Below, piece by piece: positions 1 through 42,060 of a stretch of DNA of 42,060 nt (position 1 is the first letter of the stretch; each line of letters begins with the position of its first letter). A program made the position numbers and the translations under genes. The DNA comes from a virus. The notes beneath the pieces are model-generated. The model worked only from the letters and a program-made list of their open reading frames with translations. It searched no databases and had not been told where the DNA came from. Where the stretch lies: the IMG/VR virus record IMGVR_UViG_3300009537_000052; one strand, given 5' to 3'.

Positions 1-99
1 AGCGGTTCTGCTCCTCGATCGCCGTCCGTCGCACCTCGATGAGGTTCTGGCGAATCGCCTCGACGCGCGCCGGGTCGATCAGGAACGGGAGGGGCTCGT
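1..99. repeat. Terminal overlap copy 1 (identical to 41962-42060)
   Basis: Compared base by base; 99/99 identical. It lies inside the tape-measure reading frame. Confidence 0.97.
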
Positions 100-1294
100 T
101 TCCCTTGTCCAGGGACGCGGCCCGGTCGAGCAGCCCCCTCACCACAGACTGGTCGATCGCCGGCGGAATCAGCTCGAGGCCCTGCCCCGCCTCCACCACC
201 CCCCAGAACCGCTCCATCCTGTCCGTCAGCGTGCTGACCGCCGTGCTCACGCCGTCGACCTGGCGCGCCGCGACCTCCGCCTGCTCGCCCAGGTCCTCGA
301 CCGGGCGGCCCCTGGCCGCCTCCCTGCCGAAGTCCTCGTACACCGAGGCGAGGTCGCCCATCTCCTGGGCCATCCCCCGCAGATGGGCGACCGCCTTGTC
401 GGTCGCGAACGGATTCAGGCTGGTGATCTTGGCCTGGACCTCGAGGAGCTGCTGGTACCCGCGCAGCACGGCGGCGATACCATCGTTGACGGCGCCGCGG
501 AGCTCGTCCCACCGCCGCGCGATCTCGCCAACGCGCTCTGCCAAGGCGCGCGTCACGGACGTGAGCGCCTCGCCGATGCCGCTGCGGAAGATCGCATCGG
601 ACAGCAGGGCGAACGAATCGCGCAGGTTCGACAGGGCGCCTTCGAGCGTCTTGCTTTGGCGCTCCATGCCCCCGGCGAAATCCGTCCTACCGATGTCCTC
701 GAGGTAGCTCACGATGGCGGCGGAGTCCTTCTGCACGGTCGTCGCTACGCCGCGGAAGGTGAATGTCACCTGTTCACCCTGCGTGCGCGCGACGACGCCG
801 AAGTCCTTGAGCCGCTCGAATTCCCCCGTCGCGGCGTCGGCAACGGCCTCCGCGAACTGCATCAAGCTTCGGCCGTTCGCGGAGGCGGTGTCGCCGAGCG
901 AGGTCAGCAGCCCGATGGTCGGGCGGAGCCCGACGGCCTGCAGCCGGGCGTGAGCCCGCACCACCTCCTGGAGCTCGAAGGGGGTGCGAGCGGCAAAGTC
1001 CGACAGGCGCTCGAAGACGGCCTCCGCCTTCCCCACGTCCCCGCCGGTCAGCGTCACGAGCTGCTGCCGCAGCTGCTGATACGCCGAGCCGAGCTGGACC
1101 ACCTCGCGCACCACGGCGCCCAGAGCGATCCCGCTGACGACATTCCGCAGCGCCCCCAGAGACACACCGACGCCACCGATCGCCTCTTTCGTCGATCGCG
1201 ACTCGACGCCCACCTCGCGCAGCTGGCGCTTGATCGTGCGCAGATCCGCGCCCGTCGCGTTCTGGATGTCGATGCGGATGTTGAAGCGGGGCAC
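1..1294 (-). CDS. Tail tape measure protein, N-terminal part (continues across the circular junction into 38903..41961)
   Basis: The minus frame is open from the GTG at 1294 to base 1. GAGG lies 8 nt upstream of that GTG, which sits 13 nt after the GT stop. It is the same frame as ORF 38903..41995 once 41962-42060 is laid over 1-99. My translation reads FNIRIDIQNATGADLRTIKRQLREVG...LSDFAARTPFELQEVVRAHARLQAVGLRP, a tape-measure core-like motif. The ORF track omits it because it runs off the window edge. Confidence 0.85.
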   Translation of the reverse strand, partial: MPRFNIRIDIQNATGADLRTIKRQLREVGVESRSTKEAIGGVGVSLGALRNVVSGIALGAVVREVVQLGSAYQQLRQQLVTLTGGDVGKAEAVFERLSDFAARTPFELQEVVRAHARLQAVGLRPTIGLLTSLGDTASANGRSLMQFAEAVADAATGEFERLKDFGVVARTQGEQVTFTFRGVATTVQKDSAAIVSYLEDIGRTDFAGGMERQSKTLEGALSNLRDSFALLSDAIFRSGIGEALTSVTRALAERVGEIARRWDELRGAVNDGIAAVLRGYQQLLEVQAKITSLNPFATDKAVAHLRGMAQEMGDLASVYEDFGREAARGRPVEDLGEQAEVAARQVDGVSTAVSTLTDRMERFWGVVEAGQGLELIPPAIDQSVVRGLLDRAASLDKGNEPLPFLIDPARVEAIRQNLIEVRRTAIEEQNR

Positions 1295-1307
1295 GGTCAG
1301 GGCCTCG

Positions 1308-2167
1308 TCAGCTGCGGCTCTTCGCCTCTCTGTCTTCGTCCCTCTCCTGCTGCCAGAGGCCTACCTCGTCGTCGAGGGCCGCCCACAGCTGGAGCATCGC
1401 GGCGCGGTGTCCAGGGTCTCGGTAGCCGTGCTCGTCGAGCCACGCATACTTCTCGCGCAGCGGGATGCCACCAGGCCCCCCGAGGCCTCCGGACTGACGG
1501 GTGAGCTGCTGGTACGCGCCGGCGACCGCCTGGGCCGGGGGGGCAAGCGACGGGGCGTCGGCGAGCTGACTCGGCGTTTCGCCCCGGTCCAGGCATTCGC
1601 GGATCGCTCGCCTCTGCAGTGCGGTCAGTCCGCCGAGGGCTCCAAGTTTCCAGGCGTACCAGCGCCGGAGTTTTTTTCCATCCCCCGAATCCCTCTGGAC
1701 CGGTACTCCTCGATCGCGCGAGACTCGCGGACGACCCAGTCGAACAGGCTCTCGCCGTCCTCGATGCCCCGGCGCGCCTCGAGCGCGAAGAGGTCGGCGG
1801 CCGTCTCTGGCGAGTACTCCACCTCCCCGTCCTTGCCGATCACCCACCCCTCCGGGGGCGTCTCGCCCAGATCGAGCTCGAGAGCCAGTCCCTCCCACCC
1901 GGCGAGGATGTGACGGGCCACGCCCTCGATGTCGGGCAGGAGCATCGCCGCCGCGCCAGCGGGCAGACGACGCAGTTCGACCGCGCCGCCAGCCTCCCCC
2001 CCCTCGGCGGCCTGTGCCTCGAGGGCCGGGAGGATCGCGTCCCAGCGGTTGGTCAACACGTGCCGCTGGTAGTCGTGGTTTCCCTCCCGCCGGATCAGAA
2101 AGCGGACAGGGCCGCGCTCCACCCAGCGCGAGTCCGCCAAACCGTCGTAGGCGATGTTCAGCCTCAC
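1308..2167 (-). CDS. Tail assembly chaperone GT (-1 frameshift fusion, about 286 aa)
   Basis: ORF 1308..1898 only becomes protein-like from ...KKLRRWYAWKLGALGG, exactly at the A7 run where the G frame reads GMEKNS. It ends 13 nt before the tape-measure start. Confidence 0.75.
1625..2167 (-). CDS. Tail assembly chaperone G (zero-frame product, 180 aa)
   Basis: The GTG at 2167 overlaps the stop of the upstream tail-tube gene (GTGA). The realistic part of ORF 1625..2707 begins VRLNIAYDGLADSRW. The gene sits between the tail tube and the tape measure. Confidence 0.8.
   Translation of the reverse strand: MRLNIAYDGLADSRWVERGPVRFLIRREGNHDYQRHVLTNRWDAILPALEAQAAEGGEAGGAVELRRLPAGAAAMLLPDIEGVARHILAGWEGLALELDLGETPPEGWVIGKDGEVEYSPETAADLFALEARRGIEDGESLFDWVVRESRAIEEYRSRGIRGMEKNSGAGTPGNLEPSAD
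1670..1676 (-). promoter_or_regulatory. -1 programmed ribosomal frameshift slippery heptamer A_AAA_AAC
   Basis: The minus strand reads ATG GAA AAA AAC TCC in the G frame and GGA AAA AAA CTC CGG in the -1 frame. A T7 run at 1671-1677 on the plus strand is unique in this GC-rich genome apart from the A8 at 16142. Confidence 0.8.
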
Positions 2168-2577
2168 GGAGTCTCGTCCCGCGTCACGTCGCCCGTGATC
2201 TCGTAGCTCAGCTGGGCCTCGGACGCCTGGGCGAGCGCTCCGAAGCTGTTCCACTGGGTCACGAAAGCCGAAAACGTGTAGCCCGGGTTGGTGGCCGAGA
2301 TCGCGCCGCTCGTCGGCTTGAGGATGAAGGTGACGGCCGCGCCGGCATCGAAGATCGCGTCGACGAGCGCGGCGACCTGCCCCGCGGCCCAGTCGTTCTT
2401 GAACGTGATGCTTCCGTTCCCGTCCTTCAGCGCCGCGCCCTTCTCTCGCGACCCGTCCCCCATGCACGACAGGTCGACGGTCTCTAGCCGGCGGGCGAGC
2501 CCCACGTTCGACACGTGGTCCGACAGGTCGTTCCCGTCGATTGTGACGCTGTAGTCGACGCCTACTACTTTGGACAT
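2164..2577 (-). CDS. Tail tube (major tail) protein paralogue, short form (137 aa)
   Basis: MSKVVGVDYSVTIDGNDLSDHVSNVGLARRLETVDLSCMGDGSREKGAALKDGNGSITF. Tail-tube-like pattern, immediately upstream of G/GT. Confidence 0.7.
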   Translation of the reverse strand: MSKVVGVDYSVTIDGNDLSDHVSNVGLARRLETVDLSCMGDGSREKGAALKDGNGSITFKNDWAAGQVAALVDAIFDAGAAVTFILKPTSGAISATNPGYTFSAFVTQWNSFGALAQASEAQLSYEITGDVTRDETP

Positions 2578-2598
2578 TTCTGAGTCTCCTTCTGGTCG

Positions 2599-3321
2599 TT
2601 ACCCGGCGGCGATACCCATCACCGCGAAGATCGTGGCGCTCGTCCCGACCAGGGTGTAATCGAGGCGCCAGTAGTCGTCGGTGATTGGGCCGGAGATCTC
2701 CAGCCACTCCGAGCCGACGTCCGTGAGCTGTGCGAAGCTGCCGCGAACAACAGCCGTCGTGAAGCCGGCGTTGTCGTCGGACTCCACGTTGATGTCCAGC
2801 GACGTCCCGTCGAAGGCGACACAGTGCAACGCGCAGTACGCCTTCTGCGCCGCCGACACCGCCCCCAGCTGCGCCCCCGCGCCATTGCCCGTCGCGACGA
2901 TCGCGGCGTTCTCCATCACCGTGCCCGGGACCAGCCGCCCGCTACCCTGCACGTTCAGGGTGAACGGCGCCATCTGGGCAAGCTGGCCGAAACGCGAAAC
3001 CTCAGCATGCAGGGCTCTCCCCGCATAGCCAATCGACCCGACGGGGGCCGCCGACACGCCGCCGAAGCTGACCGTCACCAAATTGCCGGCCGCCTGGTCG
3101 TCGTCCAGCTGGGCCTGCACCGTGGTCGTGTCGTAGTCGACGAAGCCCTGATAGCTCGCCGACCAGTCGTGCAGGGCGGACGCCTTCTCCCGAGAGCTGA
3201 CGCCAAACGTCGACGCATCGACGACCTCGAGGCGGCGCTGGAGCGCCGCGTTGTTCGTTTCGCTGTGTAGAGAGAACGCGCCCGCGTAGAGCCGGATGTT
3301 CTTGAGGACCTGCTTGCCCAT
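2599..3321 (-). CDS. Tail tube protein paralogue with about 100-aa C-terminal extension (240 aa)
   Basis: The N-terminal 130 aa align by eye with the 137-aa protein: RRLEVVDASTFGVSSREKASALHDWSASYQGF against RRLETVDLSCMGDGSREKGAALKDGNGSITF, and FGQLAQMAPF against FGALAQASEAQ. Confidence 0.7.
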   Translation of the reverse strand: MGKQVLKNIRLYAGAFSLHSETNNAALQRRLEVVDASTFGVSSREKASALHDWSASYQGFVDYDTTTVQAQLDDDQAAGNLVTVSFGGVSAAPVGSIGYAGRALHAEVSRFGQLAQMAPFTLNVQGSGRLVPGTVMENAAIVATGNGAGAQLGAVSAAQKAYCALHCVAFDGTSLDINVESDDNAGFTTAVVRGSFAQLTDVGSEWLEISGPITDDYWRLDYTLVGTSATIFAVMGIAAG

Positions 3322-3324
3322 TCG

Positions 3325-3600
3325 TCAGCCCTCCTTGCGCCGGGCCCTTGGCCTGCGCCGCTTCGGCTTCTCGCCCAGCTCCTGCGGCCCCTTCGCCGGC
3401 GGCGACTCCGCAGGGCCGGGCGATTCCTCCTCCGCCGGCGGCGTCTCCGCCGGGCCGGGCGATTCCTCCTCCGCCGGCGGGAACGCCGCCAGCCCGAGCT
3501 CGACCATGCGCGCGGCGCGCACTTCGTCGACGTCGACGACATCGCCGGCGAGGCGCTTTCCCCGTTCCTTCGAGAGCACCACCTGTACGAGCGTCGTCAT
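3325..3600 (-). CDS. Small protein with a beta-rich N-terminus, a Pro/Glu repeat linker and a poly-Arg/Lys C-terminal tail
   Basis: MTTLVQVVLSKERGKRLAGDVVDVDEVRAARMVELGLA...PPAEEESPGPAE x2...KPKRRRPRARRKEG. It is a paralogue of 6401..6634. Confidence 0.65.
   Translation of the reverse strand: MTTLVQVVLSKERGKRLAGDVVDVDEVRAARMVELGLAAFPPAEEESPGPAETPPAEEESPGPAESPPAKGPQELGEKPKRRRPRARRKEG
3394..3480. repeat. 39-bp tandem repeat, 2.2 copies (in frame, encodes PPAEEESPGPAE[T/S])
   Basis: Units 3394-3432 and 3433-3471 differ at 2 positions. A partial third copy (cgccggcgg) follows. Confidence 0.9.
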
Positions 3601-3610
3601 CAGCTCCTCC

Positions 3611-4108
3611 TCACTGCCCCGTGGCCGGGTCGCGCGTCTCGCTCCCGGCTGCGTTGTCCCGTGTCGACACGGCGCGCTCGTAGGCGTCGCGCCCCTGCTT
3701 GATGTCCTGCCGGAAGCGCTGCCACTGGTAGTAGTCCCACGTCTGCGCGCAGGACGGAGTCACCGTCGCCTCGTCGTCGAGCTCCTGCTGCGTGCAGGCT
3801 CCGACGCGCCGCCACGCAGCCGTGCACCGACGCGGCTGGGGCACCAGGTCCCCGACCGCGACGCATCCCTGCTGACCCTCCGCCACGTCGCCGGCGCTGC
3901 ACACCCTTACGCCCCCGAGGGCGATGCAGATCGCGTCGCGCACGCCCTGCAGGTCGCGGTCGTACGGGGTCCCCTCACCCTCGGGGTCCGCCGTGGTCAC
4001 CTCCGAGCGCCAGCCGAACTGCGTGAACCCCGGGCTTCCCGGGCCCACGAACACCTCGGCGGCCGCCGGGAATGCCACGAGCAGAAGAAGTGCGGCCGTG
4101 ATCCTCAT
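3611..4108 (-). CDS. Secreted cysteine-rich protein (165 aa) inside the head-tail module
   Basis: The ATG at 4108 overlaps the upstream stop (ATGA). MRITAALLLLVAFPAAAEVF is a classic Sec signal. The mature part contains six Cys. Confidence 0.75.
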   Translation of the reverse strand: MRITAALLLLVAFPAAAEVFVGPGSPGFTQFGWRSEVTTADPEGEGTPYDRDLQGVRDAICIALGGVRVCSAGDVAEGQQGCVAVGDLVPQPRRCTAAWRRVGACTQQELDDEATVTPSCAQTWDYYQWQRFRQDIKQGRDAYERAVSTRDNAAGSETRDPATGQ

Positions 4109-4533
4109 GCAGGCTCCTCCAGTCCGATGTAGGGACAGCTCACCTCGAAGCTCAGCCAGGCGCTGTCGTCGTCGCCTTCGGCAGGGCGCACCGTCGGCTC
4201 GAGAAACGTCAGCGAGCCGTCGGCCATGCTCAGAACTTGCCCGCGAAAGACGCCCGCGGCGTCGTCGGCGAGCTGACGCGCGTAGTCCTCCCCAGCGCCG
4301 CGCTCGACGTGCACGCCGAGCACGACATCGCCGAGCACCTCGTAGGAGCCGCCGAAGGTGATCGGGTTCGCGTCGGCGACCACGTCCTCGAAAGACAGCC
4401 ACGCCGCCGGCGATGCCGGGTCGCCGCTCGGCGCCGGCGGAGAGAACCTCCTCCGAGGCCACTCGATGCGCGTAGCGGTCCAGCTCGAGCGCAGCTGCGC
4501 GCGCATCGCGTTACCCCTGCCCTCAGACGACAT
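4105..4533 (-). CDS. Putative tail terminator / tail completion protein (assigned by position)
   Basis: It sits between the gp10-like protein and the tail-tube genes. The sequence is protein-like: ...ITFGGSYEVLGDVVLGVHVERGAGEDYARQLADD.... An alternative ATG at 4506 has AGGGG 7 nt upstream. Confidence 0.55.
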   Translation of the reverse strand: MSSEGRGNAMRAQLRSSWTATRIEWPRRRFSPPAPSGDPASPAAWLSFEDVVADANPITFGGSYEVLGDVVLGVHVERGAGEDYARQLADDAAGVFRGQVLSMADGSLTFLEPTVRPAEGDDDSAWLSFEVSCPYIGLEEPA

Positions 4534-4963
4534 CGCTCAAGCTCCTGCGCACACGGGCCCGGGCTGCGCGGACGGCCTTCTTCGCCATGTGAGCGGCAGG
4601 CTGCGGACCGAGGTTGCGCCCCCGCTTGTGTGGTCGGAGCTTTCCCTTGCCGGGCCGCTTCACCGTGCGACTCGAGCTCCCCTGCTCGACTACCGCGGCG
4701 TACGCGGCCGTGTTGACGACGGAGCTCGATTCCTCGGGGCGCAGGCCGGCCAGTGCGGCTTCGGCGGAGTCGGAGACGGTGCCACCCCGGACGCTCTTCC
4801 AGCTGTTTCGCAGATGCCCGCTCGCGACCGGCGTGCCTGCCTCGGCGAGCTCGCGCACGCTCACGTGCAGGCCGCGATGCGCCTCGACCACGAGCTCGTC
4901 GAGCTGGGGCTCGACGACGTCGTCGAGCCACCGGGCGAAGTCGCCGAGGTCGCCGCTAGGCAT
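4523..4963 (-). CDS. HK97 gp10-family head-tail joining protein
   Basis: The motif region ELAEAGTPVASGHLRNSWKSV matches the TG-x-LR-x-S signature of the family. Position fits. Confidence 0.75.
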   Translation of the reverse strand: MPSGDLGDFARWLDDVVEPQLDELVVEAHRGLHVSVRELAEAGTPVASGHLRNSWKSVRGGTVSDSAEAALAGLRPEESSSVVNTAAYAAVVEQGSSSRTVKRPGKGKLRPHKRGRNLGPQPAAHMAKKAVRAARARVRRSLSDVV

Positions 4964-5546
4964 CGGCCCTCCCGCAAGTCACGCGCCATCCGGCGACCGT
5001 CCCGCCGATCCGCGCGGGCTCGACGGCGCGCACGGGCAGCGCCTCGCCGTCCACGACGAGCGTGTCGTCGGTCGTCGGCCCGTAATCGACACCCTCAGCG
5101 GCGATCCAATGCACGACCGCCGCCTCGGCCGCGTCCTCGATCTGGCGACGCATCGGCTCCTCGGCGCCGATCACCGAGTAGTCGACAGTCGCCGCGACGG
5201 TAACGGCCGTGCCATCGTTCGCCGCATCTGTGAGCGCTGGCGTGAGCGGCACAGAGGCGAGGGTGTCCGCGGACGCCGCGACGAGCGCGGTGACCGTATA
5301 GGGCGCCGCGTGGCCGTCGATCGCGACGGTGATGCCCGCCACCAGGTGCCCGTCGACGGCCGCGGCGCGGAGGTCGATCGACGTCGCACCGGCAACGTGG
5401 TTGCCGTCAACGGCCAGTGCCGTCACCTCGTCGTCGCCCGCGCCCTCGACGAGGGCGTTCGCCCGGCGCAGCGTCGTGGCGGCGCCGCCGCTGAATCGAC
5501 GAGCCAGGCGCGACGCCGCGGCGCGGAACCGGAGAGCCGTGGTCAT
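4956..5546 (-). CDS. Putative head-tail adaptor / head closure protein (196 aa)
   Basis: The ATG at 5546 overlaps the upstream stop (ATGA). The upstream part of track ORF 4956..5960 is Arg/Gly noise. The call rests on position, plus a C-terminus (DDTLVVDGEALPVRAVEP) that resembles adaptor proteins. Confidence 0.55.
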   Translation of the reverse strand: MTTALRFRAAASRLARRFSGGAATTLRRANALVEGAGDDEVTALAVDGNHVAGATSIDLRAAAVDGHLVAGITVAIDGHAAPYTVTALVAASADTLASVPLTPALTDAANDGTAVTVAATVDYSVIGAEEPMRRQIEDAAEAAVVHWIAAEGVDYGPTTDDTLVVDGEALPVRAVEPARIGGTVAGWRVTCGRADA

Positions 5547-6397
5547 AGGTCTCCCGCGGCAAGCAGGGCCTTCGCGGCCGAGGGGATCGCCAGAGCGGGG
5601 GCGCCTCGGACCCCGGCGGAGTACCGCACCGCCATCGGGCCCCATCGCTCCTCGGTGACGCCGACCGGCACCTCGAGGCCGCCGAGCCACCACTGGCTGA
5701 CGCACAGGTAGGCCGCCTCCTCGAGGGCCTTCGGCCACTCCGTCGCCTCGCGCGCTGTCCATACGACGGTGCCATCCGTCACGGTCTCGCCCGCCGTCGC
5801 CGGCCACGCGGGCTCGGCCCCCCCACTCGTTCCGCCGGTCGTGCACTCGTAAAGGAGCCGGTTCGTCGAGGCGCTCGGGCGAGCGAAGGCGCCGGCTGCG
5901 TACTCCACACCGGTCGCCCAGTCGCCGACCTGGTCGGGCATCACGTAGCCCGCCGTGCACGTCACGTTGTAGGTCAGGGGCAAGAGCCCCGCCGCGCCGT
6001 TACCGGCGAACGCAGCGACGAGGCTGCGTGACCATCCGCTCGACCGATAGAGGATCTCGCGAGCACGCCCTCGCACTGCGTAGGTCGTCGCGTCGACGGC
6101 CGTTGGGCTGTCCCCTGTTCCCTCGGTGACCGAAGAGACCGACTCGATAGGCCACACCGGCAGGGGCAGCATGGTGCCCCCGAAGCCCGGCGTGCGGATG
6201 AGCACGGTCTGTCGCCACGGCTCACGCTTGAGCCCCGCCTCGCCGGCGATCACCACCGCGGCCACCTGGATCAGGGCGGACAGACGAGCGTCATCCGCCG
6301 CCCCCGAGATGCCGAGCTGGCTCTTGACGGTGGCGAGGGGCACGACCGTGCGGCTCGCCGGGCCGGTGACGACGTCGACGGTCCCGGGGTCGAGCAA
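5543..6397 (-). CDS. gp6-like head-tail connector protein with a large insertion (284 aa)
   Basis: The N-terminus LATVKSQLGISGAADDARLSALIQVAAVVIAGEAG matches the gp6-like connector pattern. An internal motif reads YECTTGGTSGGAEPAWPATAGETVTDGTVVWT. Confidence 0.7.
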   Translation of the reverse strand: MLDPGTVDVVTGPASRTVVPLATVKSQLGISGAADDARLSALIQVAAVVIAGEAGLKREPWRQTVLIRTPGFGGTMLPLPVWPIESVSSVTEGTGDSPTAVDATTYAVRGRAREILYRSSGWSRSLVAAFAGNGAAGLLPLTYNVTCTAGYVMPDQVGDWATGVEYAAGAFARPSASTNRLLYECTTGGTSGGAEPAWPATAGETVTDGTVVWTAREATEWPKALEEAAYLCVSQWWLGGLEVPVGVTEERWGPMAVRYSAGVRGAPALAIPSAAKALLAAGDL

Positions 6398-6400
6398 CGG

Positions 6401-6634
6401 CTACGCCTTTCTCGGCCGCCGGCGACGCCGGCGCTCCAGGCCCTCCGGCTCGGGCGCGTCGGCGACCTCGGCCGCCGGCGACGCCGGCGCCTCTGGGGGA
6501 CGCTGGAGGGCCGGCTCGGCGGCGTCCGCCGCGATCAGGGCCTTTGCCTCCTGTTCCTCGAGCTCGTAGATGTCCCCGGCCGTGCGGGGCCCGGAGGGAG
6601 AGGCGCCGCTGACGAGCGCTCGGATCCGAATCAC
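6401..6634 (-). CDS. Small protein with a Pro/Ala/Glu linker and a poly-Arg tail (77 aa), paralogue of 3325..3600
   Basis: The GTG at 6634 overlaps the upstream stop (GTGA). VIRIRALVSGASPSGPRTAGDIYELEEQEAKALIAADAAEP...GLERRRRRRPRKA. Confidence 0.6.
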   Translation of the reverse strand: MIRIRALVSGASPSGPRTAGDIYELEEQEAKALIAADAAEPALQRPPEAPASPAAEVADAPEPEGLERRRRRRPRKA

Positions 6635-7017
6635 CGCGCACCTCCGATCAGAAACGTGAACGCGGCGGTCTTCGTTACGCCGCCCTGGGCGACCACAATC
6701 TTCAGCCGCTCTTCCGCGGCCCACACGGGCTCGGCGACGACCTTCGCGTTGGTGACCTCGTAGGCGAGGCCAACGCCGTCGACGCCGTGGACCTGCGCGC
6801 GCGGGTAGATCACGCGATCGGTGGCGCCGATGTTGGTGAGGGTCGCGACCGTCTGGCCGGTCTTTTCCGTCGTGATCGTGACGTCGGCGCCGGCGGCGAA
6901 GTCGGTGTTGTCGTAGAGCACCGCGAGGATCGGGCCGCGGACGACCTCGCTGTACTCCTCCGCCGTCTGGTCGGCCGCGGTCGTGACCGTGACGGGATCC
7001 GTGCGCTCGCAGTACAC
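6631..7017 (-). CDS. Capsid-module protein of unknown function (128 aa, beta-rich)
   Basis: GTG start with a GGGGG run upstream. The composition is protein-like. It lies between the head genes and the connector. Confidence 0.6.
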   Translation of the reverse strand: MYCERTDPVTVTTAADQTAEEYSEVVRGPILAVLYDNTDFAAGADVTITTEKTGQTVATLTNIGATDRVIYPRAQVHGVDGVGLAYEVTNAKVVAEPVWAAEERLKIVVAQGGVTKTAAFTFLIGGAR

Positions 7018-7030
7018 CCCCAGCAGCCCC

Positions 7031-8050
7031 CTACACGTCGTCGAGCGAGTTGAGCGCGAGGTACGCGATCCGGACTCGGAATGAGCCCACGGTCAGCGCG
7101 GTGTCGCCGGCGGCGCCGGCGCCTGTGCAGGCGTTCACCTGTAGGTCGACGGCACCGCTCGTCACCGCCCAGTCCGGCAGGTAGTCGATCTTGGCGTTGG
7201 CAGTCAGGGCCCCGACGGTCGGGGAGTAGAGGTCTGGATCACCCGCTGTGCCCAGGCACACGTTGGTAGTCGTCCCCCCTCCGGTCAGCGCGGCATCGAC
7301 GTTCCCCTGCACCGACAGGACAACGGCATCGGCCGGGATGTCCTCGGTCAGGTCGTTGTTGATGGCCCCGCTCGCCACGACCTCGTCGATCACCCTGAGC
7401 TCGAGCCCTTCTGTCGCTGTCGCGCCCCAGCGCAAGGCCACCGCGGCGGCCGCGGCGCCAGCGGTATACGTCTGGGCGCCGGCGACGCTCTGGGCCCCGA
7501 GCCCCATCATGAACTCGGCGCTCGCGCCGGCGTCTGGGATGGTGTAGGTGCGGGCGCCGGCCTGGCTGGCGTTGGTGACCGTGGTGGTCGTGTCGCCAGC
7601 CGAGTCCCCGGCCAAGAACGATAGCTTTCCCTTCGCCGCAGTCGTCGGGAAGATGTCCACGCTGCCGGCGGTGCCGCTGATGCCCGCGTCGAAGTTGACG
7701 CCGTCGAGATTACGCAGGTCGCCCAAGTCCTTGTTGGCGTCGCACACCAGGGCTTTGCTCGCCGTCACCGTGCCGGCCGTGACGCCGTTCAGCACGGCCA
7801 GCTCGCCGGCGGAGAGCCCGCCGCCGGCGAAGGCGTTGATCTCGGCCGCGGTCGACGTCACCGCGGTGCCCCCGACCTTCCACGTGCCGTCGATGTTCAG
7901 CACACCACCGGAGGCGACCGTCAACTGGTCGCCGGAGTCGTGCAGGTAGACCTTCGTCGTCGGGTCCGAGTAGAGCGCCCCGGCGACGAGCAAGAGCGCG
8001 GCCACCGTCGCGGGCAGGATCCATCGTGCTTTGCGGTTGGACATCGTCAT
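7031..8050 (-). CDS. Capsid-module structural-like protein with an N-terminal hydrophobic anchor (339 aa)
   Basis: MTMSNRKARWILPATVAALLLVAGALY is followed by Thr/Ala/Gly-rich beta-like sequence: TSTAAEINAFAGGGLSAGELAVLNGVTAGTVTASKALVCDANKDLG. Confidence 0.65.
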   Translation of the reverse strand: MTMSNRKARWILPATVAALLLVAGALYSDPTTKVYLHDSGDQLTVASGGVLNIDGTWKVGGTAVTSTAAEINAFAGGGLSAGELAVLNGVTAGTVTASKALVCDANKDLGDLRNLDGVNFDAGISGTAGSVDIFPTTAAKGKLSFLAGDSAGDTTTTVTNASQAGARTYTIPDAGASAEFMMGLGAQSVAGAQTYTAGAAAAAVALRWGATATEGLELRVIDEVVASGAINNDLTEDIPADAVVLSVQGNVDAALTGGGTTTNVCLGTAGDPDLYSPTVGALTANAKIDYLPDWAVTSGAVDLQVNACTGAGAAGDTALTVGSFRVRIAYLALNSLDDV

Positions 8051-8092
8051 CCTCCGGGAGTTGGTCGGGGCGAGCTCGCTGACGAGCTGCGC

Positions 8093-8551
8093 CTACGCCG
8101 TCCCCTCGGCCGGCGACACGAGGACCTCGGTGCCCGAGACGGTCGTCGCGTCCTGCGTGACCGGCAAGGTCCGCGCCCCGTACTGGTGCGCGACGATCCC
8201 GTCGACGGCGCTGTCCTGCGTCGCGCGCAGCACGAGGCACTTGAGGTAGCGCTTCGTGGGCCTCACCACCTCCACGATGGTGATCTTGTTGTCGTCGTCG
8301 TCGGCGACGGTTTGCCCCGAGCCCTCGAGGTCGTCGTAGTCGTCCGCGACGCCATCGTCGTTGCTCTGCTGCACCTTGACCGACTGGGCACCGCCGGCCG
8401 TGATGGCGCCCCAGAGGATCTCGAACGCGCAGGTCTCGAAGCCCAGCATGTCGATGCCCGCCGAGGGCGTGATGGTCGTCTGCCCGGCGGCCACGGCGTT
8501 GCTGTGGCGCGTGGTCTTGGCCGCCTTGGCCAGGCTGAAGAGGCTGCTCAT
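8093..8551 (-). CDS. Capsid-module protein (152 aa), possible decoration or accessory protein
   Basis: It lies directly downstream of the major capsid gene, contains an acidic patch (DDGVADDYDDLEGSGQTVADDDDNK) and has a good SD (GAAGGAGA). Confidence 0.65.
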   Translation of the reverse strand: MSSLFSLAKAAKTTRHSNAVAAGQTTITPSAGIDMLGFETCAFEILWGAITAGGAQSVKVQQSNDDGVADDYDDLEGSGQTVADDDDNKITIVEVVRPTKRYLKCLVLRATQDSAVDGIVAHQYGARTLPVTQDATTVSGTEVLVSPAEGTA

Positions 8552-8597
8552 CGGTGATGTCTCCTTCTCGTCGTCGTAGCTCTGGGGCTTCCCCGGA

Positions 8598-9914
8598 TCA
8601 GCCGAGCTTCACGCGGGCGAAGCACTCCTCGAGGACGGGCATGCCGTCGAGCTTCATCCGCGCCAGGAACGCGATTTGGTTGCTGCGCGCCAGCAGCTCG
8701 TCGAGCCGCTGGATGTCGATGTCGAGCCCGCGCGCGATCCAGTAGTACTGCCAGGCGCCGAGCAGAGCGACGTACTGCCCCGTGGTGAAGGTGCCCGGAG
8801 CGAACTCCGAGATGTACACCGGGAACCCCATCACGCGGTCGAGCTCGCCGACCTTCAGCGACTCGACGAAGAGCGGCCGACCGATCCCGTCGGACAGCCC
8901 GTAGACCTGCTTGTGGAACGTCCGGCTGCCCACCCAGCGCAGCTGCGGCCAGTACTTCGCCTTGATCGCATACTTCGCCTCGCGCAGCCCCTTCACGGTC
9001 ACGGCGTCGGCCTCGTTGCCGGTCGCGACGTCGCGAGCCGTGGAGATCCCCTCGGCGCTGGCCGTGAACACGCCGAGCGGCTGCTCGACGCCGGACCCGG
9101 TCAGGATGGCGTTCTCGAACAGCTCGGCGCCATCGCGCGCGATCTCGGCCCTGACGATCTGCTCGGGGCCCATGATCGAGGAGCGCATGAGGTCGCGAGA
9201 AACGTCGATCTCGCCCGACGCGTGGTGGGGGAACAGGACGCGCTTCCCGAACTTCAGGCTCGTGTCCTTCGTCGGCGTGGCGATCTCGGCGCCCCACGTC
9301 CAGGTCGAGGCCTTCGAGGTCCGCTTGACGGCGCCCAGGCTCTTCGACTGCCGCACCGTGTAGTTGCGCGCCCAGGTCGACAGGAAGGTCTCGTCGTCGA
9401 GCTCCTTCAGCAGCTCCATCACAAACTGCTCCGGCGGCACGAGGTAGCCCGCCTGCTCGTCGACGTCGGTCTGCAGGTCGCGCTGCTCGTGCCCCTGGAG
9501 GTACTCGTGAGCGCGGATCTGGATCACCATCGCCGTGGTGGAATTCGGCGCCTGCAGAAACTCGTCGAAGAGATTCCGGTACTCCGGAGTGTCGCGCGGC
9601 CCACGCCCTGCGGTCCGCATCTCGCGCGCAGCGTCCTCCGCGTGCTCCGGCTCGATCTCGTTCGGGTCCGGCGCGCCAGCGGAGCGGCCGGCTGGCTTCT
9701 CGAGGTCCTCGGTCAGCCCGTCGAGCTTCTCCATGCGCTCGATCTGCTGGCGGAGCTCTTCCGCCTTGTCGTACATGCGGTCGAAGGACTGCCCCTCTTC
9801 GGCGCTGAGGGCACGGCTCTCCTCGGCCGCCTTGTCGTGCAAGGCGCGCATGTCCTCGCCCAGCTTCTTCCGCTGGCGACGGAGCTCGATGATGTCGGTC
9901 GTCTTGTAGGGCAC
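8598..9914 (-). CDS. HK97-family major capsid protein with an N-terminal coiled-coil delta/scaffold domain (438 aa)
   Basis: The N-terminus is coiled-coil (ELRRQRKKLGEDMRALHDKAAEE...). The body has HK97-like blocks: QAGYLVPPEQFVMELLKEL, LFENAILTGSG, GFPVYISEF. It lies downstream of the protease. Confidence 0.93.
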   Translation of the reverse strand: MPYKTTDIIELRRQRKKLGEDMRALHDKAAEESRALSAEEGQSFDRMYDKAEELRQQIERMEKLDGLTEDLEKPAGRSAGAPDPNEIEPEHAEDAAREMRTAGRGPRDTPEYRNLFDEFLQAPNSTTAMVIQIRAHEYLQGHEQRDLQTDVDEQAGYLVPPEQFVMELLKELDDETFLSTWARNYTVRQSKSLGAVKRTSKASTWTWGAEIATPTKDTSLKFGKRVLFPHHASGEIDVSRDLMRSSIMGPEQIVRAEIARDGAELFENAILTGSGVEQPLGVFTASAEGISTARDVATGNEADAVTVKGLREAKYAIKAKYWPQLRWVGSRTFHKQVYGLSDGIGRPLFVESLKVGELDRVMGFPVYISEFAPGTFTTGQYVALLGAWQYYWIARGLDIDIQRLDELLARSNQIAFLARMKLDGMPVLEECFARVKLG

Positions 9915-9946
9915 TCTCAGTCCTCCCTCTGGGTCGGACTGAGAGT
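9913..9946 (-). promoter_or_regulatory. Perfect 11-bp stem / 12-nt loop hairpin covering the SD and GTG start of the capsid gene
   Basis: The mRNA reads ACUCUCAGUCC-GACCCAGAGGGA-GGACUGAGAGU. The last GU of the 3' arm are the first two bases of the GTG at 9914. The SD GGGAGGA spans the loop-stem boundary. Confidence 0.6.
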
Positions 9947-9960
9947 CGGGGGCGCAGTGC

Positions 9961-9997
9961 CACCGGCCGCCGACCCTGGTGTCGGCGCGTGCCGGTG
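9961..9997 (-). promoter_or_regulatory. GC-rich 14-bp interrupted hairpin in the 227-nt protease-capsid spacer
   Basis: caccggc/gccggtg and cgccgac/gtcggcg are nested, with a 6-nt loop and a 3-nt bulge. No U tract follows. Confidence 0.5.
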
Positions 9998-10141
9998 AGC
10001 TGCCCTCTCGCGGGCGGTGGGCTCGGCGACGCTGGGGTCAGCACTCCGCCAGCTCCGCGCTGGCTCGGTGCCTCACCCGCCCTTCGAGGTTGTCAATCGC
10101 GGGCTCCGGCTCCCGCGCGTCCGAGATCAGGATACCGCTGG

Positions 10142-10777
10142 TCAGAGCCCGGCGGACACCAGGCGCACCACCCTCTCGCGGGCCAAGGCGGCATCCTGCG
10201 CGGGCTCTGCATGCGCGAGGGCGTAGGACTTGCAGGCCTCTTCGATGCTCCTGGCGGTGACGACAGAATCATGGTACGCGGGCCGCACAACGGGTCCTAC
10301 GTCGAAAAGCTGCGCTACCTTCTTCACGGTGCGGACGACCTTCTCGTCGTCCTCGTCCCACTCGTCTCCACCCTGCGCAACGACGAAAGCGAACGAGCTC
10401 CCGCGCAGGTCCTGGCGGCGCGCGAGGGCGAGTGCCTCGCGCCCCTCCTCGGTGTCTGGCGGGTCGATCTCGTAGTCGAGCCCCGCCTCTGACTCCCACA
10501 CCCTGAGGGTGCCGCTGCTCGTCCGCCCGAGCAGCCTGCCGGAGTCGTGGTCGCGGAGCGCGAGGACGTCGAGGTCCTCGCGAGACAGCGCGTAGGCCAG
10601 CGCTCCCCTTTCGAAGCGCTCCACGACCGGCTTGCCACTGCGATCGTGCCAGAGCGGGACCGAGAGACGCCCCCAGGCCACCGCGCGGCCTTGGAGCCGA
10701 GGCCGGCCCCGGCCCCCATCTCTTTCCGGCGCCCTGACCTCGACCTGGTGTGGATGGAAACGGAGCTCTATCGACAT
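10142..10777 (-). CDS. HK97-family prohead maturation protease (211 aa)
   Basis: The ATG at 10777 has GGGAGG 6 nt upstream. Family-like blocks: AVAWGRLSVPLW, LALRDHDSGRLLGRT, LDYEIDPPDTEEGREAL, LRGSSFAFVV. Confidence 0.88.
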   Translation of the reverse strand: MSIELRFHPHQVEVRAPERDGGRGRPRLQGRAVAWGRLSVPLWHDRSGKPVVERFERGALAYALSREDLDVLALRDHDSGRLLGRTSSGTLRVWESEAGLDYEIDPPDTEEGREALALARRQDLRGSSFAFVVAQGGDEWDEDDEKVVRTVKKVAQLFDVGPVVRPAYHDSVVTARSIEEACKSYALAHAEPAQDAALARERVVRLVSAGL

Positions 10778-10788
10778 CGGGTACCTCC

Positions 10789-12855
10789 CTACTCCGCCGC
10801 GACGGTGCAGTCGCACCCCTCATGCGCCGGCGGCCCATCGATGATGCGCTTCACGACGAGCGGCTCCTGGTCCTCTCCGCCCTCGACACGATCGCCCGGC
10901 CGGAGGAAGGCGCCGGTGATCTCGACCACCGCGCCGTCGAGCTTCGCGCACAGCGGGCAGGCGCCACGGGCGACCCACCGCTTGCGCGAGTAGCCCAGCG
11001 CCTGCAGAGCCGTGATCGAGGCGGCCGACTCCGCGGCCACGCGCTGCCACGCGGCCTCGCGGCGCGGCGCGCTCTCCGCCCACTGCTCGAGCAGCCCGTC
11101 GATCGAATCGACGCCCGAGTCGCGCAGCCGGGCCGCGACAATGCCGGCGTGGCGGCCGGCGTAGGCGCTCGCGTAGCGGCTCGCGTACTGCTGGCGCGCC
11201 ACAGCGAGCTCCTCGGCGACGTCGGCGAGCTCGGCGCCAACCTCCGACGCCGCCTCGCCGGCAACAGCCCGCATGTACGCATCCAGCGGTGCGAGCCACA
11301 CCGTGCCCACGAACGGCAGCAGCTGCTCGGCGTAGAAGGCTCGCAGCCACTCGCCGAGCTCGCCCGCGTCGACGCCTTGCCCGAGGCGCTCTCGAATGCG
11401 CGCCACCTCGCGCCCCACGACTCGCGCACCGGCGTCGGCGAGCAGCCCGACGTGGGCATCACGTAGCCGCATGCGGCCGCGGTAGGAGCGCGCCTCGACG
11501 GAGCGCCCCGGGATGATGATGGCCCGAGCACCGTTGCCATTGGCGTTCCCGGAGCCCGAAACCAGCGACCCGGCGGCGATCGAGCTGATGGGAGCCCGGT
11601 AGGTGTCTCCCCCCTCGGCCGCGGGGATCGGCGGGAGGTTCTCGATCGCGGCGATGCCGTTCGGGGTGATCACGCCGAGCTCGAGAAGGGCGCGGTAGAA
11701 GGCCGCCCGCTGCTCCGCACTCCCCGCCATGAAGCCGTTCGTCTCGTACTCCGCGAAGTAACGGTCGTCGCCGAGGAGCAGCTTTCTCCGGATCTCCTGC
11801 TTGTCCGCCACCAGGTGGTGCAGCAGTGTCCTCCGGACCAGGTTGGTCCACTCCGTCTCCGAGTTGGTGTAGGTCAGACTGCCACCGCCGGGCGTGTTGC
11901 CGGCGAGCCAGTGGGGGGAGATGTTGAAGATCTGCGCCACGTCCATGGTCGAGAGCTGCCGCATCTCGACGAGCTTCATCAGCCCGGCATCCACCGTGAT
12001 TGGCTTGAACGTGGCCCCTTCCTGCAGGATCGTGAGCCGGCCACGGCGTTTCACGCCGCCGTGCGCCGCCTCGAACGCGGTGATCAGCTTGCGCTCCCCA
12101 GCCGGGCTTAGGGGAGGAGCCTCGGGCGGTCGCTCGAGGACGCCGCCTGGGGTCGCGTCGTTTCCAATCACAGCCGCGGTCGCCGTCTGGAGTGCTAGCC
12201 CGGTCCCGATCGTCTCGAGGGCGGCGCGGATTCGCGAGTAGCCGGCGACACCGCGGATGGAGATGTCTGGCACGTGAAACATCCGCTGCGGCTCGAGCTG
12301 AGGTGGCACAGCAGACCCGTCGTGCACCTCGTAGATGAGCACGCCGCCGGAGCGGCGATCCTCCGGCGTGGCCATCACGGCCTGCAGCGTGACCCCGCCC
12401 CCGGGCCGCTTGTAGACGCGGCGCACGGTCACGCGGTCTGACGGCAGGTGCCACAAGCGGAGTGGGTCGCCCCCTTGCGTGAACTCGATCTCGGCGAAAC
12501 GGTTCCCCCAGAGGAGCTTGTTGACCATCTGCGAGATGCAGAAGGTCACCCAGGTCGACTCCGGGTTGGGCTCGTCGTGCAGCGTCGTGTAGAGGCGGTG
12601 CTCAAGGGCCCGCTCGCGGCCCGATCCCACTCGGCGGTACAAGATGAGCGGGAGGACCGCGATCGAGCAGGCAATCACCTGCACCGCGGCGCTGACGGCG
12701 CTGTGACCCAGGCTCGAGAGCTCCGTAACGTCGACGCCGGTGGCGCTCTCCTGCCCGGCCCACGACCAGACGCCGCTCTCTGAGACGTGGTGCCCGGGCT
12801 CCTGCCAACCGCGTTGCTCCGCGGCGGGGGCGATGAGCCCGCCGAACAGGCTCAC
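10789..12855 (-). CDS. Portal protein fused to a C-terminal MuF / SPP1 gp7-like head morphogenesis domain (688 aa)
   Basis: The GTG at 12855 overlaps the upstream stop (GTGA). Portal-like N-terminus: GHSAVSAAVQVIACSIAVLPLILYRR. The C-terminus carries ACPLCAKLDG...GPPAHEGCDCTV, typical of MuF/gp7. Confidence 0.88.
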   Translation of the reverse strand: MSLFGGLIAPAAEQRGWQEPGHHVSESGVWSWAGQESATGVDVTELSSLGHSAVSAAVQVIACSIAVLPLILYRRVGSGRERALEHRLYTTLHDEPNPESTWVTFCISQMVNKLLWGNRFAEIEFTQGGDPLRLWHLPSDRVTVRRVYKRPGGGVTLQAVMATPEDRRSGGVLIYEVHDGSAVPPQLEPQRMFHVPDISIRGVAGYSRIRAALETIGTGLALQTATAAVIGNDATPGGVLERPPEAPPLSPAGERKLITAFEAAHGGVKRRGRLTILQEGATFKPITVDAGLMKLVEMRQLSTMDVAQIFNISPHWLAGNTPGGGSLTYTNSETEWTNLVRRTLLHHLVADKQEIRRKLLLGDDRYFAEYETNGFMAGSAEQRAAFYRALLELGVITPNGIAAIENLPPIPAAEGGDTYRAPISSIAAGSLVSGSGNANGNGARAIIIPGRSVEARSYRGRMRLRDAHVGLLADAGARVVGREVARIRERLGQGVDAGELGEWLRAFYAEQLLPFVGTVWLAPLDAYMRAVAGEAASEVGAELADVAEELAVARQQYASRYASAYAGRHAGIVAARLRDSGVDSIDGLLEQWAESAPRREAAWQRVAAESAASITALQALGYSRKRWVARGACPLCAKLDGAVVEITGAFLRPGDRVEGGEDQEPLVVKRIIDGPPAHEGCDCTVAAE

Positions 12856-13064
12856 TTGCCTGGGCTCCTCGGTCGGCGCGGGCTCCCAGGGTCGAGTGTG
12901 GCGTCGAGGATCAGTAGCACTCCGATCACCGTCATTCCCCAGGCGAGCCCAAGGGTCGCCGACAGGCCCCAGCCGATCGCCGCGAGCCCGGCGAGGGCCT
13001 CGAGCGAGCGGTGGCGGGCGTGAAGGCCGCCCAGAAAGGCCCTGAGCCGCTTCACTCCTGCCAT
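12852..13064 (-). CDS. Small hydrophobic protein (70 aa) between terminase and portal
   Basis: LAGLAAIGWGLSATLGLAWGMTVIGVLLIL suggests two TM segments. Its start overlaps the TerL end by 13 nt. Confidence 0.4.
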   Translation of the reverse strand: MAGVKRLRAFLGGLHARHRSLEALAGLAAIGWGLSATLGLAWGMTVIGVLLILDATLDPGSPRRPRSPGK

Positions 13065-14827
13065 TCCTCGCTATCGTACACCGATCGGCGGCCCGATGGA
13101 GCCGTGGCTCCACCATCCCGGGACCAGTCCGCGTCGTCGTACTCGTAGACCGACCGGCGTTGGTCACCTGGCCAGCAGCGCAACCCCATGATGATCGCCA
13201 CGATACCGTCGATCTTGTTCTCGTCGCGCTGCTTCCGCGGGTACACGTTGTCCTTCGCGTCCAGGTGGGCGACCACGTTACTCGCCATCCAAGTCAGTAC
13301 CGGGTCGCCGTCGTGGTGGAACCTCCCCTCCTTCACGAGCTGCAGGAGGAGCTTCATCGGCTCGGAGAAGTTGAGGACCGTCGGGCGTACCTCCACCACC
13401 TCGAAGCCGTCGTCGGCGAGCTCGACGGCGAGCTTCGATGCGTCGTGGGGGTCGTAGCCGACGCGGCACACGTCGAATCGCGAGGGCAGCCCGCAAACGT
13501 GCTCCTGGATCGCCCGCTGGTCCGTCATCGACCCGGGCGTCACCACAACGCGCCCCTGGCGCGCCCAGGCGCGGAAGTGGGCGTGGCGATCCTGCTCGAC
13601 CGCCTCCTGGGGCAGGTACCAGCGGCCGAAGGCGTACCAGTGCTCGACCGCCTGCTCGTCGCGGCGGAAGAGCTGCACCTCGGCCGCGATGTCTTGCCGG
13701 TTCGCGATGTCGAGCGTAACGACGCAGGACTCGCCCTCAAACTCCGCGAGCGTCAGCGCCTCGTCGCCACAGCGGCGCCATGCCGACATATCCATCCATG
13801 GCGAGTACGAGGAGACCCAGACGTCCAGGCGCTTCGTCAAAAACGTCGCCTGTGACGCCGGCGACTGGCGGGCCTTCACCGCCTGTCGCTCGAGATCGTC
13901 CTCGAAGACGCTCACGCCCAGGTTCGGGTTAGCCTTCTGCCACGTCGCCGGCGAGCTCCACTCGTCTCCGTCGTCGGTCCCGTAGATGACCCCAAAGAAT
14001 CGCTCGTCGGTGAACTCGCCCCCGAGCACCTTCTCGATGTAGTTGTGCTGCTCGTAGCACACGCCGGCGAAGTCGATGCCGGCGGTGGTGATCATCCAGA
14101 TGAGCGGCTGCTCCCGGGAGCCCGTCGCCGTGTCGAGGACGTCGACGACGTCACGGGTGCGGTGCGCGTGCACCTCGTCGACGAGGGCCATGTGGACGTT
14201 GAGGCCGTCGAGGGTGTGCGCATCGGATGACAGCGCCTGGAAGCTCGACCCTGTCGCCTCGATCGCGATCGAGTGGGCGAGCGCCAGGGCACCCGCCGCC
14301 GACCGAAACCCCGGAGAGAGCTGGACCATGCGCTTCGCCATCTTCCACGAAATCGCCGCCTGGTCCCTCGTCGTCGCCGCCGAATAACACTCGGCCCCCT
14401 CCTCGCCGTCGAATGCAAGGCAGTAGAGGGCGACGGCGGCCGACAACGTGCTCTTGCTGTTCTTGCGGGGCACTTCGATGTACACGGTCCGGAAGCGCCG
14501 CAGGCCGGCGTCGTCCACCCAACCAAAGACGGTCGTCAGAATGAAGCACTGCCACGGCTCGAGGACGATCGTCTGGCGATCGCGCGCCCACTTCCCCTTC
14601 ACGTGCGGGAGAAGCTCGACCGTGAAGCACACCCGCTCGGCTCTCTCCGGATCGAAGGAGTACCGCCAGTCCGGCCCCCGGGGGCGCGCCAGGTCGTCGA
14701 GCTGGCGCTGGCAGGCGAGGCGAACCCACCTGCACGCCGGGGTCGCGCCGGCGACGACGTCGCGGGCGTAGGCAATCGCCTTCTCGACGTGGGGGGCGCT
14801 CAGACCTTCCGCAGCAGCTGGTCCCAC
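13052..14827 (-). CDS. terL: Terminase large subunit
   Basis: Walker A-like VPRKNSKSTLSAAVALY, then an acidic block ALVDEVHAH and a C-terminal nuclease-like region. 591 aa, downstream of TerS. Confidence 0.94.
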   Translation of the reverse strand: MGPAAAEGLSAPHVEKAIAYARDVVAGATPACRWVRLACQRQLDDLARPRGPDWRYSFDPERAERVCFTVELLPHVKGKWARDRQTIVLEPWQCFILTTVFGWVDDAGLRRFRTVYIEVPRKNSKSTLSAAVALYCLAFDGEEGAECYSAATTRDQAAISWKMAKRMVQLSPGFRSAAGALALAHSIAIEATGSSFQALSSDAHTLDGLNVHMALVDEVHAHRTRDVVDVLDTATGSREQPLIWMITTAGIDFAGVCYEQHNYIEKVLGGEFTDERFFGVIYGTDDGDEWSSPATWQKANPNLGVSVFEDDLERQAVKARQSPASQATFLTKRLDVWVSSYSPWMDMSAWRRCGDEALTLAEFEGESCVVTLDIANRQDIAAEVQLFRRDEQAVEHWYAFGRWYLPQEAVEQDRHAHFRAWARQGRVVVTPGSMTDQRAIQEHVCGLPSRFDVCRVGYDPHDASKLAVELADDGFEVVEVRPTVLNFSEPMKLLLQLVKEGRFHHDGDPVLTWMASNVVAHLDAKDNVYPRKQRDENKIDGIVAIIMGLRCWPGDQRRSVYEYDDADWSRDGGATAPSGRRSVYDSEEWQE

Positions 14828-15264
14828 CCCGTCCCCTCATGCTGCTGTTTCGCCACCTTCACCTTGCCTCTCGCCGCGGGCGTCAGCCCCACCTCGGTGA
14901 GCAGCTGGCGGGCATCCCGCATGGCTGCGTCACGCGCTGCCACCGCTGGGTGCACCTTCTTCAGGCCGGTGCGCGTCTCGTAGAACCGCCCCTCCTCAGC
15001 GAGCAGCTCCTCGAGCTCCTCCCACTCGGCCAGGCGCGATGCGAGAAGGGCGTAGATCCGGCGGTGATCCGGCGTGAGGTAGCCGAGAGCCTCCGTGGCC
15101 CTGATCAGCTCGCGGAAGATCCGGCGGGCACGCTTCGACAGGGCCCCGACGACAGGCGGGCGTCCCGTGCGGAGCTTCGGCTGGTCGGGGTTGAGGCGCC
15201 TCTTCTCCGCGGTGCCCCGCAACACCTTGAGCTCGTCCGGGATGCGGCGACGACCAGCGCTCAC
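14800..15264 (-). CDS. terS: Terminase small subunit, P27 family (154 aa)
   Basis: The GTG at 15264 overlaps the upstream stop (GTGA). The N-terminus (RRRIPDELKVLRGTAEKRRLNPDQP) and C-terminus (GLTPAARGKVKV) match the P27-type pattern. Confidence 0.85.
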   Translation of the reverse strand: MSAGRRRIPDELKVLRGTAEKRRLNPDQPKLRTGRPPVVGALSKRARRIFRELIRATEALGYLTPDHRRIYALLASRLAEWEELEELLAEEGRFYETRTGLKKVHPAVAARDAAMRDARQLLTEVGLTPAARGKVKVAKQQHEGTGWDQLLRKV

Positions 15265-16088
15265 GGGTTCACTAGCAAGTCGATGAACCACAGCGCGTCG
15301 ACCTTTCGGAGGTGGCGCGCGACCTGGTGCGGGTGCGTGGCGCAGAAGCGTCGGATCGCGCTGCGCTTGATCACGTACGGGTCGCCGCCCTGGGTGGCCG
15401 TCCGCTCCGTCTGCCTTCGCCGATGAGCCAGTAGGCCGAGATGGATCCAGCGCGTGATTACCTTCGTGTCGACGCCGAGCAGCCCCGCGACCTGGGCCGC
15501 GGACAGGTTGTCGTCGCGGTCGCGCATCCCGAGGCGCAGCCGCTTGCGGCGCATGTTGATCGCCGACGGACTACGCCTCACGCCGGACACCTTCAACACG
15601 GCGCGCTGGACCGCCTCGACCGACATCCCTGCCAGGCGCTCGAGCACCTGGTCCTCCTCGGAGGTCCACTCCGGCTGCCGAAAGCGCGGGACGACCAGCC
15701 CGAGCTTTAGCGCCCGCTTCTTCACCCACCACGCCGGCCGCCCCAGCTCCGCCGCCAGCTCGCGCACCTTCCTCGCGCCAGGATTCTCGTAGCACTGGCG
15801 AATCGCCGCATCGATCGACGGGGAGCTCGCCCAGACCCGCGGGCGCCCACCGCGGCGCCCCGTCGAGTCCGGCGCGGCCTGCACGCCGCGCTTCGCGGCC
15901 TGGCAGTAGATCGCCGCGGCCGAGCGTCGCGGCAGGCGGGCGAGGCACCCGTCGAGCCCCTCGGTCGGGTAGTACTCGCGGAGGATGGCGAGCTCCGCCG
16001 AGCTCCATCTCCGGTGCGGCAGCCCCTCCCGGGCCGGGTCGGGGAGCAGCGATCGGGGCGACCGGGCCCCTGGGCTTCGGTCAGGCAT
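15261..16088 (-). CDS. DNA-binding protein with Myb/SANT-like repeats and a C-terminal MerR/excisionase-type HTH (275 aa)
   Basis: RWSSAELAILREYYP and PEWTSEEDQVLERL are W-x2-E-E/D-type repeats. LSAAQVAGLLGVDTKVITRWIHLGLL is an HTH. The gene lies directly upstream of terS. Confidence 0.65.
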   Translation of the reverse strand: MPDRSPGARSPRSLLPDPAREGLPHRRWSSAELAILREYYPTEGLDGCLARLPRRSAAAIYCQAAKRGVQAAPDSTGRRGGRPRVWASSPSIDAAIRQCYENPGARKVRELAAELGRPAWWVKKRALKLGLVVPRFRQPEWTSEEDQVLERLAGMSVEAVQRAVLKVSGVRRSPSAINMRRKRLRLGMRDRDDNLSAAQVAGLLGVDTKVITRWIHLGLLAHRRRQTERTATQGGDPYVIKRSAIRRFCATHPHQVARHLRKVDALWFIDLLVNP

Positions 16089-16120
16089 TTTGCCCGCGCG
16101 TGAATTCGACTGCCCAGGCG

Positions 16121-16168
16121 GTCTGCGCCCCAGGCGACTTCAAAAAAAACGGCATCCGTCTGCGCCCC
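16121..16168. repeat. 11-bp direct repeat gtctgcgcccc (16121-16131 and 16158-16168) flanking an A8/T8 tract (16142-16149)
   Basis: Read directly from the sequence. It lies in the 80-bp gap between the HNH gene and the Myb-like gene. Confidence 0.85.
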
Positions 16169-16504
16169 CTAACCCCACACCTCGCTGGCTGTCTTCCGCG
16201 AGTGGCACGAGTGGCAGAGGCTTTGCAGGTTCTCGTGACGGTCCGACCCGCCAGCGCGACGCGGCTTGATGTGGTCGACGTCGGTAGCCGCGACGATCCG
16301 GCCAGCGGCGTGGCACTCGCGGCACAGCGGCTCCATTCGCAGGTGCCCCTTGGCGAGCCTGCTCCATCGCCGCCCGTAACCGCGGGCATGCGCCGAGTCT
16401 CGCTCCCTGTCCCGCTGCCTGGCGTGACGGCGGCAGCGCGATCCCCGGGCCGCCACGTCGGTGCAGCCCGGCGCCGAGCACAGCCGCGGCGGGAGGTCTG
16501 GCAC
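16169..16504 (-). CDS. HNH endonuclease (111 aa)
   Basis: An N-terminal Cys cluster, then VDHIKPRRAGGSDRHENLQSLCHSCHSRKT. It lies next to the terminase genes, as in HK97-like cos phages. Confidence 0.9.
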   Translation of the reverse strand: MPDLPPRLCSAPGCTDVAARGSRCRRHARQRDRERDSAHARGYGRRWSRLAKGHLRMEPLCRECHAAGRIVAATDVDHIKPRRAGGSDRHENLQSLCHSCHSRKTASEVWG

Positions 16505-16506
16505 CG

Positions 16507-16731
16507 TCAGCCCGCCCGCTTCCTTCGCCCGCGGCTGAACTCGTTGGCGGCCGAGCACGTCGCGAAGTGACTCACCATCGCGGCGCGGTTGCGCTCGCAG
16601 ACGGGATCTCCGGGGCCGAGCCCATCCACGTTGTAGACCGGGGGCCGCGGGTCGAGAGGGATCTTCTTCCCGTCCGGGTCGGTCGCCCACACGATGGACA
16701 GCCCACAGCCTCGGCACACCGATCGCTTCAC
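16507..16731 (-). CDS. Small zinc-finger-like phage protein (74 aa)
   Basis: The GTG at 16731 overlaps the RuvC stop (GTGA). [27 protein letters not shown]...[12 protein letters not shown]; the CxxC...HFxxC pattern is common in phages. Confidence 0.65.
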
Positions 16732-17252
16732 AGCTCCTCCTCCCTCGCCTTGCGCCGCGGCGCGATGGCGTTGTTGACCCGCGCCCACTCGGCGATCCAC
16801 AAGGCGTCGGCTACCGCCTGGTCCTTCACACGCGACAGCTCGACCCAGGGCCACCGCTCGCGTGCCGCGGACAGGATCGCCCGCTTCCGCGCCCCGCGTT
16901 CCTTCGGGCGCCCCTTGCCCCGCAAGGCCAGCGCCACCCACTGAGTGGGCGGCACCAGCACGGTCGGCAGGCCGAGCCCCATGCACACGCCCCGGGCGCA
17001 TCCCCAGGATGCGCCGAAGCTGAACGAGGCCGGTCGACCTTCCCCCGGCCGTGATCGCACCATCTCGATCGCCACCAGAAGGCGTGACACCCCGAGCGCG
17101 GCCGCGGGCTCCGCGAGAACCTCGACGAGCCGCGACGGGTCGCCCGTGTCGACGATTGCACCGCCCACGTGGGGGCCGTTGATCCAGGCCACCGCCCCAG
17201 TCTTCCCCGGGTCGACCCCCAGCACGCACGGCGCGTCCTCCCAGACCATCAC
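16728..17252 (-). CDS. RuvC-family Holliday junction resolvase
   Basis: [15 protein letters not shown] carries the first catalytic Asp motif. VAIEMV follows, and the C-terminal [14 protein letters not shown] is typical of RuvC-like resolvases. Confidence 0.82.
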
Positions 17253-18523
17253 CCAGTCGCCTCCTGCCGCCGCTCGAGCTCCTGCAATGTCTCGCGCAGT
17301 CGCTCAACCTGCTCGGGGTCGGGGGGCCACCTCGCCCCCGAGCGTTTCCACCGCCCCCGCAGGTCCGAGGCGATCCACTCGCGGTCGCCCTCCTTCGCAG
17401 CCAGCCATCGCTCCGCGCTCTCCAGGAGCATCGAGAGCACGGTGTGGCGCACCGAGAGCTCCTCTCCCGGGCGCTGCCGGGTGGCGCGGTCCTCCTGCTC
17501 GCGCCATCGCGTCGCCGCCTCGAGGCGATCGCCCCACCGCAGCGGATCGCAGATCGTCACGACCTCGCTGGAGCGGTCGCGGCCCTCGGGCCAGCCCTCG
17601 GCGCGGAGGTCGCGAGCGAACTTCGGATCGGGGCTCGCCCTCGCCGCGGCCGCCACGAGCTGGACGTCCTCGACGAGCTCTTCGATCGGCGGGCGATCGA
17701 GCGCCTTCCACAGCTGGAGCACGCGGTTGGCATCGGCGCCGACCCGCCGCTGCAGGACGGGACGGCCGCGGATCGAATGCATGATCGTGAGCACGCCGGC
17801 GGCGCACCTCCACGGCGGATCGATGCCAGAGCCGTGCGACCACCGCGGAAGCGGGAGCGTCGGCTCTTGCGTGACCCAAGAGCGATCCTCTGGGACCTCT
17901 TCGGGTGCCGTGTGTGTGCTCAGGAGCGCCCGCGCCCCCGCAGCCGTGCCCGCGCCCGCGCTCACACACTCCGAGGTGGGTGTGGGTGTGGGTGTGGGTG
18001 TGGGGGAGGGAGAGGGTGCGGGAGGGCTCGCCGCGGCGGCGACGTGTCGACGACGTGGCGCCGACGTGGCGCCGACGTGGCGCGGGCCGCTGGGCGCCGG
18101 GGCGGCGACGTGTCGCCGCTTCAGCTCTCCGACCGGGTCGGCGGGGCAGGCGTGCGCGGCGTCCCGGATGTCCTCGTAGCCGACTTTCGCACCGCGGCGT
18201 TCCATCTCCTTGACCAGGCGGTCGAGGACGTACTTGGGCGCGTTGTCGTAGAGGTCGTGGATGACGAGCTGGCCGTCCTCGGCGCGATCGAGGAAGCCGG
18301 CCGCCTCCAGCTCCACCACGAGGGCCTCGGGCTCCCCCTCCCACCCGAGGTGGTACTCGAGCTCGATAGCGTCACCGACCACCGGGTCGCCCTCTGCGTA
18401 GGCGAGGTGCCACATCAGGGTGAGACCCCCGGCCGCGACCGGACGGCAGTTCTCGACGCCTCGACGCTTCAGGCCGGCGCACAGGCGCCGGAACTTTCTA
18501 TGCGAAAGCAGGGTCTCCCTCAC
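17249..18523 (-). CDS. Replisome-organiser / replication-initiator-like protein (424 aa)
   Basis: The N-terminus looks like a winged helix: FRRLCAGLK...[20 protein letters not shown]...[28 protein letters not shown] low-complexity centre ([10 protein letters not shown]) follows, and the C-terminal domain resembles phage replication C-terminal domains. SD AGGAGG lies before the GTG at 18523. Confidence 0.55.
17976..18005. repeat. Hexanucleotide microsatellite (gtgggt) x4 plus one imperfect copy; encodes (PT)5 on the minus strand
   Basis: Read directly from the sequence. Confidence 0.95.
18035..18116. repeat. Iteron-like array: cgacgtggcgc x3 perfect and contiguous (18051-18083), degenerate copies at 18040-18050 and 18106-18116, and a 15-bp direct repeat ggcggcgacgtgtcg at 18035 and 18101
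   Basis: Read directly from the sequence. The period is 11 bp, which is not a multiple of 3, inside the linker of the putative initiator gene. Confidence 0.9.
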
Positions 18524-18600
18524 CCGCGCCTCCTGAGCTTCACGAGCCGCCGCACGTGGGCGAGGCCGCTCGGGGCTAGCGACCAGGTGCTAGCCATCCC

Positions 18601-18846
18601 TCACGGCTGAGCGTCGTCGCCGGTCAGCGCTGCGAGAGCGATGCTCACTCGCTCCTTGAGCGCCGCGAGCTCATCTCGGTCTCGCCCAGACCGGAGCCTG
18701 GCGGCCTGGAGCTCGGCCTCGAGGGCTGAAATGCGGTGGCGGAGCTCCTGCACGAGGGCGCCGTGATCGCTCTGCATCTGGGCGATCTGGGCCTCGAGCG
18801 CATCGAACTCCTCCTGTGTCACCTTCGGTCCTGCTGTTCTGGGCAT
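18601..18846 (-). CDS. Small coiled-coil protein (81 aa)
   Basis: The ATG at 18846 has GAGGAG 7 nt upstream. Heptad-like sequence: EEFDALEAQIAQMQSDHGALVQELRHRISALEAELQAARL. Confidence 0.6.
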   Translation of the reverse strand: MPRTAGPKVTQEEFDALEAQIAQMQSDHGALVQELRHRISALEAELQAARLRSGRDRDELAALKERVSIALAALTGDDAQP

Positions 18847-18870
18847 TGGAGTCTCCTCGGGTTGGGGGTC

Positions 18871-18920
18871 GCCCGGTGGGGGCGCACAGTAACCGCCAGA
18901 CTTTCTATCCCCCACCGGGC
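18871..18920. promoter_or_regulatory. 12-bp perfect inverted repeat gcccggtggggg / cccccaccgggc separated by 26 nt
   Basis: Read directly from the sequence. It lies in the 89-nt gap between the PKD-like gene and the coiled-coil gene. Confidence 0.8.
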
Positions 18921-18935
18921 TTCCCCCCGGTTCGG

Positions 18936-19394
18936 TCAGGGCACCGGCACCTGCGCCTGCGCACGGTCGCACTCGGAACGGTCACCGAACAGGTCGTCGG
19001 TGTTGTGGCATGCGGTCAGCACCACCTCGTAGATGACGCCATCGCAGTCGTTTGGGTTCGAGGAGGTGATCGGCTCCCCATCGTCGCGGCACTGCCAGCG
19101 GTAGAGGTGGCTGGGTGAGCGCTCCCGGAAGAGGCCAGTACCGTCTCCGAACGTCCATTCGAAGGCGTCGCCGCCGCTCGACTGGTTGACGAAGTCGACG
19201 CCGGTGTCACAGCTGCCCGCCCGGCAGTTGCTCGGTTGCTTGCTGAAGCTGAAGCCGGCAGCGATGCCTCCTGGCTCGGTCGGGCTGTCCCCGTCGAACC
19301 ACGAGCATCCCTGCACCACGAGCGTGATAGCGACGATCGCCGCGCCAGTCACGATCGCGAGCAGGTAACCCTTGAACGATTTGCGGATGTTCAT
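18936..19394 (-). CDS. Exported, possibly lipid-anchored, protein with a PKD-like domain (152 aa)
   Basis: The signal MNIRKSFKGYLLAIVTGAAIVAITLVVQGC ends in an imperfect lipobox. VDFVNQSSGGDAFEWTFGDGTGLFRERSPSHLY matches the PKD signature (WxFGDG...H.Y). The protein is Cys-rich. Confidence 0.72.
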   Translation of the reverse strand: MNIRKSFKGYLLAIVTGAAIVAITLVVQGCSWFDGDSPTEPGGIAAGFSFSKQPSNCRAGSCDTGVDFVNQSSGGDAFEWTFGDGTGLFRERSPSHLYRWQCRDDGEPITSSNPNDCDGVIYEVVLTACHNTDDLFGDRSECDRAQAQVPVP

Positions 19395-19735
19395 CAGTCG
19401 TTCTCCTTGAACTTGGTAGCGATGAGTTGGATTCGACGGTCAGCGCTCTCGTCGGCGTCCAGGAAGCCGCGCAGGGCAACCCGGTCGCCGACGCGCACAC
19501 CGAGGCAACGGGCCGCGATCTCCGGGTCACAAAGGATGTCGTAGGTGTCGCCCTCGGAGGCGACGAGCAGGAGCACCCACTCGCCGTTGGCGACGCGATC
19601 GCTGTTCGCGACCACCGCGCCCTTGAGGCTCCACTGGTTCTGCGTCTTGACGACGCGCCAGCCTGCCCACGCCGGCAGGGCGAGCGCCGACGCCAGGGCG
19701 AGGGCGGCGAGGGCTCTGATGCTTCTACCTCTCAT
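19394..19735 (-). CDS. Secreted small protein (113 aa)
   Basis: The ATG at 19735 has GGAAGGAG upstream. Signal MRGRSIRALAALALASALALPAWA|G. The mature part is beta-rich. Its stop overlaps the next ATG by 1 nt. Confidence 0.7.
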   Translation of the reverse strand: MRGRSIRALAALALASALALPAWAGWRVVKTQNQWSLKGAVVANSDRVANGEWVLLLVASEGDTYDILCDPEIAARCLGVRVGDRVALRGFLDADESADRRIQLIATKFKEND

Positions 19736-19754
19736 GCTGGTCTCCTTCCACCGT

Positions 19755-20255
19755 TCAGGCCTCTCCAGGCCCCACGATCGCGAGCAGCGCCACGGCGGCG
19801 CGCTCCGCCCCGTGGGCCAGGGCCTCGTGCTTCTCTCTCGCGCCGATCTCGACGACGCCGCGGCGGACCACCTCGTGGCCCCACCGCCGGTAGCCGAGGA
19901 GGACATCGAGGGCCCTCCTCACCTCGCCCGCAGCGGCCGCGGCATCGGGACCCTGGAGGACTACCAGGGGGCCACCGGGCTGCTCGTAGGCAGCTGCTGT
20001 CGAGCTCTCCATCTCGGTCCTCCTCTCGTCTGGGATCCCGTCAGCCGCGAGCTGGCGGATCCTCGGGCCAACCCACAGCGGGATCGAACCGCCCCGCTCC
20101 CAGGCCGACACCGTGGTGTCACTGACGCGTAGCCGGGAGGCGAGCTGCCGTTGAGAGAGCCCGCGCATCTGACGAAAGACCCGCAGGCCCTCGCCGTCCA
20201 CGCCGCCGAGACTCGTGTCGACGTCGGCGGCGAACAGCGGTAGCGCACCGCTCAC
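19755..20255 (-). CDS. XRE-family HTH regulator with a C-terminal domain of unknown function (166 aa)
   Basis: The GTG at 20255 overlaps the upstream stop (GTGA). LRVFRQMRGLSQRQLASRLRVSDTTVSAWERGGSIP is a canonical XRE HTH. Confidence 0.75.
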   Translation of the reverse strand: MSGALPLFAADVDTSLGGVDGEGLRVFRQMRGLSQRQLASRLRVSDTTVSAWERGGSIPLWVGPRIRQLAADGIPDERRTEMESSTAAAYEQPGGPLVVLQGPDAAAAAGEVRRALDVLLGYRRWGHEVVRRGVVEIGAREKHEALAHGAERAAVALLAIVGPGEA

Positions 20256-20773
20256 CGGCGCCTCCCCCGGAGATGCCGCCCGCGCGCGTCCTCGCCCGCG
20301 AGCTTCGCCGCAGCACGCTCGAGCGCCTGGCGGACCTCCTCGGTCCCGAAGTAGCTGCTCTTTCCACGCTGCTGCCAGAGGCGAATCGACGCCGGCGTCG
20401 TCCACCACGATCCGCTCCCGTTGTGCCACAGCTCCGGCCAGCGGATCCGCTGCACCGGGTCGCTCGACCGCGCGTCGCGCAGGATCGTCTTCGGGCTCCG
20501 CTGCAGCAGCCCGGCGAGGAGGTCGATGGGCACCAGGTCGAGCGCACAGGCCGACGTCTCGAGCAGCAGCCGACGCGTCGCCTTCACCTCGCCACGCAGC
20601 TCCCCCACCTGCTCGCTGAGCCTCTCGATCACCGCGAGGAGCCCGGGGACATCGAGAGAGCCGGGCCCGGGGCGAGGAGGGGCGCCCCGGGCCCCATCGC
20701 GGACTGCACCGCCGTCCCGGCGTGAGGAGCCGCACGGGCCGGCGATCGCGAAGGAGCTGGCGCTCTCGGCCAT
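20252..20773 (-). CDS. Hypothetical protein (up to 173 aa); coiled-coil segment followed by a possible DNA-binding C-terminus
   Basis: The protein-like part is LLAVIERLSEQVGELRGEVKATRRLL...LLQRSPKTILRDARSSDPVQRIRWPELWHNGSGSWWTTPASIRLWQQ. The N-terminal 40 aa are low complexity, so the start is uncertain. Confidence 0.55.
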   Translation of the reverse strand: MAESASSFAIAGPCGSSRRDGGAVRDGARGAPPRPGPGSLDVPGLLAVIERLSEQVGELRGEVKATRRLLLETSACALDLVPIDLLAGLLQRSPKTILRDARSSDPVQRIRWPELWHNGSGSWWTTPASIRLWQQRGKSSYFGTEEVRQALERAAAKLAGEDARGRHLRGRRR

Positions 20774-20778
20774 CAGCG

Positions 20779-21279
20779 TCAGCTCCGCTCCCTACTACTC
20801 TGATCACGGACATCCACGAGGCGTGCCTCCAGGCGATAGATGCGATTGCGAAGCTCGCGGGTCTCCCGGAGGATCGCCTCCACTTCGGCCGGCGTCACGC
20901 GGCCGTCGTCGAGAGCCACCTCGGCCTCGACGAGGACGCGCCCGGCGGCGCCGGCGACCGCTATCACGGCGTGCATCAAGCCCTCCTCGACACCACCGAC
21001 GTCCCCCGGGTCGATCACGACCAGGCCGAGCTGCTCGGCGACGAAGCACACGGGGCCGATTGCCTTCTGTCGGCCCTGCTGACACAGCAACGCCGCGCGC
21101 GTGAAGCGCAGCAGCTGGTAGGCCGGCCCCGGGCGCTCCGCCTGGGGCTCCCCCCACGCCTGCACCCGGCGCTCCGAGCACCCGAGCTCGGCGGCGATCT
21201 CCGGCGCGTGACCCCAGGTGGCCTCCTGGGTGACGAGCGCCGCCGCGCGGAGCAGCGATCTCGGGCCCCGGCCGCTCAC
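20779..21279 (-). CDS. Phage regulatory protein, CII/CP76-like (166 aa), tentative
   Basis: The GTG at 21279 overlaps the upstream stop (GTGA). HTH-like APEIAAELGCSERRVQAW. C-terminal ALDDGRVTPAEVEAILRETRELRNRIYRLEARL resembles the CP76-type layout. Confidence 0.45.
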   Translation of the reverse strand: MSGRGPRSLLRAAALVTQEATWGHAPEIAAELGCSERRVQAWGEPQAERPGPAYQLLRFTRAALLCQQGRQKAIGPVCFVAEQLGLVVIDPGDVGGVEEGLMHAVIAVAGAAGRVLVEAEVALDDGRVTPAEVEAILRETRELRNRIYRLEARLVDVRDQSSRERS

Positions 21280-21542
21280 GCCTCCCATCCCTCCCATCCC
21301 CCTGACGGCGGCATCGACCCGTGCCGCTCGAGCGCCAGGGCGATCAACATGGTGATCCGGGCACGGCGCCTCTCGCCGATCCCCTTGAGCTTGCCGAGCG
21401 TCCCCTCCTGCTCCATCCGCTCGACCCGCCACAGCGTCGTCGCCGGATCGAGACCGGCGGCGAGCAGCGCCGTCGAGATGTCACTCCACACGGGCCACGA
21501 GCGCAGCTCGAGGATCGTCGTCGATAGGGTGGGGGCGCTCAT
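21276..21542 (-). CDS. Small helix-hairpin-helix protein (88 aa)
   Basis: The ATG at 21542 overlaps the patatin stop (ATGA). LGKLKGIGERRRARI is an HhH motif. Confidence 0.6.
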   Translation of the reverse strand: MSAPTLSTTILELRSWPVWSDISTALLAAGLDPATTLWRVERMEQEGTLGKLKGIGERRRARITMLIALALERHGSMPPSGGWEGWEA

Positions 21543-22465
21543 GCCCCCTCGCTCCCGAGCCACCGGCGCAGAGCCGCCGCGCCGGCGACCTCGAGGGCCT
21601 CTGCGTGCTTCGCGACGGTCCGGAACGACGTCGCCTTGACGCCCGGCGGCGCGATGACGCGCACGATGCGCGGCCACAGCGCCCGAGGCACGTGCGATCG
21701 GTTGGCGGCCGCCACGGCGATCGAGACGAGACGCGCCGCGAGGTCCCAGGGCCAGCGGCCCGGCGGCTCACGGTCGGCCATCATCTCGAGCCGCGTGTCG
21801 ACACGCACGCCGAGGACCGTCTCGGGCGGTACGCGCCGGCGGTCGAAAACGTCGATCGGCATGTTCCAGGTCAGGCCACCGTCGACCAGGCGCAGGCCGC
21901 CGGCGACGACCACGGGCTCCCACCACAACGGGATCGCCATGGACGCGAGCACGGCCTCCCAGACCGGCGACCCGGAGAGCCCCATGGGGCCGAGGAGGAT
22001 GGGCCTACCTCGCGTCACGTCCGTCGCCGTGACGTGGAGCAGCCGCCCGCGCTCGGCGAGCTGCACGAACGTGACTTCGGGCGGGTAGCCCGAGCGTGCC
22101 CCCACCCGCGCGACCATCTCGCGCAGCCAGCGGCGAGGCTGCTCGAGGCTCCGGAAGCCGCACCGGCGCATCATCCGGATCGGCGAACGCCTCCCGGCCA
22201 GCTTCTCCCAGGGGGCGGCGGCGAGCTCGGCGTCGATCTCCGCCGCCGTCGCCCCAAGGGCCCCCAGCGCCGCGAGGATCGCACCGGCGCTCGTCCCCGA
22301 CCACTCGTTGACGCGCCCGAGCACACCCCAGGCGTCGAGCTGGCGCACGATGGGCACGTACGAGACCCCGAGCACGCCCCCGCCTTCGAACGCGAGGCGC
22401 GTCACATCGGCCACCTTCGCTGGTGCCCCCGGGCGCTCGCCGTTGCTGCGCGGATCGACCATCAC
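21539..22465 (-). CDS. Patatin-like phospholipase (308 aa)
   Basis: FEGGGVLG (oxyanion-hole GGGxxG), GTSAG (GxSxG nucleophile) and VDGG (catalytic Asp) occur in the canonical order. Confidence 0.9.
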   Translation of the reverse strand: MMVDPRSNGERPGAPAKVADVTRLAFEGGGVLGVSYVPIVRQLDAWGVLGRVNEWSGTSAGAILAALGALGATAAEIDAELAAAPWEKLAGRRSPIRMMRRCGFRSLEQPRRWLREMVARVGARSGYPPEVTFVQLAERGRLLHVTATDVTRGRPILLGPMGLSGSPVWEAVLASMAIPLWWEPVVVAGGLRLVDGGLTWNMPIDVFDRRRVPPETVLGVRVDTRLEMMADREPPGRWPWDLAARLVSIAVAAANRSHVPRALWPRIVRVIAPPGVKATSFRTVAKHAEALEVAGAAALRRWLGSEGA

Positions 22466-23205
22466 CGGAGCACCGCTAGGCCCTCGGTCACGCGGCCGGC
22501 GAGAAATCCAGCCACGTTGCTGATGGCCTCGAGCTCCCAGAGCCCGTCACACACCAAGTGCAGAGAGATGACGAACCCGCCCTCGCCCTTCTTCGCCCGC
22601 AGCAGGTACTGCGAGACCGGCTGCGTCACCTCGGGGAAGGTCCGGTAGGGAGCGAGCTGCCACGTCGGTGAGACCGTCTCGCGGGCCAGGCGAACGGTCC
22701 CGGCCTTCACCGCCATCTCCTGGCTGATCCCGTCGTCGGCCACCCTCACCTCGTCCTGCGTCGACACCCGCGCCAGGAGCTCGAGGAGCTCGGCGCGCTG
22801 CCCCGAATCGGAGCACGCCGTGCGCAGGTAGATCTGCGCCTCCTCGAGGCTCCACCACTGGCCGAACCGGTCGAGCTGGCGCGGCGGCGTCGCCTTCGCA
22901 CGCACGAGACACTCGCGCTTGCGCTCGCGCCGCTTCAGCGGGCCGAGCAACGACACGCTCGTCGGCGACTCCACCCACACCAGGTGACGCGACGGGTCTC
23001 CCTCGCCGCGCTCGTCGACCAAGGCATCGTCGATGTCCGCATCCAGGAAGCCGACGAAACCCTCGAGCGTCGAGAGGACGATGGGGTCCGCGAGGGGCTC
23101 CGCCGGCGGCAGGTAGGCGGGCAGCGTGCTGTACTCGATTCCGCCGAGAACGATCGGCTTCGCCTGCGTGAGCTCGCCGATGTACTCCATCGCTTCTCGG
23201 ATCAC
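22462..23205 (-). CDS. Conserved-looking phage protein of unknown function (247 aa)
   Basis: GTGA overlap at the start and ATGA overlap at the end. The C-terminal motif LAPYRTFPEVTQPVSQYLLRAKK reminds me of DUF2303/YfdQ-type prophage proteins (unverified). Confidence 0.65.
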   Translation of the reverse strand: MIREAMEYIGELTQAKPIVLGGIEYSTLPAYLPPAEPLADPIVLSTLEGFVGFLDADIDDALVDERGEGDPSRHLVWVESPTSVSLLGPLKRRERKRECLVRAKATPPRQLDRFGQWWSLEEAQIYLRTACSDSGQRAELLELLARVSTQDEVRVADDGISQEMAVKAGTVRLARETVSPTWQLAPYRTFPEVTQPVSQYLLRAKKGEGGFVISLHLVCDGLWELEAISNVAGFLAGRVTEGLAVLR

Positions 23206-23549
23206 GAGGCACCTCCGTTCGGCGTCGCCGCGGCGAAGAGGTCGACCTGCCGCGGGTCGTGCTCGTAGGCCACCAGGCGCCGCCCGGTGCCCATGCGCGA
23301 TAGAAACACCCGGCTCGTCGAGGCCACCGGGCCCGCGAGCTTCGTCGAGACCGTCGTCTCGACCTTCGCCGAGCTGCGGTCTCCGTCCGGCCGGAACGCG
23401 ACCTTGATCGTGATCGAGCGGACCTTCTCCGGCTCCGTATTGGGGTCGTCAATGTTGTCGACGACGCGCTGGAGCTCGTCGGCGAAGCGCTCGCGAAGCG
23501 CGCCGTGCGCGAACCCCTCGAGCGTCAGCTCTCCCTCTGCGATGTTCAT
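23202..23549 (-). CDS. Phage protein of unknown function (115 aa)
   Basis: The ATG at 23549 has GGGAGGAG upstream. MNIAEGELTLEGFAHGALRERFADELQRVVDNIDDPNTEPEKVRSITIKVAFRPDG. Confidence 0.65.
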   Translation of the reverse strand: MNIAEGELTLEGFAHGALRERFADELQRVVDNIDDPNTEPEKVRSITIKVAFRPDGDRSSAKVETTVSTKLAGPVASTSRVFLSRMGTGRRLVAYEHDPRQVDLFAAATPNGGAS

Positions 23550-23860
23550 CTCGCTCCTCCCTGCTGCTCCGGTAGGGCGCCGAGCAGCCCGCTGCAGCCC
23601 TTGCAGGTGCAGAGCCGTTCGGCGGCGTTCTCGACGATGGCGACGGACCCCGGCAGGACCTGGCGGTAGCACTCGACGCACCACCACCAGGAGCCAGGCG
23701 TGACCGGCGGGACGGCGTGGCGCGGGTGCCCGCGCGGCGCCGTCCCTTCCCCCTCAGCGGGGGCGTCAGACGGGGCACCATGCGACGGAGTCGGCGGCAC
23801 CGCCTCCTCCACCTCGCCCCTGTGGCATCGGTAGAACGGGATGAGCCCCGGGATCGTCAT
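23546..23860 (-). CDS. Small Cys-rich (zinc-ribbon-like) protein (104 aa)
   Basis: ATGA overlaps at both ends. Cys motifs: YRCH...WWWCVECY...LCTCKGC. Confidence 0.55.
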   Translation of the reverse strand: MTIPGLIPFYRCHRGEVEEAVPPTPSHGAPSDAPAEGEGTAPRGHPRHAVPPVTPGSWWWCVECYRQVLPGSVAIVENAAERLCTCKGCSGLLGALPEQQGGAR

Positions 23861-24066
23861 CGCGGATCGTCCTCCTGCATCGGGTCGCCCCAGCAGTCCC
23901 AGCAGAGGGTGAGCCCGCTCCGAACGTCGAGCACCTGCGCCGCGCCCGAGAGGGGAAGCGCTGCTCCACAGCCGTCGCACATCAGCCGCCCGTCCAGCAC
24001 CTCACCGAGGGCGTCGTCGAGCACCGCCGCAACCGCCTTCGGCTCGCCTGGGCGCCCCGGCTTCAT
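23857..24066 (-). CDS. Small zinc-ribbon protein (69 aa)
   Basis: ATGA overlaps at both ends. Cys motifs: CDGCG...CWDCW. Confidence 0.55.
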   Translation of the reverse strand: MKPGRPGEPKAVAAVLDDALGEVLDGRLMCDGCGAALPLSGAAQVLDVRSGLTLCWDCWGDPMQEDDPR

Positions 24067-24293
24067 CGCCCCTCGCCCCCCTGGCCAGCCTCGTCCAGCG
24101 CCGGGTACAGGTCCTCGGGGCGCACGCGGCAGACCCGGAAGCGAAAGCCGCAGGCGTGACACCGCGCGGCCGACTCCAGGCTGAGACCTCGGCTCACCGA
24201 CACGACGCGGAACAGGTGCCCGGCAGAAACCTCTCCCAGCTCGTTCGAGAAGACGCGGGTCGACCGCACGAGACGCCCCACCCACTGGCGCAT
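24063..24293 (-). CDS. Hypothetical small protein (76 aa; alternative GTG start at 24308)
   Basis: MRQWVGRLVRSTRVFSNELGEVSAGHLFRVVSV.... Its stop overlaps the next ATG. Confidence 0.45.
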   Translation of the reverse strand: MRQWVGRLVRSTRVFSNELGEVSAGHLFRVVSVSRGLSLESAARCHACGFRFRVCRVRPEDLYPALDEAGQGGEGR

Positions 24294-24301
24294 CGGTAGC
24301 T

Positions 24302-24601
24302 TCAGCACGCGCTCCCCCTCCCAGGCTCGCCCGCGTTTCCCGCGGCAGCGTTGAGCAGCCCGGCGATCTCGATGAGGCGCTTCGGCCCGATCCCGGGCAG
24401 CGGCCCCTGGGCAACGCCACCGAGCTCGCGCACCCGGAGCGACTGCGGCACCCCGGCGCGGGTCAGGTAGCGGGCGAGCTCGTACCAGCGCGAGCGCTCG
24501 AGCGCGGTCGGCCGGGGCTCCAGGAGCTCGCCGATGGTCGTCGCCGGCGTGACGGGGCGCCCGTCCTCCACCGCCCCCGGGGGATTGCGCATCTCGGTCA
24601 C
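24302..24601 (-). CDS. Small helix-hairpin-helix protein (99 aa)
   Basis: The GTG at 24601 overlaps the upstream stop (GTGA). GPLPGIGPKRLIEIAGLL is an HhH motif. Confidence 0.6.
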   Translation of the reverse strand: MTEMRNPPGAVEDGRPVTPATTIGELLEPRPTALERSRWYELARYLTRAGVPQSLRVRELGGVAQGPLPGIGPKRLIEIAGLLNAAAGNAGEPGRGSAC

Positions 24602-24978
24602 GGCTCCTGGGCCTCTGCGTCCGGGCTCGCGGCGACCGGAACAGCCGGCCCCTCGGTCGGCGGCGCCTCACCGAAGAAGTGAAGTTGGGTCCCGCGGATC
24701 TGGATCGCGGCCTCGAGGTCCAGGGCGACCCGCAGGCACGCGGCCACGTGCGCGGAGAAGCTGGAGAGCGAGCGCGTCCCCTTCAGCGCCGTGCACGACT
24801 CGCAGAACGCGACGAGCGCGTCCGTGCGGGGGGCTCCCTCCGGGAGCGGTGTCCGATCGTCCTCGACGACGGCGAACGTGAACGGGTCCATGTCGGCGCC
24901 GCAGCAGAAGCAGTCGCCGCCACTCTCCGCCCAAACGCGGGCGCGCTCGTGCGTGGTGATGCGCCGACGCTTCGCCAT
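24598..24978 (-). CDS. HNH-like protein with substituted catalytic residues (126 aa)
   Basis: RARVWAESGGDCFCCG and ALVAFCESCTALKG align by eye with HNH blocks. The position that normally holds D-H reads ED, and the CN position reads CT. Confidence 0.5.
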   Translation of the reverse strand: MAKRRRITTHERARVWAESGGDCFCCGADMDPFTFAVVEDDRTPLPEGAPRTDALVAFCESCTALKGTRSLSSFSAHVAACLRVALDLEAAIQIRGTQLHFFGEAPPTEGPAVPVAASPDAEAQEP

Positions 24979-24981
24979 CGA

Positions 24982-25251
24982 TCAGCCCCCGGGGCCTCGC
25001 GGCGCCGGATCCGGGCGAGGGCCACCGGGCGCGGCGCCGGCGAGGTCGTCCGCGCGCACGGAGCTCGCGCCGGCGACCAACGACAGCCGCTGCTCATCGA
25101 ACCACTGCGCCTCGATCGGCTTCCCGTCGTGCAGCTCCGTCGCCTCGACGCCGTACCGGGCGCATCCATGCACCCATTCGGTCCGGGCGACGGCGACCCC
25201 CTCGAAGCCCGTGACGGTGTCTCGAACCCGCGAACCCAGCCTGATCCTCAT
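24982..25251 (-). CDS. Small conserved phage protein (89 aa)
   Basis: The ATG at 25251 overlaps the methyltransferase stop (ATGA). MRIRLGSRVRDTVTGFEGVAVARTEWVHGCARYGV...KPIEAQWFDEQRL is a pattern I recognise from many phages. Confidence 0.65.
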   Translation of the reverse strand: MRIRLGSRVRDTVTGFEGVAVARTEWVHGCARYGVEATELHDGKPIEAQWFDEQRLSLVAGASSVRADDLAGAAPGGPRPDPAPRGPGG

Positions 25252-26195
25252 GCTTGCCTCCAGAACATCGGCCACCGGGATCGGAGACCGTCAACGGCCG
25301 ACGGCGAGAGCCACAGGCTCTCCGTCGCCCCTCCGCCCCTCAGCGTCTGCGTCCGCTTGTCGGCGCGTGCCCAATCGGCGTAGAGCCGATCGTAGAGCTC
25401 GCTTCGGTAGCCCGAGAGCACGACCATGCCCCGCACCCGGTGGAGGGTCTCCGCGAGCTCCTCGTGCTCCTCAGCCGTCCCGAGCTCGTGCTTGTAGGCG
25501 TCGCGCCCCCATCGGTGCGACCTGGTGGTCTTGGGGTACGGCGGGTCGACGTAGAAGCACGTGTGGGGCGTGTCGAAGCGGGCGATCACCTCGAGCGCCG
25601 GGGAGCACTCGAGCTGCACCGTGCGAAGCCGCGCGACGATCGCCCAGAGGTGCTCGACGTCGGCAAACTCGTGCGCGGCCGTCGTCTTTCTCGACGTGCC
25701 TTTGCAGTGGCGCCATCCCGATTTGTTGGGCCGCAGACCGGCGTGGAAGGCCTGCCAGCAGCACACGTAGAGACGACGAGCCGCCTCTAGCTCGTCGCTC
25801 TCCCACAGATCGCCGCGATCGCGCGCCGCCTCGTACTCCGCCCTGGCGAACGGCGTCAACTCGATCGCCCGGACGAGCTCCGCAGTCCTGCGGCGGAGCA
25901 CGCGAAAGAACGACACCAACTCCCGATCGAGGTCGTTGAGCACCTCGGACGGAACAGGCGCCTTTTGGAGGAGCACGCTCGCCGCGCCGGCGAATGGCTC
26001 GACGTAGCAGCCGTGCGGCGGGAGGTGATCGCAGATCCACGGGCCGAGACGCCACTTGCCACCGTAGTAGCGCAGCAGCGGGCGCCGAGGCCGTGGCGTC
26101 GTCGCCAGCATCTCCCCCGGCACGTGCGGAATCGCCGCCACCCCGCACGACTCTCCCGCGGCGCTCGCGCGTAGCGAGGTGGTGAGCTCACCCAT
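25248..26195 (-). CDS. N6-adenine DNA methyltransferase, Dam/D12 class (315 aa)
   Basis: LLRYYGGKWRLGPWICDHLPPHGCYVEPFAGAASVLL is the AdoMet-binding block. VDPPYP is the DPPY catalytic motif. No adjacent restriction endonuclease was recognised. Confidence 0.9.
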   Translation of the reverse strand: MGELTTSLRASAAGESCGVAAIPHVPGEMLATTPRPRRPLLRYYGGKWRLGPWICDHLPPHGCYVEPFAGAASVLLQKAPVPSEVLNDLDRELVSFFRVLRRRTAELVRAIELTPFARAEYEAARDRGDLWESDELEAARRLYVCCWQAFHAGLRPNKSGWRHCKGTSRKTTAAHEFADVEHLWAIVARLRTVQLECSPALEVIARFDTPHTCFYVDPPYPKTTRSHRWGRDAYKHELGTAEEHEELAETLHRVRGMVVLSGYRSELYDRLYADWARADKRTQTLRGGGATESLWLSPSAVDGLRSRWPMFWRQA

Positions 26196-26523
26196 GCGCC
26201 ACCTCCTCCACCTCCTCGTCGATCGGCTGCGCGCGCTCGTCCGACGGCGGCGCGCCGGGGGCCCACTCGCCTCTGTCGAGCCCAATCGTCTTGCGCCGTC
26301 GGGCCTCGAGGTCGAAGACCTCCGCCTCGCACTCACGCGCCGTCATCCGCCGAGCCGCGTACGACGCGAAGCTGACGAGCACGAGGGCGTGGAACGTCGA
26401 CGGGAAGCCGCCGGCGGCGAGCGCCTCGAGGGCGCGCTTCGCCGACGCCGTGACGATGCGCCGCACCTGGCGCGGGTGGCGCGGCAGCGCGTCCGGATCG
26501 CTGGCGATGGCCTTCCGGGGCAT
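26188..26523 (-). CDS. Hypothetical early protein (111 aa)
   Basis: Protein-like composition. Contiguous with its neighbours. Confidence 0.5.
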   Translation of the reverse strand: MPRKAIASDPDALPRHPRQVRRIVTASAKRALEALAAGGFPSTFHALVLVSFASYAARRMTARECEAEVFDLEARRRKTIGLDRGEWAPGAPPSDERAQPIDEEVEEVAHG

Positions 26524-26715
26524 CTACCGACGCCTCCCCTTGATCTGCTCTGCCAGGCGACGTTCGAATCGCCGCGCCAGCTCTGCGCGCCCCATCCGTC
26601 CGCCGAGCGCGCCCTCCTCCATCTCGATCCCGATCTCGGCGAGCTTCTCGGGAAGGTCCTCGAGGCCCTCGATTCGGACCGTGACGTCGTCGGCCACCTT
26701 TCTACCCTCGGGCAC
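26524..26715 (-). CDS. Hypothetical early protein (63 aa)
   Basis: Abuts both neighbours with no gap. Sequence is charged and helical. Confidence 0.5.
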   Translation of the reverse strand: MPEGRKVADDVTVRIEGLEDLPEKLAEIGIEMEEGALGGRMGRAELARRFERRLAEQIKGRRR

Positions 26716-26955
26716 CTACTCCACCTCCGCGCCGACCAGCGAGGGGGCCGAGAGCTCGACGGCGCGGGCGCTGTAGACCATCGTCGCCTCGCCGGTCACC
26801 TCGAACCTCTCGACCGACGAGTCCCCGGGGCCGCGGACGCACACGTGGACGACCCCGCCCTCGGCCAGCATCTCCTGACCCTCGACGTAGCGCCCCGCGG
26901 CCTCCGCGGCGCTCCGTGCCCAGATCAGCGCCAGGGTCGCGTACTCGACCGGCAT
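26716..26955 (-). CDS. Hypothetical early protein (79 aa)
   Basis: Abuts both neighbours with no gap. Confidence 0.5.
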   Translation of the reverse strand: MPVEYATLALIWARSAAEAAGRYVEGQEMLAEGGVVHVCVRGPGDSSVERFEVTGEATMVYSARAVELSAPSLVGAEVE

Positions 26956-27225
26956 CTACGACACCCCCTCTGTGACGAGCGAGCGGCTCTCCTCCTCCGT
27001 CCCCATCAGCGACACGAAACCGACCAGCTCGCGGCGCAGCCCCTCGACCATCTCGACGTCGGCATCCGTCGGCTCCCCGCCGGGCTCCAGCCGGCTGGTG
27101 AGCGAGTAGAAGAGGGCGGCGGCGCCGGCGTAGAAGGCTCGGCGTGTCTCAGCCCGCTGTACCTCTGGCGCGTGTGCGGGGAGGACCTCGCGGGAGTACG
27201 AGAGCCAGTGCTCGTGCAGCGTCAC
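26956..27225 (-). CDS. Hypothetical early protein (89 aa)
   Basis: GTGA overlap at the start. MTLHEHWLSYSREVLPAHAPEVQRAETRRAFYAGAAALFYSL. Confidence 0.55.
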   Translation of the reverse strand: MTLHEHWLSYSREVLPAHAPEVQRAETRRAFYAGAAALFYSLTSRLEPGGEPTDADVEMVEGLRRELVGFVSLMGTEEESRSLVTEGVS

Positions 27226-27434
27226 GGGCGGCCCTCCTCGGACGTGTCCGCGCAGGCCAGCTCAGCGCCCACCAGCGCGAGCGCCATCTCGCCGACGCCG
27301 TCTTCCGAGCCGTCGTCGTCGGCGGCGGCGAGCAGGCGGCGCAGGTTCGCGGCGAGCTCCTCGATCTCCTCCCGCCGAGGGTGCTCGGCGATCGCGCCGG
27401 CGATCATCAGGCGGGTGGCCTCCTCGCGGCTCAT
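27222..27434 (-). CDS. Hypothetical early protein (70 aa), paralogue of 27431..27703
   Basis: ATGA overlap at the start. RREEIEELAANLRRLLAAADDDG...MALALVGAEL. Confidence 0.5.
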   Translation of the reverse strand: MSREEATRLMIAGAIAEHPRREEIEELAANLRRLLAAADDDGSEDGVGEMALALVGAELACADTSEEGRP

Positions 27435-27703
27435 CTCGCAAGCTCCGTCTCTACGGCGGCAGCGTCGGCCTGCTCCCGGAGCTCGAGCGTGACGAGCGTC
27501 AGCGCAGCTCTCGCGACAACCGGGTCGGCGCCGGCGACCAGGTCGGCCACCTCGGCCGCGAGACGGTCGATCTCGGCTCGCCGAGAGTCGCCCGTGAGGA
27601 TCTGCGACAGCAACAGCCGCTGGGCCGAGGGGCGATGGACCTCCCGAAGCCGCGCCAAGACCTGCTCGGCCCGAAGCGGCGGAAAGGCCGCCCCTGCCCT
27701 CAC
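27431..27703 (-). CDS. Hypothetical early protein (90 aa), paralogue of 27222..27434
   Basis: GTGA overlap with the Cro-like stop. SRRAEIDRLAAEVADLVAGADPVVARAALTLVTLEL. Confidence 0.5.
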   Translation of the reverse strand: MRAGAAFPPLRAEQVLARLREVHRPSAQRLLLSQILTGDSRRAEIDRLAAEVADLVAGADPVVARAALTLVTLELREQADAAAVETELAR

Positions 27704-27939
27704 GCCACCTCCTCAGACACCGACTCGACCTGGTCGCCGAAAAGCTCGTCGAGGGTCAGGTCGGGCCAGCGCTGGCGAAAGTGCGCAACGATGGCGTTCG
27801 CCTCGGCGACGTTCCAACGGATCTCGCCGCCGAGCTTCCTCGAAACCGTGGCGGCCGTCAGGCCGAGGACGCGGGCCACTTCTACCTGGGTGACGTCGTG
27901 CTCCCGAAGGAACGATTCGAAGCGGGGCGGGTTACGCAT
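27700..27939 (-). CDS. Cro-like HTH early regulator (79 aa), leaderless or near-leaderless
   Basis: MRNPPRFESFLREHDVTQVEVARVLGLTAATVSRKLGG contains an XRE-type HTH. The ATG at 27939 lies 10 nt downstream of the -10 box, with no SD. The TTG start at 27978 in the track is actually the -35 box. Confidence 0.72.
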   Translation of the reverse strand: MRNPPRFESFLREHDVTQVEVARVLGLTAATVSRKLGGEIRWNVAEANAIVAHFRQRWPDLTLDELFGDQVESVSEEVA

Positions 27940-27946
27940 TGCGTAA
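27932..27946. promoter_or_regulatory. Operator-like perfect 15-bp palindrome TTACGCA-T-TGCGTAA centred on the Cro-like ATG
   Basis: Read directly from the sequence. A related site, TACGC-C-TGCGT, lies at 27954-27964 inside the promoter spacer. Confidence 0.7.
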
Positions 27947-27949
27947 ACA

Positions 27950-27978
27950 ACCATACGCCTGCGTTGCGCATATGTCAA
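27950..27978 (-). promoter_or_regulatory. Early lytic promoter: -35 TTGACA (27978-27973), 17-nt spacer, -10 TATGGT (27955-27950)
   Basis: Read on the minus strand: TTGACA tatgcgcaacgcaggcg TATGGT tgtttacgca ATG. Confidence 0.7.
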
Positions 27979-28031
27979 GTCCCCTACTGCATCCTGTTAC
28001 GGTGACCGCAATCAGGAGGGCTGGCGCCCCC

Positions 28032-28412
28032 GTGGGCTTCGCGGACCGCCTCCGTGCCGCCATGAGGGCGCGAGGGCTCACGCAAGCCCAGGTCGCCGAG
28101 ATCCTGGGCGTCAGCGACGCCGCCGTCAGCCGCTGGTGCACGGGAGACAACGCCCCCGACCTCGCCACACTGGCGCGGCTGAGCGGGATCACCAGAACGC
28201 CCACGGACGACCTTCTCGGCCTCCCTGGCCCGGACGGCATCGCAGCGAAGCAGCTGCGGGCGATCAAGGTGGAGCTGCGCAGCGTTCAGGCCCGCCTCGG
28301 CGTGATCATCGCCGCGAGCGAGTCGGCGCGCGCGGCCGTGGGCGAGGTGCTTGACTCTCAGCATGACGACGGAGCACCCACACCAGGCGATTCCGCCAAG
28401 CGAAAGCGATGA
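28032..28412 (+). CDS. CI-like XRE-family repressor without a peptidase domain (126 aa; alternative starts at 27972 and 28002)
   Basis: It is divergent from the Cro-like gene. AGGAGG lies at 28014-28019. VGFADRLRAAMRARGLTQAQVAEILGVSDAAVSRWCTGDNAPDLATLARL is a canonical HTH N-terminus. Confidence 0.72.
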   Translation: MGFADRLRAAMRARGLTQAQVAEILGVSDAAVSRWCTGDNAPDLATLARLSGITRTPTDDLLGLPGPDGIAAKQLRAIKVELRSVQARLGVIIAASESARAAVGEVLDSQHDDGAPTPGDSAKRKR

Positions 28413-28560
28413 GCGCTCGCCGCAGCGACGCAGTCCCCTCCGGGTCATGGCTTCCATCCCGCTCGAGCAGGTCACTCGCCACCCTCGCGGCCTCCTCGAG
28501 ATCACCCGCGGCAACGGCTGCTCGCACACGCGCCACCATCACGGCCTCTTCGCCATCCAT
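28306..28560 (-). CDS. Hypothetical protein (84 aa), convergent with and overlapping the 3' end of the repressor gene
   Basis: The ATG at 28560 has GGGAGG 6 nt upstream. The first 50 aa are protein-like (MDGEEAVMVARVRAAVAAGDLEEAARVASDLLERDG). The last 35 aa overlap the repressor gene and are Arg/Pro-rich. Confidence 0.35.
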   Translation of the reverse strand: MDGEEAVMVARVRAAVAAGDLEEAARVASDLLERDGSHDPEGTASLRRALIAFAWRNRLVWVLRRHAESQAPRPRPRAPTRSRR

Positions 28561-28644
28561 CCCGCGCCTCCCTTCCTGTGAGGTTCGTGCTCACCCAGGA
28601 GGTGACTCGTTGGGCGCTGGCGTGGCAGAGTAAAGAGCCGAACG

Positions 28645-29028
28645 ATGGGCAAGCCAACCCAGGTCAGCCCCGGCTGCGCGTGCCTCGTCCTTCTCGTCGG
28701 CGCCCTCGGGATCGGTTGGTGCACCTACGTCGCCACTGAGGGCGGCGGCGGGGCCTCGCCGCCAGCCCCGACCCAGGCCGCCCTCGTCGCCCGCTTCCAG
28801 GGGCCAGACGAACCCACCGCCAAGGATGCGTACTGGTCGACCCCCCAGACGTTCCTCGTCGGCGTGCTCGACGACGGTTCAAGCCGCGACGGCTACGCCC
28901 GGTACGTCTGCGAGGTCCTGCGCGAGAACGGGATGGTTACAGGCTACCGAGTCAAGGTCATCGACGCGGCCAAACTCGCGCGGGAGAACAAGCGGGCAGT
29001 GCTCGGAGAGGCACGCTGCGGCCCCTGA
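28645..29028 (+). CDS. Membrane-anchored or exported protein on the lysogeny side (127 aa)
   Basis: MGKPTQVSPGCACLVLLVGALGIGWCTYVA is a hydrophobic N-terminus. The remainder looks globular. Confidence 0.6.
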   Translation: MGKPTQVSPGCACLVLLVGALGIGWCTYVATEGGGGASPPAPTQAALVARFQGPDEPTAKDAYWSTPQTFLVGVLDDGSSRDGYARYVCEVLRENGMVTGYRVKVIDAAKLARENKRAVLGEARCGP

Positions 29029-29048
29029 CTTTCGCCCCACTTTCCCCA

Positions 29049-29077
29049 TTGCGTCCGTAGCGCAAACGCGCTACAAT
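29049..29077 (+). promoter_or_regulatory. Promoter of the accessory operon: -35 TTGCGT, 17-nt spacer, -10 TACAAT, with ATG 6 nt downstream (leaderless)
   Basis: TTGCGT ccgtagcgcaaacgcgc TACAAT gcagtc ATG. There is no SD. Confidence 0.6.
29058..29073. promoter_or_regulatory. Operator-like palindrome TAGCGC-aaac-GCGCTA overlapping the -10 box
   Basis: Read directly from the sequence. It differs from the Cro/CI operator motif. Confidence 0.6.
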
Positions 29078-29083
29078 GCAGTC

Positions 29084-29569
29084 ATGGCAAGGGCGCAGCA
29101 GCTGGGCACGATCACCAGCCTCGACGGCCTCCGCGAGCTCGCGGCCGAAGGCGTCATCTACGTGCGCTATAGCCGCGGGCACCGCGACGACATCCGCCGC
29201 GGCTATTCGCTCAACCACCAAACTCGCACTCGCGAGCCGGGGCTCTCCGCGCAGGCGATCCGCCCCGACGACTGGCAGAGCGGCCCCGGCTGGGTCGCGC
29301 GGCTGCTCGCCGACTACGCGGCCCGGCTCCTCTACGACGCCGACAGCTACGGCTGGGTCTGTCGCGCTCGCCAGGTCGGCACCGACGCTGACGGCTGCCC
29401 GGCCATCACCGACATCATCACCCTCGCCATTCTCGACACCGAGCTCGTCCGTAGGTGCATCGCCTACTCGCGCGCCGTGTACGAGCGCGACCGGACCCAC
29501 CGTGGCGTCAACGACACCCGCCCATGGCCCGCTATCACCGACTACCTTTCCGAAGGAGACGAGAGATGA
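29084..29569 (+). CDS. Accessory operon gene 1, unknown function (161 aa)
   Basis: MARAQQLGTITSLDGLRELAAEGVIYVRYSRGHRDDIRRG...EPGLSAQAI...GWVARLLADY. I recall a vague resemblance to the actinobacterial DUF6098 family (unverified). Confidence 0.65.
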   Translation: MARAQQLGTITSLDGLRELAAEGVIYVRYSRGHRDDIRRGYSLNHQTRTREPGLSAQAIRPDDWQSGPGWVARLLADYAARLLYDADSYGWVCRARQVGTDADGCPAITDIITLAILDTELVRRCIAYSRAVYERDRTHRGVNDTRPWPAITDYLSEGDER

Positions 29570-30189
29570 CCACCTACACCGACCCGATCACCGGCCGCGA
29601 GCGCACCACCGCCGCCGAACACAACCAGGAGGAGAGCATGCCCTACTACATCGCCACCGACGCCGACGGGCTCGCCATATACGGCATCGGCCGCTCGGAG
29701 GACGCCGCCCGCGCCGACGCTGAGACCGGCGAGAGCGACGCCACCTACTACGTCTACCGCGCGACCGAGCGTCTGTACCGGGCGGTCGCCGAGGGCGGTG
29801 GTGCGCCGCAGGATGTCCGCTGGTCGCTGGTTGGCGGCATAGCCGCCGACTACTGCGCCGAGCACGGCATCTGCGATCGCCACACCGCAGACCTCGACGC
29901 CCAGGAGGAGGAGACCATATACGACATCGTCCGAAGCCTCCAAAAGCGTTTCGAGGCCGAGCTGTCACAGCTCACGCCCGGCATGCAAGAGCTCGAAGTC
30001 TCAAGGTGGGAGGACGAGCCGTGGTGGCCACTCGGGCCCCGCGTCGACCCGCGTTCCCTAGCTTGGCGCGTCCCTGGTGGCGGGCTCGTGGAGTTCACGA
30101 GCACCGGCCCAGACCATGGCTTCGTCATCGCGGCCCGACCATCCGCGCCCACGCTGGAGGCCACGCCACGAGCGCGGCGGCAGGCATGA
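29566..30189 (+). CDS. Accessory operon gene 2, unknown function (207 aa)
   Basis: ATGA overlap with gene 1. Acidic, protein-like composition. Confidence 0.6.
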   Translation: MTTYTDPITGRERTTAAEHNQEESMPYYIATDADGLAIYGIGRSEDAARADAETGESDATYYVYRATERLYRAVAEGGGAPQDVRWSLVGGIAADYCAEHGICDRHTADLDAQEEETIYDIVRSLQKRFEAELSQLTPGMQELEVSRWEDEPWWPLGPRVDPRSLAWRVPGGGLVEFTSTGPDHGFVIAARPSAPTLEATPRARRQA

Positions 30190-30368
30190 GCACCCCCACC
30201 AGCATCCGGCTCAGCGACGACGGCGCGGCGATCCTGCTGCGCCTCGTCGCCGAGCTCGGCCTGAGCCGCACCGGCGTCATCGAGCTCGCGCTCCGCGTCC
30301 TCCAGGAGCGCGAGCGCCAAGCCGGCACCCTCCAGCAGCACCCGCCCAAGAGGCGGACGCGGCGATGA
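30186..30368 (+). CDS. Accessory operon gene 3, ribbon-helix-helix (CopG/Arc-like) protein (60 aa)
   Basis: ATGA overlap. MSTPTSIRLSDDGAAILLRLVAELGLSRTGVIELALRVLQE has a strand-helix-helix pattern. Confidence 0.68.
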   Translation: MSTPTSIRLSDDGAAILLRLVAELGLSRTGVIELALRVLQERERQAGTLQQHPPKRRTRR

Positions 30369-30847
30369 TTCGCATCATCAACGACGGCCCCCGCATCGTC
30401 TCCACCGACTACTGGTCGACCGAGCACGCCCGGCGGGGCCTCGTCTACCTCTCCATCAACGCCGGCGCGGTTCGGCTCCTCCTCCCCGACACGATCGCCA
30501 CCGACATCGTCGAAGAGGCGCGGTGCGCCGACAGCGCCGTCGTCTCCCGCGGGCCGTGGGAGGCGGAGGGCGGGCGCGACTCGCTCGAGGTTCTCTTCGA
30601 GGACGGCTCCGACTCCCCCTTCGCACTCCACCTCGACGCGCGCCAGGCCGACCGGCTCTGGCTCCCGGCCGACGATGGCCGCGAGGTCACGCTCTCGCTG
30701 TGGGGGCGCGGCGACGGCGACCGCGCGCGCAAGATCCTCTCGCTGCCCCGCCACTCTGCGCCGTGTCCCCCGGATCCCATGTCTGCGACCAGCAGGAGAC
30801 GACCGATGACCACCGCCCAGAAAGTGGCCAGCCATGGCCACCAGTGA
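30365..30847 (+). CDS. Accessory operon gene 4, unknown function (160 aa)
   Basis: ATGA overlap. MIRIINDGPRIVSTDYWSTEHARRGLVYLSINAGAVRLLLPD. Confidence 0.6.
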   Translation: MIRIINDGPRIVSTDYWSTEHARRGLVYLSINAGAVRLLLPDTIATDIVEEARCADSAVVSRGPWEAEGGRDSLEVLFEDGSDSPFALHLDARQADRLWLPADDGREVTLSLWGRGDGDRARKILSLPRHSAPCPPDPMSATSRRRPMTTAQKVASHGHQ

Positions 30848-30853
30848 GCAGCC

Positions 30854-31954
30854 GTGACGAAGGACCGGCGACGCTCCATCCGCGAGCTCCCCTCGGGGCG
30901 CTACCAGGTGCGGATGCGCCGAGCCGGGCAGACTATCGCGCAGACCTTCACGACCCTCCCACAGGCCGAGCGCTTCCGCGACCTGGTCGAGGTCGACGGG
31001 GCGCTGAGGCGCCACGGCCTCCCCGGGATCACCCAGGAGCGCCGGCGGCTCGTCGACCTGGTCGAGGCCTTCCGCGAGGAGGCAGACGCGCGGGCCCTCG
31101 AGGGGAGCTTGCGCGCGTCGACGGCCGAGGCCTACCGCAAGCAGACGGCCGGCCCCCTCAAGTGGCTCCTCGAATCCGGGCGAGAAACCGTGAACGCCGC
31201 TGAGCTCGACGACCGCGCCGTCGCCGCCTACGTCGCCTGGCGCCGCGGCCGGCGGCTCAGCGACGACGCGCGGCGGCCGGCGGGCAGCGTCCAAGTGCGC
31301 AAGGATCTGGTGATGCTGCGTCGCGTCTACGGGTGGGCCGCCGTCGAGCCGGCGTGGAGAATCCCGCGCCACCTCCCCAGGAGCACCGGCGGCAAGCGCG
31401 TCGTCCCGCGGACCCAGCTGTTCGCCTGGCTCGACGCGATGCCCCGGGGCTCCCTGCAGCGCACCGTCGCCGAGCTCGCGATCGCGACCGGCATGCGCCC
31501 GGGCGACATCTACGCCCTCGAGTTCGACCAGGTCGACCTCGCCAACAAGCTGATCACCTTCGCGGCGGCGAAGACGGGGCGCGCCCAGGTCGTCCCGATC
31601 GGCGACGAGCTCCACGCCCACCTCGAGGCATGGCTCCGCGAGCGCATGCCCGCGATCACCCGCCGGCTCTTCCACCTCCGCGGCCTCCCCCTCACCGACC
31701 AGACGCTCCGCTCCCGCTTCCGCACGGCCAGCAAGGCAGCGGCGATAGAGCCACCGCTCCAGTACCTCGGCGTCGCGAGGAACGCCGTCATCGCCTGGCT
31801 CCTCGAGGCCGGGCAAGATCCCTACGCTGTGGCCCGCCTCGTGGGGCACAGCCAGCTCGCGACGACCATGGGCTACCAGAGGGCCTACCTGCCCCTCGAC
31901 GCGCTCAGGAGGGCGACAGGGGCGCTCTCGGACATGCGGAGGGGCGACACGTGA
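30854..31954 (+). CDS. int: Tyrosine recombinase / phage integrase (366 aa)
   Basis: The N-terminus has a SAM-like region. Catalytic-domain blocks: ATGMRPGDIYALEF (Arg), LVGHSQLATTMGYQ (His...Tyr). An attP-like site lies 1.2 kb downstream. Confidence 0.9.
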   Translation: MTKDRRRSIRELPSGRYQVRMRRAGQTIAQTFTTLPQAERFRDLVEVDGALRRHGLPGITQERRRLVDLVEAFREEADARALEGSLRASTAEAYRKQTAGPLKWLLESGRETVNAAELDDRAVAAYVAWRRGRRLSDDARRPAGSVQVRKDLVMLRRVYGWAAVEPAWRIPRHLPRSTGGKRVVPRTQLFAWLDAMPRGSLQRTVAELAIATGMRPGDIYALEFDQVDLANKLITFAAAKTGRAQVVPIGDELHAHLEAWLRERMPAITRRLFHLRGLPLTDQTLRSRFRTASKAAAIEPPLQYLGVARNAVIAWLLEAGQDPYAVARLVGHSQLATTMGYQRAYLPLDALRRATGALSDMRRGDT

Positions 31955-32220
31955 CGACCGACGTCAGGATCGATGATCTCCGGGAACTCGTGCGCAAGCC
32001 TCCCCGCCACGGCCTCCGACGAGTCACCTGCTGGCGGTGCGGGCGGCGCCGGATCCAGGCCAGGCCCTTCGAGAAGCTGTGCCGCGAGTGCTGGCCGGTC
32101 TTTGCCGCCGAGTGGAACGCGACGATCGATGAGATTCGGGGCAAGATGGAGGACGAGATCCGGCGCCTTGAGACCACCCTTGCGACCGAGGCATCGCGGA
32201 AGGCGTCGGATAGAGCCTGA
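31951..32220 (+). CDS. Zinc-ribbon plus coiled-coil protein (89 aa); possible directionality factor (speculative)
   Basis: The GTG at 31951 overlaps the integrase stop (GTGA). Cys motifs: CWRCG...CRECW. Confidence 0.55.
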   Translation: MTTDVRIDDLRELVRKPPRHGLRRVTCWRCGRRRIQARPFEKLCRECWPVFAAEWNATIDEIRGKMEDEIRRLETTLATEASRKASDRA

Positions 32221-32284
32221 CCGGGCCCCTAGCTCGCCTCGTCGCCACGGGGGCGCTCAGCGACATACGGAGAGGAGAGACGTG

Positions 32285-32806
32285 ATGCAGATGCACCGGG
32301 GCAAGGTCCTGGGAGCCCGGTGGAGGCGACCCCGGAAGCGCGGCGGGGTGAAGAGGTTCGCCCCTGAGCTTGTCCTATGGCGCCTGGGGATCTCGGACGC
32401 CGAGGTCGACGAAGCGCTCGCGTACGACATCGGCGACGAGCCAGGCGACCGCATCGTCCACTACACGCGCCCAAAGAGCTGGTATGGACGCGGAGAGGTT
32501 CTCGCGCTGCTCTTTTTCCTGAAGCAGCGTGACCCCGCCCTTTCTCTCGACGACCTCTTCAACGGGCCGGTCGAGCACGGGCGGGCAGCGATGAAGGCCG
32601 CCTGCCAGAGGCGTGAGGCATCGAAGGCGCTCCGGGCCATGTTTGACCGGCCCCGCACCCCGCATCACGCGAAGCAACAGCGCGCGATGAGGGCGGCCGC
32701 GGCGGGCAGCGTAGCTGCGATGCGCCTGCTCCCCCTTTTCGACTCGGCACATGCCCACGAGAAGGTCAACCCCCAGTGGCCTCCAGGCATCGACGCCTTC
32801 GCCTAG
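32285..32806 (+). CDS. Hypothetical protein (173 aa)
   Basis: GGAGAGGAGAGA lies upstream of GTG 32282 / ATG 32285. The gene is followed by a strong hairpin. Confidence 0.55.
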   Translation: MQMHRGKVLGARWRRPRKRGGVKRFAPELVLWRLGISDAEVDEALAYDIGDEPGDRIVHYTRPKSWYGRGEVLALLFFLKQRDPALSLDDLFNGPVEHGRAAMKAACQRREASKALRAMFDRPRTPHHAKQQRAMRAAAAGSVAAMRLLPLFDSAHAHEKVNPQWPPGIDAFA

Positions 32807-32847
32807 GCCGCATCGGCCAACCGCGACCAAACAGGCGGGGTGAGCAA

Positions 32848-32891
32848 GAATCGACGAAGGGCGCCTGCGTACGCCAGGCGCCCTTCGATTC
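32848..32891. terminator. Strong hairpin (11 + 6 bp stem, 3-nt bulge, 7-nt loop) ending the plus-strand array
   Basis: gaatcg-acg-aagggcgcctg cgtacgc caggcgccctt-cgattc. No U tract follows. Confidence 0.6.
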
Positions 32892-33026
32892 CCGCCCGGG
32901 TTCTACCCCCACCGTGGGTCTCTATGACCTGGGCACGGCCGAGCCCGCTTGGCCGCTCATCTCTGCGCCGACGGGCCCATCCGCCCGCGACTCGCGCGAG
33001 ATTCTACACCCCGCAGCTCCGGATTC

Positions 33027-33045
33027 CGTGCCCAATTGATCCAAC
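33027..33045 (+). repeat. 19-bp direct repeat cgtgcccaaTtgatccaac (candidate integrase arm-type site), copy 1
   Basis: It matches 33235-33253 at 18 of 19 positions. Confidence 0.8.
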
Positions 33046-33149
33046 CTCACCCCCACAATCCCCCGCTTTTCCACACCTTTCGCCCCACTTCCGCCACCGC
33101 CGGCGGGGGTTCCAGCTGGCCCTTAATTGCTGATTCTGTTGGGGTTAGG

Positions 33150-33199
33150 TGGTGCGGCTGGAAGGATTCGAACCCTCGACCTAGAGCTTAGGAAGCTCC
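33150..33199 (-). other. attP-like core: 50-nt copy of the 3' part of a tRNA-Arg(CCU), from the anticodon stem to CCA
   Basis: The minus strand reads GGAGC-TTCCTAA-GCTCT AGGTC GAGGG-TTCGAAT-CCTTC CAGCCGC A CCA. No D-arm or 5' acceptor strand lies upstream. Confidence 0.75.
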
Positions 33200-33234
33200 C
33201 CCAAACGGCTCGGGCGCAGCGGAAAAAGCTATAT

Positions 33235-33253
33235 CGTGCCCAACTGATCCAAC
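33235..33253 (+). repeat. 19-bp direct repeat cgtgcccaaCtgatccaac, copy 2
   Basis: See copy 1. The two copies flank the tRNA-like core. Confidence 0.8.
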
Positions 33254-33263
33254 AGCCAGGCAT

Positions 33264-33297
33264 GGAGCCGTGGCTCCACCCGGCGCGCCCGGGCGCG
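33264..33297 (-). terminator. Two GC-rich palindromes (ggagccgtggctcc; cgcgcccgggcgcg) just after the endolysin stop
   Basis: Read directly from the sequence. They lie at the end of the long minus-strand array. Confidence 0.45.
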
Positions 33298-33301
33298 AGA
33301 C

Positions 33302-33745
33302 TCAGGCGTCGCCGTTGACCCGGTGCCCGTCGACGAGCCCGAGGAACTCATCAAAGGGGAATGCGTCGCCCGGGCACTCCGTAGCCCGGTGCCAGCGGTG
33401 CTGGTGGACGTGGTCGGTCGGGATGTTGAAGGCGTCGCAGAGCCCGGCGACGAGCTTGGCGGCCACCTCCAGCTGCTCCCTTCGCGGCGGCTCGAGCGTG
33501 AAGTTGCCGGCCAGACAGACGCCGAGCGCTCGCTTGTTCCAGCCCGGGCAATGCGAGCCGACCATGTTCAGCGGCCGCCCGCCGATCGGCCAGAAACCCC
33601 GACCCTCAACCTGCTCGACGACGAAATGGTACCCAATGTCGCGCCACCCGAGACTCAGGTGGTGACGGCGGTACTCGTCAGCCTCGATCGAGTCGGTGTC
33701 TGAGCCGGCCGAGTGGTGCACAAAGACGTGATCCCAACGCAACAT
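33302..33745 (-). CDS. Endolysin: N-acetylmuramoyl-L-alanine amidase (Amidase_2/PGRP, T7-lysozyme-like; 147 aa)
   Basis: FVHHSAG, WRDIGYHFVV, VGSHCPGWNKRALGVCLAGNF and HRWHRATECPGDAF match the amidase_2 zinc and active-site blocks. Confidence 0.9.
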   Translation of the reverse strand: MLRWDHVFVHHSAGSDTDSIEADEYRRHHLSLGWRDIGYHFVVEQVEGRGFWPIGGRPLNMVGSHCPGWNKRALGVCLAGNFTLEPPRREQLEVAAKLVAGLCDAFNIPTDHVHQHRWHRATECPGDAFPFDEFLGLVDGHRVNGDA

Positions 33746-33747
33746 CG

Positions 33748-34071
33748 CTACTCCCGCAGCCCTTCCAGGAAGGACAGAAGCGCCAGCATGGCGCATCCAT
33801 CGACCGCCGTTGCTCCGAGCAGCATCAGGGCTGCCCGAGGCGTCACGTCCGCGCCGACGACGATCCACCACCCACACGTCTGCAGCACGTAACCAAGGCT
33901 GAAAACGAGGCTCGCAAGTAGTGTCACGGCGAAACAGCGGTTCACCGGCGCCCCGGACCGCACTCGCTCCTCGTGACGCCGTATCGCCCGCACAACCACG
34001 GCCGCAACCCAGGCTGCACCACCCACGCGCAGCAATCGGATCGCAGCCGCCGCGTAGTCCTCAATCCCCAT
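33748..34071 (-). CDS. Holin-like membrane protein (107 aa)
   Basis: At least two TM segments (GGAAWVAAVVV; FAVTLLASLVFSLGYVL...WWIVV; LMLLGATAV). It lies directly upstream of the endolysin. Confidence 0.6.
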   Translation of the reverse strand: MGIEDYAAAAIRLLRVGGAAWVAAVVVRAIRRHEERVRSGAPVNRCFAVTLLASLVFSLGYVLQTCGWWIVVGADVTPRAALMLLGATAVDGCAMLALLSFLEGLRE

Positions 34072-34525
34072 TCCGGCCCTTCCCTCCGACCAGCACGGCC
34101 CGAAGGACATCGCGCACCGACCGCAGCGACAGTAGCTGCGACGGGTCGCGACGGATCCGCTCGGACTGCGACAGTGCGGCCGCCAGGAGCCCCTCGCCCA
34201 AAAAGCAGGAGCCGCCCACAATCAGCACCCGGCGCACGAATGGCACGGTGACCGTCCCGCCCACGGCCAGCAGGCACACGAACAGGGACACCGACAGCGA
34301 GGCCATGAGCCTGCGCACGCTCAGCGCACCCTCCCCCTGCAACAGCTCGAGGGAGGTGCGCGCCAGCGAGGCCGCGAACGCGAACACCAACCAAAACGGG
34401 AGCTCCCCAAGATAGGCGACCATCTCGACGGGTAGCTGCCCCACGGCGCCCAACGATGCAGCGGCCAGCGCCGCCGCCGTCGCCACCACGAGCTTCGCCG
34501 CCGGCTCGATCATCCAGGACCGCAT
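34061..34525 (-). CDS. Multi-pass membrane protein, holin/antiholin candidate (154 aa)
   Basis: Several hydrophobic segments: AKLVVATAAALAAASLGAV, LPFWLVFAFAASLA, SLSVSLFVCLLAVGG, VLIVGGSCFLGEGLLAAAL. Confidence 0.62.
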   Translation of the reverse strand: MRSWMIEPAAKLVVATAAALAAASLGAVGQLPVEMVAYLGELPFWLVFAFAASLARTSLELLQGEGALSVRRLMASLSVSLFVCLLAVGGTVTVPFVRRVLIVGGSCFLGEGLLAAALSQSERIRRDPSQLLSLRSVRDVLRAVLVGGKGRNGD

Positions 34526-35787
34526 CAGCTGCACCCCGTGGACTCGTCCACCGTGCGCACCCACCCCGATGCGTTGCACACGCACAAGCCATTCCCGGAG
34601 TCGTACCACGTCTGCCCGTACCAGGTGCTGTCGCACGTGAACGGCGCGGAGCTCGACACCGGCGTGGCGGCGAGGAGCTCGCCGCTGTCGCGCGCCCCGT
34701 CGCTGTCGTAGTCGACGTACGGGCGGTCGCTGGTCGCGCAAATCCTGACGCCACTTGCGTCGTCATCTGCGGACGCGAGGCGGACACAGCCGTCGCTTCC
34801 GATCGTTCCGTCGTGGTCGACGGCGGCCCTGACCGCATACGAACTCGCGTCGGCGAACGACACCAGTCCCGCAGCGTCGAGACCAGTCCCGTCCGACTCC
34901 CTCGCCTGGAAACTCAAGCCGTACCCACCCGCCGCATCCTCCGCGCTCGCGATCACTCCCACGAAGGCCATTCCCAACGCGTTCCCGTTGCTGCGCCCCT
35001 GCAAAACCGGCAAGAAGTCGGTGGTGTCGCTGTCTCCGTCCTGCCAGAACACCTGCCCCAGCGGCGCCGAAGTTGAGGTGTCGAACGCGACCCATAATGC
35101 GCCCGCGGGGCCACCGGATTCGTTCCAGTCCCCTGCGCTTCTCCATTGGACGTTCGTTGTCAGCCACCACGGCAGTCCGCCGTTACCGTCGCTGTCGAAA
35201 TGCACCCGCTCGGTCCCGGCCAGATCGAAGCGGATGTCGTCCGCGTCGGTCAGGCCCTCGTCAGGCTGAATGCCCGTGTCCCCATCCTGGTCCCACACGG
35301 CCAGCGCCGACGTCGCCGGGCCGCCCTCAGATGCGCTCCCCGCGTACCCGCCCGTCGTGTCGGTTCCCAGAGCGACGGAGTTGGCGCGCACGGTACCGAT
35401 GACCGTGTCCGGCCCTCCGGCGCCGCCGTCGCCGTGGGTGAAGTTGATGTCACCTGAGTCGTCGAACCGCGCCGTCGAGTCGATCGACGTGAACGTCCCG
35501 GCGTTGTCGCCGTCCTCGACCTCGACCGCGTCGGTGGTCGCCCCAGCGCCGCACACGGTGTTCCCGCCGTGGCACATCGCGTAGTACGCGCCGGCCGTGA
35601 CGTCGTAGGCGCACCACACCGTGGCCGAGCCCCCGCCGGTCGAGCAGTCGCTCGCCGAGGCACCATCGTCCACGAGGAACACCACCGGGTAGCGCGGGAA
35701 GCGCGGGAGGTCCGCGACCTTGCGGTAGGTCTGGGCCAGCGCCGGCGCGGCACACACCAGGAAGGCGAGAGCGAGAACCCGGCGCAT
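34525..35787 (-). CDS. Signal-peptide protein with Asp-rich, Ca-binding-like repeats and a Cys-rich C-terminus, in the tail-fibre position (420 aa)
   Basis: The ATG at 35787 overlaps the upstream stop by 1 nt. Signal MRRVLALAFLVCAAPALA|Q. Asp-rich motifs: DQDGDTGIQPDEG, DSDGNGG, DYDSDGARDSG. The C-terminus reads CDSTWYGQTWYDSGNGLCVCNASGW...GCS. Confidence 0.7.
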   Translation of the reverse strand: MRRVLALAFLVCAAPALAQTYRKVADLPRFPRYPVVFLVDDGASASDCSTGGGSATVWCAYDVTAGAYYAMCHGGNTVCGAGATTDAVEVEDGDNAGTFTSIDSTARFDDSGDINFTHGDGGAGGPDTVIGTVRANSVALGTDTTGGYAGSASEGGPATSALAVWDQDGDTGIQPDEGLTDADDIRFDLAGTERVHFDSDGNGGLPWWLTTNVQWRSAGDWNESGGPAGALWVAFDTSTSAPLGQVFWQDGDSDTTDFLPVLQGRSNGNALGMAFVGVIASAEDAAGGYGLSFQARESDGTGLDAAGLVSFADASSYAVRAAVDHDGTIGSDGCVRLASADDDASGVRICATSDRPYVDYDSDGARDSGELLAATPVSSSAPFTCDSTWYGQTWYDSGNGLCVCNASGWVRTVDESTGCS

Positions 35788-36695
35788 CAGAACCGCTCCT
35801 CGATTGCGAATCCCCACTCCCACCGCCGATCCGACACCCGAGAGCGAGCCAGCCTCGGCCGCCGCCGAGGGCTCTGCAAGAAGCCGTGGGCGCTGAAGAG
35901 GTGAGCCTCGCTGTTGTCGTTGCTGTCCGGGACGATCACCGCGAGCGCCCGCGCGCTCGCCCCAATGTCCAGCCCGTGAATCGCCACGGCGACAGCGTCC
36001 GCGGTCGAGAGCTGGGAGAAGGCGGCCGACATCAGCTTGCGCTTCTTTCGGTCTTGGCGGCTCTCGCTTCCGCCCAGCGTCTCCCGCTTCACCTCCTCCT
36101 CGTCGTAACCGATCTCGAAACCGAAGTCGGGCGTGTATGACGGCGACCAGGCGCTCCCCCACCACAGGGCACCGATCTTTACCTCGAGGCTTCCGCCGGT
36201 CGCGTTGAAGTCGAACCGCGCCCACTCATCATCCGCGTCATCCCACCCCGCCGCCTTGTCCACGTGAATCAGGTGCACGTATCCCTGCTTCTCGCCCAGC
36301 TCCATCAGGTCCTGCGGCAGCGACTGCGCGCCGCTGTCGTAGTTTGGCGAGGAGGTCAGCTGCGACTGGTCGTGCGACGTGCGGAACTGCATTCGCAGGC
36401 GGGCCAAGAGTTGCGCCCAGGTGTACGAGCCTGCGGGACGCACGTACAGCGCCGCGGCAACCACGGCGTTGTCAGACTCCAGGAAGTCCGGCTCGTTGAT
36501 CGTTACAGAGCGCTGAATCTCGACGTGCTCGTACGTCGTTGGGCTCGTGGTCATCACATCCGGGTGCCAGGGATGCCGCCCATCCTGGTCGAGGACGTTC
36601 GCTGCCACCTCGTCGCCGTTCTCAGACGAGAAGTCGTAGATGCTCGCGCCGTTCATGTAGCGCTGCTGCGTCGAGTAGTAGAAGACGTCAGCCAC
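35787..36695 (-). CDS. Distal tail / baseplate protein of unknown family (302 aa)
   Basis: Assigned by position after the 735-aa tail protein. Protein-like composition. Confidence 0.65.
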   Translation of the reverse strand: MADVFYYSTQQRYMNGASIYDFSSENGDEVAANVLDQDGRHPWHPDVMTTSPTTYEHVEIQRSVTINEPDFLESDNAVVAAALYVRPAGSYTWAQLLARLRMQFRTSHDQSQLTSSPNYDSGAQSLPQDLMELGEKQGYVHLIHVDKAAGWDDADDEWARFDFNATGGSLEVKIGALWWGSAWSPSYTPDFGFEIGYDEEEVKRETLGGSESRQDRKKRKLMSAAFSQLSTADAVAVAIHGLDIGASARALAVIVPDSNDNSEAHLFSAHGFLQSPRRRPRLARSRVSDRRWEWGFAIEERF

Positions 36696-36698
36696 GGC

Positions 36699-38906
36699 CT
36701 AGCTCCCCCAGACGGTCATTTGCACGTCGCCGCGGGCCGCGTCCTCGGTCAGCCCGACGATCACGCCCCTGAGCCCCGCGAGCGTGTACCTGTCCACCGT
36801 CGAGCCCATCTCCACCTCGTCGCCCACCTCGTGCGCGAACAGCGCGTCGACGCGCCCCAATCGGTACATGCGCCGCCCCACCACACCTATGAGGCTGCGC
36901 AGCCGGGCCGCCAGCGCCCGAGCCCCAGCCTCCGTCTGCGCTCGCGACGGGAACGTCTCCGGCTCGGAGCCGATGATGTCGGCGTAGATCGAGAGGTCGG
37001 TGTCCTCCGCGAAGCGCCACTCCTTGGTCAGGCCCGCCAGGTCCTCGAGCTCCGCCGCGGCGCCGGCGAGGTCGTTGGCCGCGTAGAAGCGCTCGTGGTG
37101 GTAGTAGCCCACGGCGATCTGCCACGGCGGCGGCGGCAGGTCGATCGGGTCGAGCGGGCTCGAGAGCACGTCCCCATCGTCTAGCGCTGTGGCGCCCACG
37201 ATGCCCTCGGGCACGGGGAGGACGCGCACGGAGAGCTTGTCGGCCCGCGTGAACGTCCACCACCCATCCGGGGCGGAAAGCTCGTCGAGCGCGGCCGACG
37301 CCGCGACCGGTGACGTCCCTGCGTACCACCCGCAGTCGCCAGCGACGTCGGCCGCGGCCGCGGCGGTGAAGGCCGCCGTGTCGATGTCCCCCGGGTCCGC
37401 CAGGCCCACCTGGTGGACCGCGATGCGCCGCATGATCGTGTGCCGTGCAGCGGAGTAGCCGCCCTCGGTGTTCCCCTGGCAGGTCACCGTGAGCTCGCCC
37501 GCGGGATCGGCGTTCAGCAGGATGCAGCCGTACGCCGTGCACGGGTAGTAGTCGACCCCGGAGAACGTCAGCCCGGACACGTAGGGCTCGGCCTGGTCGG
37601 CGCCGGCGGTGAGCTCGACGCCGCGGTCCTTCACGGAGCTCACCGCGTTGATCGGCCCGTCGACGACGTAGTAGACGAGGGTCCCGGCGGCGTTGCGTGC
37701 GTCGTCGATCAGGATCCCGGGCGCCTCGCGCACGACCCCCCACCCCACGGGGCGCGGCGTGCCGGCGAGCGACTCCGGGCCCTCGAGGGAGCCCACCCAC
37801 GAGTTGCCGTTGATCGTGCCCGTGTTCCCGTTTCCGCTCGTGTCGGCGACCGAGGTGGGCGGCGAGCCCCCGACGGAGAAGTCGTCGAGCCGCCAGTACC
37901 CATCGAGGGAGGCGATCAGCTCGTCGCCCACGGCGCGGTGCTCGCGGTAGAGCTCGATGTCCGCCTGGGTGAGGGCCGCGGAGTACACCCTGGCCTCCCA
38001 GACGTCCTGCTTTCCATCCTGCGCCGAGTAGCCGATTTTGAAGGTGTCGGCGGCCGCCGCGCGGGTCCCGCTCCCCAGGGTCAGCGACTCGGTCGTGAGG
38101 CTCTGGGCGTCGTCGTCCCAGATGTAGACGACGACGGCCGTCCCGGTCACGGTCACCGCCAGGTGGTACGTCGTCCCCGCCGCGAGGGTCGCCGTGGTGC
38201 TCACCGAGTACGTCGTACCGCTGTTCTTGTGCTGAAAGACCACCTGCCCGGTGGCGCTCAGGTGCAGGTCGAACGGGTAGCTCGTCCCGCTCGAGGCAGC
38301 CCACGTCTGCAGCGCCTGGTTCCCGGTCCCGCCGAGGGTGTAGAGCCGCACCCAGGCCATCAGTGTCAGGGCGCCCGTCAAGTTGACCTCGGCCGGCGTC
38401 GAGGACCAGGAGACGTACTCGCCGGCCTCGAAGCGCAGCGCCGGCCCAAAGCCGCGGAAGGTGCGCGTCTGCACCTGGTGGTCGAAGAGCTGGCGCCGAT
38501 CGCGCGCCGGGAGGTGGAGCTCGAGCTCGGAGCCGAAGGCGTTACGCGAGGCGACGCCCTGGAACACCGTCGTCGCCGCCGAGTACGCGTTGCCCTCGTC
38601 GGCGAGGTACTCGAGCAGCAGGGCGCTCCCCGCCCACTCGTAGGCGAGCAGGTAGTCCCACTCGCCGGCCGCGTTCGCGATCGTCACGTCGCCGTAGTAG
38701 GGCGGCGAGCCGTAGGTGAGGCGGCCGCCCTGCATCACCTCGTGGCGGCGGTTGTACGGGCTCATCAGCGCCGAGCGCCAGAGCGCCGCCGATGGCGTGT
38801 CGGCGATCAGCGAGCTCCACCCGAGGGAGCCCATGCGCACCGTCACCTGGCCGTCGGTGACGGGGTCGTAGGGCGTCCCAGTCAGCAGCCAGACCGGACG
38901 GCTCAC
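36699..38906 (-). CDS. Distal tail / hub protein with an internal LamG (concanavalin-like) domain (735 aa)
   Basis: The GTG at 38906 overlaps the tape-measure stop (GTGA). LTLMAWVRLY...TYHLAVTVTGTAVVVYIWDDD...VWEARVYSAALTQADI is a LamG-like pattern. Confidence 0.78.
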   Translation of the reverse strand: MSRPVWLLTGTPYDPVTDGQVTVRMGSLGWSSLIADTPSAALWRSALMSPYNRRHEVMQGGRLTYGSPPYYGDVTIANAAGEWDYLLAYEWAGSALLLEYLADEGNAYSAATTVFQGVASRNAFGSELELHLPARDRRQLFDHQVQTRTFRGFGPALRFEAGEYVSWSSTPAEVNLTGALTLMAWVRLYTLGGTGNQALQTWAASSGTSYPFDLHLSATGQVVFQHKNSGTTYSVSTTATLAAGTTYHLAVTVTGTAVVVYIWDDDAQSLTTESLTLGSGTRAAAADTFKIGYSAQDGKQDVWEARVYSAALTQADIELYREHRAVGDELIASLDGYWRLDDFSVGGSPPTSVADTSGNGNTGTINGNSWVGSLEGPESLAGTPRPVGWGVVREAPGILIDDARNAAGTLVYYVVDGPINAVSSVKDRGVELTAGADQAEPYVSGLTFSGVDYYPCTAYGCILLNADPAGELTVTCQGNTEGGYSAARHTIMRRIAVHQVGLADPGDIDTAAFTAAAAADVAGDCGWYAGTSPVAASAALDELSAPDGWWTFTRADKLSVRVLPVPEGIVGATALDDGDVLSSPLDPIDLPPPPWQIAVGYYHHERFYAANDLAGAAAELEDLAGLTKEWRFAEDTDLSIYADIIGSEPETFPSRAQTEAGARALAARLRSLIGVVGRRMYRLGRVDALFAHEVGDEVEMGSTVDRYTLAGLRGVIVGLTEDAARGDVQMTVWGS

Positions 38907-41900
38907 GAGACCCTCCGCAGCGCCGACGAGGAGAGGTCAGCGGCCAGGCGGTCGAGAGTCCCCTGCTGCGCATCGACGCTCGAGCGCAGCTGGACCACCT
39001 CGTCGCGCAGGTCGTAGAGGGCGAGGAGCTGCTGATCGGACGTGTTGCCGAGCCGGAAGAGCTGCTCGTTCGTCGTCGCGCTCCCGCCCACCAGGGCGTT
39101 GAGCTGGTCGGCGCCAGGGAACACGGCCAGATTCGGCCCGGTCCCGTTGACCAGATCGACGCCCAGCAGCTGGTCGGTGATCGTCGCGACGAGCGAGAAG
39201 ATGTCGTCGTACTGCGTCGAACCCGCGAAGAACCCGCGGGCGAGCTCGAGGAGCTGCTGGGCCACTTCCGGGAAGCGCTGCAGCGCGTCGACGTCGCCGC
39301 CCAGGGCCGCGTTGGCAACCTCGTCGAAGAGCGATCGGGCGTTGACCAGCCGGGCCCGGTCGGTGAGCGGGGCCAGGTCGCTCGTCTGCAGGCTCTCCTG
39401 GAAGGCGCGGATGCCGGCCAGGTAGCGCTCGTTGAGCGCCTCGAGGGCCAGGTTGTAGGCCTCTGTCAGCTCCGCGGTGTCGCCGAACACATCCCGGAGC
39501 ACCTCGAAGTCGGCGTTGATCCGCGAGAGCTCCTGGGCGAAGGCCGAGGCCCCCTCTCCACCCTGCTGCGCAGCAAGGTAGAAGTCGAGCAGCTGCTCCT
39601 GGGCGAGCTCGAGCGCGTCGATCTGGCGCTGGGTCAGGTGCGTCGTTCTCGTCCCGTCGCGGTAGCCGCCGAGGAAGGACTCCAGCTGCTCGATGTAGGC
39701 CACGGCCTGAGACAGCTGGGATCCGCCCCCCATAAAGGAGCGGACGGAAGTCAGGAGCTGCTCGAAGTTGGTGATGAATTCCGAATAGCTCCCCGCGCCC
39801 GTGCCCGGCAGGGTGGGGGGGACAACGTCGCCTGGCTTCGGTGGGCCCTTCTCTTTGAACTCGCGCAAGAGGCGCTCATACTCGTCGACGATGTCGAGGT
39901 CGAGGCCGAACTTCTCCTCTGCGATCCGCAGCTCCGCGAGCTGCACCTGCATCTCGGCGACCTTGAGCTTGTATGAGAACTCCGCCGCCTCCTTGGTCCT
40001 CCCTAGAGCCTGGAGCAGGTATAGGACCGCGCTCTGAGCCTCCGCGGTGACGGTCTCCTGCGACTCCCTCCTCACAATGTGGGCAAGCCGACGACGATAG
40101 CCCTCCAGCTCCTCTTCCGAGATCAGGCCGGCCTCGAAGAGCGCCTGGAGCTCCTCACCGATCTCTTCCGCCTGGCGGCGCATGCCGTTGAGGCCGCGTA
40201 GCAAGTCGCTGTTCTGACCGAAGCCTCGTAGCCTTCCAAGTGCGTCGTCACGCATCTGCTCCTGCGCGGCCTGCTGCGCCTCGCCCAGCCCGGCCGTGAG
40301 CCGCGCGAGCACCTCGTCGGTGATCAGCCCCTGCTCGGCGAGGAGCGCCAGGGACTCCCGCCAGCCGTCGGTCTGCTCCGCGAGGGCGGCGACCTGAGCA
40401 GCGATGTCGTTCCCAGCGATGAAGCGCTCGACCTCGCCGACCACGCCGGCAGCGAGCCGCTCCAGGGCCGCACCCTCGGCCTCGGCAAGCGTCCCCAGGT
40501 GCTCGGCCAGCTCGGCGGCGCCGAAGCCGGCATCGGTGACGCGCTCGCGCAGCTCGGCGAATCGTTCGCGAGCCGCTTCGATCTCGCCCCCGAGCCCCTC
40601 GCGCAGCAGGCCCGACAGCTCGTCGCGCAGCTGCTCGCGCTCCTGCTGGGCGGCCTGCCGCTCCGCCTGGCGCTGCCCGCGGCGATCCCGGCGGCGGATG
40701 TCCGCGGGATCGATCGCCTCAGGCAGGCCCCCGAGGAGCTCGCGGATGGCGTCGATCTCGCGCTGGATGTCCGCTGGCAGCCCGGCCGGGTACAGGTCCT
40801 GTGGGCCGCCCCCCCGCGGCGTGATGTCAGTGGTCTCGTACCCGCCCCGGCTCCCCACCGCACGGTTCGCCTCGCTACGCCGCCTCGCGGCGCGCTCCTC
40901 CTGATCCGCCGCCACCTCTGCCGCCCGGGCGGACATCTCCAGGGCCGCCGCCAGGCGCGCGAGCTCCGCCGCGTACTCGCCGCGGATCCGCGCGAGCTCG
41001 GCGTTGAACTCCTCAGCGGCCGCGCGGCGCTCCTGGTACTCGTCGCGCTCAACGCCGACGATCTGGTCGCGGAGATCCTGGAGGTTGCCCACGAACTCCA
41101 TGACGGCCGGGAGCCCGCTTGCGCCGAGCTCCTCGAGCTGCTGTCGGAACGAATCGAACTGGTACTCGAGGTCGCGCAGCTCTCTCGTCGTCGGCTGCAG
41201 ATCGGCAGTCGAGATCTCGCGCAGATGCTCGAGGACCTCGAGCACGCCCTCGACGCCCCCGGCCGCATCCGCGTTCTCCAGGATGGAACGGACGTCGTCG
41301 GAGATCCCCCCCCACTCCGCGAACCGCAGAGACGTCGCGAGCACCCACCTGGTCGCCTCGTCCACCGAGCGGAAGACGCGCTCGTAGTGGGTGCCGGCGC
41401 TGTCCCAGACGTGCGCCCACACCTCGCCCTGCTTCTTGACGTTGATCTGGACCTTCGGCAGCGACGCGAGCACGCCGCCCGTCAGATGCTCCACCTCGCG
41501 GACCGTGTCCTGGATCGACCGCAGCGCCTCGGACAGAGCGTCGAACTGGTCCGCGACGGATGCGAAGATGTCCTCCCGCCCGCCCTCGAGCGTCAGGGAC
41601 CCGGTGGTGTAGTTCTGCTTCGCCTTCTCGGCCTGGACCCACGCGACGGCCGCGGCCATGATCCCCAGGGCGGCGCCGGCGCTGCTGTATCCACCGCCAC
41701 CGCCAATGTTGCCGCCGCTCTGCGTTGGCCCGTAGAGGCCCGACGACGACGCGGCGGCCATCGCCCCCTGATTGGCGATCCACGCCTGGAGCATCTCGCC
41801 GAGGTAGTCGATGAAGACGTCGAGGAGCCGGTTGAACAGGTTCTCGAACGACAGCTCCCCCGTGCGCACAATCTCCGAGAAGGTCTCGCGGAAGGCGCCA

Positions 41901-42060
41901 CCGATGCGTCCTGCGATGTCCCGCCCGGCCTCTTGCGCGATCAGGTCCGCCTCGGCCGCCCAGCGGTTCTGCTCCTCGATCGCCGTCCGTCGCACCTCGA
42001 TGAGGTTCTGGCGAATCGCCTCGACGCGCGCCGGGTCGATCAGGAACGGGAGGGGCTCGT
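38903..42060 (-). CDS. Tail tape measure protein, C-terminal part (the gene starts at 1294 across the junction; joined length 4353 nt, 1450 aa)
   Basis: The 1030-aa track ORF is Ala/Glu/Leu/Arg-rich coiled coil. The GTG listed at 41995 is internal, and the frame stays open to the window end. Confidence 0.9.
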   Translation of the reverse strand, partial: EPLPFLIDPARVEAIRQNLIEVRRTAIEEQNRWAAEADLIAQEAGRDIAGRIGGAFRETFSEIVRTGELSFENLFNRLLDVFIDYLGEMLQAWIANQGAMAAASSSGLYGPTQSGGNIGGGGGYSSAGAALGIMAAAVAWVQAEKAKQNYTTGSLTLEGGREDIFASVADQFDALSEALRSIQDTVREVEHLTGGVLASLPKVQINVKKQGEVWAHVWDSAGTHYERVFRSVDEATRWVLATSLRFAEWGGISDDVRSILENADAAGGVEGVLEVLEHLREISTADLQPTTRELRDLEYQFDSFRQQLEELGASGLPAVMEFVGNLQDLRDQIVGVERDEYQERRAAAEEFNAELARIRGEYAAELARLAAALEMSARAAEVAADQEERAARRRSEANRAVGSRGGYETTDITPRGGGPQDLYPAGLPADIQREIDAIRELLGGLPEAIDPADIRRRDRRGQRQAERQAAQQEREQLRDELSGLLREGLGGEIEAARERFAELRERVTDAGFGAAELAEHLGTLAEAEGAALERLAAGVVGEVERFIAGNDIAAQVAALAEQTDGWRESLALLAEQGLITDEVLARLTAGLGEAQQAAQEQMRDDALGRLRGFGQNSDLLRGLNGMRRQAEEIGEELQALFEAGLISEEELEGYRRRLAHIVRRESQETVTAEAQSAVLYLLQALGRTKEAAEFSYKLKVAEMQVQLAELRIAEEKFGLDLDIVDEYERLLREFKEKGPPKPGDVVPPTLPGTGAGSYSEFITNFEQLLTSVRSFMGGGSQLSQAVAYIEQLESFLGGYRDGTRTTHLTQRQIDALELAQEQLLDFYLAAQQGGEGASAFAQELSRINADFEVLRDVFGDTAELTEAYNLALEALNERYLAGIRAFQESLQTSDLAPLTDRARLVNARSLFDEVANAALGGDVDALQRFPEVAQQLLELARGFFAGSTQYDDIFSLVATITDQLLGVDLVNGTGPNLAVFPGADQLNALVGGSATTNEQLFRLGNTSDQQLLALYDLRDEVVQLRSSVDAQQGTLDRLAADLSSSALRRVS
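41962..42060. repeat. Terminal overlap copy 2 (identical to 1-99)
   Basis: Same as copy 1. Confidence 0.97.

Follow-up and report, generated by a model that had tools for sequence, protein, structure and literature searches.

Helically phased repeats inside a replication-initiator-like gene mark a putative intragenic origin in a temperate phage genome

Introduction

A phage gene encoding a replication-initiator-like protein of 424 amino acids carries, in the DNA that encodes the linker between its two domains, an array of 11-bp direct repeats followed by a C-rich hexamer tract. Are these repeats sites at which the product of the gene would start replication of the phage, do they serve another purpose, either as DNA or through the peptide that they encode, or do they serve none? 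Origins located inside the gene of their own initiator are described in two phages. In lambda, O-binding iterons and an AT-rich tract in the middle of gene O make up the origin, and extra iterons lengthen the protein; the four iterons, of about 19 bp each, are followed by the AT-rich tract, which is needed for unwinding. In SPP1, gp38 binds the direct repeats of oriL inside gene 38, beside an AT-rich unwinding element. The initial annotation of the locus had cited both phages, in agreement with the literature, and had proposed a candidate intragenic iteron origin to which the product of the gene itself would bind. The comparative analysis presented here supports this proposal, with phased repeats, a predicted winged-helix fold and DnaB helicases as neighbors of the homologous genes. 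From the sequence data, we consider it probable that the 11-bp repeats are initiator sites marking an intragenic replication origin of the lambda O/SPP1 G38P kind.

Results

An initiator-like gene in a lambdoid replication module

The window, which is the whole stretch of 42,060 bp that was analysed, has a GC content of 70%. Its first and last 99 bp are identical, indicating a circular assembly of about 41,961 bp. It contains genes for an integrase, a repressor-like protein, a CII-like regulator, TerS, TerL and a portal protein, and this set is that of a complete temperate phage genome. The coordinates of the features discussed below are given in Table 1. The initiator-like gene starts with a GTG codon at 18523, and since homology extends from residue 2 onward, we take this GTG as the start rather than M37, which is used by the database protein. 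In the encoded protein, a linker joins an N-terminal winged-helix domain to a C-terminal helical domain. The gene is flanked by that of the CII-like regulator and by RuvC, HNH and terminase genes, which is the position of a lambdoid replication module, and its end with the stop codon shares 4 nt with the RuvC-like gene.

Table 1. Location of the features of the initiator-like locus in the window
Feature	Position	Strand	Basis
Initiator-like gene, 424 aa, GTG start	17249..18523	-	ORF list; PHROG 9474; homologue search
N-terminal domain, aa 1-118, winged helix-turn-helix, presumed iteron-binding module	18170..18523	-	AlphaFold2, Foldseek
Iteron array, five in-phase 11-bp copies, CGACGTG(G/T)CG	18040..18116	.	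Repeat finding, motif scans
C-rich hexamer tract, coding strand	17975..18025	-	Codons, G-run scan
C-terminal all-helical domain, aa 216-424, core aa 224-350, presumed partner-recruiting module	17252..17878	-	AlphaFold2, homologues
RuvC-like Holliday-junction resolvase gene	16728..17252	-	PHROG 1770, E 3.9e-20

No gene for a helicase, a primase or a polymerase was found among the approximately 35 ORFs scanned in the window, which bears out what the initial annotation had said of the first two. Since no phage helicase was found, host enzymes would have to be recruited, plausibly via the distinctive C-terminal domain of the protein. The cumulative GC skew shows no inflection at the initiator locus, and no RNA family of Rfam was detected there.

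Five in-phase copies of an 11-bp unit

Tandem Repeats Finder detected 4.5 copies of an 11-bp unit at 18035-18083 (89% matches, score 77), and this array ranks second by score among the 55 arrays that the program found in the window. An exact motif scan located the 11-mer CGACGTGGCGC at 18051, 18062 and 18073, in tandem, and nowhere else in the 42 kb. Degenerate copies are present at 18106, with one mismatch, and at 18040, with two, and the 15-mer GGCGGCGACGTGTCG is found without mismatch at 18035 and 18101. The perfect tandem at 18051-18083, the degenerate copies and the 15-bp direct repeat had all been pointed out in the initial annotation and are thus borne out. The five copies of the array are spaced by 11, 11, 11 and 33 bp and all lie on one face of the helix. 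Read in register on the plus strand from 18040, the array begins with CGACGTGTCGA and the three copies of CGACGTGGCGC and continues with an 11-bp spacer, an 11-mer containing GGCGG and finally CGACGTGTCGC at 18106; on the coding strand, the iteron reads GCG(C/A)CACGTCG. When up to two mismatches are allowed, GGCGGCGACGTGTCG has 5 matches against 1.4 expected, a number reached in 0 of 100 shuffles. In addition, two copies of a 22-bp unit, CGCCGNGGCGGCGACGTGTCG, bracket the array, at 18029-18050 and 18095-18116. Elsewhere in the genome, no further cluster of the iteron motif was found.

The array encodes aa 136-164 and sits exactly between the N-terminal domain (approximately aa 1-118, with the last helix ending at about aa 115) and the Pro-rich linker, the C-terminal domain beginning at about aa 216. 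The five copies are read in frames 0, 0, 2, 1 and 0, and the three perfect 11-mers are translated in three different frames, indicating that the periodicity is a property of the DNA. This agrees with the initial annotation, according to which a repeated peptide does not explain the repeats, and calls for one refinement: the tripeptide RHV does recur three times at a spacing of 11 residues (R137, R148 and R159). Since three units of 11 bp make 33 bp, this recurrence is a by-product of the 33-bp super-period.

With 80-85% GC in 60-bp windows, as compared with the genome mean of 70%, the array is the most GC-rich stretch of its surroundings, and a GC scan of these surroundings found no AT-rich unwinding tract adjoining the iterons. 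A lambda-like palindrome was also considered after the hexamer tract, and the candidate, an inverted repeat at 17910-17969, was rejected as it folds no better than shuffled sequences (z = -0.2).

No close relative for a comparison of repeat number was found via the protein index, tblastn in phages, exact-protein look-up or DNA pattern scans. A word-index search with the whole protein returned only the protein itself, tblastn in 50,697 phage records gave no match, the look-up of the exact protein had no second contig on record, and the 22-mer CGCCGNGGCGGCGACGTGTCG was absent from the viral contigs searched. In metagenomes, the same 22-mer was detected in seven unrelated contigs having no other similarity to the window, which gave no basis for a comparison of copy number. 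In two GC-rich contigs, it is repeated 5-7 times in arrays lying in unrelated intergenic DNA, showing that such arrays can arise without an initiator. The three perfect copies of the window could stem from a recent slippage event.

Phased repeats at the same place in diverged homologous genes

We then compared the locus with its homologues, in one set of 40 viral-contig loci retrieved via the N-domain alignment and in a replication set of 16 loci from metagenome-assembled genomes (MAGs) of Planctomycetota, Acidobacteriota, Myxococcota, Chloroflexota, Armatimonadota and Patescibacteria. These loci are diverged, with a median pairwise identity of 47% between N-domains and only two pairs above 80%. 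The zone examined was the 200-260 bp after the N-domain, and most loci carry direct DNA repeats just there. For 40 loci, namely 39 viral-contig loci and the window, we computed repeat scores, repeat pairs and offsets. The local repeat score of the zone exceeded that of at least 99% of the other windows of the same locus in 21 of the 40 loci, and of at least 95% in 25 of them. Exact repeat pairs of at least 9 bp amounted to 1.78 per 200-bp window, versus 0.11 elsewhere in the loci (16-fold). Of their offsets, 68% differ by no more than 1 bp from a multiple of 10.5 bp, against 18% for the background and 23% for a uniform distribution, and only 35% are divisible by 3, as opposed to 60% among the repeats in the remainder of these loci, which are mainly coding. 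The spacing is therefore helical phasing and not codon phasing.

About 45 of the 57 loci contain 3-9 copies of one 8-mer at spacings of 10, 11, 21, 22, 31, 32 or 42 bp, and the same offsets were obtained in the MAG set (10, 11, 21, 31, 32, 42, 52 and 63 bp). Examples are GACATGCGGCG, present three times at 11 bp (L004), GGCAAACGTCG, at least three times at 11 bp (L025), CGGTCAGTGAC, at 11 bp in two loci (L021 and L026), and AGCAAACGG, at 10, 21, 22, 31 and 32 bp (L022). The commonest core, CAAACGG, is found at 3.26 per kb in the zone and at 0.068 per kb in the remaining parts of the loci, a 48-fold enrichment. It is read in frames 0, 1 and 2 in 21, 23 and 4 cases, giving the peptides QTA, ANG or SKRK. 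The iteron sequence of the window is unlike these common family cores, and the family mean GC dips by only 4-6 points over the iteron zone.

These data bear on the idea that the repeat exists for the protein, a repeated linker peptide containing RHV being the selected feature. The recurrence of RHV at aa 137, 148 and 159 speaks for it, and yet the three perfect copies yield unrelated residues in their three frames, one DNA core gives three different peptides in the relatives, and the offsets show no enrichment for multiples of 3, so that we give this explanation almost no credence.

The sequence of the repeats also varies with that of the protein. When the iterons were sorted into classes by eye, N-domain identity was 52.6% within a class versus 44.6% between classes (permutation p 2e-4), and the GACGGA class went together with a Zn-ribbon insert (CxxC...CxxC) after the N-domain in 8/8 loci, compared with 0/32 in the other classes. 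Such co-variation is partly expected from shared descent, because the repeats and the N-domain lie in one gene. Taken as a whole, the repeats are very probably protein-binding DNA under selection.

Could the repeats instead be neutral products of slippage in a tolerant, low-complexity, disordered linker, having no function at the DNA level? The linker is clearly of low complexity, three copies are perfect, 3 x 11 = 33 bp preserves the reading frame, and tandem 11-mers of the same sequence do occur in unrelated intergenic DNA. Slippage alone leaves unexplained, however, why in-phase copies are dispersed at 21, 31/32, 33 and 42 bp, why 56 diverged genes carry repeats at one and the same place, why a shared core that is read in three frames is locally enriched 48-fold, and why repeat class is linked to protein subtype, and we hold it to be improbable. 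Slippage could also have been put to use as a contingency or frameshift switch, where the gain or loss of one unit would lead to a protein made of the N-domain only and acting as a regulator. A unit whose length is not a multiple of 3 and that stands in three perfect tandem copies would suit such a switch, but the copies of most family members are dispersed or imperfect and cannot slip, the look-ups and pattern scans found no copy-number variants, and phase variation would hardly be expected of a phage initiator. This makes the switch very improbable in our view.

A C-rich hexamer tract constrained as DNA

The tract that comes after the array on the coding strand has the codons CCT CCC GCA CCC TCT CCC TCC CCC ACA CCC ACA CCC ACA CCC ACA CCC ACC, encodes about aa 166-183, and was detected by Tandem Repeats Finder as 7.8 copies of GTGGGT at 17976-18022. 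On the plus (template) strand, it displays nine runs of at least three G at 17978-18026, which is the strongest G-quadruplex motif of the genome (9 runs versus at most 4 elsewhere). Its GC skew is +0.6, with 68-78% GC as compared with the 70% of the genome mean.

Most family members have a (Pro-X)n linker after the repeats, and its codons are biased. In the two sets of loci, Pro is encoded by CCC in 160/173 and 69/72 cases, 229/245 in total (93%), as opposed to about 32% in the remainder of these genes. The codons for Ala are GCT or GCA in 118/123 and 49/49 cases, 167/172 in total (97%), as opposed to about 27% in the remainder, and never GCG. For Thr, ACT or ACA is used in 28/34 and 15/16 cases, the rest of the genes, counted for the first set only, being at about 27%. 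This codon pattern is alike across loci of 51-75% GC, and the mixing of GCT and GCA within single tracts does not fit simple slippage of a unit. Ten other Pro-X stretches of the same loci are unbiased (CCC 7/32, GCW 2/14). The DNA unit of the tract, CCC-RC-W, leads to G3N3 runs on the template strand, and a G-quadruplex motif is found on this strand at the position of the tract in 38 of 56 relatives against 0.03 expected. It is thus well supported that the tract is constrained at the DNA level throughout the family. The initial annotation had seen a slippage-prone (PT)n microsatellite beside the repeats; the family-wide constraint on codons as DNA argues against a mere slippage repeat.

What the tract might do in replication is a matter of conjecture. 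Tentatively, we raise the possibility that (CCC-RC-W)n replaces the AT-rich unwinding tract, so that it would code for the linker and at the same time be selected as DNA and act in origin function. It might form a G-quadruplex on the template strand that aids the opening of the DNA or the loading of a helicase, or else it might be a periodic element for single-strand binding, much as DnaA-trios are. In a literature search, we found no paper linking G-quadruplex motifs with phage iteron origins.

A modular protein with a winged-helix domain

The protein matches PHROG 9474, whose name, 'replication initiation protein', is an annotation and not a tested function (E 3.7e-7, 31 bits, aa 1-110 against positions 6-112 of the 288 of the profile). 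An exhaustive HMMER search of 1.84e9 representatives retrieved 1530 homologues at E<1e-3, and these split into two independent modules, an N-domain from aa 2 to about 115 and a C-domain at about aa 224-350. By sequence, the family lies outside the Pfam families searched. The 424-aa protein has no Pfam match at E<=1 except a spurious low-complexity one, and nothing was found for 50 N-domains, 26 C-domains and 10 full-length proteins among the homologues. Among 50 family members, none matched Phage_rep_O, the lambda O family, and one matched Phage_rep_org_N (PF09681) at E 0.075, below any threshold; neither these 50 members nor the protein itself matched plasmid Rep families of Pfam. A word-index search with the N-domain profile retrieved 16 unnamed proteins devoid of annotation.

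The AlphaFold2 model of the N-domain, obtained from a 50-sequence alignment (pLDDT 91.9), has the topology H-H-H-E-H-H-E-E-H. In Foldseek searches of the predicted viral structures of BFVD, its best matches are uncharacterised phage proteins (E 1.5e-5, TM 0.77), and a 'Primosomal protein 1' and a 'Replisome organizer' (E 2.8e-4, TM 0.71) are also matched, as is the Phage_rep_org_N protein of Streptococcus phage Abc2 (E 8e-3, TM 0.59). Against the PDB, a profile search and Foldseek gave no significant match and only weak ones to winged helices of the MarR/MecI type. The N-domain is thus modelled as a winged helix with fold matches to replisome organisers of phages. The C-domain is also modelled with high confidence (pLDDT 91.7), and it has no fold match in the PDB by Foldseek (all E>3) and no family in Pfam; a match to lambda P at E 5.9 is noise. 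It is present in 54 homologues, most of which have a different N-terminal domain or none ahead of it. This modular arrangement is what an origin-binding initiator would be expected to have.

A DnaB-family helicase is encoded by the next ORF downstream in 14 of 50 homologous loci, frequently with a 4-nt overlap between this ORF and the initiator gene; Pfam DnaB_C was confirmed in both downstream ORFs tested (E 1.5e-83 and 6.2e-85). In other homologous loci, IstB/DnaC-like or other P-loop ATPases are found downstream. The slot occupied in the window by the RuvC-like gene is therefore that of a DnaB helicase in many relatives.

The fold and the neighbors help to judge whether the repeats might be sites at which the initiator itself, or another DNA-binding protein of the phage, exerts autoregulation or another control, the origin being elsewhere. 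Helical phasing and conservation at the DNA level argue for the binding of a protein and not for the firing of an origin, no AT-rich unwinding element adjoins the array, and SPP1 gp38 has a further binding site, oriR, that lies apart from its own gene. Against this stand the lack of a second motif cluster in the genome, the place of the family ahead of DnaB or DnaC-like genes, the fold matches to replisome organisers, and the fact that operators are normally found at promoters and not in the middle of a coding region. On balance, we regard a pure control function as rather unlikely.

Discussion

The reading that we favor is that the repeats would be iterons bound by the winged-helix N-domain of the product of the same gene, and that the iterons together with the adjoining C-rich hexamer tract would constitute the phage origin, inside the DNA for the disordered inter-domain linker. 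We infer binding, unwinding, helicase recruitment and origin firing in the following order. Early transcription from the lysogeny-control region would pass through the gene, leading to production of the initiator. Its N-domains would then line up head to tail at the five in-phase sites, all on the same helical face, giving a nucleoprotein complex similar to an O-some. Nearby DNA would be destabilised, possibly at the strand-asymmetric (CCCRCW)n tract, and the C-terminal domain would finally recruit the replicative helicase of the host or its loader, since the phage encodes none.

This putative origin shares several traits with that of lambda: the repeats are in the middle of an initiator gene, in the linker DNA between a part predicted to bind DNA and a part presumed to bind a partner, and the phage is temperate, with a module located after CII-like regulators and ahead of recombination and packaging genes. 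It differs from lambda in that a C-rich hexamer tract comes after units of 11 bp in a stretch of 80-85% GC, in that the protein has no sequence relationship to the O protein (no Pfam match), and in that a RuvC-like gene and not a P-like loader gene follows the initiator. As in SPP1, direct repeats lie inside a gene whose product may be a replisome organiser, judged by the organiser and Phage_rep_org_N fold matches of the modelled N-domain, and a DnaB-type helicase follows in many relatives, as G40P does in SPP1. However, SPP1 has an AT-rich unwinding element as well as its own loader and helicase, whereas the window has neither, and the family falls outside Phage_rep_org_N by sequence.

Iteron plasmids (RepA, pi, TrfA) combine phased tandem repeats with a winged-helix initiator and recruit the host helicase; their iterons are typically of 17-22 bp and lie outside the rep gene, together with an AT-rich unwinding element and DnaA boxes. 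The tandem, helically phased direct repeats of the window and the predicted winged helix of its initiator are reminiscent of these replicons, from which the locus differs by an 11-bp, intragenic unit and by the lack of a plasmid Rep match in Pfam. Winged-helix monomers of the OmpR/PhoB type bind direct repeats head to tail, one helical turn apart, and this one-turn geometry would fit an 11-bp tandem array, but they are transcription factors with receiver domains, and no homology to them was found here. Compared with the known kind of origin, the locus thus departs in two respects: its one-turn iterons lie in GC-rich DNA that lacks an AT-rich tract, and a C-rich hexamer tract, which also codes for the linker, is conserved beside them.

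Very few origins of replication are known from phages that do not infect model hosts. The features described here provide a sequence rule for finding the origin in a family that lacks a Pfam entry: a winged-helix N-domain, repeats of 10-11 bp, then (CCCRCW)n. This initiator family has at least 1530 representatives, in viral contigs and prophages of Planctomycetota, Acidobacteriota, Myxococcota and other poorly cultured phyla, in which replicons for genetic tools are scarce. If our reading is correct, coding sequence and cis-acting DNA share one stretch in these genes, the linker peptide being whatever the iterons encode. The locus also raises the question of how a GC-rich origin without an AT-rich tract opens, and whether the G-run/C-run tract serves this purpose.

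Genome completeness and other features of the contig

The first and last 99 bp of the window are identical, and this terminal identity is an assembly overlap, indicating that the phage genome in the window is circular and complete, at about 41,961 bp. An Rfam match to a tRNA is weak (32.1 bits; gathering score, 29), and ARAGORN found no tRNA. Since the integrase gene is some 1.2 kb away, the match may correspond to an attachment-site fragment of a tRNA. Elsewhere, an ORF on the minus strand matches PHROG 997, "replication terminator" (E 5.9e-23), and the tandem repeat with the highest TRF score of the window (161), a 39-bp unit present in 2.3 copies with 94% matches, falls in that half of the genome which carries the structural genes.

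Coordinates of the features described in this section
Feature	Sequence	Coordinates	Strand
Terminal identity (99 bp)	window	1-99 = 41962-42060	
39-bp tandem repeat	window	3390-3480	
(Pro-X)n linker tract	window	17975-18025	
Initiator start region	window	18415-18523	
PHROG 997 match	window	23202-23753	minus
Rfam tRNA match	window	33153-33217	minus
11-mer tandem array	L061	~2010-2075	
11-mer tandem array	L066	~1075-1150	

Start codon and gene neighborhood of the initiator

The public protein of the initiator gene begins at M37 and counts 388 aa. When the ORF is read from its GTG start, homology to the family already sets in at residue 2, so that 36 residues are probably missing from the deposited protein. 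In many of the related loci fetched for comparison (L004, L006, L011, L012, L014, L017, L024, L031, L046, L049, L054, and L056, among others), the initiator gene is immediately followed by one for a DnaB-family helicase, frequently with a 4-nt overlap of the two genes. The place of the helicase gene is taken by an RNase H-like gene in L001 and by a different ORF of 341 aa in L003.

Repeats in related proteins and in unrelated DNA

One subfamily of relatives (L001, L007, L019, L024, L027, L031, L045, and L046) carries a CxxC...CxxC zinc-ribbon insert directly after the N-domain, and GACGGA-type repeats were found in all eight loci with this insert as opposed to none of the 32 others. The proteins of L041-L043 combine the C-domain of the window initiator with unrelated N-terminal domains, and here too the interdomain DNA contains short tandem repeats, with periods of 11, 12, or 18 bp. 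An 11-mer nearly identical to that of the window (CGACGTGGCGC or CGACCTGGCGC) is also repeated in tandem, in 5-7 copies, on the unrelated metagenome contigs L061 and L066, where the arrays are intergenic and follow ordinary cellular genes.

Codon usage of the linker tract

The CCCRCW tract is absent from L041-L043. Across the initiator family, in the window and in the tracts of L002-L059 alike, the choice of synonymous codons in the (Pro-X)n linker is extremely uniform (CCC, GCW, and ACW). This uniformity, which is absent from other Pro-X stretches in the same loci, gives rise to (CCCRCW)n, whose template strand carries a G-quadruplex motif.

Follow-up and report, generated by a model that had tools for sequence, protein, structure and literature searches.

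A patatin-like phospholipase in the early operon of a temperate phage has relatives encoded next to endolysins

Introduction

The closest relatives of a patatin-like phospholipase encoded by a temperate phage are mostly encoded beside endolysins. The phospholipase gene is located in a 42,060-nucleotide stretch of viral DNA (IMG/VR record IMGVR_UViG_3300009537_000052), which is referred to as the window. Based on the gene content around the relatives, we give an even chance to the enzyme being a stand-alone phospholipase of the lytic cycle that would attack membrane lipid during host lysis, and whose neighbours in the operon would not be its partners. The lysis of Gram-negative hosts is carried out by the successive action of holin, endolysin, and spanin, and alternatives to the final step are rare. 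The recurrent order of endolysin followed by patatin, which involves four endolysin families and is accompanied by no detected lipoprotein spanin, suggests that the membrane is breached enzymatically by the hydrolysis of lipids. So far, such a lipid-hydrolysing breach has been hypothesised only for phage WO, the host of which lacks peptidoglycan.

Results and discussion

The lipase has an intact patatin active site

The patatin-like phospholipase gene is positioned at 21539..22465 on the minus strand. It encodes a protein of 308 aa when read from the GTG at 22465, or of 307 aa when read from the ATG at 22462. The upstream start is favoured because the N-terminal extension that it adds, PAKVADVT, aligns with the relative P0004. 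The protein matches the Pfam family Patatin (PF01734) with an E-value of 3.5e-24 and a score of 86.5 bits, compared to the cut-off of 27.7, and the match spans positions 1–190 of the 191 positions of the profile. The oxyanion-hole motif FEGGGVLG (22367..22390, residues 26–33 of the 308-aa protein), the nucleophile elbow GTSAG containing Ser59 (22283..22297, residues 57–61), and the catalytic aspartate motif VDGG containing Asp195 (21875..21886, residues 194–197) are all on the minus strand and follow the order that the patatin family requires, that is, the glycine-rich oxyanion segment, GxSxG, and DG[GA]. In alignments with relatives, E27 and G28–G30 are invariant or nearly so, G57, S59, A60, and G61 do not vary across 23 members of the clade, and D195, G196, and G197 are invariant. 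All 18 of the 18 clade-invariant residues are kept in the window protein, among them R221, W264, L291, and G295 from its C-terminal part. The description of the gene as a catalytically intact patatin in the earlier note, which was made from the sequence alone, is thus borne out. The protein has neither a signal peptide nor a transmembrane segment, and it is net basic, with 40 lysines and arginines compared to 29 aspartates and glutamates. Judged by its motifs, it is a cytoplasmic, single-domain, catalytically competent enzyme with a Ser59–Asp195 dyad and a GGG oxyanion hole, and it is predicted to have phospholipase activity.

The AF2 model of the lipase has a pLDDT of 81.4 and a pTM of 0.84. 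A Foldseek comparison of the model to the PDB identified 32 matches at E<=0.001, every one of which belongs to the patatin family. AbCapV, PlpD, and CapE were matched with E-values of about 1e-13 to 1e-11 and TM-scores of 0.6–0.67, and the top match was AbCapV (TMq 0.66, E 9e-14). The ranking of solved proteins by sequence profile is led by VipD (95.8 bits), followed by PlpD (79.8 bits) and ExoU (72.9 bits). An exact-sequence look-up of the window's patatin found no entry on record.

Relatives of the lipase are encoded in lysis cassettes

Megablast of the region and tblastn of the patatin against the 50,697 GenBank phage records identified no relative of the lipase, even at E<=1. Therefore, the lipase clade is invisible among cultured phages and is known from metagenomes only. 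The closest relatives share 35–44% sequence identity with the lipase, and all those that can be placed are on phage-like contigs. Only 18 representative clusters match the lipase at E<1e-30, and the window protein nests inside them in a neighbour-joining tree.

The evidence for the adjacency comes from 13 genomic contexts, three of which stem from one phage lineage. In at least seven of the 13, the patatin gene follows an endolysin gene, either immediately or after one intervening gene, and the endolysins belong to four families. In the contexts of P0010, P0003, and P0002, a protein with a transmembrane segment and a coiled coil is followed by a Hydrolase_2 endolysin and an overlapping patatin gene. 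The patatin directly follows Amidase_3 in P0011, Phage_lysozyme in P0014, and GH108 in P0015, and a 197-aa protein is encoded between GH108 and the patatin in P0005. In P0004 and P0016, a phrog_689/XhlA holin gene precedes the patatin gene at a distance of three to four genes, and a lysozyme homologue is located just upstream of the 24% identical relative L290. The late operon ends with these patatin-bearing cassettes. No ORF with a lipobox, as expected for an o-spanin-like protein, was found in the cassettes of 11 relatives when all frames of the cassette strand were searched with a simple regular expression.

Other members of the clade have different surroundings. The protein encoded upstream of the patatin in P0012 and P0013 is the unannotated phrog_3108 only. 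The upstream proteins of L282 and L283 were considered as lytic transglycosylases because of an ES...Q pattern recognised by eye; they have no Pfam match, were assigned to phrog_3108 with the label 'unknown' in PHROGs, and were left out of the endolysin count. In L201, the patatin gene is flanked by those of the head-tail adaptor and Neck1, and such non-lysis contexts inside the clade count against a function in lysis.

The lipase gene of the window phage is part of the early operon

The window phage is temperate and encodes an integrase at 30854–31954. The only indication that its host is diderm comes from the relatives of its terminase. The lipase gene belongs to the early, Cro-side operon, which also contains a methylase, regulators, and replication genes, in agreement with the lytic-side location given in the earlier note. 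Within the operon, the lipase gene is placed between a pair of genes from the families phrog_997 and phrog_1029 and the gene of a CII-like regulator. The only promoter-like site in the region 16000–28500 is a sigma-70-like sequence, TTGACA-17-TATGGT (27950..27978, minus strand), identified in a scan that applied an E. coli-type consensus to a genome of 70% GC. The site precedes the Cro-like gene, next to which an ORF of an XRE-type repressor diverges on the plus strand, and presumably marks the start of the early operon. The presumed end of the operon is a terminator-like hairpin with a T-run (16147..16161, minus strand). Since the sole promoter-like site precedes the Cro-like gene and the scanned region contains no separate promoter or terminator for the lipase, the lipase is probably expressed in the lytic cycle.

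The endolysin of the window phage is an Amidase_2 encoded at the end of the late operon (33302..33721, minus strand; Pfam E 1.7e-15, phrog_1493 endolysin), about 11 kb from the lipase gene. The candidate holins are multi-transmembrane proteins encoded at 34061–34534 and about 33748–34070. The position immediately after the endolysin gene, where the relatives carry the patatin, is empty in the window phage. A search with a simple regular expression found no lipobox ORF in the lysis region of the window (32800–34700). A pair of genes of secreted or lipoprotein-like proteins at 18936–19735 was considered as spanins and rejected because of the wrong order and sizes of the proteins and the imperfect lipobox (VVQGC).

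Neighbours of the lipase gene are probably not its partners

The earlier note proposed that the lipase belongs to an undescribed module of four translationally coupled genes, the products of which could control it. The four ORFs are confirmed on the minus strand at 23202–23549, 22462–23205, 21539–22465, and 21276–21542, encoding 115, 247, 308, and 88 aa, respectively, and the GC3 frame profile backs their coding status. The 4-nt overlaps between them are real, but the one at 22462–22465 reads GTGA instead of ATGA. It is followed by TG (GTGATG), and the lipase start at GTG 22465 results in a 4-nt overlap, whereas that at ATG 22462 results in a 1-nt overlap. Furthermore, the chain of overlaps runs past the four genes at both ends. 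Upstream, a cysteine-rich ORF of 104 aa with no family match (23546..23860, minus strand) has an ATGA overlap with the 115-aa gene. Downstream, a GTGA overlap at 21276–21279 joins the 88-aa gene to that of the CII-like, CP76-type regulator (20779..21279, minus strand; Pfam Phage_CP76 E 6.4e-6, phrog_101 E 2.6e-9). The same type of overlap occurs at 16 of the 55 same-strand junctions in our gene calls of the window, and therefore the overlaps tell little about functional coupling.

The 115-aa protein (23202..23549, minus strand; phrog_997, E 1.7e-23) and the 247-aa protein (22462..23205, minus strand; phrog_1029, E 5.9e-39) are an independent, very widespread conserved phage pair that is unrelated to the lipase. 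In 77 of 80 IMG/VR loci, the gene of the 115-aa homologue immediately precedes that of the 247-aa homologue, as it does in three annotated phages. The 247-aa family is present in 118 GenBank phage records and at least 596 IMG/VR stretches. The GC content of the phages that carry the pair ranges from 28 to 69%, and the genes downstream of the pair vary. No patatin was found in the 118 GenBank phages or in any of the 80 IMG/VR loci that carry the 247-aa gene. Reciprocally, homologues of the 115-aa, 247-aa, and 88-aa proteins are absent within 8 kb on either side of about 190 loci of patatin relatives (32 + 80 genomic + 80 metagenomic) and from the 5 kb flanks of 41 further IMG/VR patatin loci. 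The pair thus occurs in hundreds of phages without patatin, which is the first half of the outcome that the earlier note named as counting against its module.

The orphan ORF of 88 aa that follows the lipase gene (21276..21542, minus strand) possibly encodes a small DNA-binding protein. It has no match in PHROG, NCBIfam, or PADLOC, and no homologues in GenBank phages, in IMG/VR, or near any of the patatin relatives checked. Its previous label of an HhH protein could not be confirmed, as the only Pfam match is the sub-threshold HTH_24 (E 0.011), and the agreement of GKLKGIGERRRA with the HhH consensus is imperfect on visual inspection. Searches with the CII-like protein and with the 88-aa ORF for close relatives of the phage, which could have revealed an empty site between the 247-aa and CII-like genes, yielded no match.

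The contiguous overlaps are consistent with the 115-aa, 247-aa, and/or 88-aa proteins being sensor, regulator, or immunity partners of the lipase, and an early cytoplasmic lipase would plausibly need an inhibitor, for which the otherwise unexplained 88-aa orphan could be considered. Nevertheless, the absence of co-occurrence in both directions, the conservation of the 115/247 pair in front of variable genes, and the frequency of identical overlaps make such a partnership highly improbable, and the 88-aa ORF, which has no homologues, cannot be a conserved partner. For the 115/247 pair, the four-gene module is largely refuted. The module was probably a false lead produced by an accident of mosaic gene order.

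Putative function of the lipase in host lysis

Lysis is the most likely function of the lipase because the patatin directly follows the endolysin in a lysis cassette in most of the readable contexts of the clade. Among the functions listed in the earlier note, it is therefore the 'lysis aid' that gains comparative support from the nearest relatives. The lipase would hydrolyse phospholipids of the host membrane and thereby assist lysis. It would attack the inner membrane, the outer membrane, or both after the action of the holin and endolysin. Its gene may have landed in the Cro-side early operon by mosaic insertion, next to accidental neighbours, and would be translated via a stop/start overlap of the kind common at junctions in this genome.

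A cytoplasmic phospholipase that is produced early has the inner membrane within its immediate reach, which counts against the function in lysis. The lysis reading therefore requires a latency mechanism, and we infer that the lipase would remain latent until late in infection. The position of the window copy in the early operon raises the question of how a cytoplasmic phospholipase is kept harmless until lysis. A more far-reaching and tentative proposal, which we regard as doubtful, is that the phage-specific clade of bare patatins constitutes an unrecognised third lysis component of spanin-less diderm phages. The patatins of the clade would perform the membrane-lipid step of lysis, with accompanying endolysins from four or more families. 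The window copy would have been moved into the early operon and would have to be kept latent there, perhaps by the 88-aa orphan encoded right behind it.

Mycobacteriophages encode the lipid esterase LysB next to the endolysin LysA, and LysB provides an extra lysis step directed at the outer lipid barrier. The fold of LysB is that of a cutinase-like alpha/beta hydrolase, and its substrate is the mycolyl-arabinogalactan ester. The logic of a lipid-ester hydrolase following an endolysin is similar in the patatin clade, but the fold is different, and the host of the window phage is probably a Gram-negative-type diderm. Judged by gene content and putative role, the closest precedent for a phage patatin in lysis appears to be the patatin-based lytic cassette proposed for Wolbachia phage WO (Bordenstein & Bordenstein 2022, PMC9203015; Kent et al. 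2011, PMC3173496). The patatin of phage WO adjoins a small protein with an N-terminal transmembrane segment and a coiled coil, and relatives of the window lipase similarly carry a transmembrane and coiled-coil protein upstream of the endolysin. However, phage WO lacks an endolysin, for which the patatin is the proposed replacement, whereas the patatins of the clade described here accompany endolysins of four families. The window phage also differs from WO in having its own Amidase_2 and in the position of its patatin outside the lysis cassette. The layout of phage WO, in which the patatin adjoins holin-like and ankyrin genes upstream of the tail module, is absent around the window patatin.

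Alternative functions of the lipase

The lipase could alter host phospholipids early in infection instead of contributing to lysis. The purposes of such host-membrane remodelling or takeover could be the release of fatty acids or lysolipids, changes of the membrane for replication or assembly, or blocking the entry of competing phages during the lytic cycle. The location of the gene in an operon with a methylase, regulators, and replication genes, the net basic character of the protein, which suits binding to anionic membranes, and the occurrence of clade members in more than one genomic context are consistent with this explanation. Most clade members, however, are held in late lysis cassettes, no lipid-metabolism partner genes were found in the window, and no precedent was identified in the literature searched, and we consider early takeover unlikely. 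Far less probable still is that the lipase is packaged in or attached to the virion and aids genome delivery across the host membranes. The insertion of the L201 patatin between the genes of the head-tail adaptor and tail completion fits an entry enzyme, and 'entry or exit' was weighed by the authors of the study of phage WO (PMC3173496). Nevertheless, the window lipase is encoded in the early operon, distant from the structural genes, its relatives mostly follow endolysins rather than structural genes, and no structural-protein domain is fused to it.

The lipase could also be a moron that benefits the lysogen as an effector of abortive infection, superinfection exclusion, or virulence, like the CBASS lipases CapV and CapE or the patatins of Burkholderia prophages. 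The phage is temperate, and the top fold match of the lipase is AbCapV. CapV is latent until activated. Like the lipase, CapV and CapE are single-domain bacterial patatins of about 300 aa with a C-terminal helical region, and they are among its best Foldseek matches (TMq 0.61–0.67), although PlpD resembles its fold about as closely. The catalytic residues S58 and D192 of AbCapV are equivalent to the catalytic Ser and Asp of the lipase, and cyclic dinucleotides are bound by F147, K149, D159, E207, and R279 of AbCapV (PMC12480259). The lipase matches PADLOC phospholipase effectors weakly, with scores up to 27.6 bits, and the matches are confined to the generic core. Its scores of 16.7 bits to the NCBIfam equivalog CBASS_lipase (NF041079) and 15.3 bits to the antiphage lipase DS2_1 compare to cut-offs of 200 and 400, respectively. 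In the profile ranking, the clade is closer to VipD, PlpD, and ExoU than to CapV. No CD-NTase, other signal-generating enzyme, or sensor was found among 10 flanking proteins, none of which matched a defence family, in agreement with the lack of a recognised cyclase or sensor in the earlier note; the remaining ORFs of the early operon are annotated otherwise or are shorter than 130 aa. Membership of the lipase among CapV-like proteins was rejected based on the equivalog score, the profile ranking, and the absence of a cyclase. VipD, PlpD, and ExoU share the catalytic motifs with the lipase; however, they also have domains for secretion, translocation, or the binding of host factors and target eukaryotic or outer membranes, whereas the phage lipase is a bare catalytic domain. 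Burkholderia prophages were reported to contain patatin-like phospholipase morons, which were interpreted as virulence genes of the lysogen (Ronning et al. 2010, PMC2920897). The window gene is likewise a non-core accessory patatin gene of a temperate phage, but unlike those morons and the bacterial CapV and CapE, it is locked into a lytic operon by overlapping codons, with no expression signals of its own. The late operons that contain the relatives are silent in lysogens. A benefit to the lysogen thus appears quite unlikely.

Predicted properties of the 115-aa and 247-aa proteins

The database label of phrog_997, 'replication terminator protein', is an inherited annotation. The 115-aa protein matches no Pfam family at E<=0.1, hence not the RTP winged helix, and has no sequence match in the PDB, where searches with both the 115-aa and 247-aa proteins returned noise only. 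A word-indexed homologue search with the 115-aa protein gave one match only.

The 247-aa protein also has no match to any Pfam family at E<=0.1, including DUF2303. A search of the PDB with its AF2 model (pLDDT 85.7) found no significant similarity; the best match, the C-terminal domain of MotA, has an E-value of 0.1 and was dropped. In contrast, models from BFVD annotated as DUF2303 resemble that of the 247-aa protein, with E-values of 9e-6 to 6e-5 and TM-scores of 0.41–0.47. The predicted fold may thus be distantly similar to that of DUF2303/YfdQ, proteins of cryptic prophages. The likeness is at the level of fold and of being a phage early-region protein without a known role, whereas the 247-aa protein belongs to phrog_1029 and is paired with phrog_997. 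Over-expression of the yfdQRST cluster of E. coli inhibits the initiation of replication (PMC4776307).

Genome organization

The window is a complete phage genome with a circular assembly of ~41,961 bp (~41.96 kb), because it carries an exact 99-nt direct terminal repeat (1–99 identical to 41962–42060), and a tape-measure ORF (38903–42058 + 1–1294, minus strand) spans the junction between its end and its start. The GC content of the 42,060 nt is about 70%. Genes were called with a GC3 model and annotated by Pfam and PHROG scans. According to a signal scan, the early operon extends on the minus strand from a promoter-like site at 27978–27950 to a terminator-like site at 16161–16147. A Cro-like gene (27700–27939, minus strand) is positioned opposite a divergent XRE-type repressor ORF. 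The packaging, head, and tail genes come after the early operon and before the lysis cassette, which encodes multi-TM proteins (34061–34534 and about 33748–34070) and an Amidase_2 endolysin (33302–33721). The integrase gene (30854–31954, plus strand) is the last one of the lysogeny-side operon.

Structure and conservation of the patatin-like phospholipase

The ORF at 21539–22465 (minus strand) encodes a putative patatin-like phospholipase of 308 amino acids. The assignment made in the earlier note is upheld by a Pfam Patatin match over the full domain (E = 3.5e-24), and the motifs FEGGGVLG (residues 26–33), GTSAG (57–61), and VDGG (194–197) are all present. The AF2 model of the protein has a pLDDT of 81.4, and its structure matches are restricted to solved patatins, headed by AbCapV, PlpD, and CapE with TMq values of 0.6–0.67. 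The protein is net basic, and neither a signal peptide nor a transmembrane segment is predicted in it. Every residue that is invariant among 23 aligned clade members is retained in the window patatin, and several of these are located in the C-terminal 100 residues. The window protein is not a decaying copy. It is very probably an intact, stand-alone enzyme unrelated to the products of the neighboring genes.

Genes surrounding the patatin gene

The patatin gene had been proposed to form a new module with three translationally coupled neighbors on the minus strand, encoding proteins of 115 aa (23202–23549), 247 aa (22462–23205), and 88 aa (21276–21542). All four ORFs are found at these positions, and the junction sequences contain the 4-nt overlaps, except that the one at 22462–22465 reads GTGA followed by TG instead of ATGA. 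However, the chain is not limited to four genes. A Cys-rich ORF upstream overlaps the 115-aa gene by ATGA, and the gene of a CII-like regulator downstream (20779–21279, minus strand) overlaps the 88-aa gene by GTGA. Since a 4-nt overlap of the same kind is present at 16 of the 55 same-strand junctions among the gene calls of the whole window, the overlaps reflect a genome-wide packing habit and are not a sign of a functional unit.

The patatin and its neighbors were never found together elsewhere, in either direction of the comparison. Homologues of the 115-aa, 247-aa, 88-aa, CII-like, and 173-aa proteins are absent within 8 kb of the patatin relatives at about 190 loci (29 from IMG/VR, 3 obtained via exact-protein look-ups, 80 genomic, and 80 metagenomic), and likewise from the 5-kb flanks of a further 41 IMG/VR patatin loci. 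Conversely, no patatin relatives occur at the best 80 IMG/VR loci of the 247-aa gene, or among 50,697 GenBank phage records. The 88-aa ORF has no homologues in any of the collections searched. The lack of co-occurrence either way, together with the orphan 88-aa ORF, argues that the block splits into unrelated parts, in which a lipase gene has been inserted between a conserved pair of phage genes and an orphan ORF, followed by the gene of a regulator. The claim that the four genes make up a new module was thus wrong. The neighbors are best described as an independent phage pair and an orphan ORF, and the 115-aa and 247-aa proteins are not partners of the patatin.

The 115-aa protein is a member of phrog_997 and the 247-aa protein of phrog_1029. 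The pair (window 22462–23549; loci L001–L003 and L116–L195) is among the most widespread uncharacterised early-gene modules that we encountered. Homologues of the 247-aa protein are encoded in 118 GenBank phage records, mostly of phages of Firmicutes, and in at least 596 IMG/VR stretches. A homologue of the 115-aa protein is encoded immediately upstream in 77 of the 80 best IMG/VR loci, the GC contents of which range from 28 to 69%. The genes after the pair vary, and include an SMC-like ATPase in Dragolir, SSB and RecT in vB_CpeS-1181, small ORFs in Javan585, and DnaB and others in high-GC contigs. No Pfam or PDB match was found behind the name "replication terminator protein" of phrog_997, and the annotation looks unfounded. 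The confident model of the 247-aa protein (pLDDT 85.7) has no analogue in the PDB and resembles only viral models annotated as DUF2303 (E = 9e-6 to 6e-5).

Two small Cys-rich, zinc-ribbon-like (CxxC) ORFs without family matches are located directly upstream of the 115-aa gene (23546–24060, minus strand). Helix-hairpin-helix-like GIG motifs can be recognized in two small early proteins, LPGIGPKRLIEIAGLL in the product of 24302–24601 (minus strand) and LGKLKGIGERRRARI in the 88-aa protein (21276–21542, minus strand). Neither protein reaches the Pfam threshold, and the HhH label previously given to the 88-aa ORF is not confirmed by Pfam.

Genomic contexts of patatin relatives

An exhaustive HMMER search matched 5,239 patatins at E ≤ 0.001. 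The set shrinks to 18 representative clusters at E < 1e-30, among which the window patatin is nested in a neighbor-joining tree. The 13 close relatives with readable context (35–44% identity) are all on phage-like contigs. In the cassettes of relatives P0010, P0003, and P0002, a gene for a small protein with an N-terminal TM segment and a coiled coil is followed by that of a Hydrolase_2 (SleB-type) endolysin and then by the patatin gene, which overlaps the endolysin stop. These cassettes form the extreme end of the late operon, behind the tail-fibre genes. The patatin gene follows that of an Amidase_3 endolysin in P0011, of a Phage_lysozyme in P0014, and of a GH108 muramidase in P0015, whereas in P0005 one ORF intervenes between the GH108 muramidase and the patatin. 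In P0004 and P0016, an XhlA/phrog_689 holin opens the end of the late operon and the patatin gene is the last one. Upstream of P0012 and P0013 are genes for a TM and coiled-coil protein and for a phrog_3108 protein without annotation. Exceptions are the locus L201, L007/L299 with their ambiguous context, and the window itself. The patatin gene of L201 (8040–8885, 38% identity) is located between the genes of a head-tail adaptor (phrog_195) and a tail-completion/Neck1 protein (phrog_26), which is an odd insertion site for a lipase.

The repeated placement of this gene family right after endolysin genes from four unrelated families, in phages that otherwise differ, is a pattern classically seen for components of lysis cassettes. 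The cassette endolysins, the window Amidase_2, and the holin of locus L005 were used as tblastn queries against loci with distant patatins (≤33% identity). A lysis-gene match near the patatin was obtained in two of these loci only, L021 and L290, so that the association looks specific to the clade of the window patatin, within the limits of the few queries used. A crude regular-expression search for o-spanin candidates (ORFs with a signal peptide and lipobox) covered every frame of the cassette strand in eleven patatin cassettes and gave none. The same simple search detected no lipobox ORF, and hence no o-spanin candidate, in the window's own lysis region (32800–34700). Small proteins of 88–148 aa with one N-terminal TM helix and a long coiled coil are a shared feature of the patatin cassettes, being encoded upstream of the endolysin in L276, L004, L279, L280, L282, and L283. 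One TM and coiled-coil protein of the patatin cassettes has weak matches to Rz-like spanins (E = 0.004).

Putative function of the patatin

Because one gene family recurs behind four unrelated endolysin families, we consider a lysis-related role of the window patatin to be close to an even call. In the simplest mechanism, phospholipid hydrolysis would help to destroy the inner membrane, the outer membrane, or both at lysis. The host is likely diderm, since the large terminase is most like those of Proteobacteria phages (Marinobacter 51%, Burkholderia 49%, Brucella 48%). The main difficulty for the lysis reading is the position of the window patatin: its gene belongs to the early operon on the Cro side and is separated from the endolysin gene by about 11 kb. 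From this position the enzyme would be produced early, and it would have to stay latent until needed. Latency is common in the patatin family, in which ExoU and VipD depend on host cofactors. CapV becomes active only upon filamentation driven by cGAMP (PMC12480259).

A non-lysis early role in the lytic cycle, such as membrane remodelling or exclusion, would agree with the early-operon position, but it does not fit the contexts of the patatin relatives, and we regard it as unlikely. Somewhat less likely still, the patatin could be a defence or virulence moron expressed in the lysogen, in line with its CapV-like fold and with the examples published for Burkholderia (PMC2920897). However, the scores of the CBASS and antiphage lipase models lie far under their cut-offs, profile ranking places VipD, PlpD, and ExoU above CapV, no cyclase or sensor was found near the patatin, and the gene is without expression signals of its own. 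A role in the virion or in entry, to which the context of L201 is the one pointer, is highly improbable. The same holds for what remains of the four-gene module, essentially excluded for the 115-aa and 247-aa pair, namely that the lipase is held in check by the orphan 88-aa protein.

The lysis-related role has parallels in known systems. Mycobacteriophage LysB is a lipid esterase whose gene follows that of LysA, so a lipid-cleaving enzyme is encoded behind an endolysin, as in the patatin clade. In phage WO, the host of which is devoid of peptidoglycan, a hypothetical "patatin-based lytic cassette" has been suggested (PMC9203015, PMC3173496). There, too, a patatin is put forward as a lysis component, and the small TM and coiled-coil protein of the patatin cassettes fits the description of the "holin-like" protein beside the phage WO patatin. 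Patatins in phages as such are not new and the enzyme family is ordinary; giant viruses also carry patatins. Burkholderia prophages carry them as well (PMC2920897). As far as the searchable open literature shows, a clade of patatins that is specific to phages and accompanies canonical endolysins, in cassettes with no detectable spanins, appears to be undescribed, as does the displacement of a clade member into the early operon. The lipase points to a testable hypothesis, in which phage lysis would include an enzymatic step of membrane disruption.

Other features of the genome

A tRNA 3' fragment at about 33138–33190 (minus strand), between the endolysin and the integrase-side genes, consists of the T-arm GGTTCGAATCC and an acceptor end ...GCACCA. 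ARAGORN gives no complete tRNA at this site, and the phage probably integrates into a tRNA gene with this fragment as the attP core. Upstream of the integrase, the lysogeny-side operon encodes a DUF6098 protein (29084–29569, plus strand; E = 2.4e-20), with unannotated ORFs around it, and the region is a candidate lysogen-expressed moron region. Two overlapping genes of the early operon (18936–19735, minus strand) encode proteins that are both predicted to be exported and for which no family matches were found. The 113-aa protein has a cleavable signal peptide (...LPAWA/G), and the Cys-rich 152-aa protein a lipoprotein-like N-terminus (LVVQGC). They may function in superinfection exclusion or surface modification. 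The early operon also encodes a D12-class N6-adenine DNA methyltransferase (25248–26141, minus strand; Pfam E = 2.9e-22, phrog_56 E = 7.5e-62).

Follow-up and report, generated by a model that had tools for sequence, protein, structure and literature searches.

The window analysed here, the whole stretch of 42,060 nucleotides of IMG/VR record IMGVR_UViG_3300009537_000052, is a complete 42-kb temperate phage genome, circularly permuted and with a GC content of 70%, in which the tape-measure gene is broken between the two window ends. A cro-like gene and the structural genes are located on the minus strand, and a cI-like gene, four genes (here g1 to g4) and the integrase gene int are located on the plus strand. 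The nearest large terminase matches are phages of Proteobacteria, and an actinobacterial host appears unlikely; as these terminase relatives are at most 51% identical, the promoter rules applied below are an assumption. In isolated phage genomes the region had no match at either the DNA or the protein level, no close relatives were found for the integrase in viral or genome contigs or for the 127-aa membrane protein of the phage in viral contigs, and an exact-sequence look-up of a window protein found no record.

The four genes, g1 (29084..29569, 161 aa), g2 (29566..30189, 207 aa), g3 (30186..30368, 60 aa) and g4 (30365..30847, 160 aa), are all encoded on the plus strand and joined by ATGA overlaps at 29566, 30186 and 30365, as an earlier note on this DNA had reported. 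All four open reading frames carry the coding GC3 signal of the genome (0.84–0.95; 0.88 for g1). The tyrosine integrase gene (30854..31954, plus strand) begins with GTG 6 nt past the g4 stop, also in agreement with that note, and because of this short distance it was assigned to the same transcription unit as g4. It is in turn overlapped at its stop by the GTGA start (31951) of an 89-aa open reading frame with a CxxC…CxxC pattern (31951..32220, plus strand), and no terminator-like sites above chance level were found between the operon genes. Thus, the four genes do not form a separate operon as had been proposed, since the unit runs on through int and the 89-aa frame. The final gene on this strand before attP is a 173-aa open reading frame (32285..32806) with the Shine–Dalgarno (SD) sequence GGAGAGGAGAG and no family match. 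The attP core of the integrase is probably a tRNA-like stretch on the minus strand (33153..33217; Rfam tRNA, 32.1 bits), the 3′ part of which can be read as tRNA-Arg(CCT) and at which ARAGORN called no tRNA.

Upstream of g1, the −35-like hexamer TTGCGT (29049..29054, plus strand), which lies inside the 8-mer CATTGCGT, is separated by 17 nt from the −10 hexamer TACAAT (29072..29077, plus strand), and the latter is followed after 6 nt (GCAGTC) by the ATG at 29084 with no SD upstream, all exactly as previously described. A −10 that ends 5–8 nt before the start codon without an SD is the arrangement of a leaderless gene. TACAAT occurs a single time in the 42 kb. However, TTGCGT matches the sigma-70 consensus TTGACA at only 3 of 6 positions, one fewer than a recognisable −35 was required to have, and for this reason the site was absent from a standard promoter scan. 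In a looser scan it was the only hit with 8 of 12 matches in the window, where about three would be expected by chance. The promoter was nevertheless taken as real because two relatives of g1, a member of the Pfam family DUF6098, are preceded by the same geometry, namely TTGACT-17 nt-TACATT-6 nt-ATG at locus L061 and TTGGCA-16 nt-TATAAA-5 nt-ATG at locus L054. The cro-like gene of the window phage itself has its start codon just 10 nt past its −10.

A perfect palindrome, GTAGCGC-AAAC-GCGCTAC (29057..29074; 7 + 4 + 7), overlaps the −10 hexamer and is a candidate operator; it had been noticed before, with each arm one base shorter than it actually is. Perfect inverted repeats with 7-nt arms are not in excess in the window (71 vs. 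57 ± 9 expected), therefore the palindrome matters only through its position. It has no other zero-mismatch copy in the window. Its half-sites are 11 bp apart from centre to centre, a spacing that fits the dimer-of-dimers binding mode of the Arc/CopG type. The promoter spacers of L054 and L061 each hold a palindrome as well, and these differ in sequence from each other and from that of the window.

The earlier note considered the site to be unlike the Cro/CI operators, which is not wholly so: CATTGCGT is present in just two copies in the window, one at the g1 −35 and the other as one half of a perfect palindrome of 15 bp where the cro-like gene starts. Accordingly, the phage repressor rather than g3 may control the promoter. 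CI and Cro would then act here as at lambda OL/PL, lysogens would not express this early operon and the 18-bp palindrome would be incidental. This reading agrees with the layout, which mirrors lambda cI-(rex)-PL-…-int, with the confinement of the 8-mer to these two places, and with the expectation of palindromes of this size by chance. However, only a half-site is shared, and two or more copies of CATTGCGT occurred in 8 of 100 shuffled sequences. No second copy of the full 15-bp cro/cI operator was found in the window even with up to 3 mismatches allowed, and the spacer palindromes of the DUF6098 relatives, each of its own sequence, also speak against it. Control by CI or Cro was thus considered unlikely.

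The product of g1 matched DUF6098 over profile positions 3–133 of 141 (E 2.4e-20; 73.1 bits vs. a cut-off of 27.2), so the previous statement that the three larger proteins have no assignable motif does not hold for this one. Neither g1, g2 nor g4 matched NCBIfam, PHROGs or PADLOC. Structure prediction gave confident models for g1 (AF2, pLDDT 87) and g4 (pLDDT 86–87 for the two). The Foldseek search suggested in the earlier note was run on both and yielded no structural match; for g1, no fold in the PDB was matched (TM-scores ≤0.34), its profile had no match among PDB sequences, and no protein of known function resembled it in sequence or structure. DUF6098 relatives were found in other contexts, without g2–g4; that of L054 is the first gene of an early operon which also encodes a YqaJ exonuclease and RecT. 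A scan of genome contigs with the DUF6098 alignment gave no match, and a metagenome scan gave a single short contig.

In g2, residues ~26–112 belong to a family of small acidic proteins, whose members are stand-alone proteins of 73–126 aa, and the C-terminal half is unique. No homologue of the full-length protein was found among 5.8 billion proteins, i.e., g2 is an ORFan. An alternative start at Met25 (29638), which is preceded by a strong AGGAGG, was rejected and the start at 29566 kept, since the first 24 codons have a GC3 of 0.96 and the N-terminus MTTYT resembles the MTTET of the family. The contigs that carry members of the N-domain family are short and uninformative as to context.

The 60-aa g3 protein has a basic tail and was described as a ribbon-helix-helix (RHH) protein; this assignment, to the CopG/Arc type, stands, although the RHH_1 match exceeds the cut-off only marginally (20.8 vs. 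20.5 bits, E 3.7e-4). Its top match among PDB sequences, which is not significant, was MazE9 (E 0.22). Based on its sequence, g3 is probably a transcriptional repressor, and the earlier suggestion of an RHH-type DNA-binding product that could act at the palindrome was supported. Like P22 Arc and Mnt and plasmid CopG, it is a small beta-alpha-alpha protein with a match to Pfam RHH_1, and a candidate inverted repeat with half-sites one helical turn apart lies over the −10 of its own operon. Unlike in those cases, the gene is the third of its operon rather than the first, and the match is marginal.

The g4 protein belongs to an unannotated mobile-element family that includes ‘YedA’ of IncI1 plasmids, with which it shares 39% identity across 86% of its length (E 1e-23). 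The family comprised 105 protein clusters, 47 viral contigs and 1150 plasmids, the viral loci having GC contents of 39–69%, and it is spread over phages, phage-plasmids and more than 1100 conjugative plasmids of hosts with 39–70% GC. Homology extends over the full length, with N6, G8, R37, P41 and D80 invariant and the polar residues S61, R62, E75, H89 and D96 almost invariant. At the C-terminus of g4, ~25 residues are disordered and depart from the family. The fold is predicted to be beta-rich. Foldseek searches of the model against PDB and BFVD gave nothing better than E 0.04 (TM-scores ≤0.34), and the g4 profile matched no PDB sequence. No similarity was detected to proteins of known function, toxin families or toxin folds, and the family has no annotation in Pfam, NCBIfam, PHROGs or PADLOC.

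The neighbours of g4 relatives include genes for IbrA-like proteins (PAPS-reductase/DUF3440), DNA methylases, Ku and DUF932, together with ParB-like nuclease genes that were recognised by motif only, and on a Desulfosarcina plasmid the relative is flanked by a DUF4942 gene and ssb. Plasmid leading regions carry anti-defence genes in clusters along with genes for orphan methylases and SSBs and others that are uncharacterised (PMC11541004).

A link of g4 with the adjacent tyrosine recombinase was also considered, in which g4, and perhaps g3, would be an accessory or directionality factor, a variant of the integration or excision control that the earlier note had allowed for. The g4 stop lies 6 nt before int, and on IncI1 and IncFIA plasmids yedA likewise ends 1 nt before the tyrosine recombinase gene resD; however, ResD is a 259-aa multimer-resolution recombinase, while the phage integrase of the window has 366 aa and includes an arm-binding domain. 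Phage_integrase was, with DUF3440, the joint commonest Pfam family among g4 neighbours (5 of 118), and in three further distinct viral loci an integrase gene lay within 1 kb, although upstream of the g4 homologue and not downstream. Most other lineages lack the pairing: just 5 of ~45 distinct loci had a recombinase no more than 1 kb from the g4 homologue, and none was found within 6 kb in Desulfosarcina, Shinella, Thioalkalivibrio, an E. albertii phage-plasmid or ~35 viral loci. The ~1000 enterobacterial plasmids count as few independent events because one backbone is common to all of them. Moreover, g3 is an RHH protein and not the usual winged-helix excisionase, none of g1–g4 matched Xis or HTH_17, and the sole excisionase-like match in the genome is at 15264–16139. 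An obligate partnership of g4 with a recombinase was rejected on the 5 of ~45 count, and a role as an accessory factor was judged improbable. The part of the earlier idea that stood is thus the position of g4 homologues before a recombinase on IncI1/IncF plasmids, which does not extend to most other lineages.

The overlap of the small RHH gene with the start of the 160-aa g4 (ATGA at 30365) resembles type II toxin-antitoxin loci of the ParD, RelB and MazE9/VapB types, where a small RHH gene overlaps a larger downstream one, and the top, non-significant PDB match of g3 is itself an RHH antitoxin (MazE9). If g3 were the antitoxin and g4 the toxin of such a pair, autoregulated via the palindrome, a partner of g4 should recur. 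However, no recurrent small partner gene was found on either side of g4 homologues among ~45 distinct loci, where the neighbours are heterogeneous, and no g3 relative either; on more than 1000 plasmids the g4 homologue stands alone or precedes a recombinase gene. In addition, g4 resembles no toxin family or fold, and the candidate operator lies two genes upstream of g3, where it heads a six-gene unit. The toxin-antitoxin pairing proposed before was therefore abandoned as very improbable.

The more general proposal, an uncharacterised four-gene system, did not hold either. In profile searches over 63 fetched loci, the g1, g2-N and g4 families never occurred together, and a conserved gene order was not seen in these loci; 50 phage and plasmid loci with g4 homologues had no g1, g2 or g3 relatives nearby, g2 is an ORFan, and PADLOC-DB gave no match for g1–g4 at E values up to 1. 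In its strongest form, the proposal would have g1–g4 expressed in the lysogen as a single system for defence against phages or for exclusion, regulated by the RHH protein. The genes do occupy the repressor–integrase interval, share the strand of the repressor and have a promoter-like site of their own; every junction is translationally coupled and the proteins are uncharacterised. In cluster N mycobacteriophages, prophage-expressed defence genes are situated between repressor and integrase, at the same genome position and in the same orientation. Unlike those genes, g1–g4 showed no similarity to known defence proteins in PADLOC. Moreover, the relatives of g1 and g4 come mostly from plasmids or early regions: for the L054 DUF6098 gene and the majority of g4 relatives, the setting is a plasmid or an early or accessory region instead of a lysogeny module. 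Together with the lack of co-occurrence and the lack of a full-length g2 homologue, these observations left a single defence system with a small probability, and it was not considered worth pursuit because the locus is one more mosaic cassette of accessory genes carried by a temperate phage.

Instead, we slightly favour the reading that g1–g4 are phage and plasmid genes with no relationship to one another, each mobile on its own, and are joined with int in one operon. What stood of the earlier account is accessory cargo on the repressor/integrase strand behind its own promoter-like site. With about the same, somewhat better than even, confidence, the unit would be a leftward lambda-PL-like operon in which accessory genes acquired separately are followed by int. 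In this model, transcription from the sigma-70-type promoter TTGCGT-17-TACAAT would begin on or immediately beside the ATG at 29084 and would yield a leaderless mRNA that covers g1–g4, int and at least one further open reading frame and ends before attP. The g3 RHH protein would most likely bind the 18-bp spacer palindrome as a dimer of dimers and thereby set the expression of the whole operon, integrase included. Each of g1–g4 belongs to a separate family with its own independent spread through phages and plasmids, and g1, g2 and g4 would most likely act singly in establishment or host modulation, possibly in counter-defence, not as a lysogen-expressed defence machine. An establishment or counter-defence role of these three genes is hinted at by the gene neighbourhoods of their relatives. 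Against the operon model count the weak −35 (3 of 6) and the failure of the promoter scan to report the site, the palindrome, which alone is not statistically unusual, the marginal RHH assignment of g3, and the repressor–integrase interval, which is also typical for lysogen-expressed exclusion genes.

The arrangement resembles the lambda PL operon and moron cassettes in that it is on the repressor strand, divergent from cro and the lytic genes, and in that small, non-essential-looking genes of mixed origin end in an integrase gene by attP; as in moron cassettes, the individual genes each have separate distributions. It differs from lambda PL in its mRNA, which as read from the sequence would be leaderless, in the possible local RHH repressor, and in that no N-type antiterminator, recombination genes or excisionase beside int could be recognised.

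As a system, the g1–g4 cassette is of little importance; the g4 family and DUF6098 are more useful. Tentatively, and with a rather low probability, g4 and YedA may represent a new-fold family that acts at the entry of a mobile element into a new cell, either in counter-defence or as an aid to tyrosine recombinases, and DUF6098 may be a second such family, whose genes would typically stand first in a leaderless, operator-controlled unit. The repeated position of DUF6098 genes as the first genes behind leaderless, palindrome-bearing promoters provides a simple and testable regulatory model. Among clinically important IncI1/IncF plasmids the g4 family is very common as yedA, and a function for g4 would extend annotation to thousands of genes in plasmids and phages.

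The four overlapping + strand genes g1 to g4 (29084-29569, 29566-30189, 30186-30368 and 30365-30847; 161, 207, 60 and 160 aa), which the earlier note had put forward as a candidate lysogen-expressed accessory or defence system with a ribbon-helix-helix (RHH) protein, are best regarded as a mosaic cassette of accessory genes within an operon ending in the integrase gene. Profile searches found no co-occurrence of the g1, g2 N-terminal domain and g4 families in the 63 fetched loci, and none of the 50 loci with a g4 homologue contained a relative of g1, g2 or g3. The four-gene order proposed for checking was absent from all fetched loci, and as a system the set is ordinary.

For g1, which had been listed with g4 among the larger proteins lacking any assignable motif, a Pfam family was found (DUF6098, E 2.4e-20). 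Its AlphaFold model was confident (pLDDT 87) and had no Foldseek match in PDB. Close relatives were rare, forming seven protein clusters, and their contexts varied: the DUF6098 gene lies 1 kb past an integrase gene, the two separated by an opposite-strand HNH gene (L051), is followed by a 91-aa gene and an HTH gene (L052), heads an early operon that includes YqaJ exonuclease and RecT genes and diverges from a DnaB helicase gene (L054), or precedes an unrelated 148-aa gene (L061). No functional literature on DUF6098 was found.

The g4 protein did remain without a model in Pfam, NCBIfam, PHROG or PADLOC. Its family comprises 105 clusters and is well conserved, N6, G8, R37, P41 and D80 being invariant. 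The structural model of g4 was confident (pLDDT 86), with no match in PDB or BFVD. Relatives were found in 47 viral contigs (39-69% GC), three further contigs and 1150 plasmid records, including yedA, the IncI1/IncF plasmid homologue, for which no functional literature was found. The immediate neighbours of g4 homologues were heterogeneous: scanning 118 neighbours, up to three genes away, against Pfam gave five DUF3440/PAPS-reductase (IbrA-like) proteins, five tyrosine integrases and two phage Dam-like methylases, with Ku, DUF932, DUF4942 and resolvase among the single cases, and ParB-like nucleases were identifiable only from a motif. No small partner gene recurred, which argues against g4 as the toxin of a toxin-antitoxin pair, with the RHH protein as antitoxin. 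Pairs of an IbrA-like PAPS-reductase/DUF3440 protein and a putative, motif-recognised IbrB-like (ParB-like) nuclease recurred one to four genes upstream of g4 homologues (L007, L009-L011, L024/L025, L034 and others); among the 45 viral and plasmid loci that were clustered, 9 contained the PAPS-reductase-like cluster.

A minority rival reading is that g4 is a recombinase-accessory protein. On IncI1 and IncFIA plasmids (L055, 6001-7195; L056, 6001-7201), 1 nt separates yedA from the downstream tyrosine recombinase gene resD, a coupling as tight as that of g4 to the integrase gene int (30854-31954). However, these enterobacterial plasmids have one common backbone and therefore represent few independent events, and no recombinase adjoins the homologue in the Desulfosarcina, Shinella, Thioalkalivibrio and Shewanella plasmids or the E. 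albertii phage-plasmid; on the Desulfosarcina plasmid it lies between a DUF4942 gene and ssb. Further, a recombinase profile placed an integrase within 1 kb of a g4 homologue at just three distinct viral loci, always upstream. The tblastn alignment of g4 passed the annotated yedA stop by about 27 nt, into resD, which points to a possible C-terminal truncation of the plasmid gene compared with the family.

No full-length homologue of g2 was found among 5.8 billion proteins. An exhaustive HMMER search placed its residues 26-112 in a family of about 20 members, all small stand-alone proteins, with no Pfam match, and the C-terminal half is unique. The start at 29566 was kept because the first 24 codons have a GC3 of 0.96 and the N-terminus MTTYT resembles the MTTET of the related small proteins; an internal ATG at 29638, with a strong AGGAGG, was ruled out on the same grounds. 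The g3 protein scored barely over the RHH_1 gathering score, and its sequence pattern (short strand, helix A, G-x-S, helix B) likewise fits the RHH fold.

Reading of the sequence confirmed all coordinates in the earlier note. The g1 promoter consists of TTGCGT (29049-29054), a 17-nt spacer and TACAAT (29072-29077); the g1 ATG (29084) lies 6 nt downstream and is not preceded by an SD. The -35 box matches at three of six positions and a standard promoter scan misses the site; under looser rules it was the only such site on both strands of the window, compared with about three expected from Markov shuffles, and TACAAT is single-copy in 42 kb. Two DUF6098 relatives showed a like geometry, TTGACT-17-TACATT-6 nt-ATG in L061 (262-299) and TTGGCA-16-TATAAA-5 nt-ATG in L054 (5968-6003), each with a different perfect spacer palindrome (CTAACGTTAG and TGCATGCA, respectively). 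In L052, the promoter of a third relative is of consensus type (TTGACA-17-TATATT) and followed by a normal leader. The phage's own cro-like gene has a strong - strand promoter (TTGACA-17-TATGGT, within the promoter and operator region 27932-27978) and an ATG (27939) just 10 nt past the -10 box. Based decisively on the g1 relatives, together with the cro-like gene, the leaderless g1 promoter was accepted as probable.

Genes g1 to g4 do overlap by ATGA at 29566, 30186 and 30365, with GC3 of 0.84-0.95 in all four ORFs, but the operon is not self-contained as had been proposed: the GTG of int (30854) lies 6 nt past the g4 stop, and an 89-aa CxxC ORF begins at a GTGA (31951) overlapping the int stop. 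No terminator-like site above chance was found between g1-g4, int and the following ORFs. Given this continuity, the promoter at 29049 is the best candidate for the integrase too. A 173-aa ORF with a good SD starts at 32285. A 42-nt direct repeat (31913-31954 and 32244-32285, 79% identity), both copies of which end in ACGTGA exactly at the 89-aa and 173-aa ORF starts, may represent either a regulatory site or the duplication of a translation-initiation region.

The promoter palindrome, GTAGCGC-AAAC-GCGCTAC (29057-29074, 18 bp), lies in the spacer and overlaps the -10 box as had been described, with arms one base longer. It is not unusual by itself, since chance would give 57 ± 9 perfect inverted repeats with 7-nt arms in the window and 71 are present, and its weight comes from position only. 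Its half-sites are 11 bp apart, a spacing that, with the placement, suits RHH repressors of the Arc/CopG kind. In the simplest model, g3, the operon's sole DNA-binding product, would bind here and autoregulate the operon. Although the spacer palindrome had been considered unlike the Cro/CI operators, a competing clue is that CATTGCGT has just two copies in the window, one at the g1 -35 box (29047-29054) and the other forming half of TTACGCATTGCGTAA, a perfect 15-bp palindrome (27932-27946) that overlaps the cro-like start. The g1 promoter may therefore be a further target of Cro or the phage repressor, as at lambda OL.

The tape-measure gene is in two pieces at the window ends (1-1360 and 38906-42060, - strand), so the window (42,060 bp, 70% GC) appears to hold the entire genome of a temperate siphophage in circularly permuted form. 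The - strand carries the cro-like gene, a Dam-type methylase, replication genes, large terminase, portal, major capsid, tail genes and an amidase lysin; the + strand at 27.9-32.8 kb carries a CI-like HTH repressor, a 127-aa membrane-anchored protein, g1-g4, the integrase and two further ORFs. The 127-aa protein (28645-29028, +; N-terminal anchor, PHROG 7191), between the repressor and the g1 promoter, occupies a location typical of superinfection-exclusion proteins and has no close relatives in viral contigs. Between the repressor and this gene (28306-28640), GC3 is periodic in the + frame without a convincing ORF, and an 84-aa - strand ORF has the wrong codon-position GC pattern. The sole excisionase-like match in the genome, far from int, is the C-terminal segment (PHROG 2907) of a 292-aa protein with a D5-like regulator match (15264-16139, - strand). 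The nearest relatives of the large terminase are phages of Proteobacteria (identity ≤51%), and the host need not be an actinobacterium. Downstream of the int operon, a tRNA-like sequence (33153-33217, - strand; Rfam tRNA, 32.1 bits; no tRNA called by ARAGORN), whose 3′ part corresponds to the anticodon arm to CCA end of tRNA-Arg(CCT), is probably the attP core, of the expected kind, and could point to the host via attB.

In plasmids, the leading region shows an enrichment of orphan methylases, SSBs, anti-defence genes and genes without characterisation (PMC11541004). Together with the occurrence of g1, g2 or g4 relatives in early operons, beside DNA-modification or recombination genes and on plasmids, this makes establishment or counter-defence roles somewhat more likely for these three genes than a lysogen-expressed defence role, which the position of the cassette between repressor and integrase keeps open. 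What merits follow-up are the YedA-like and DUF6098 families.
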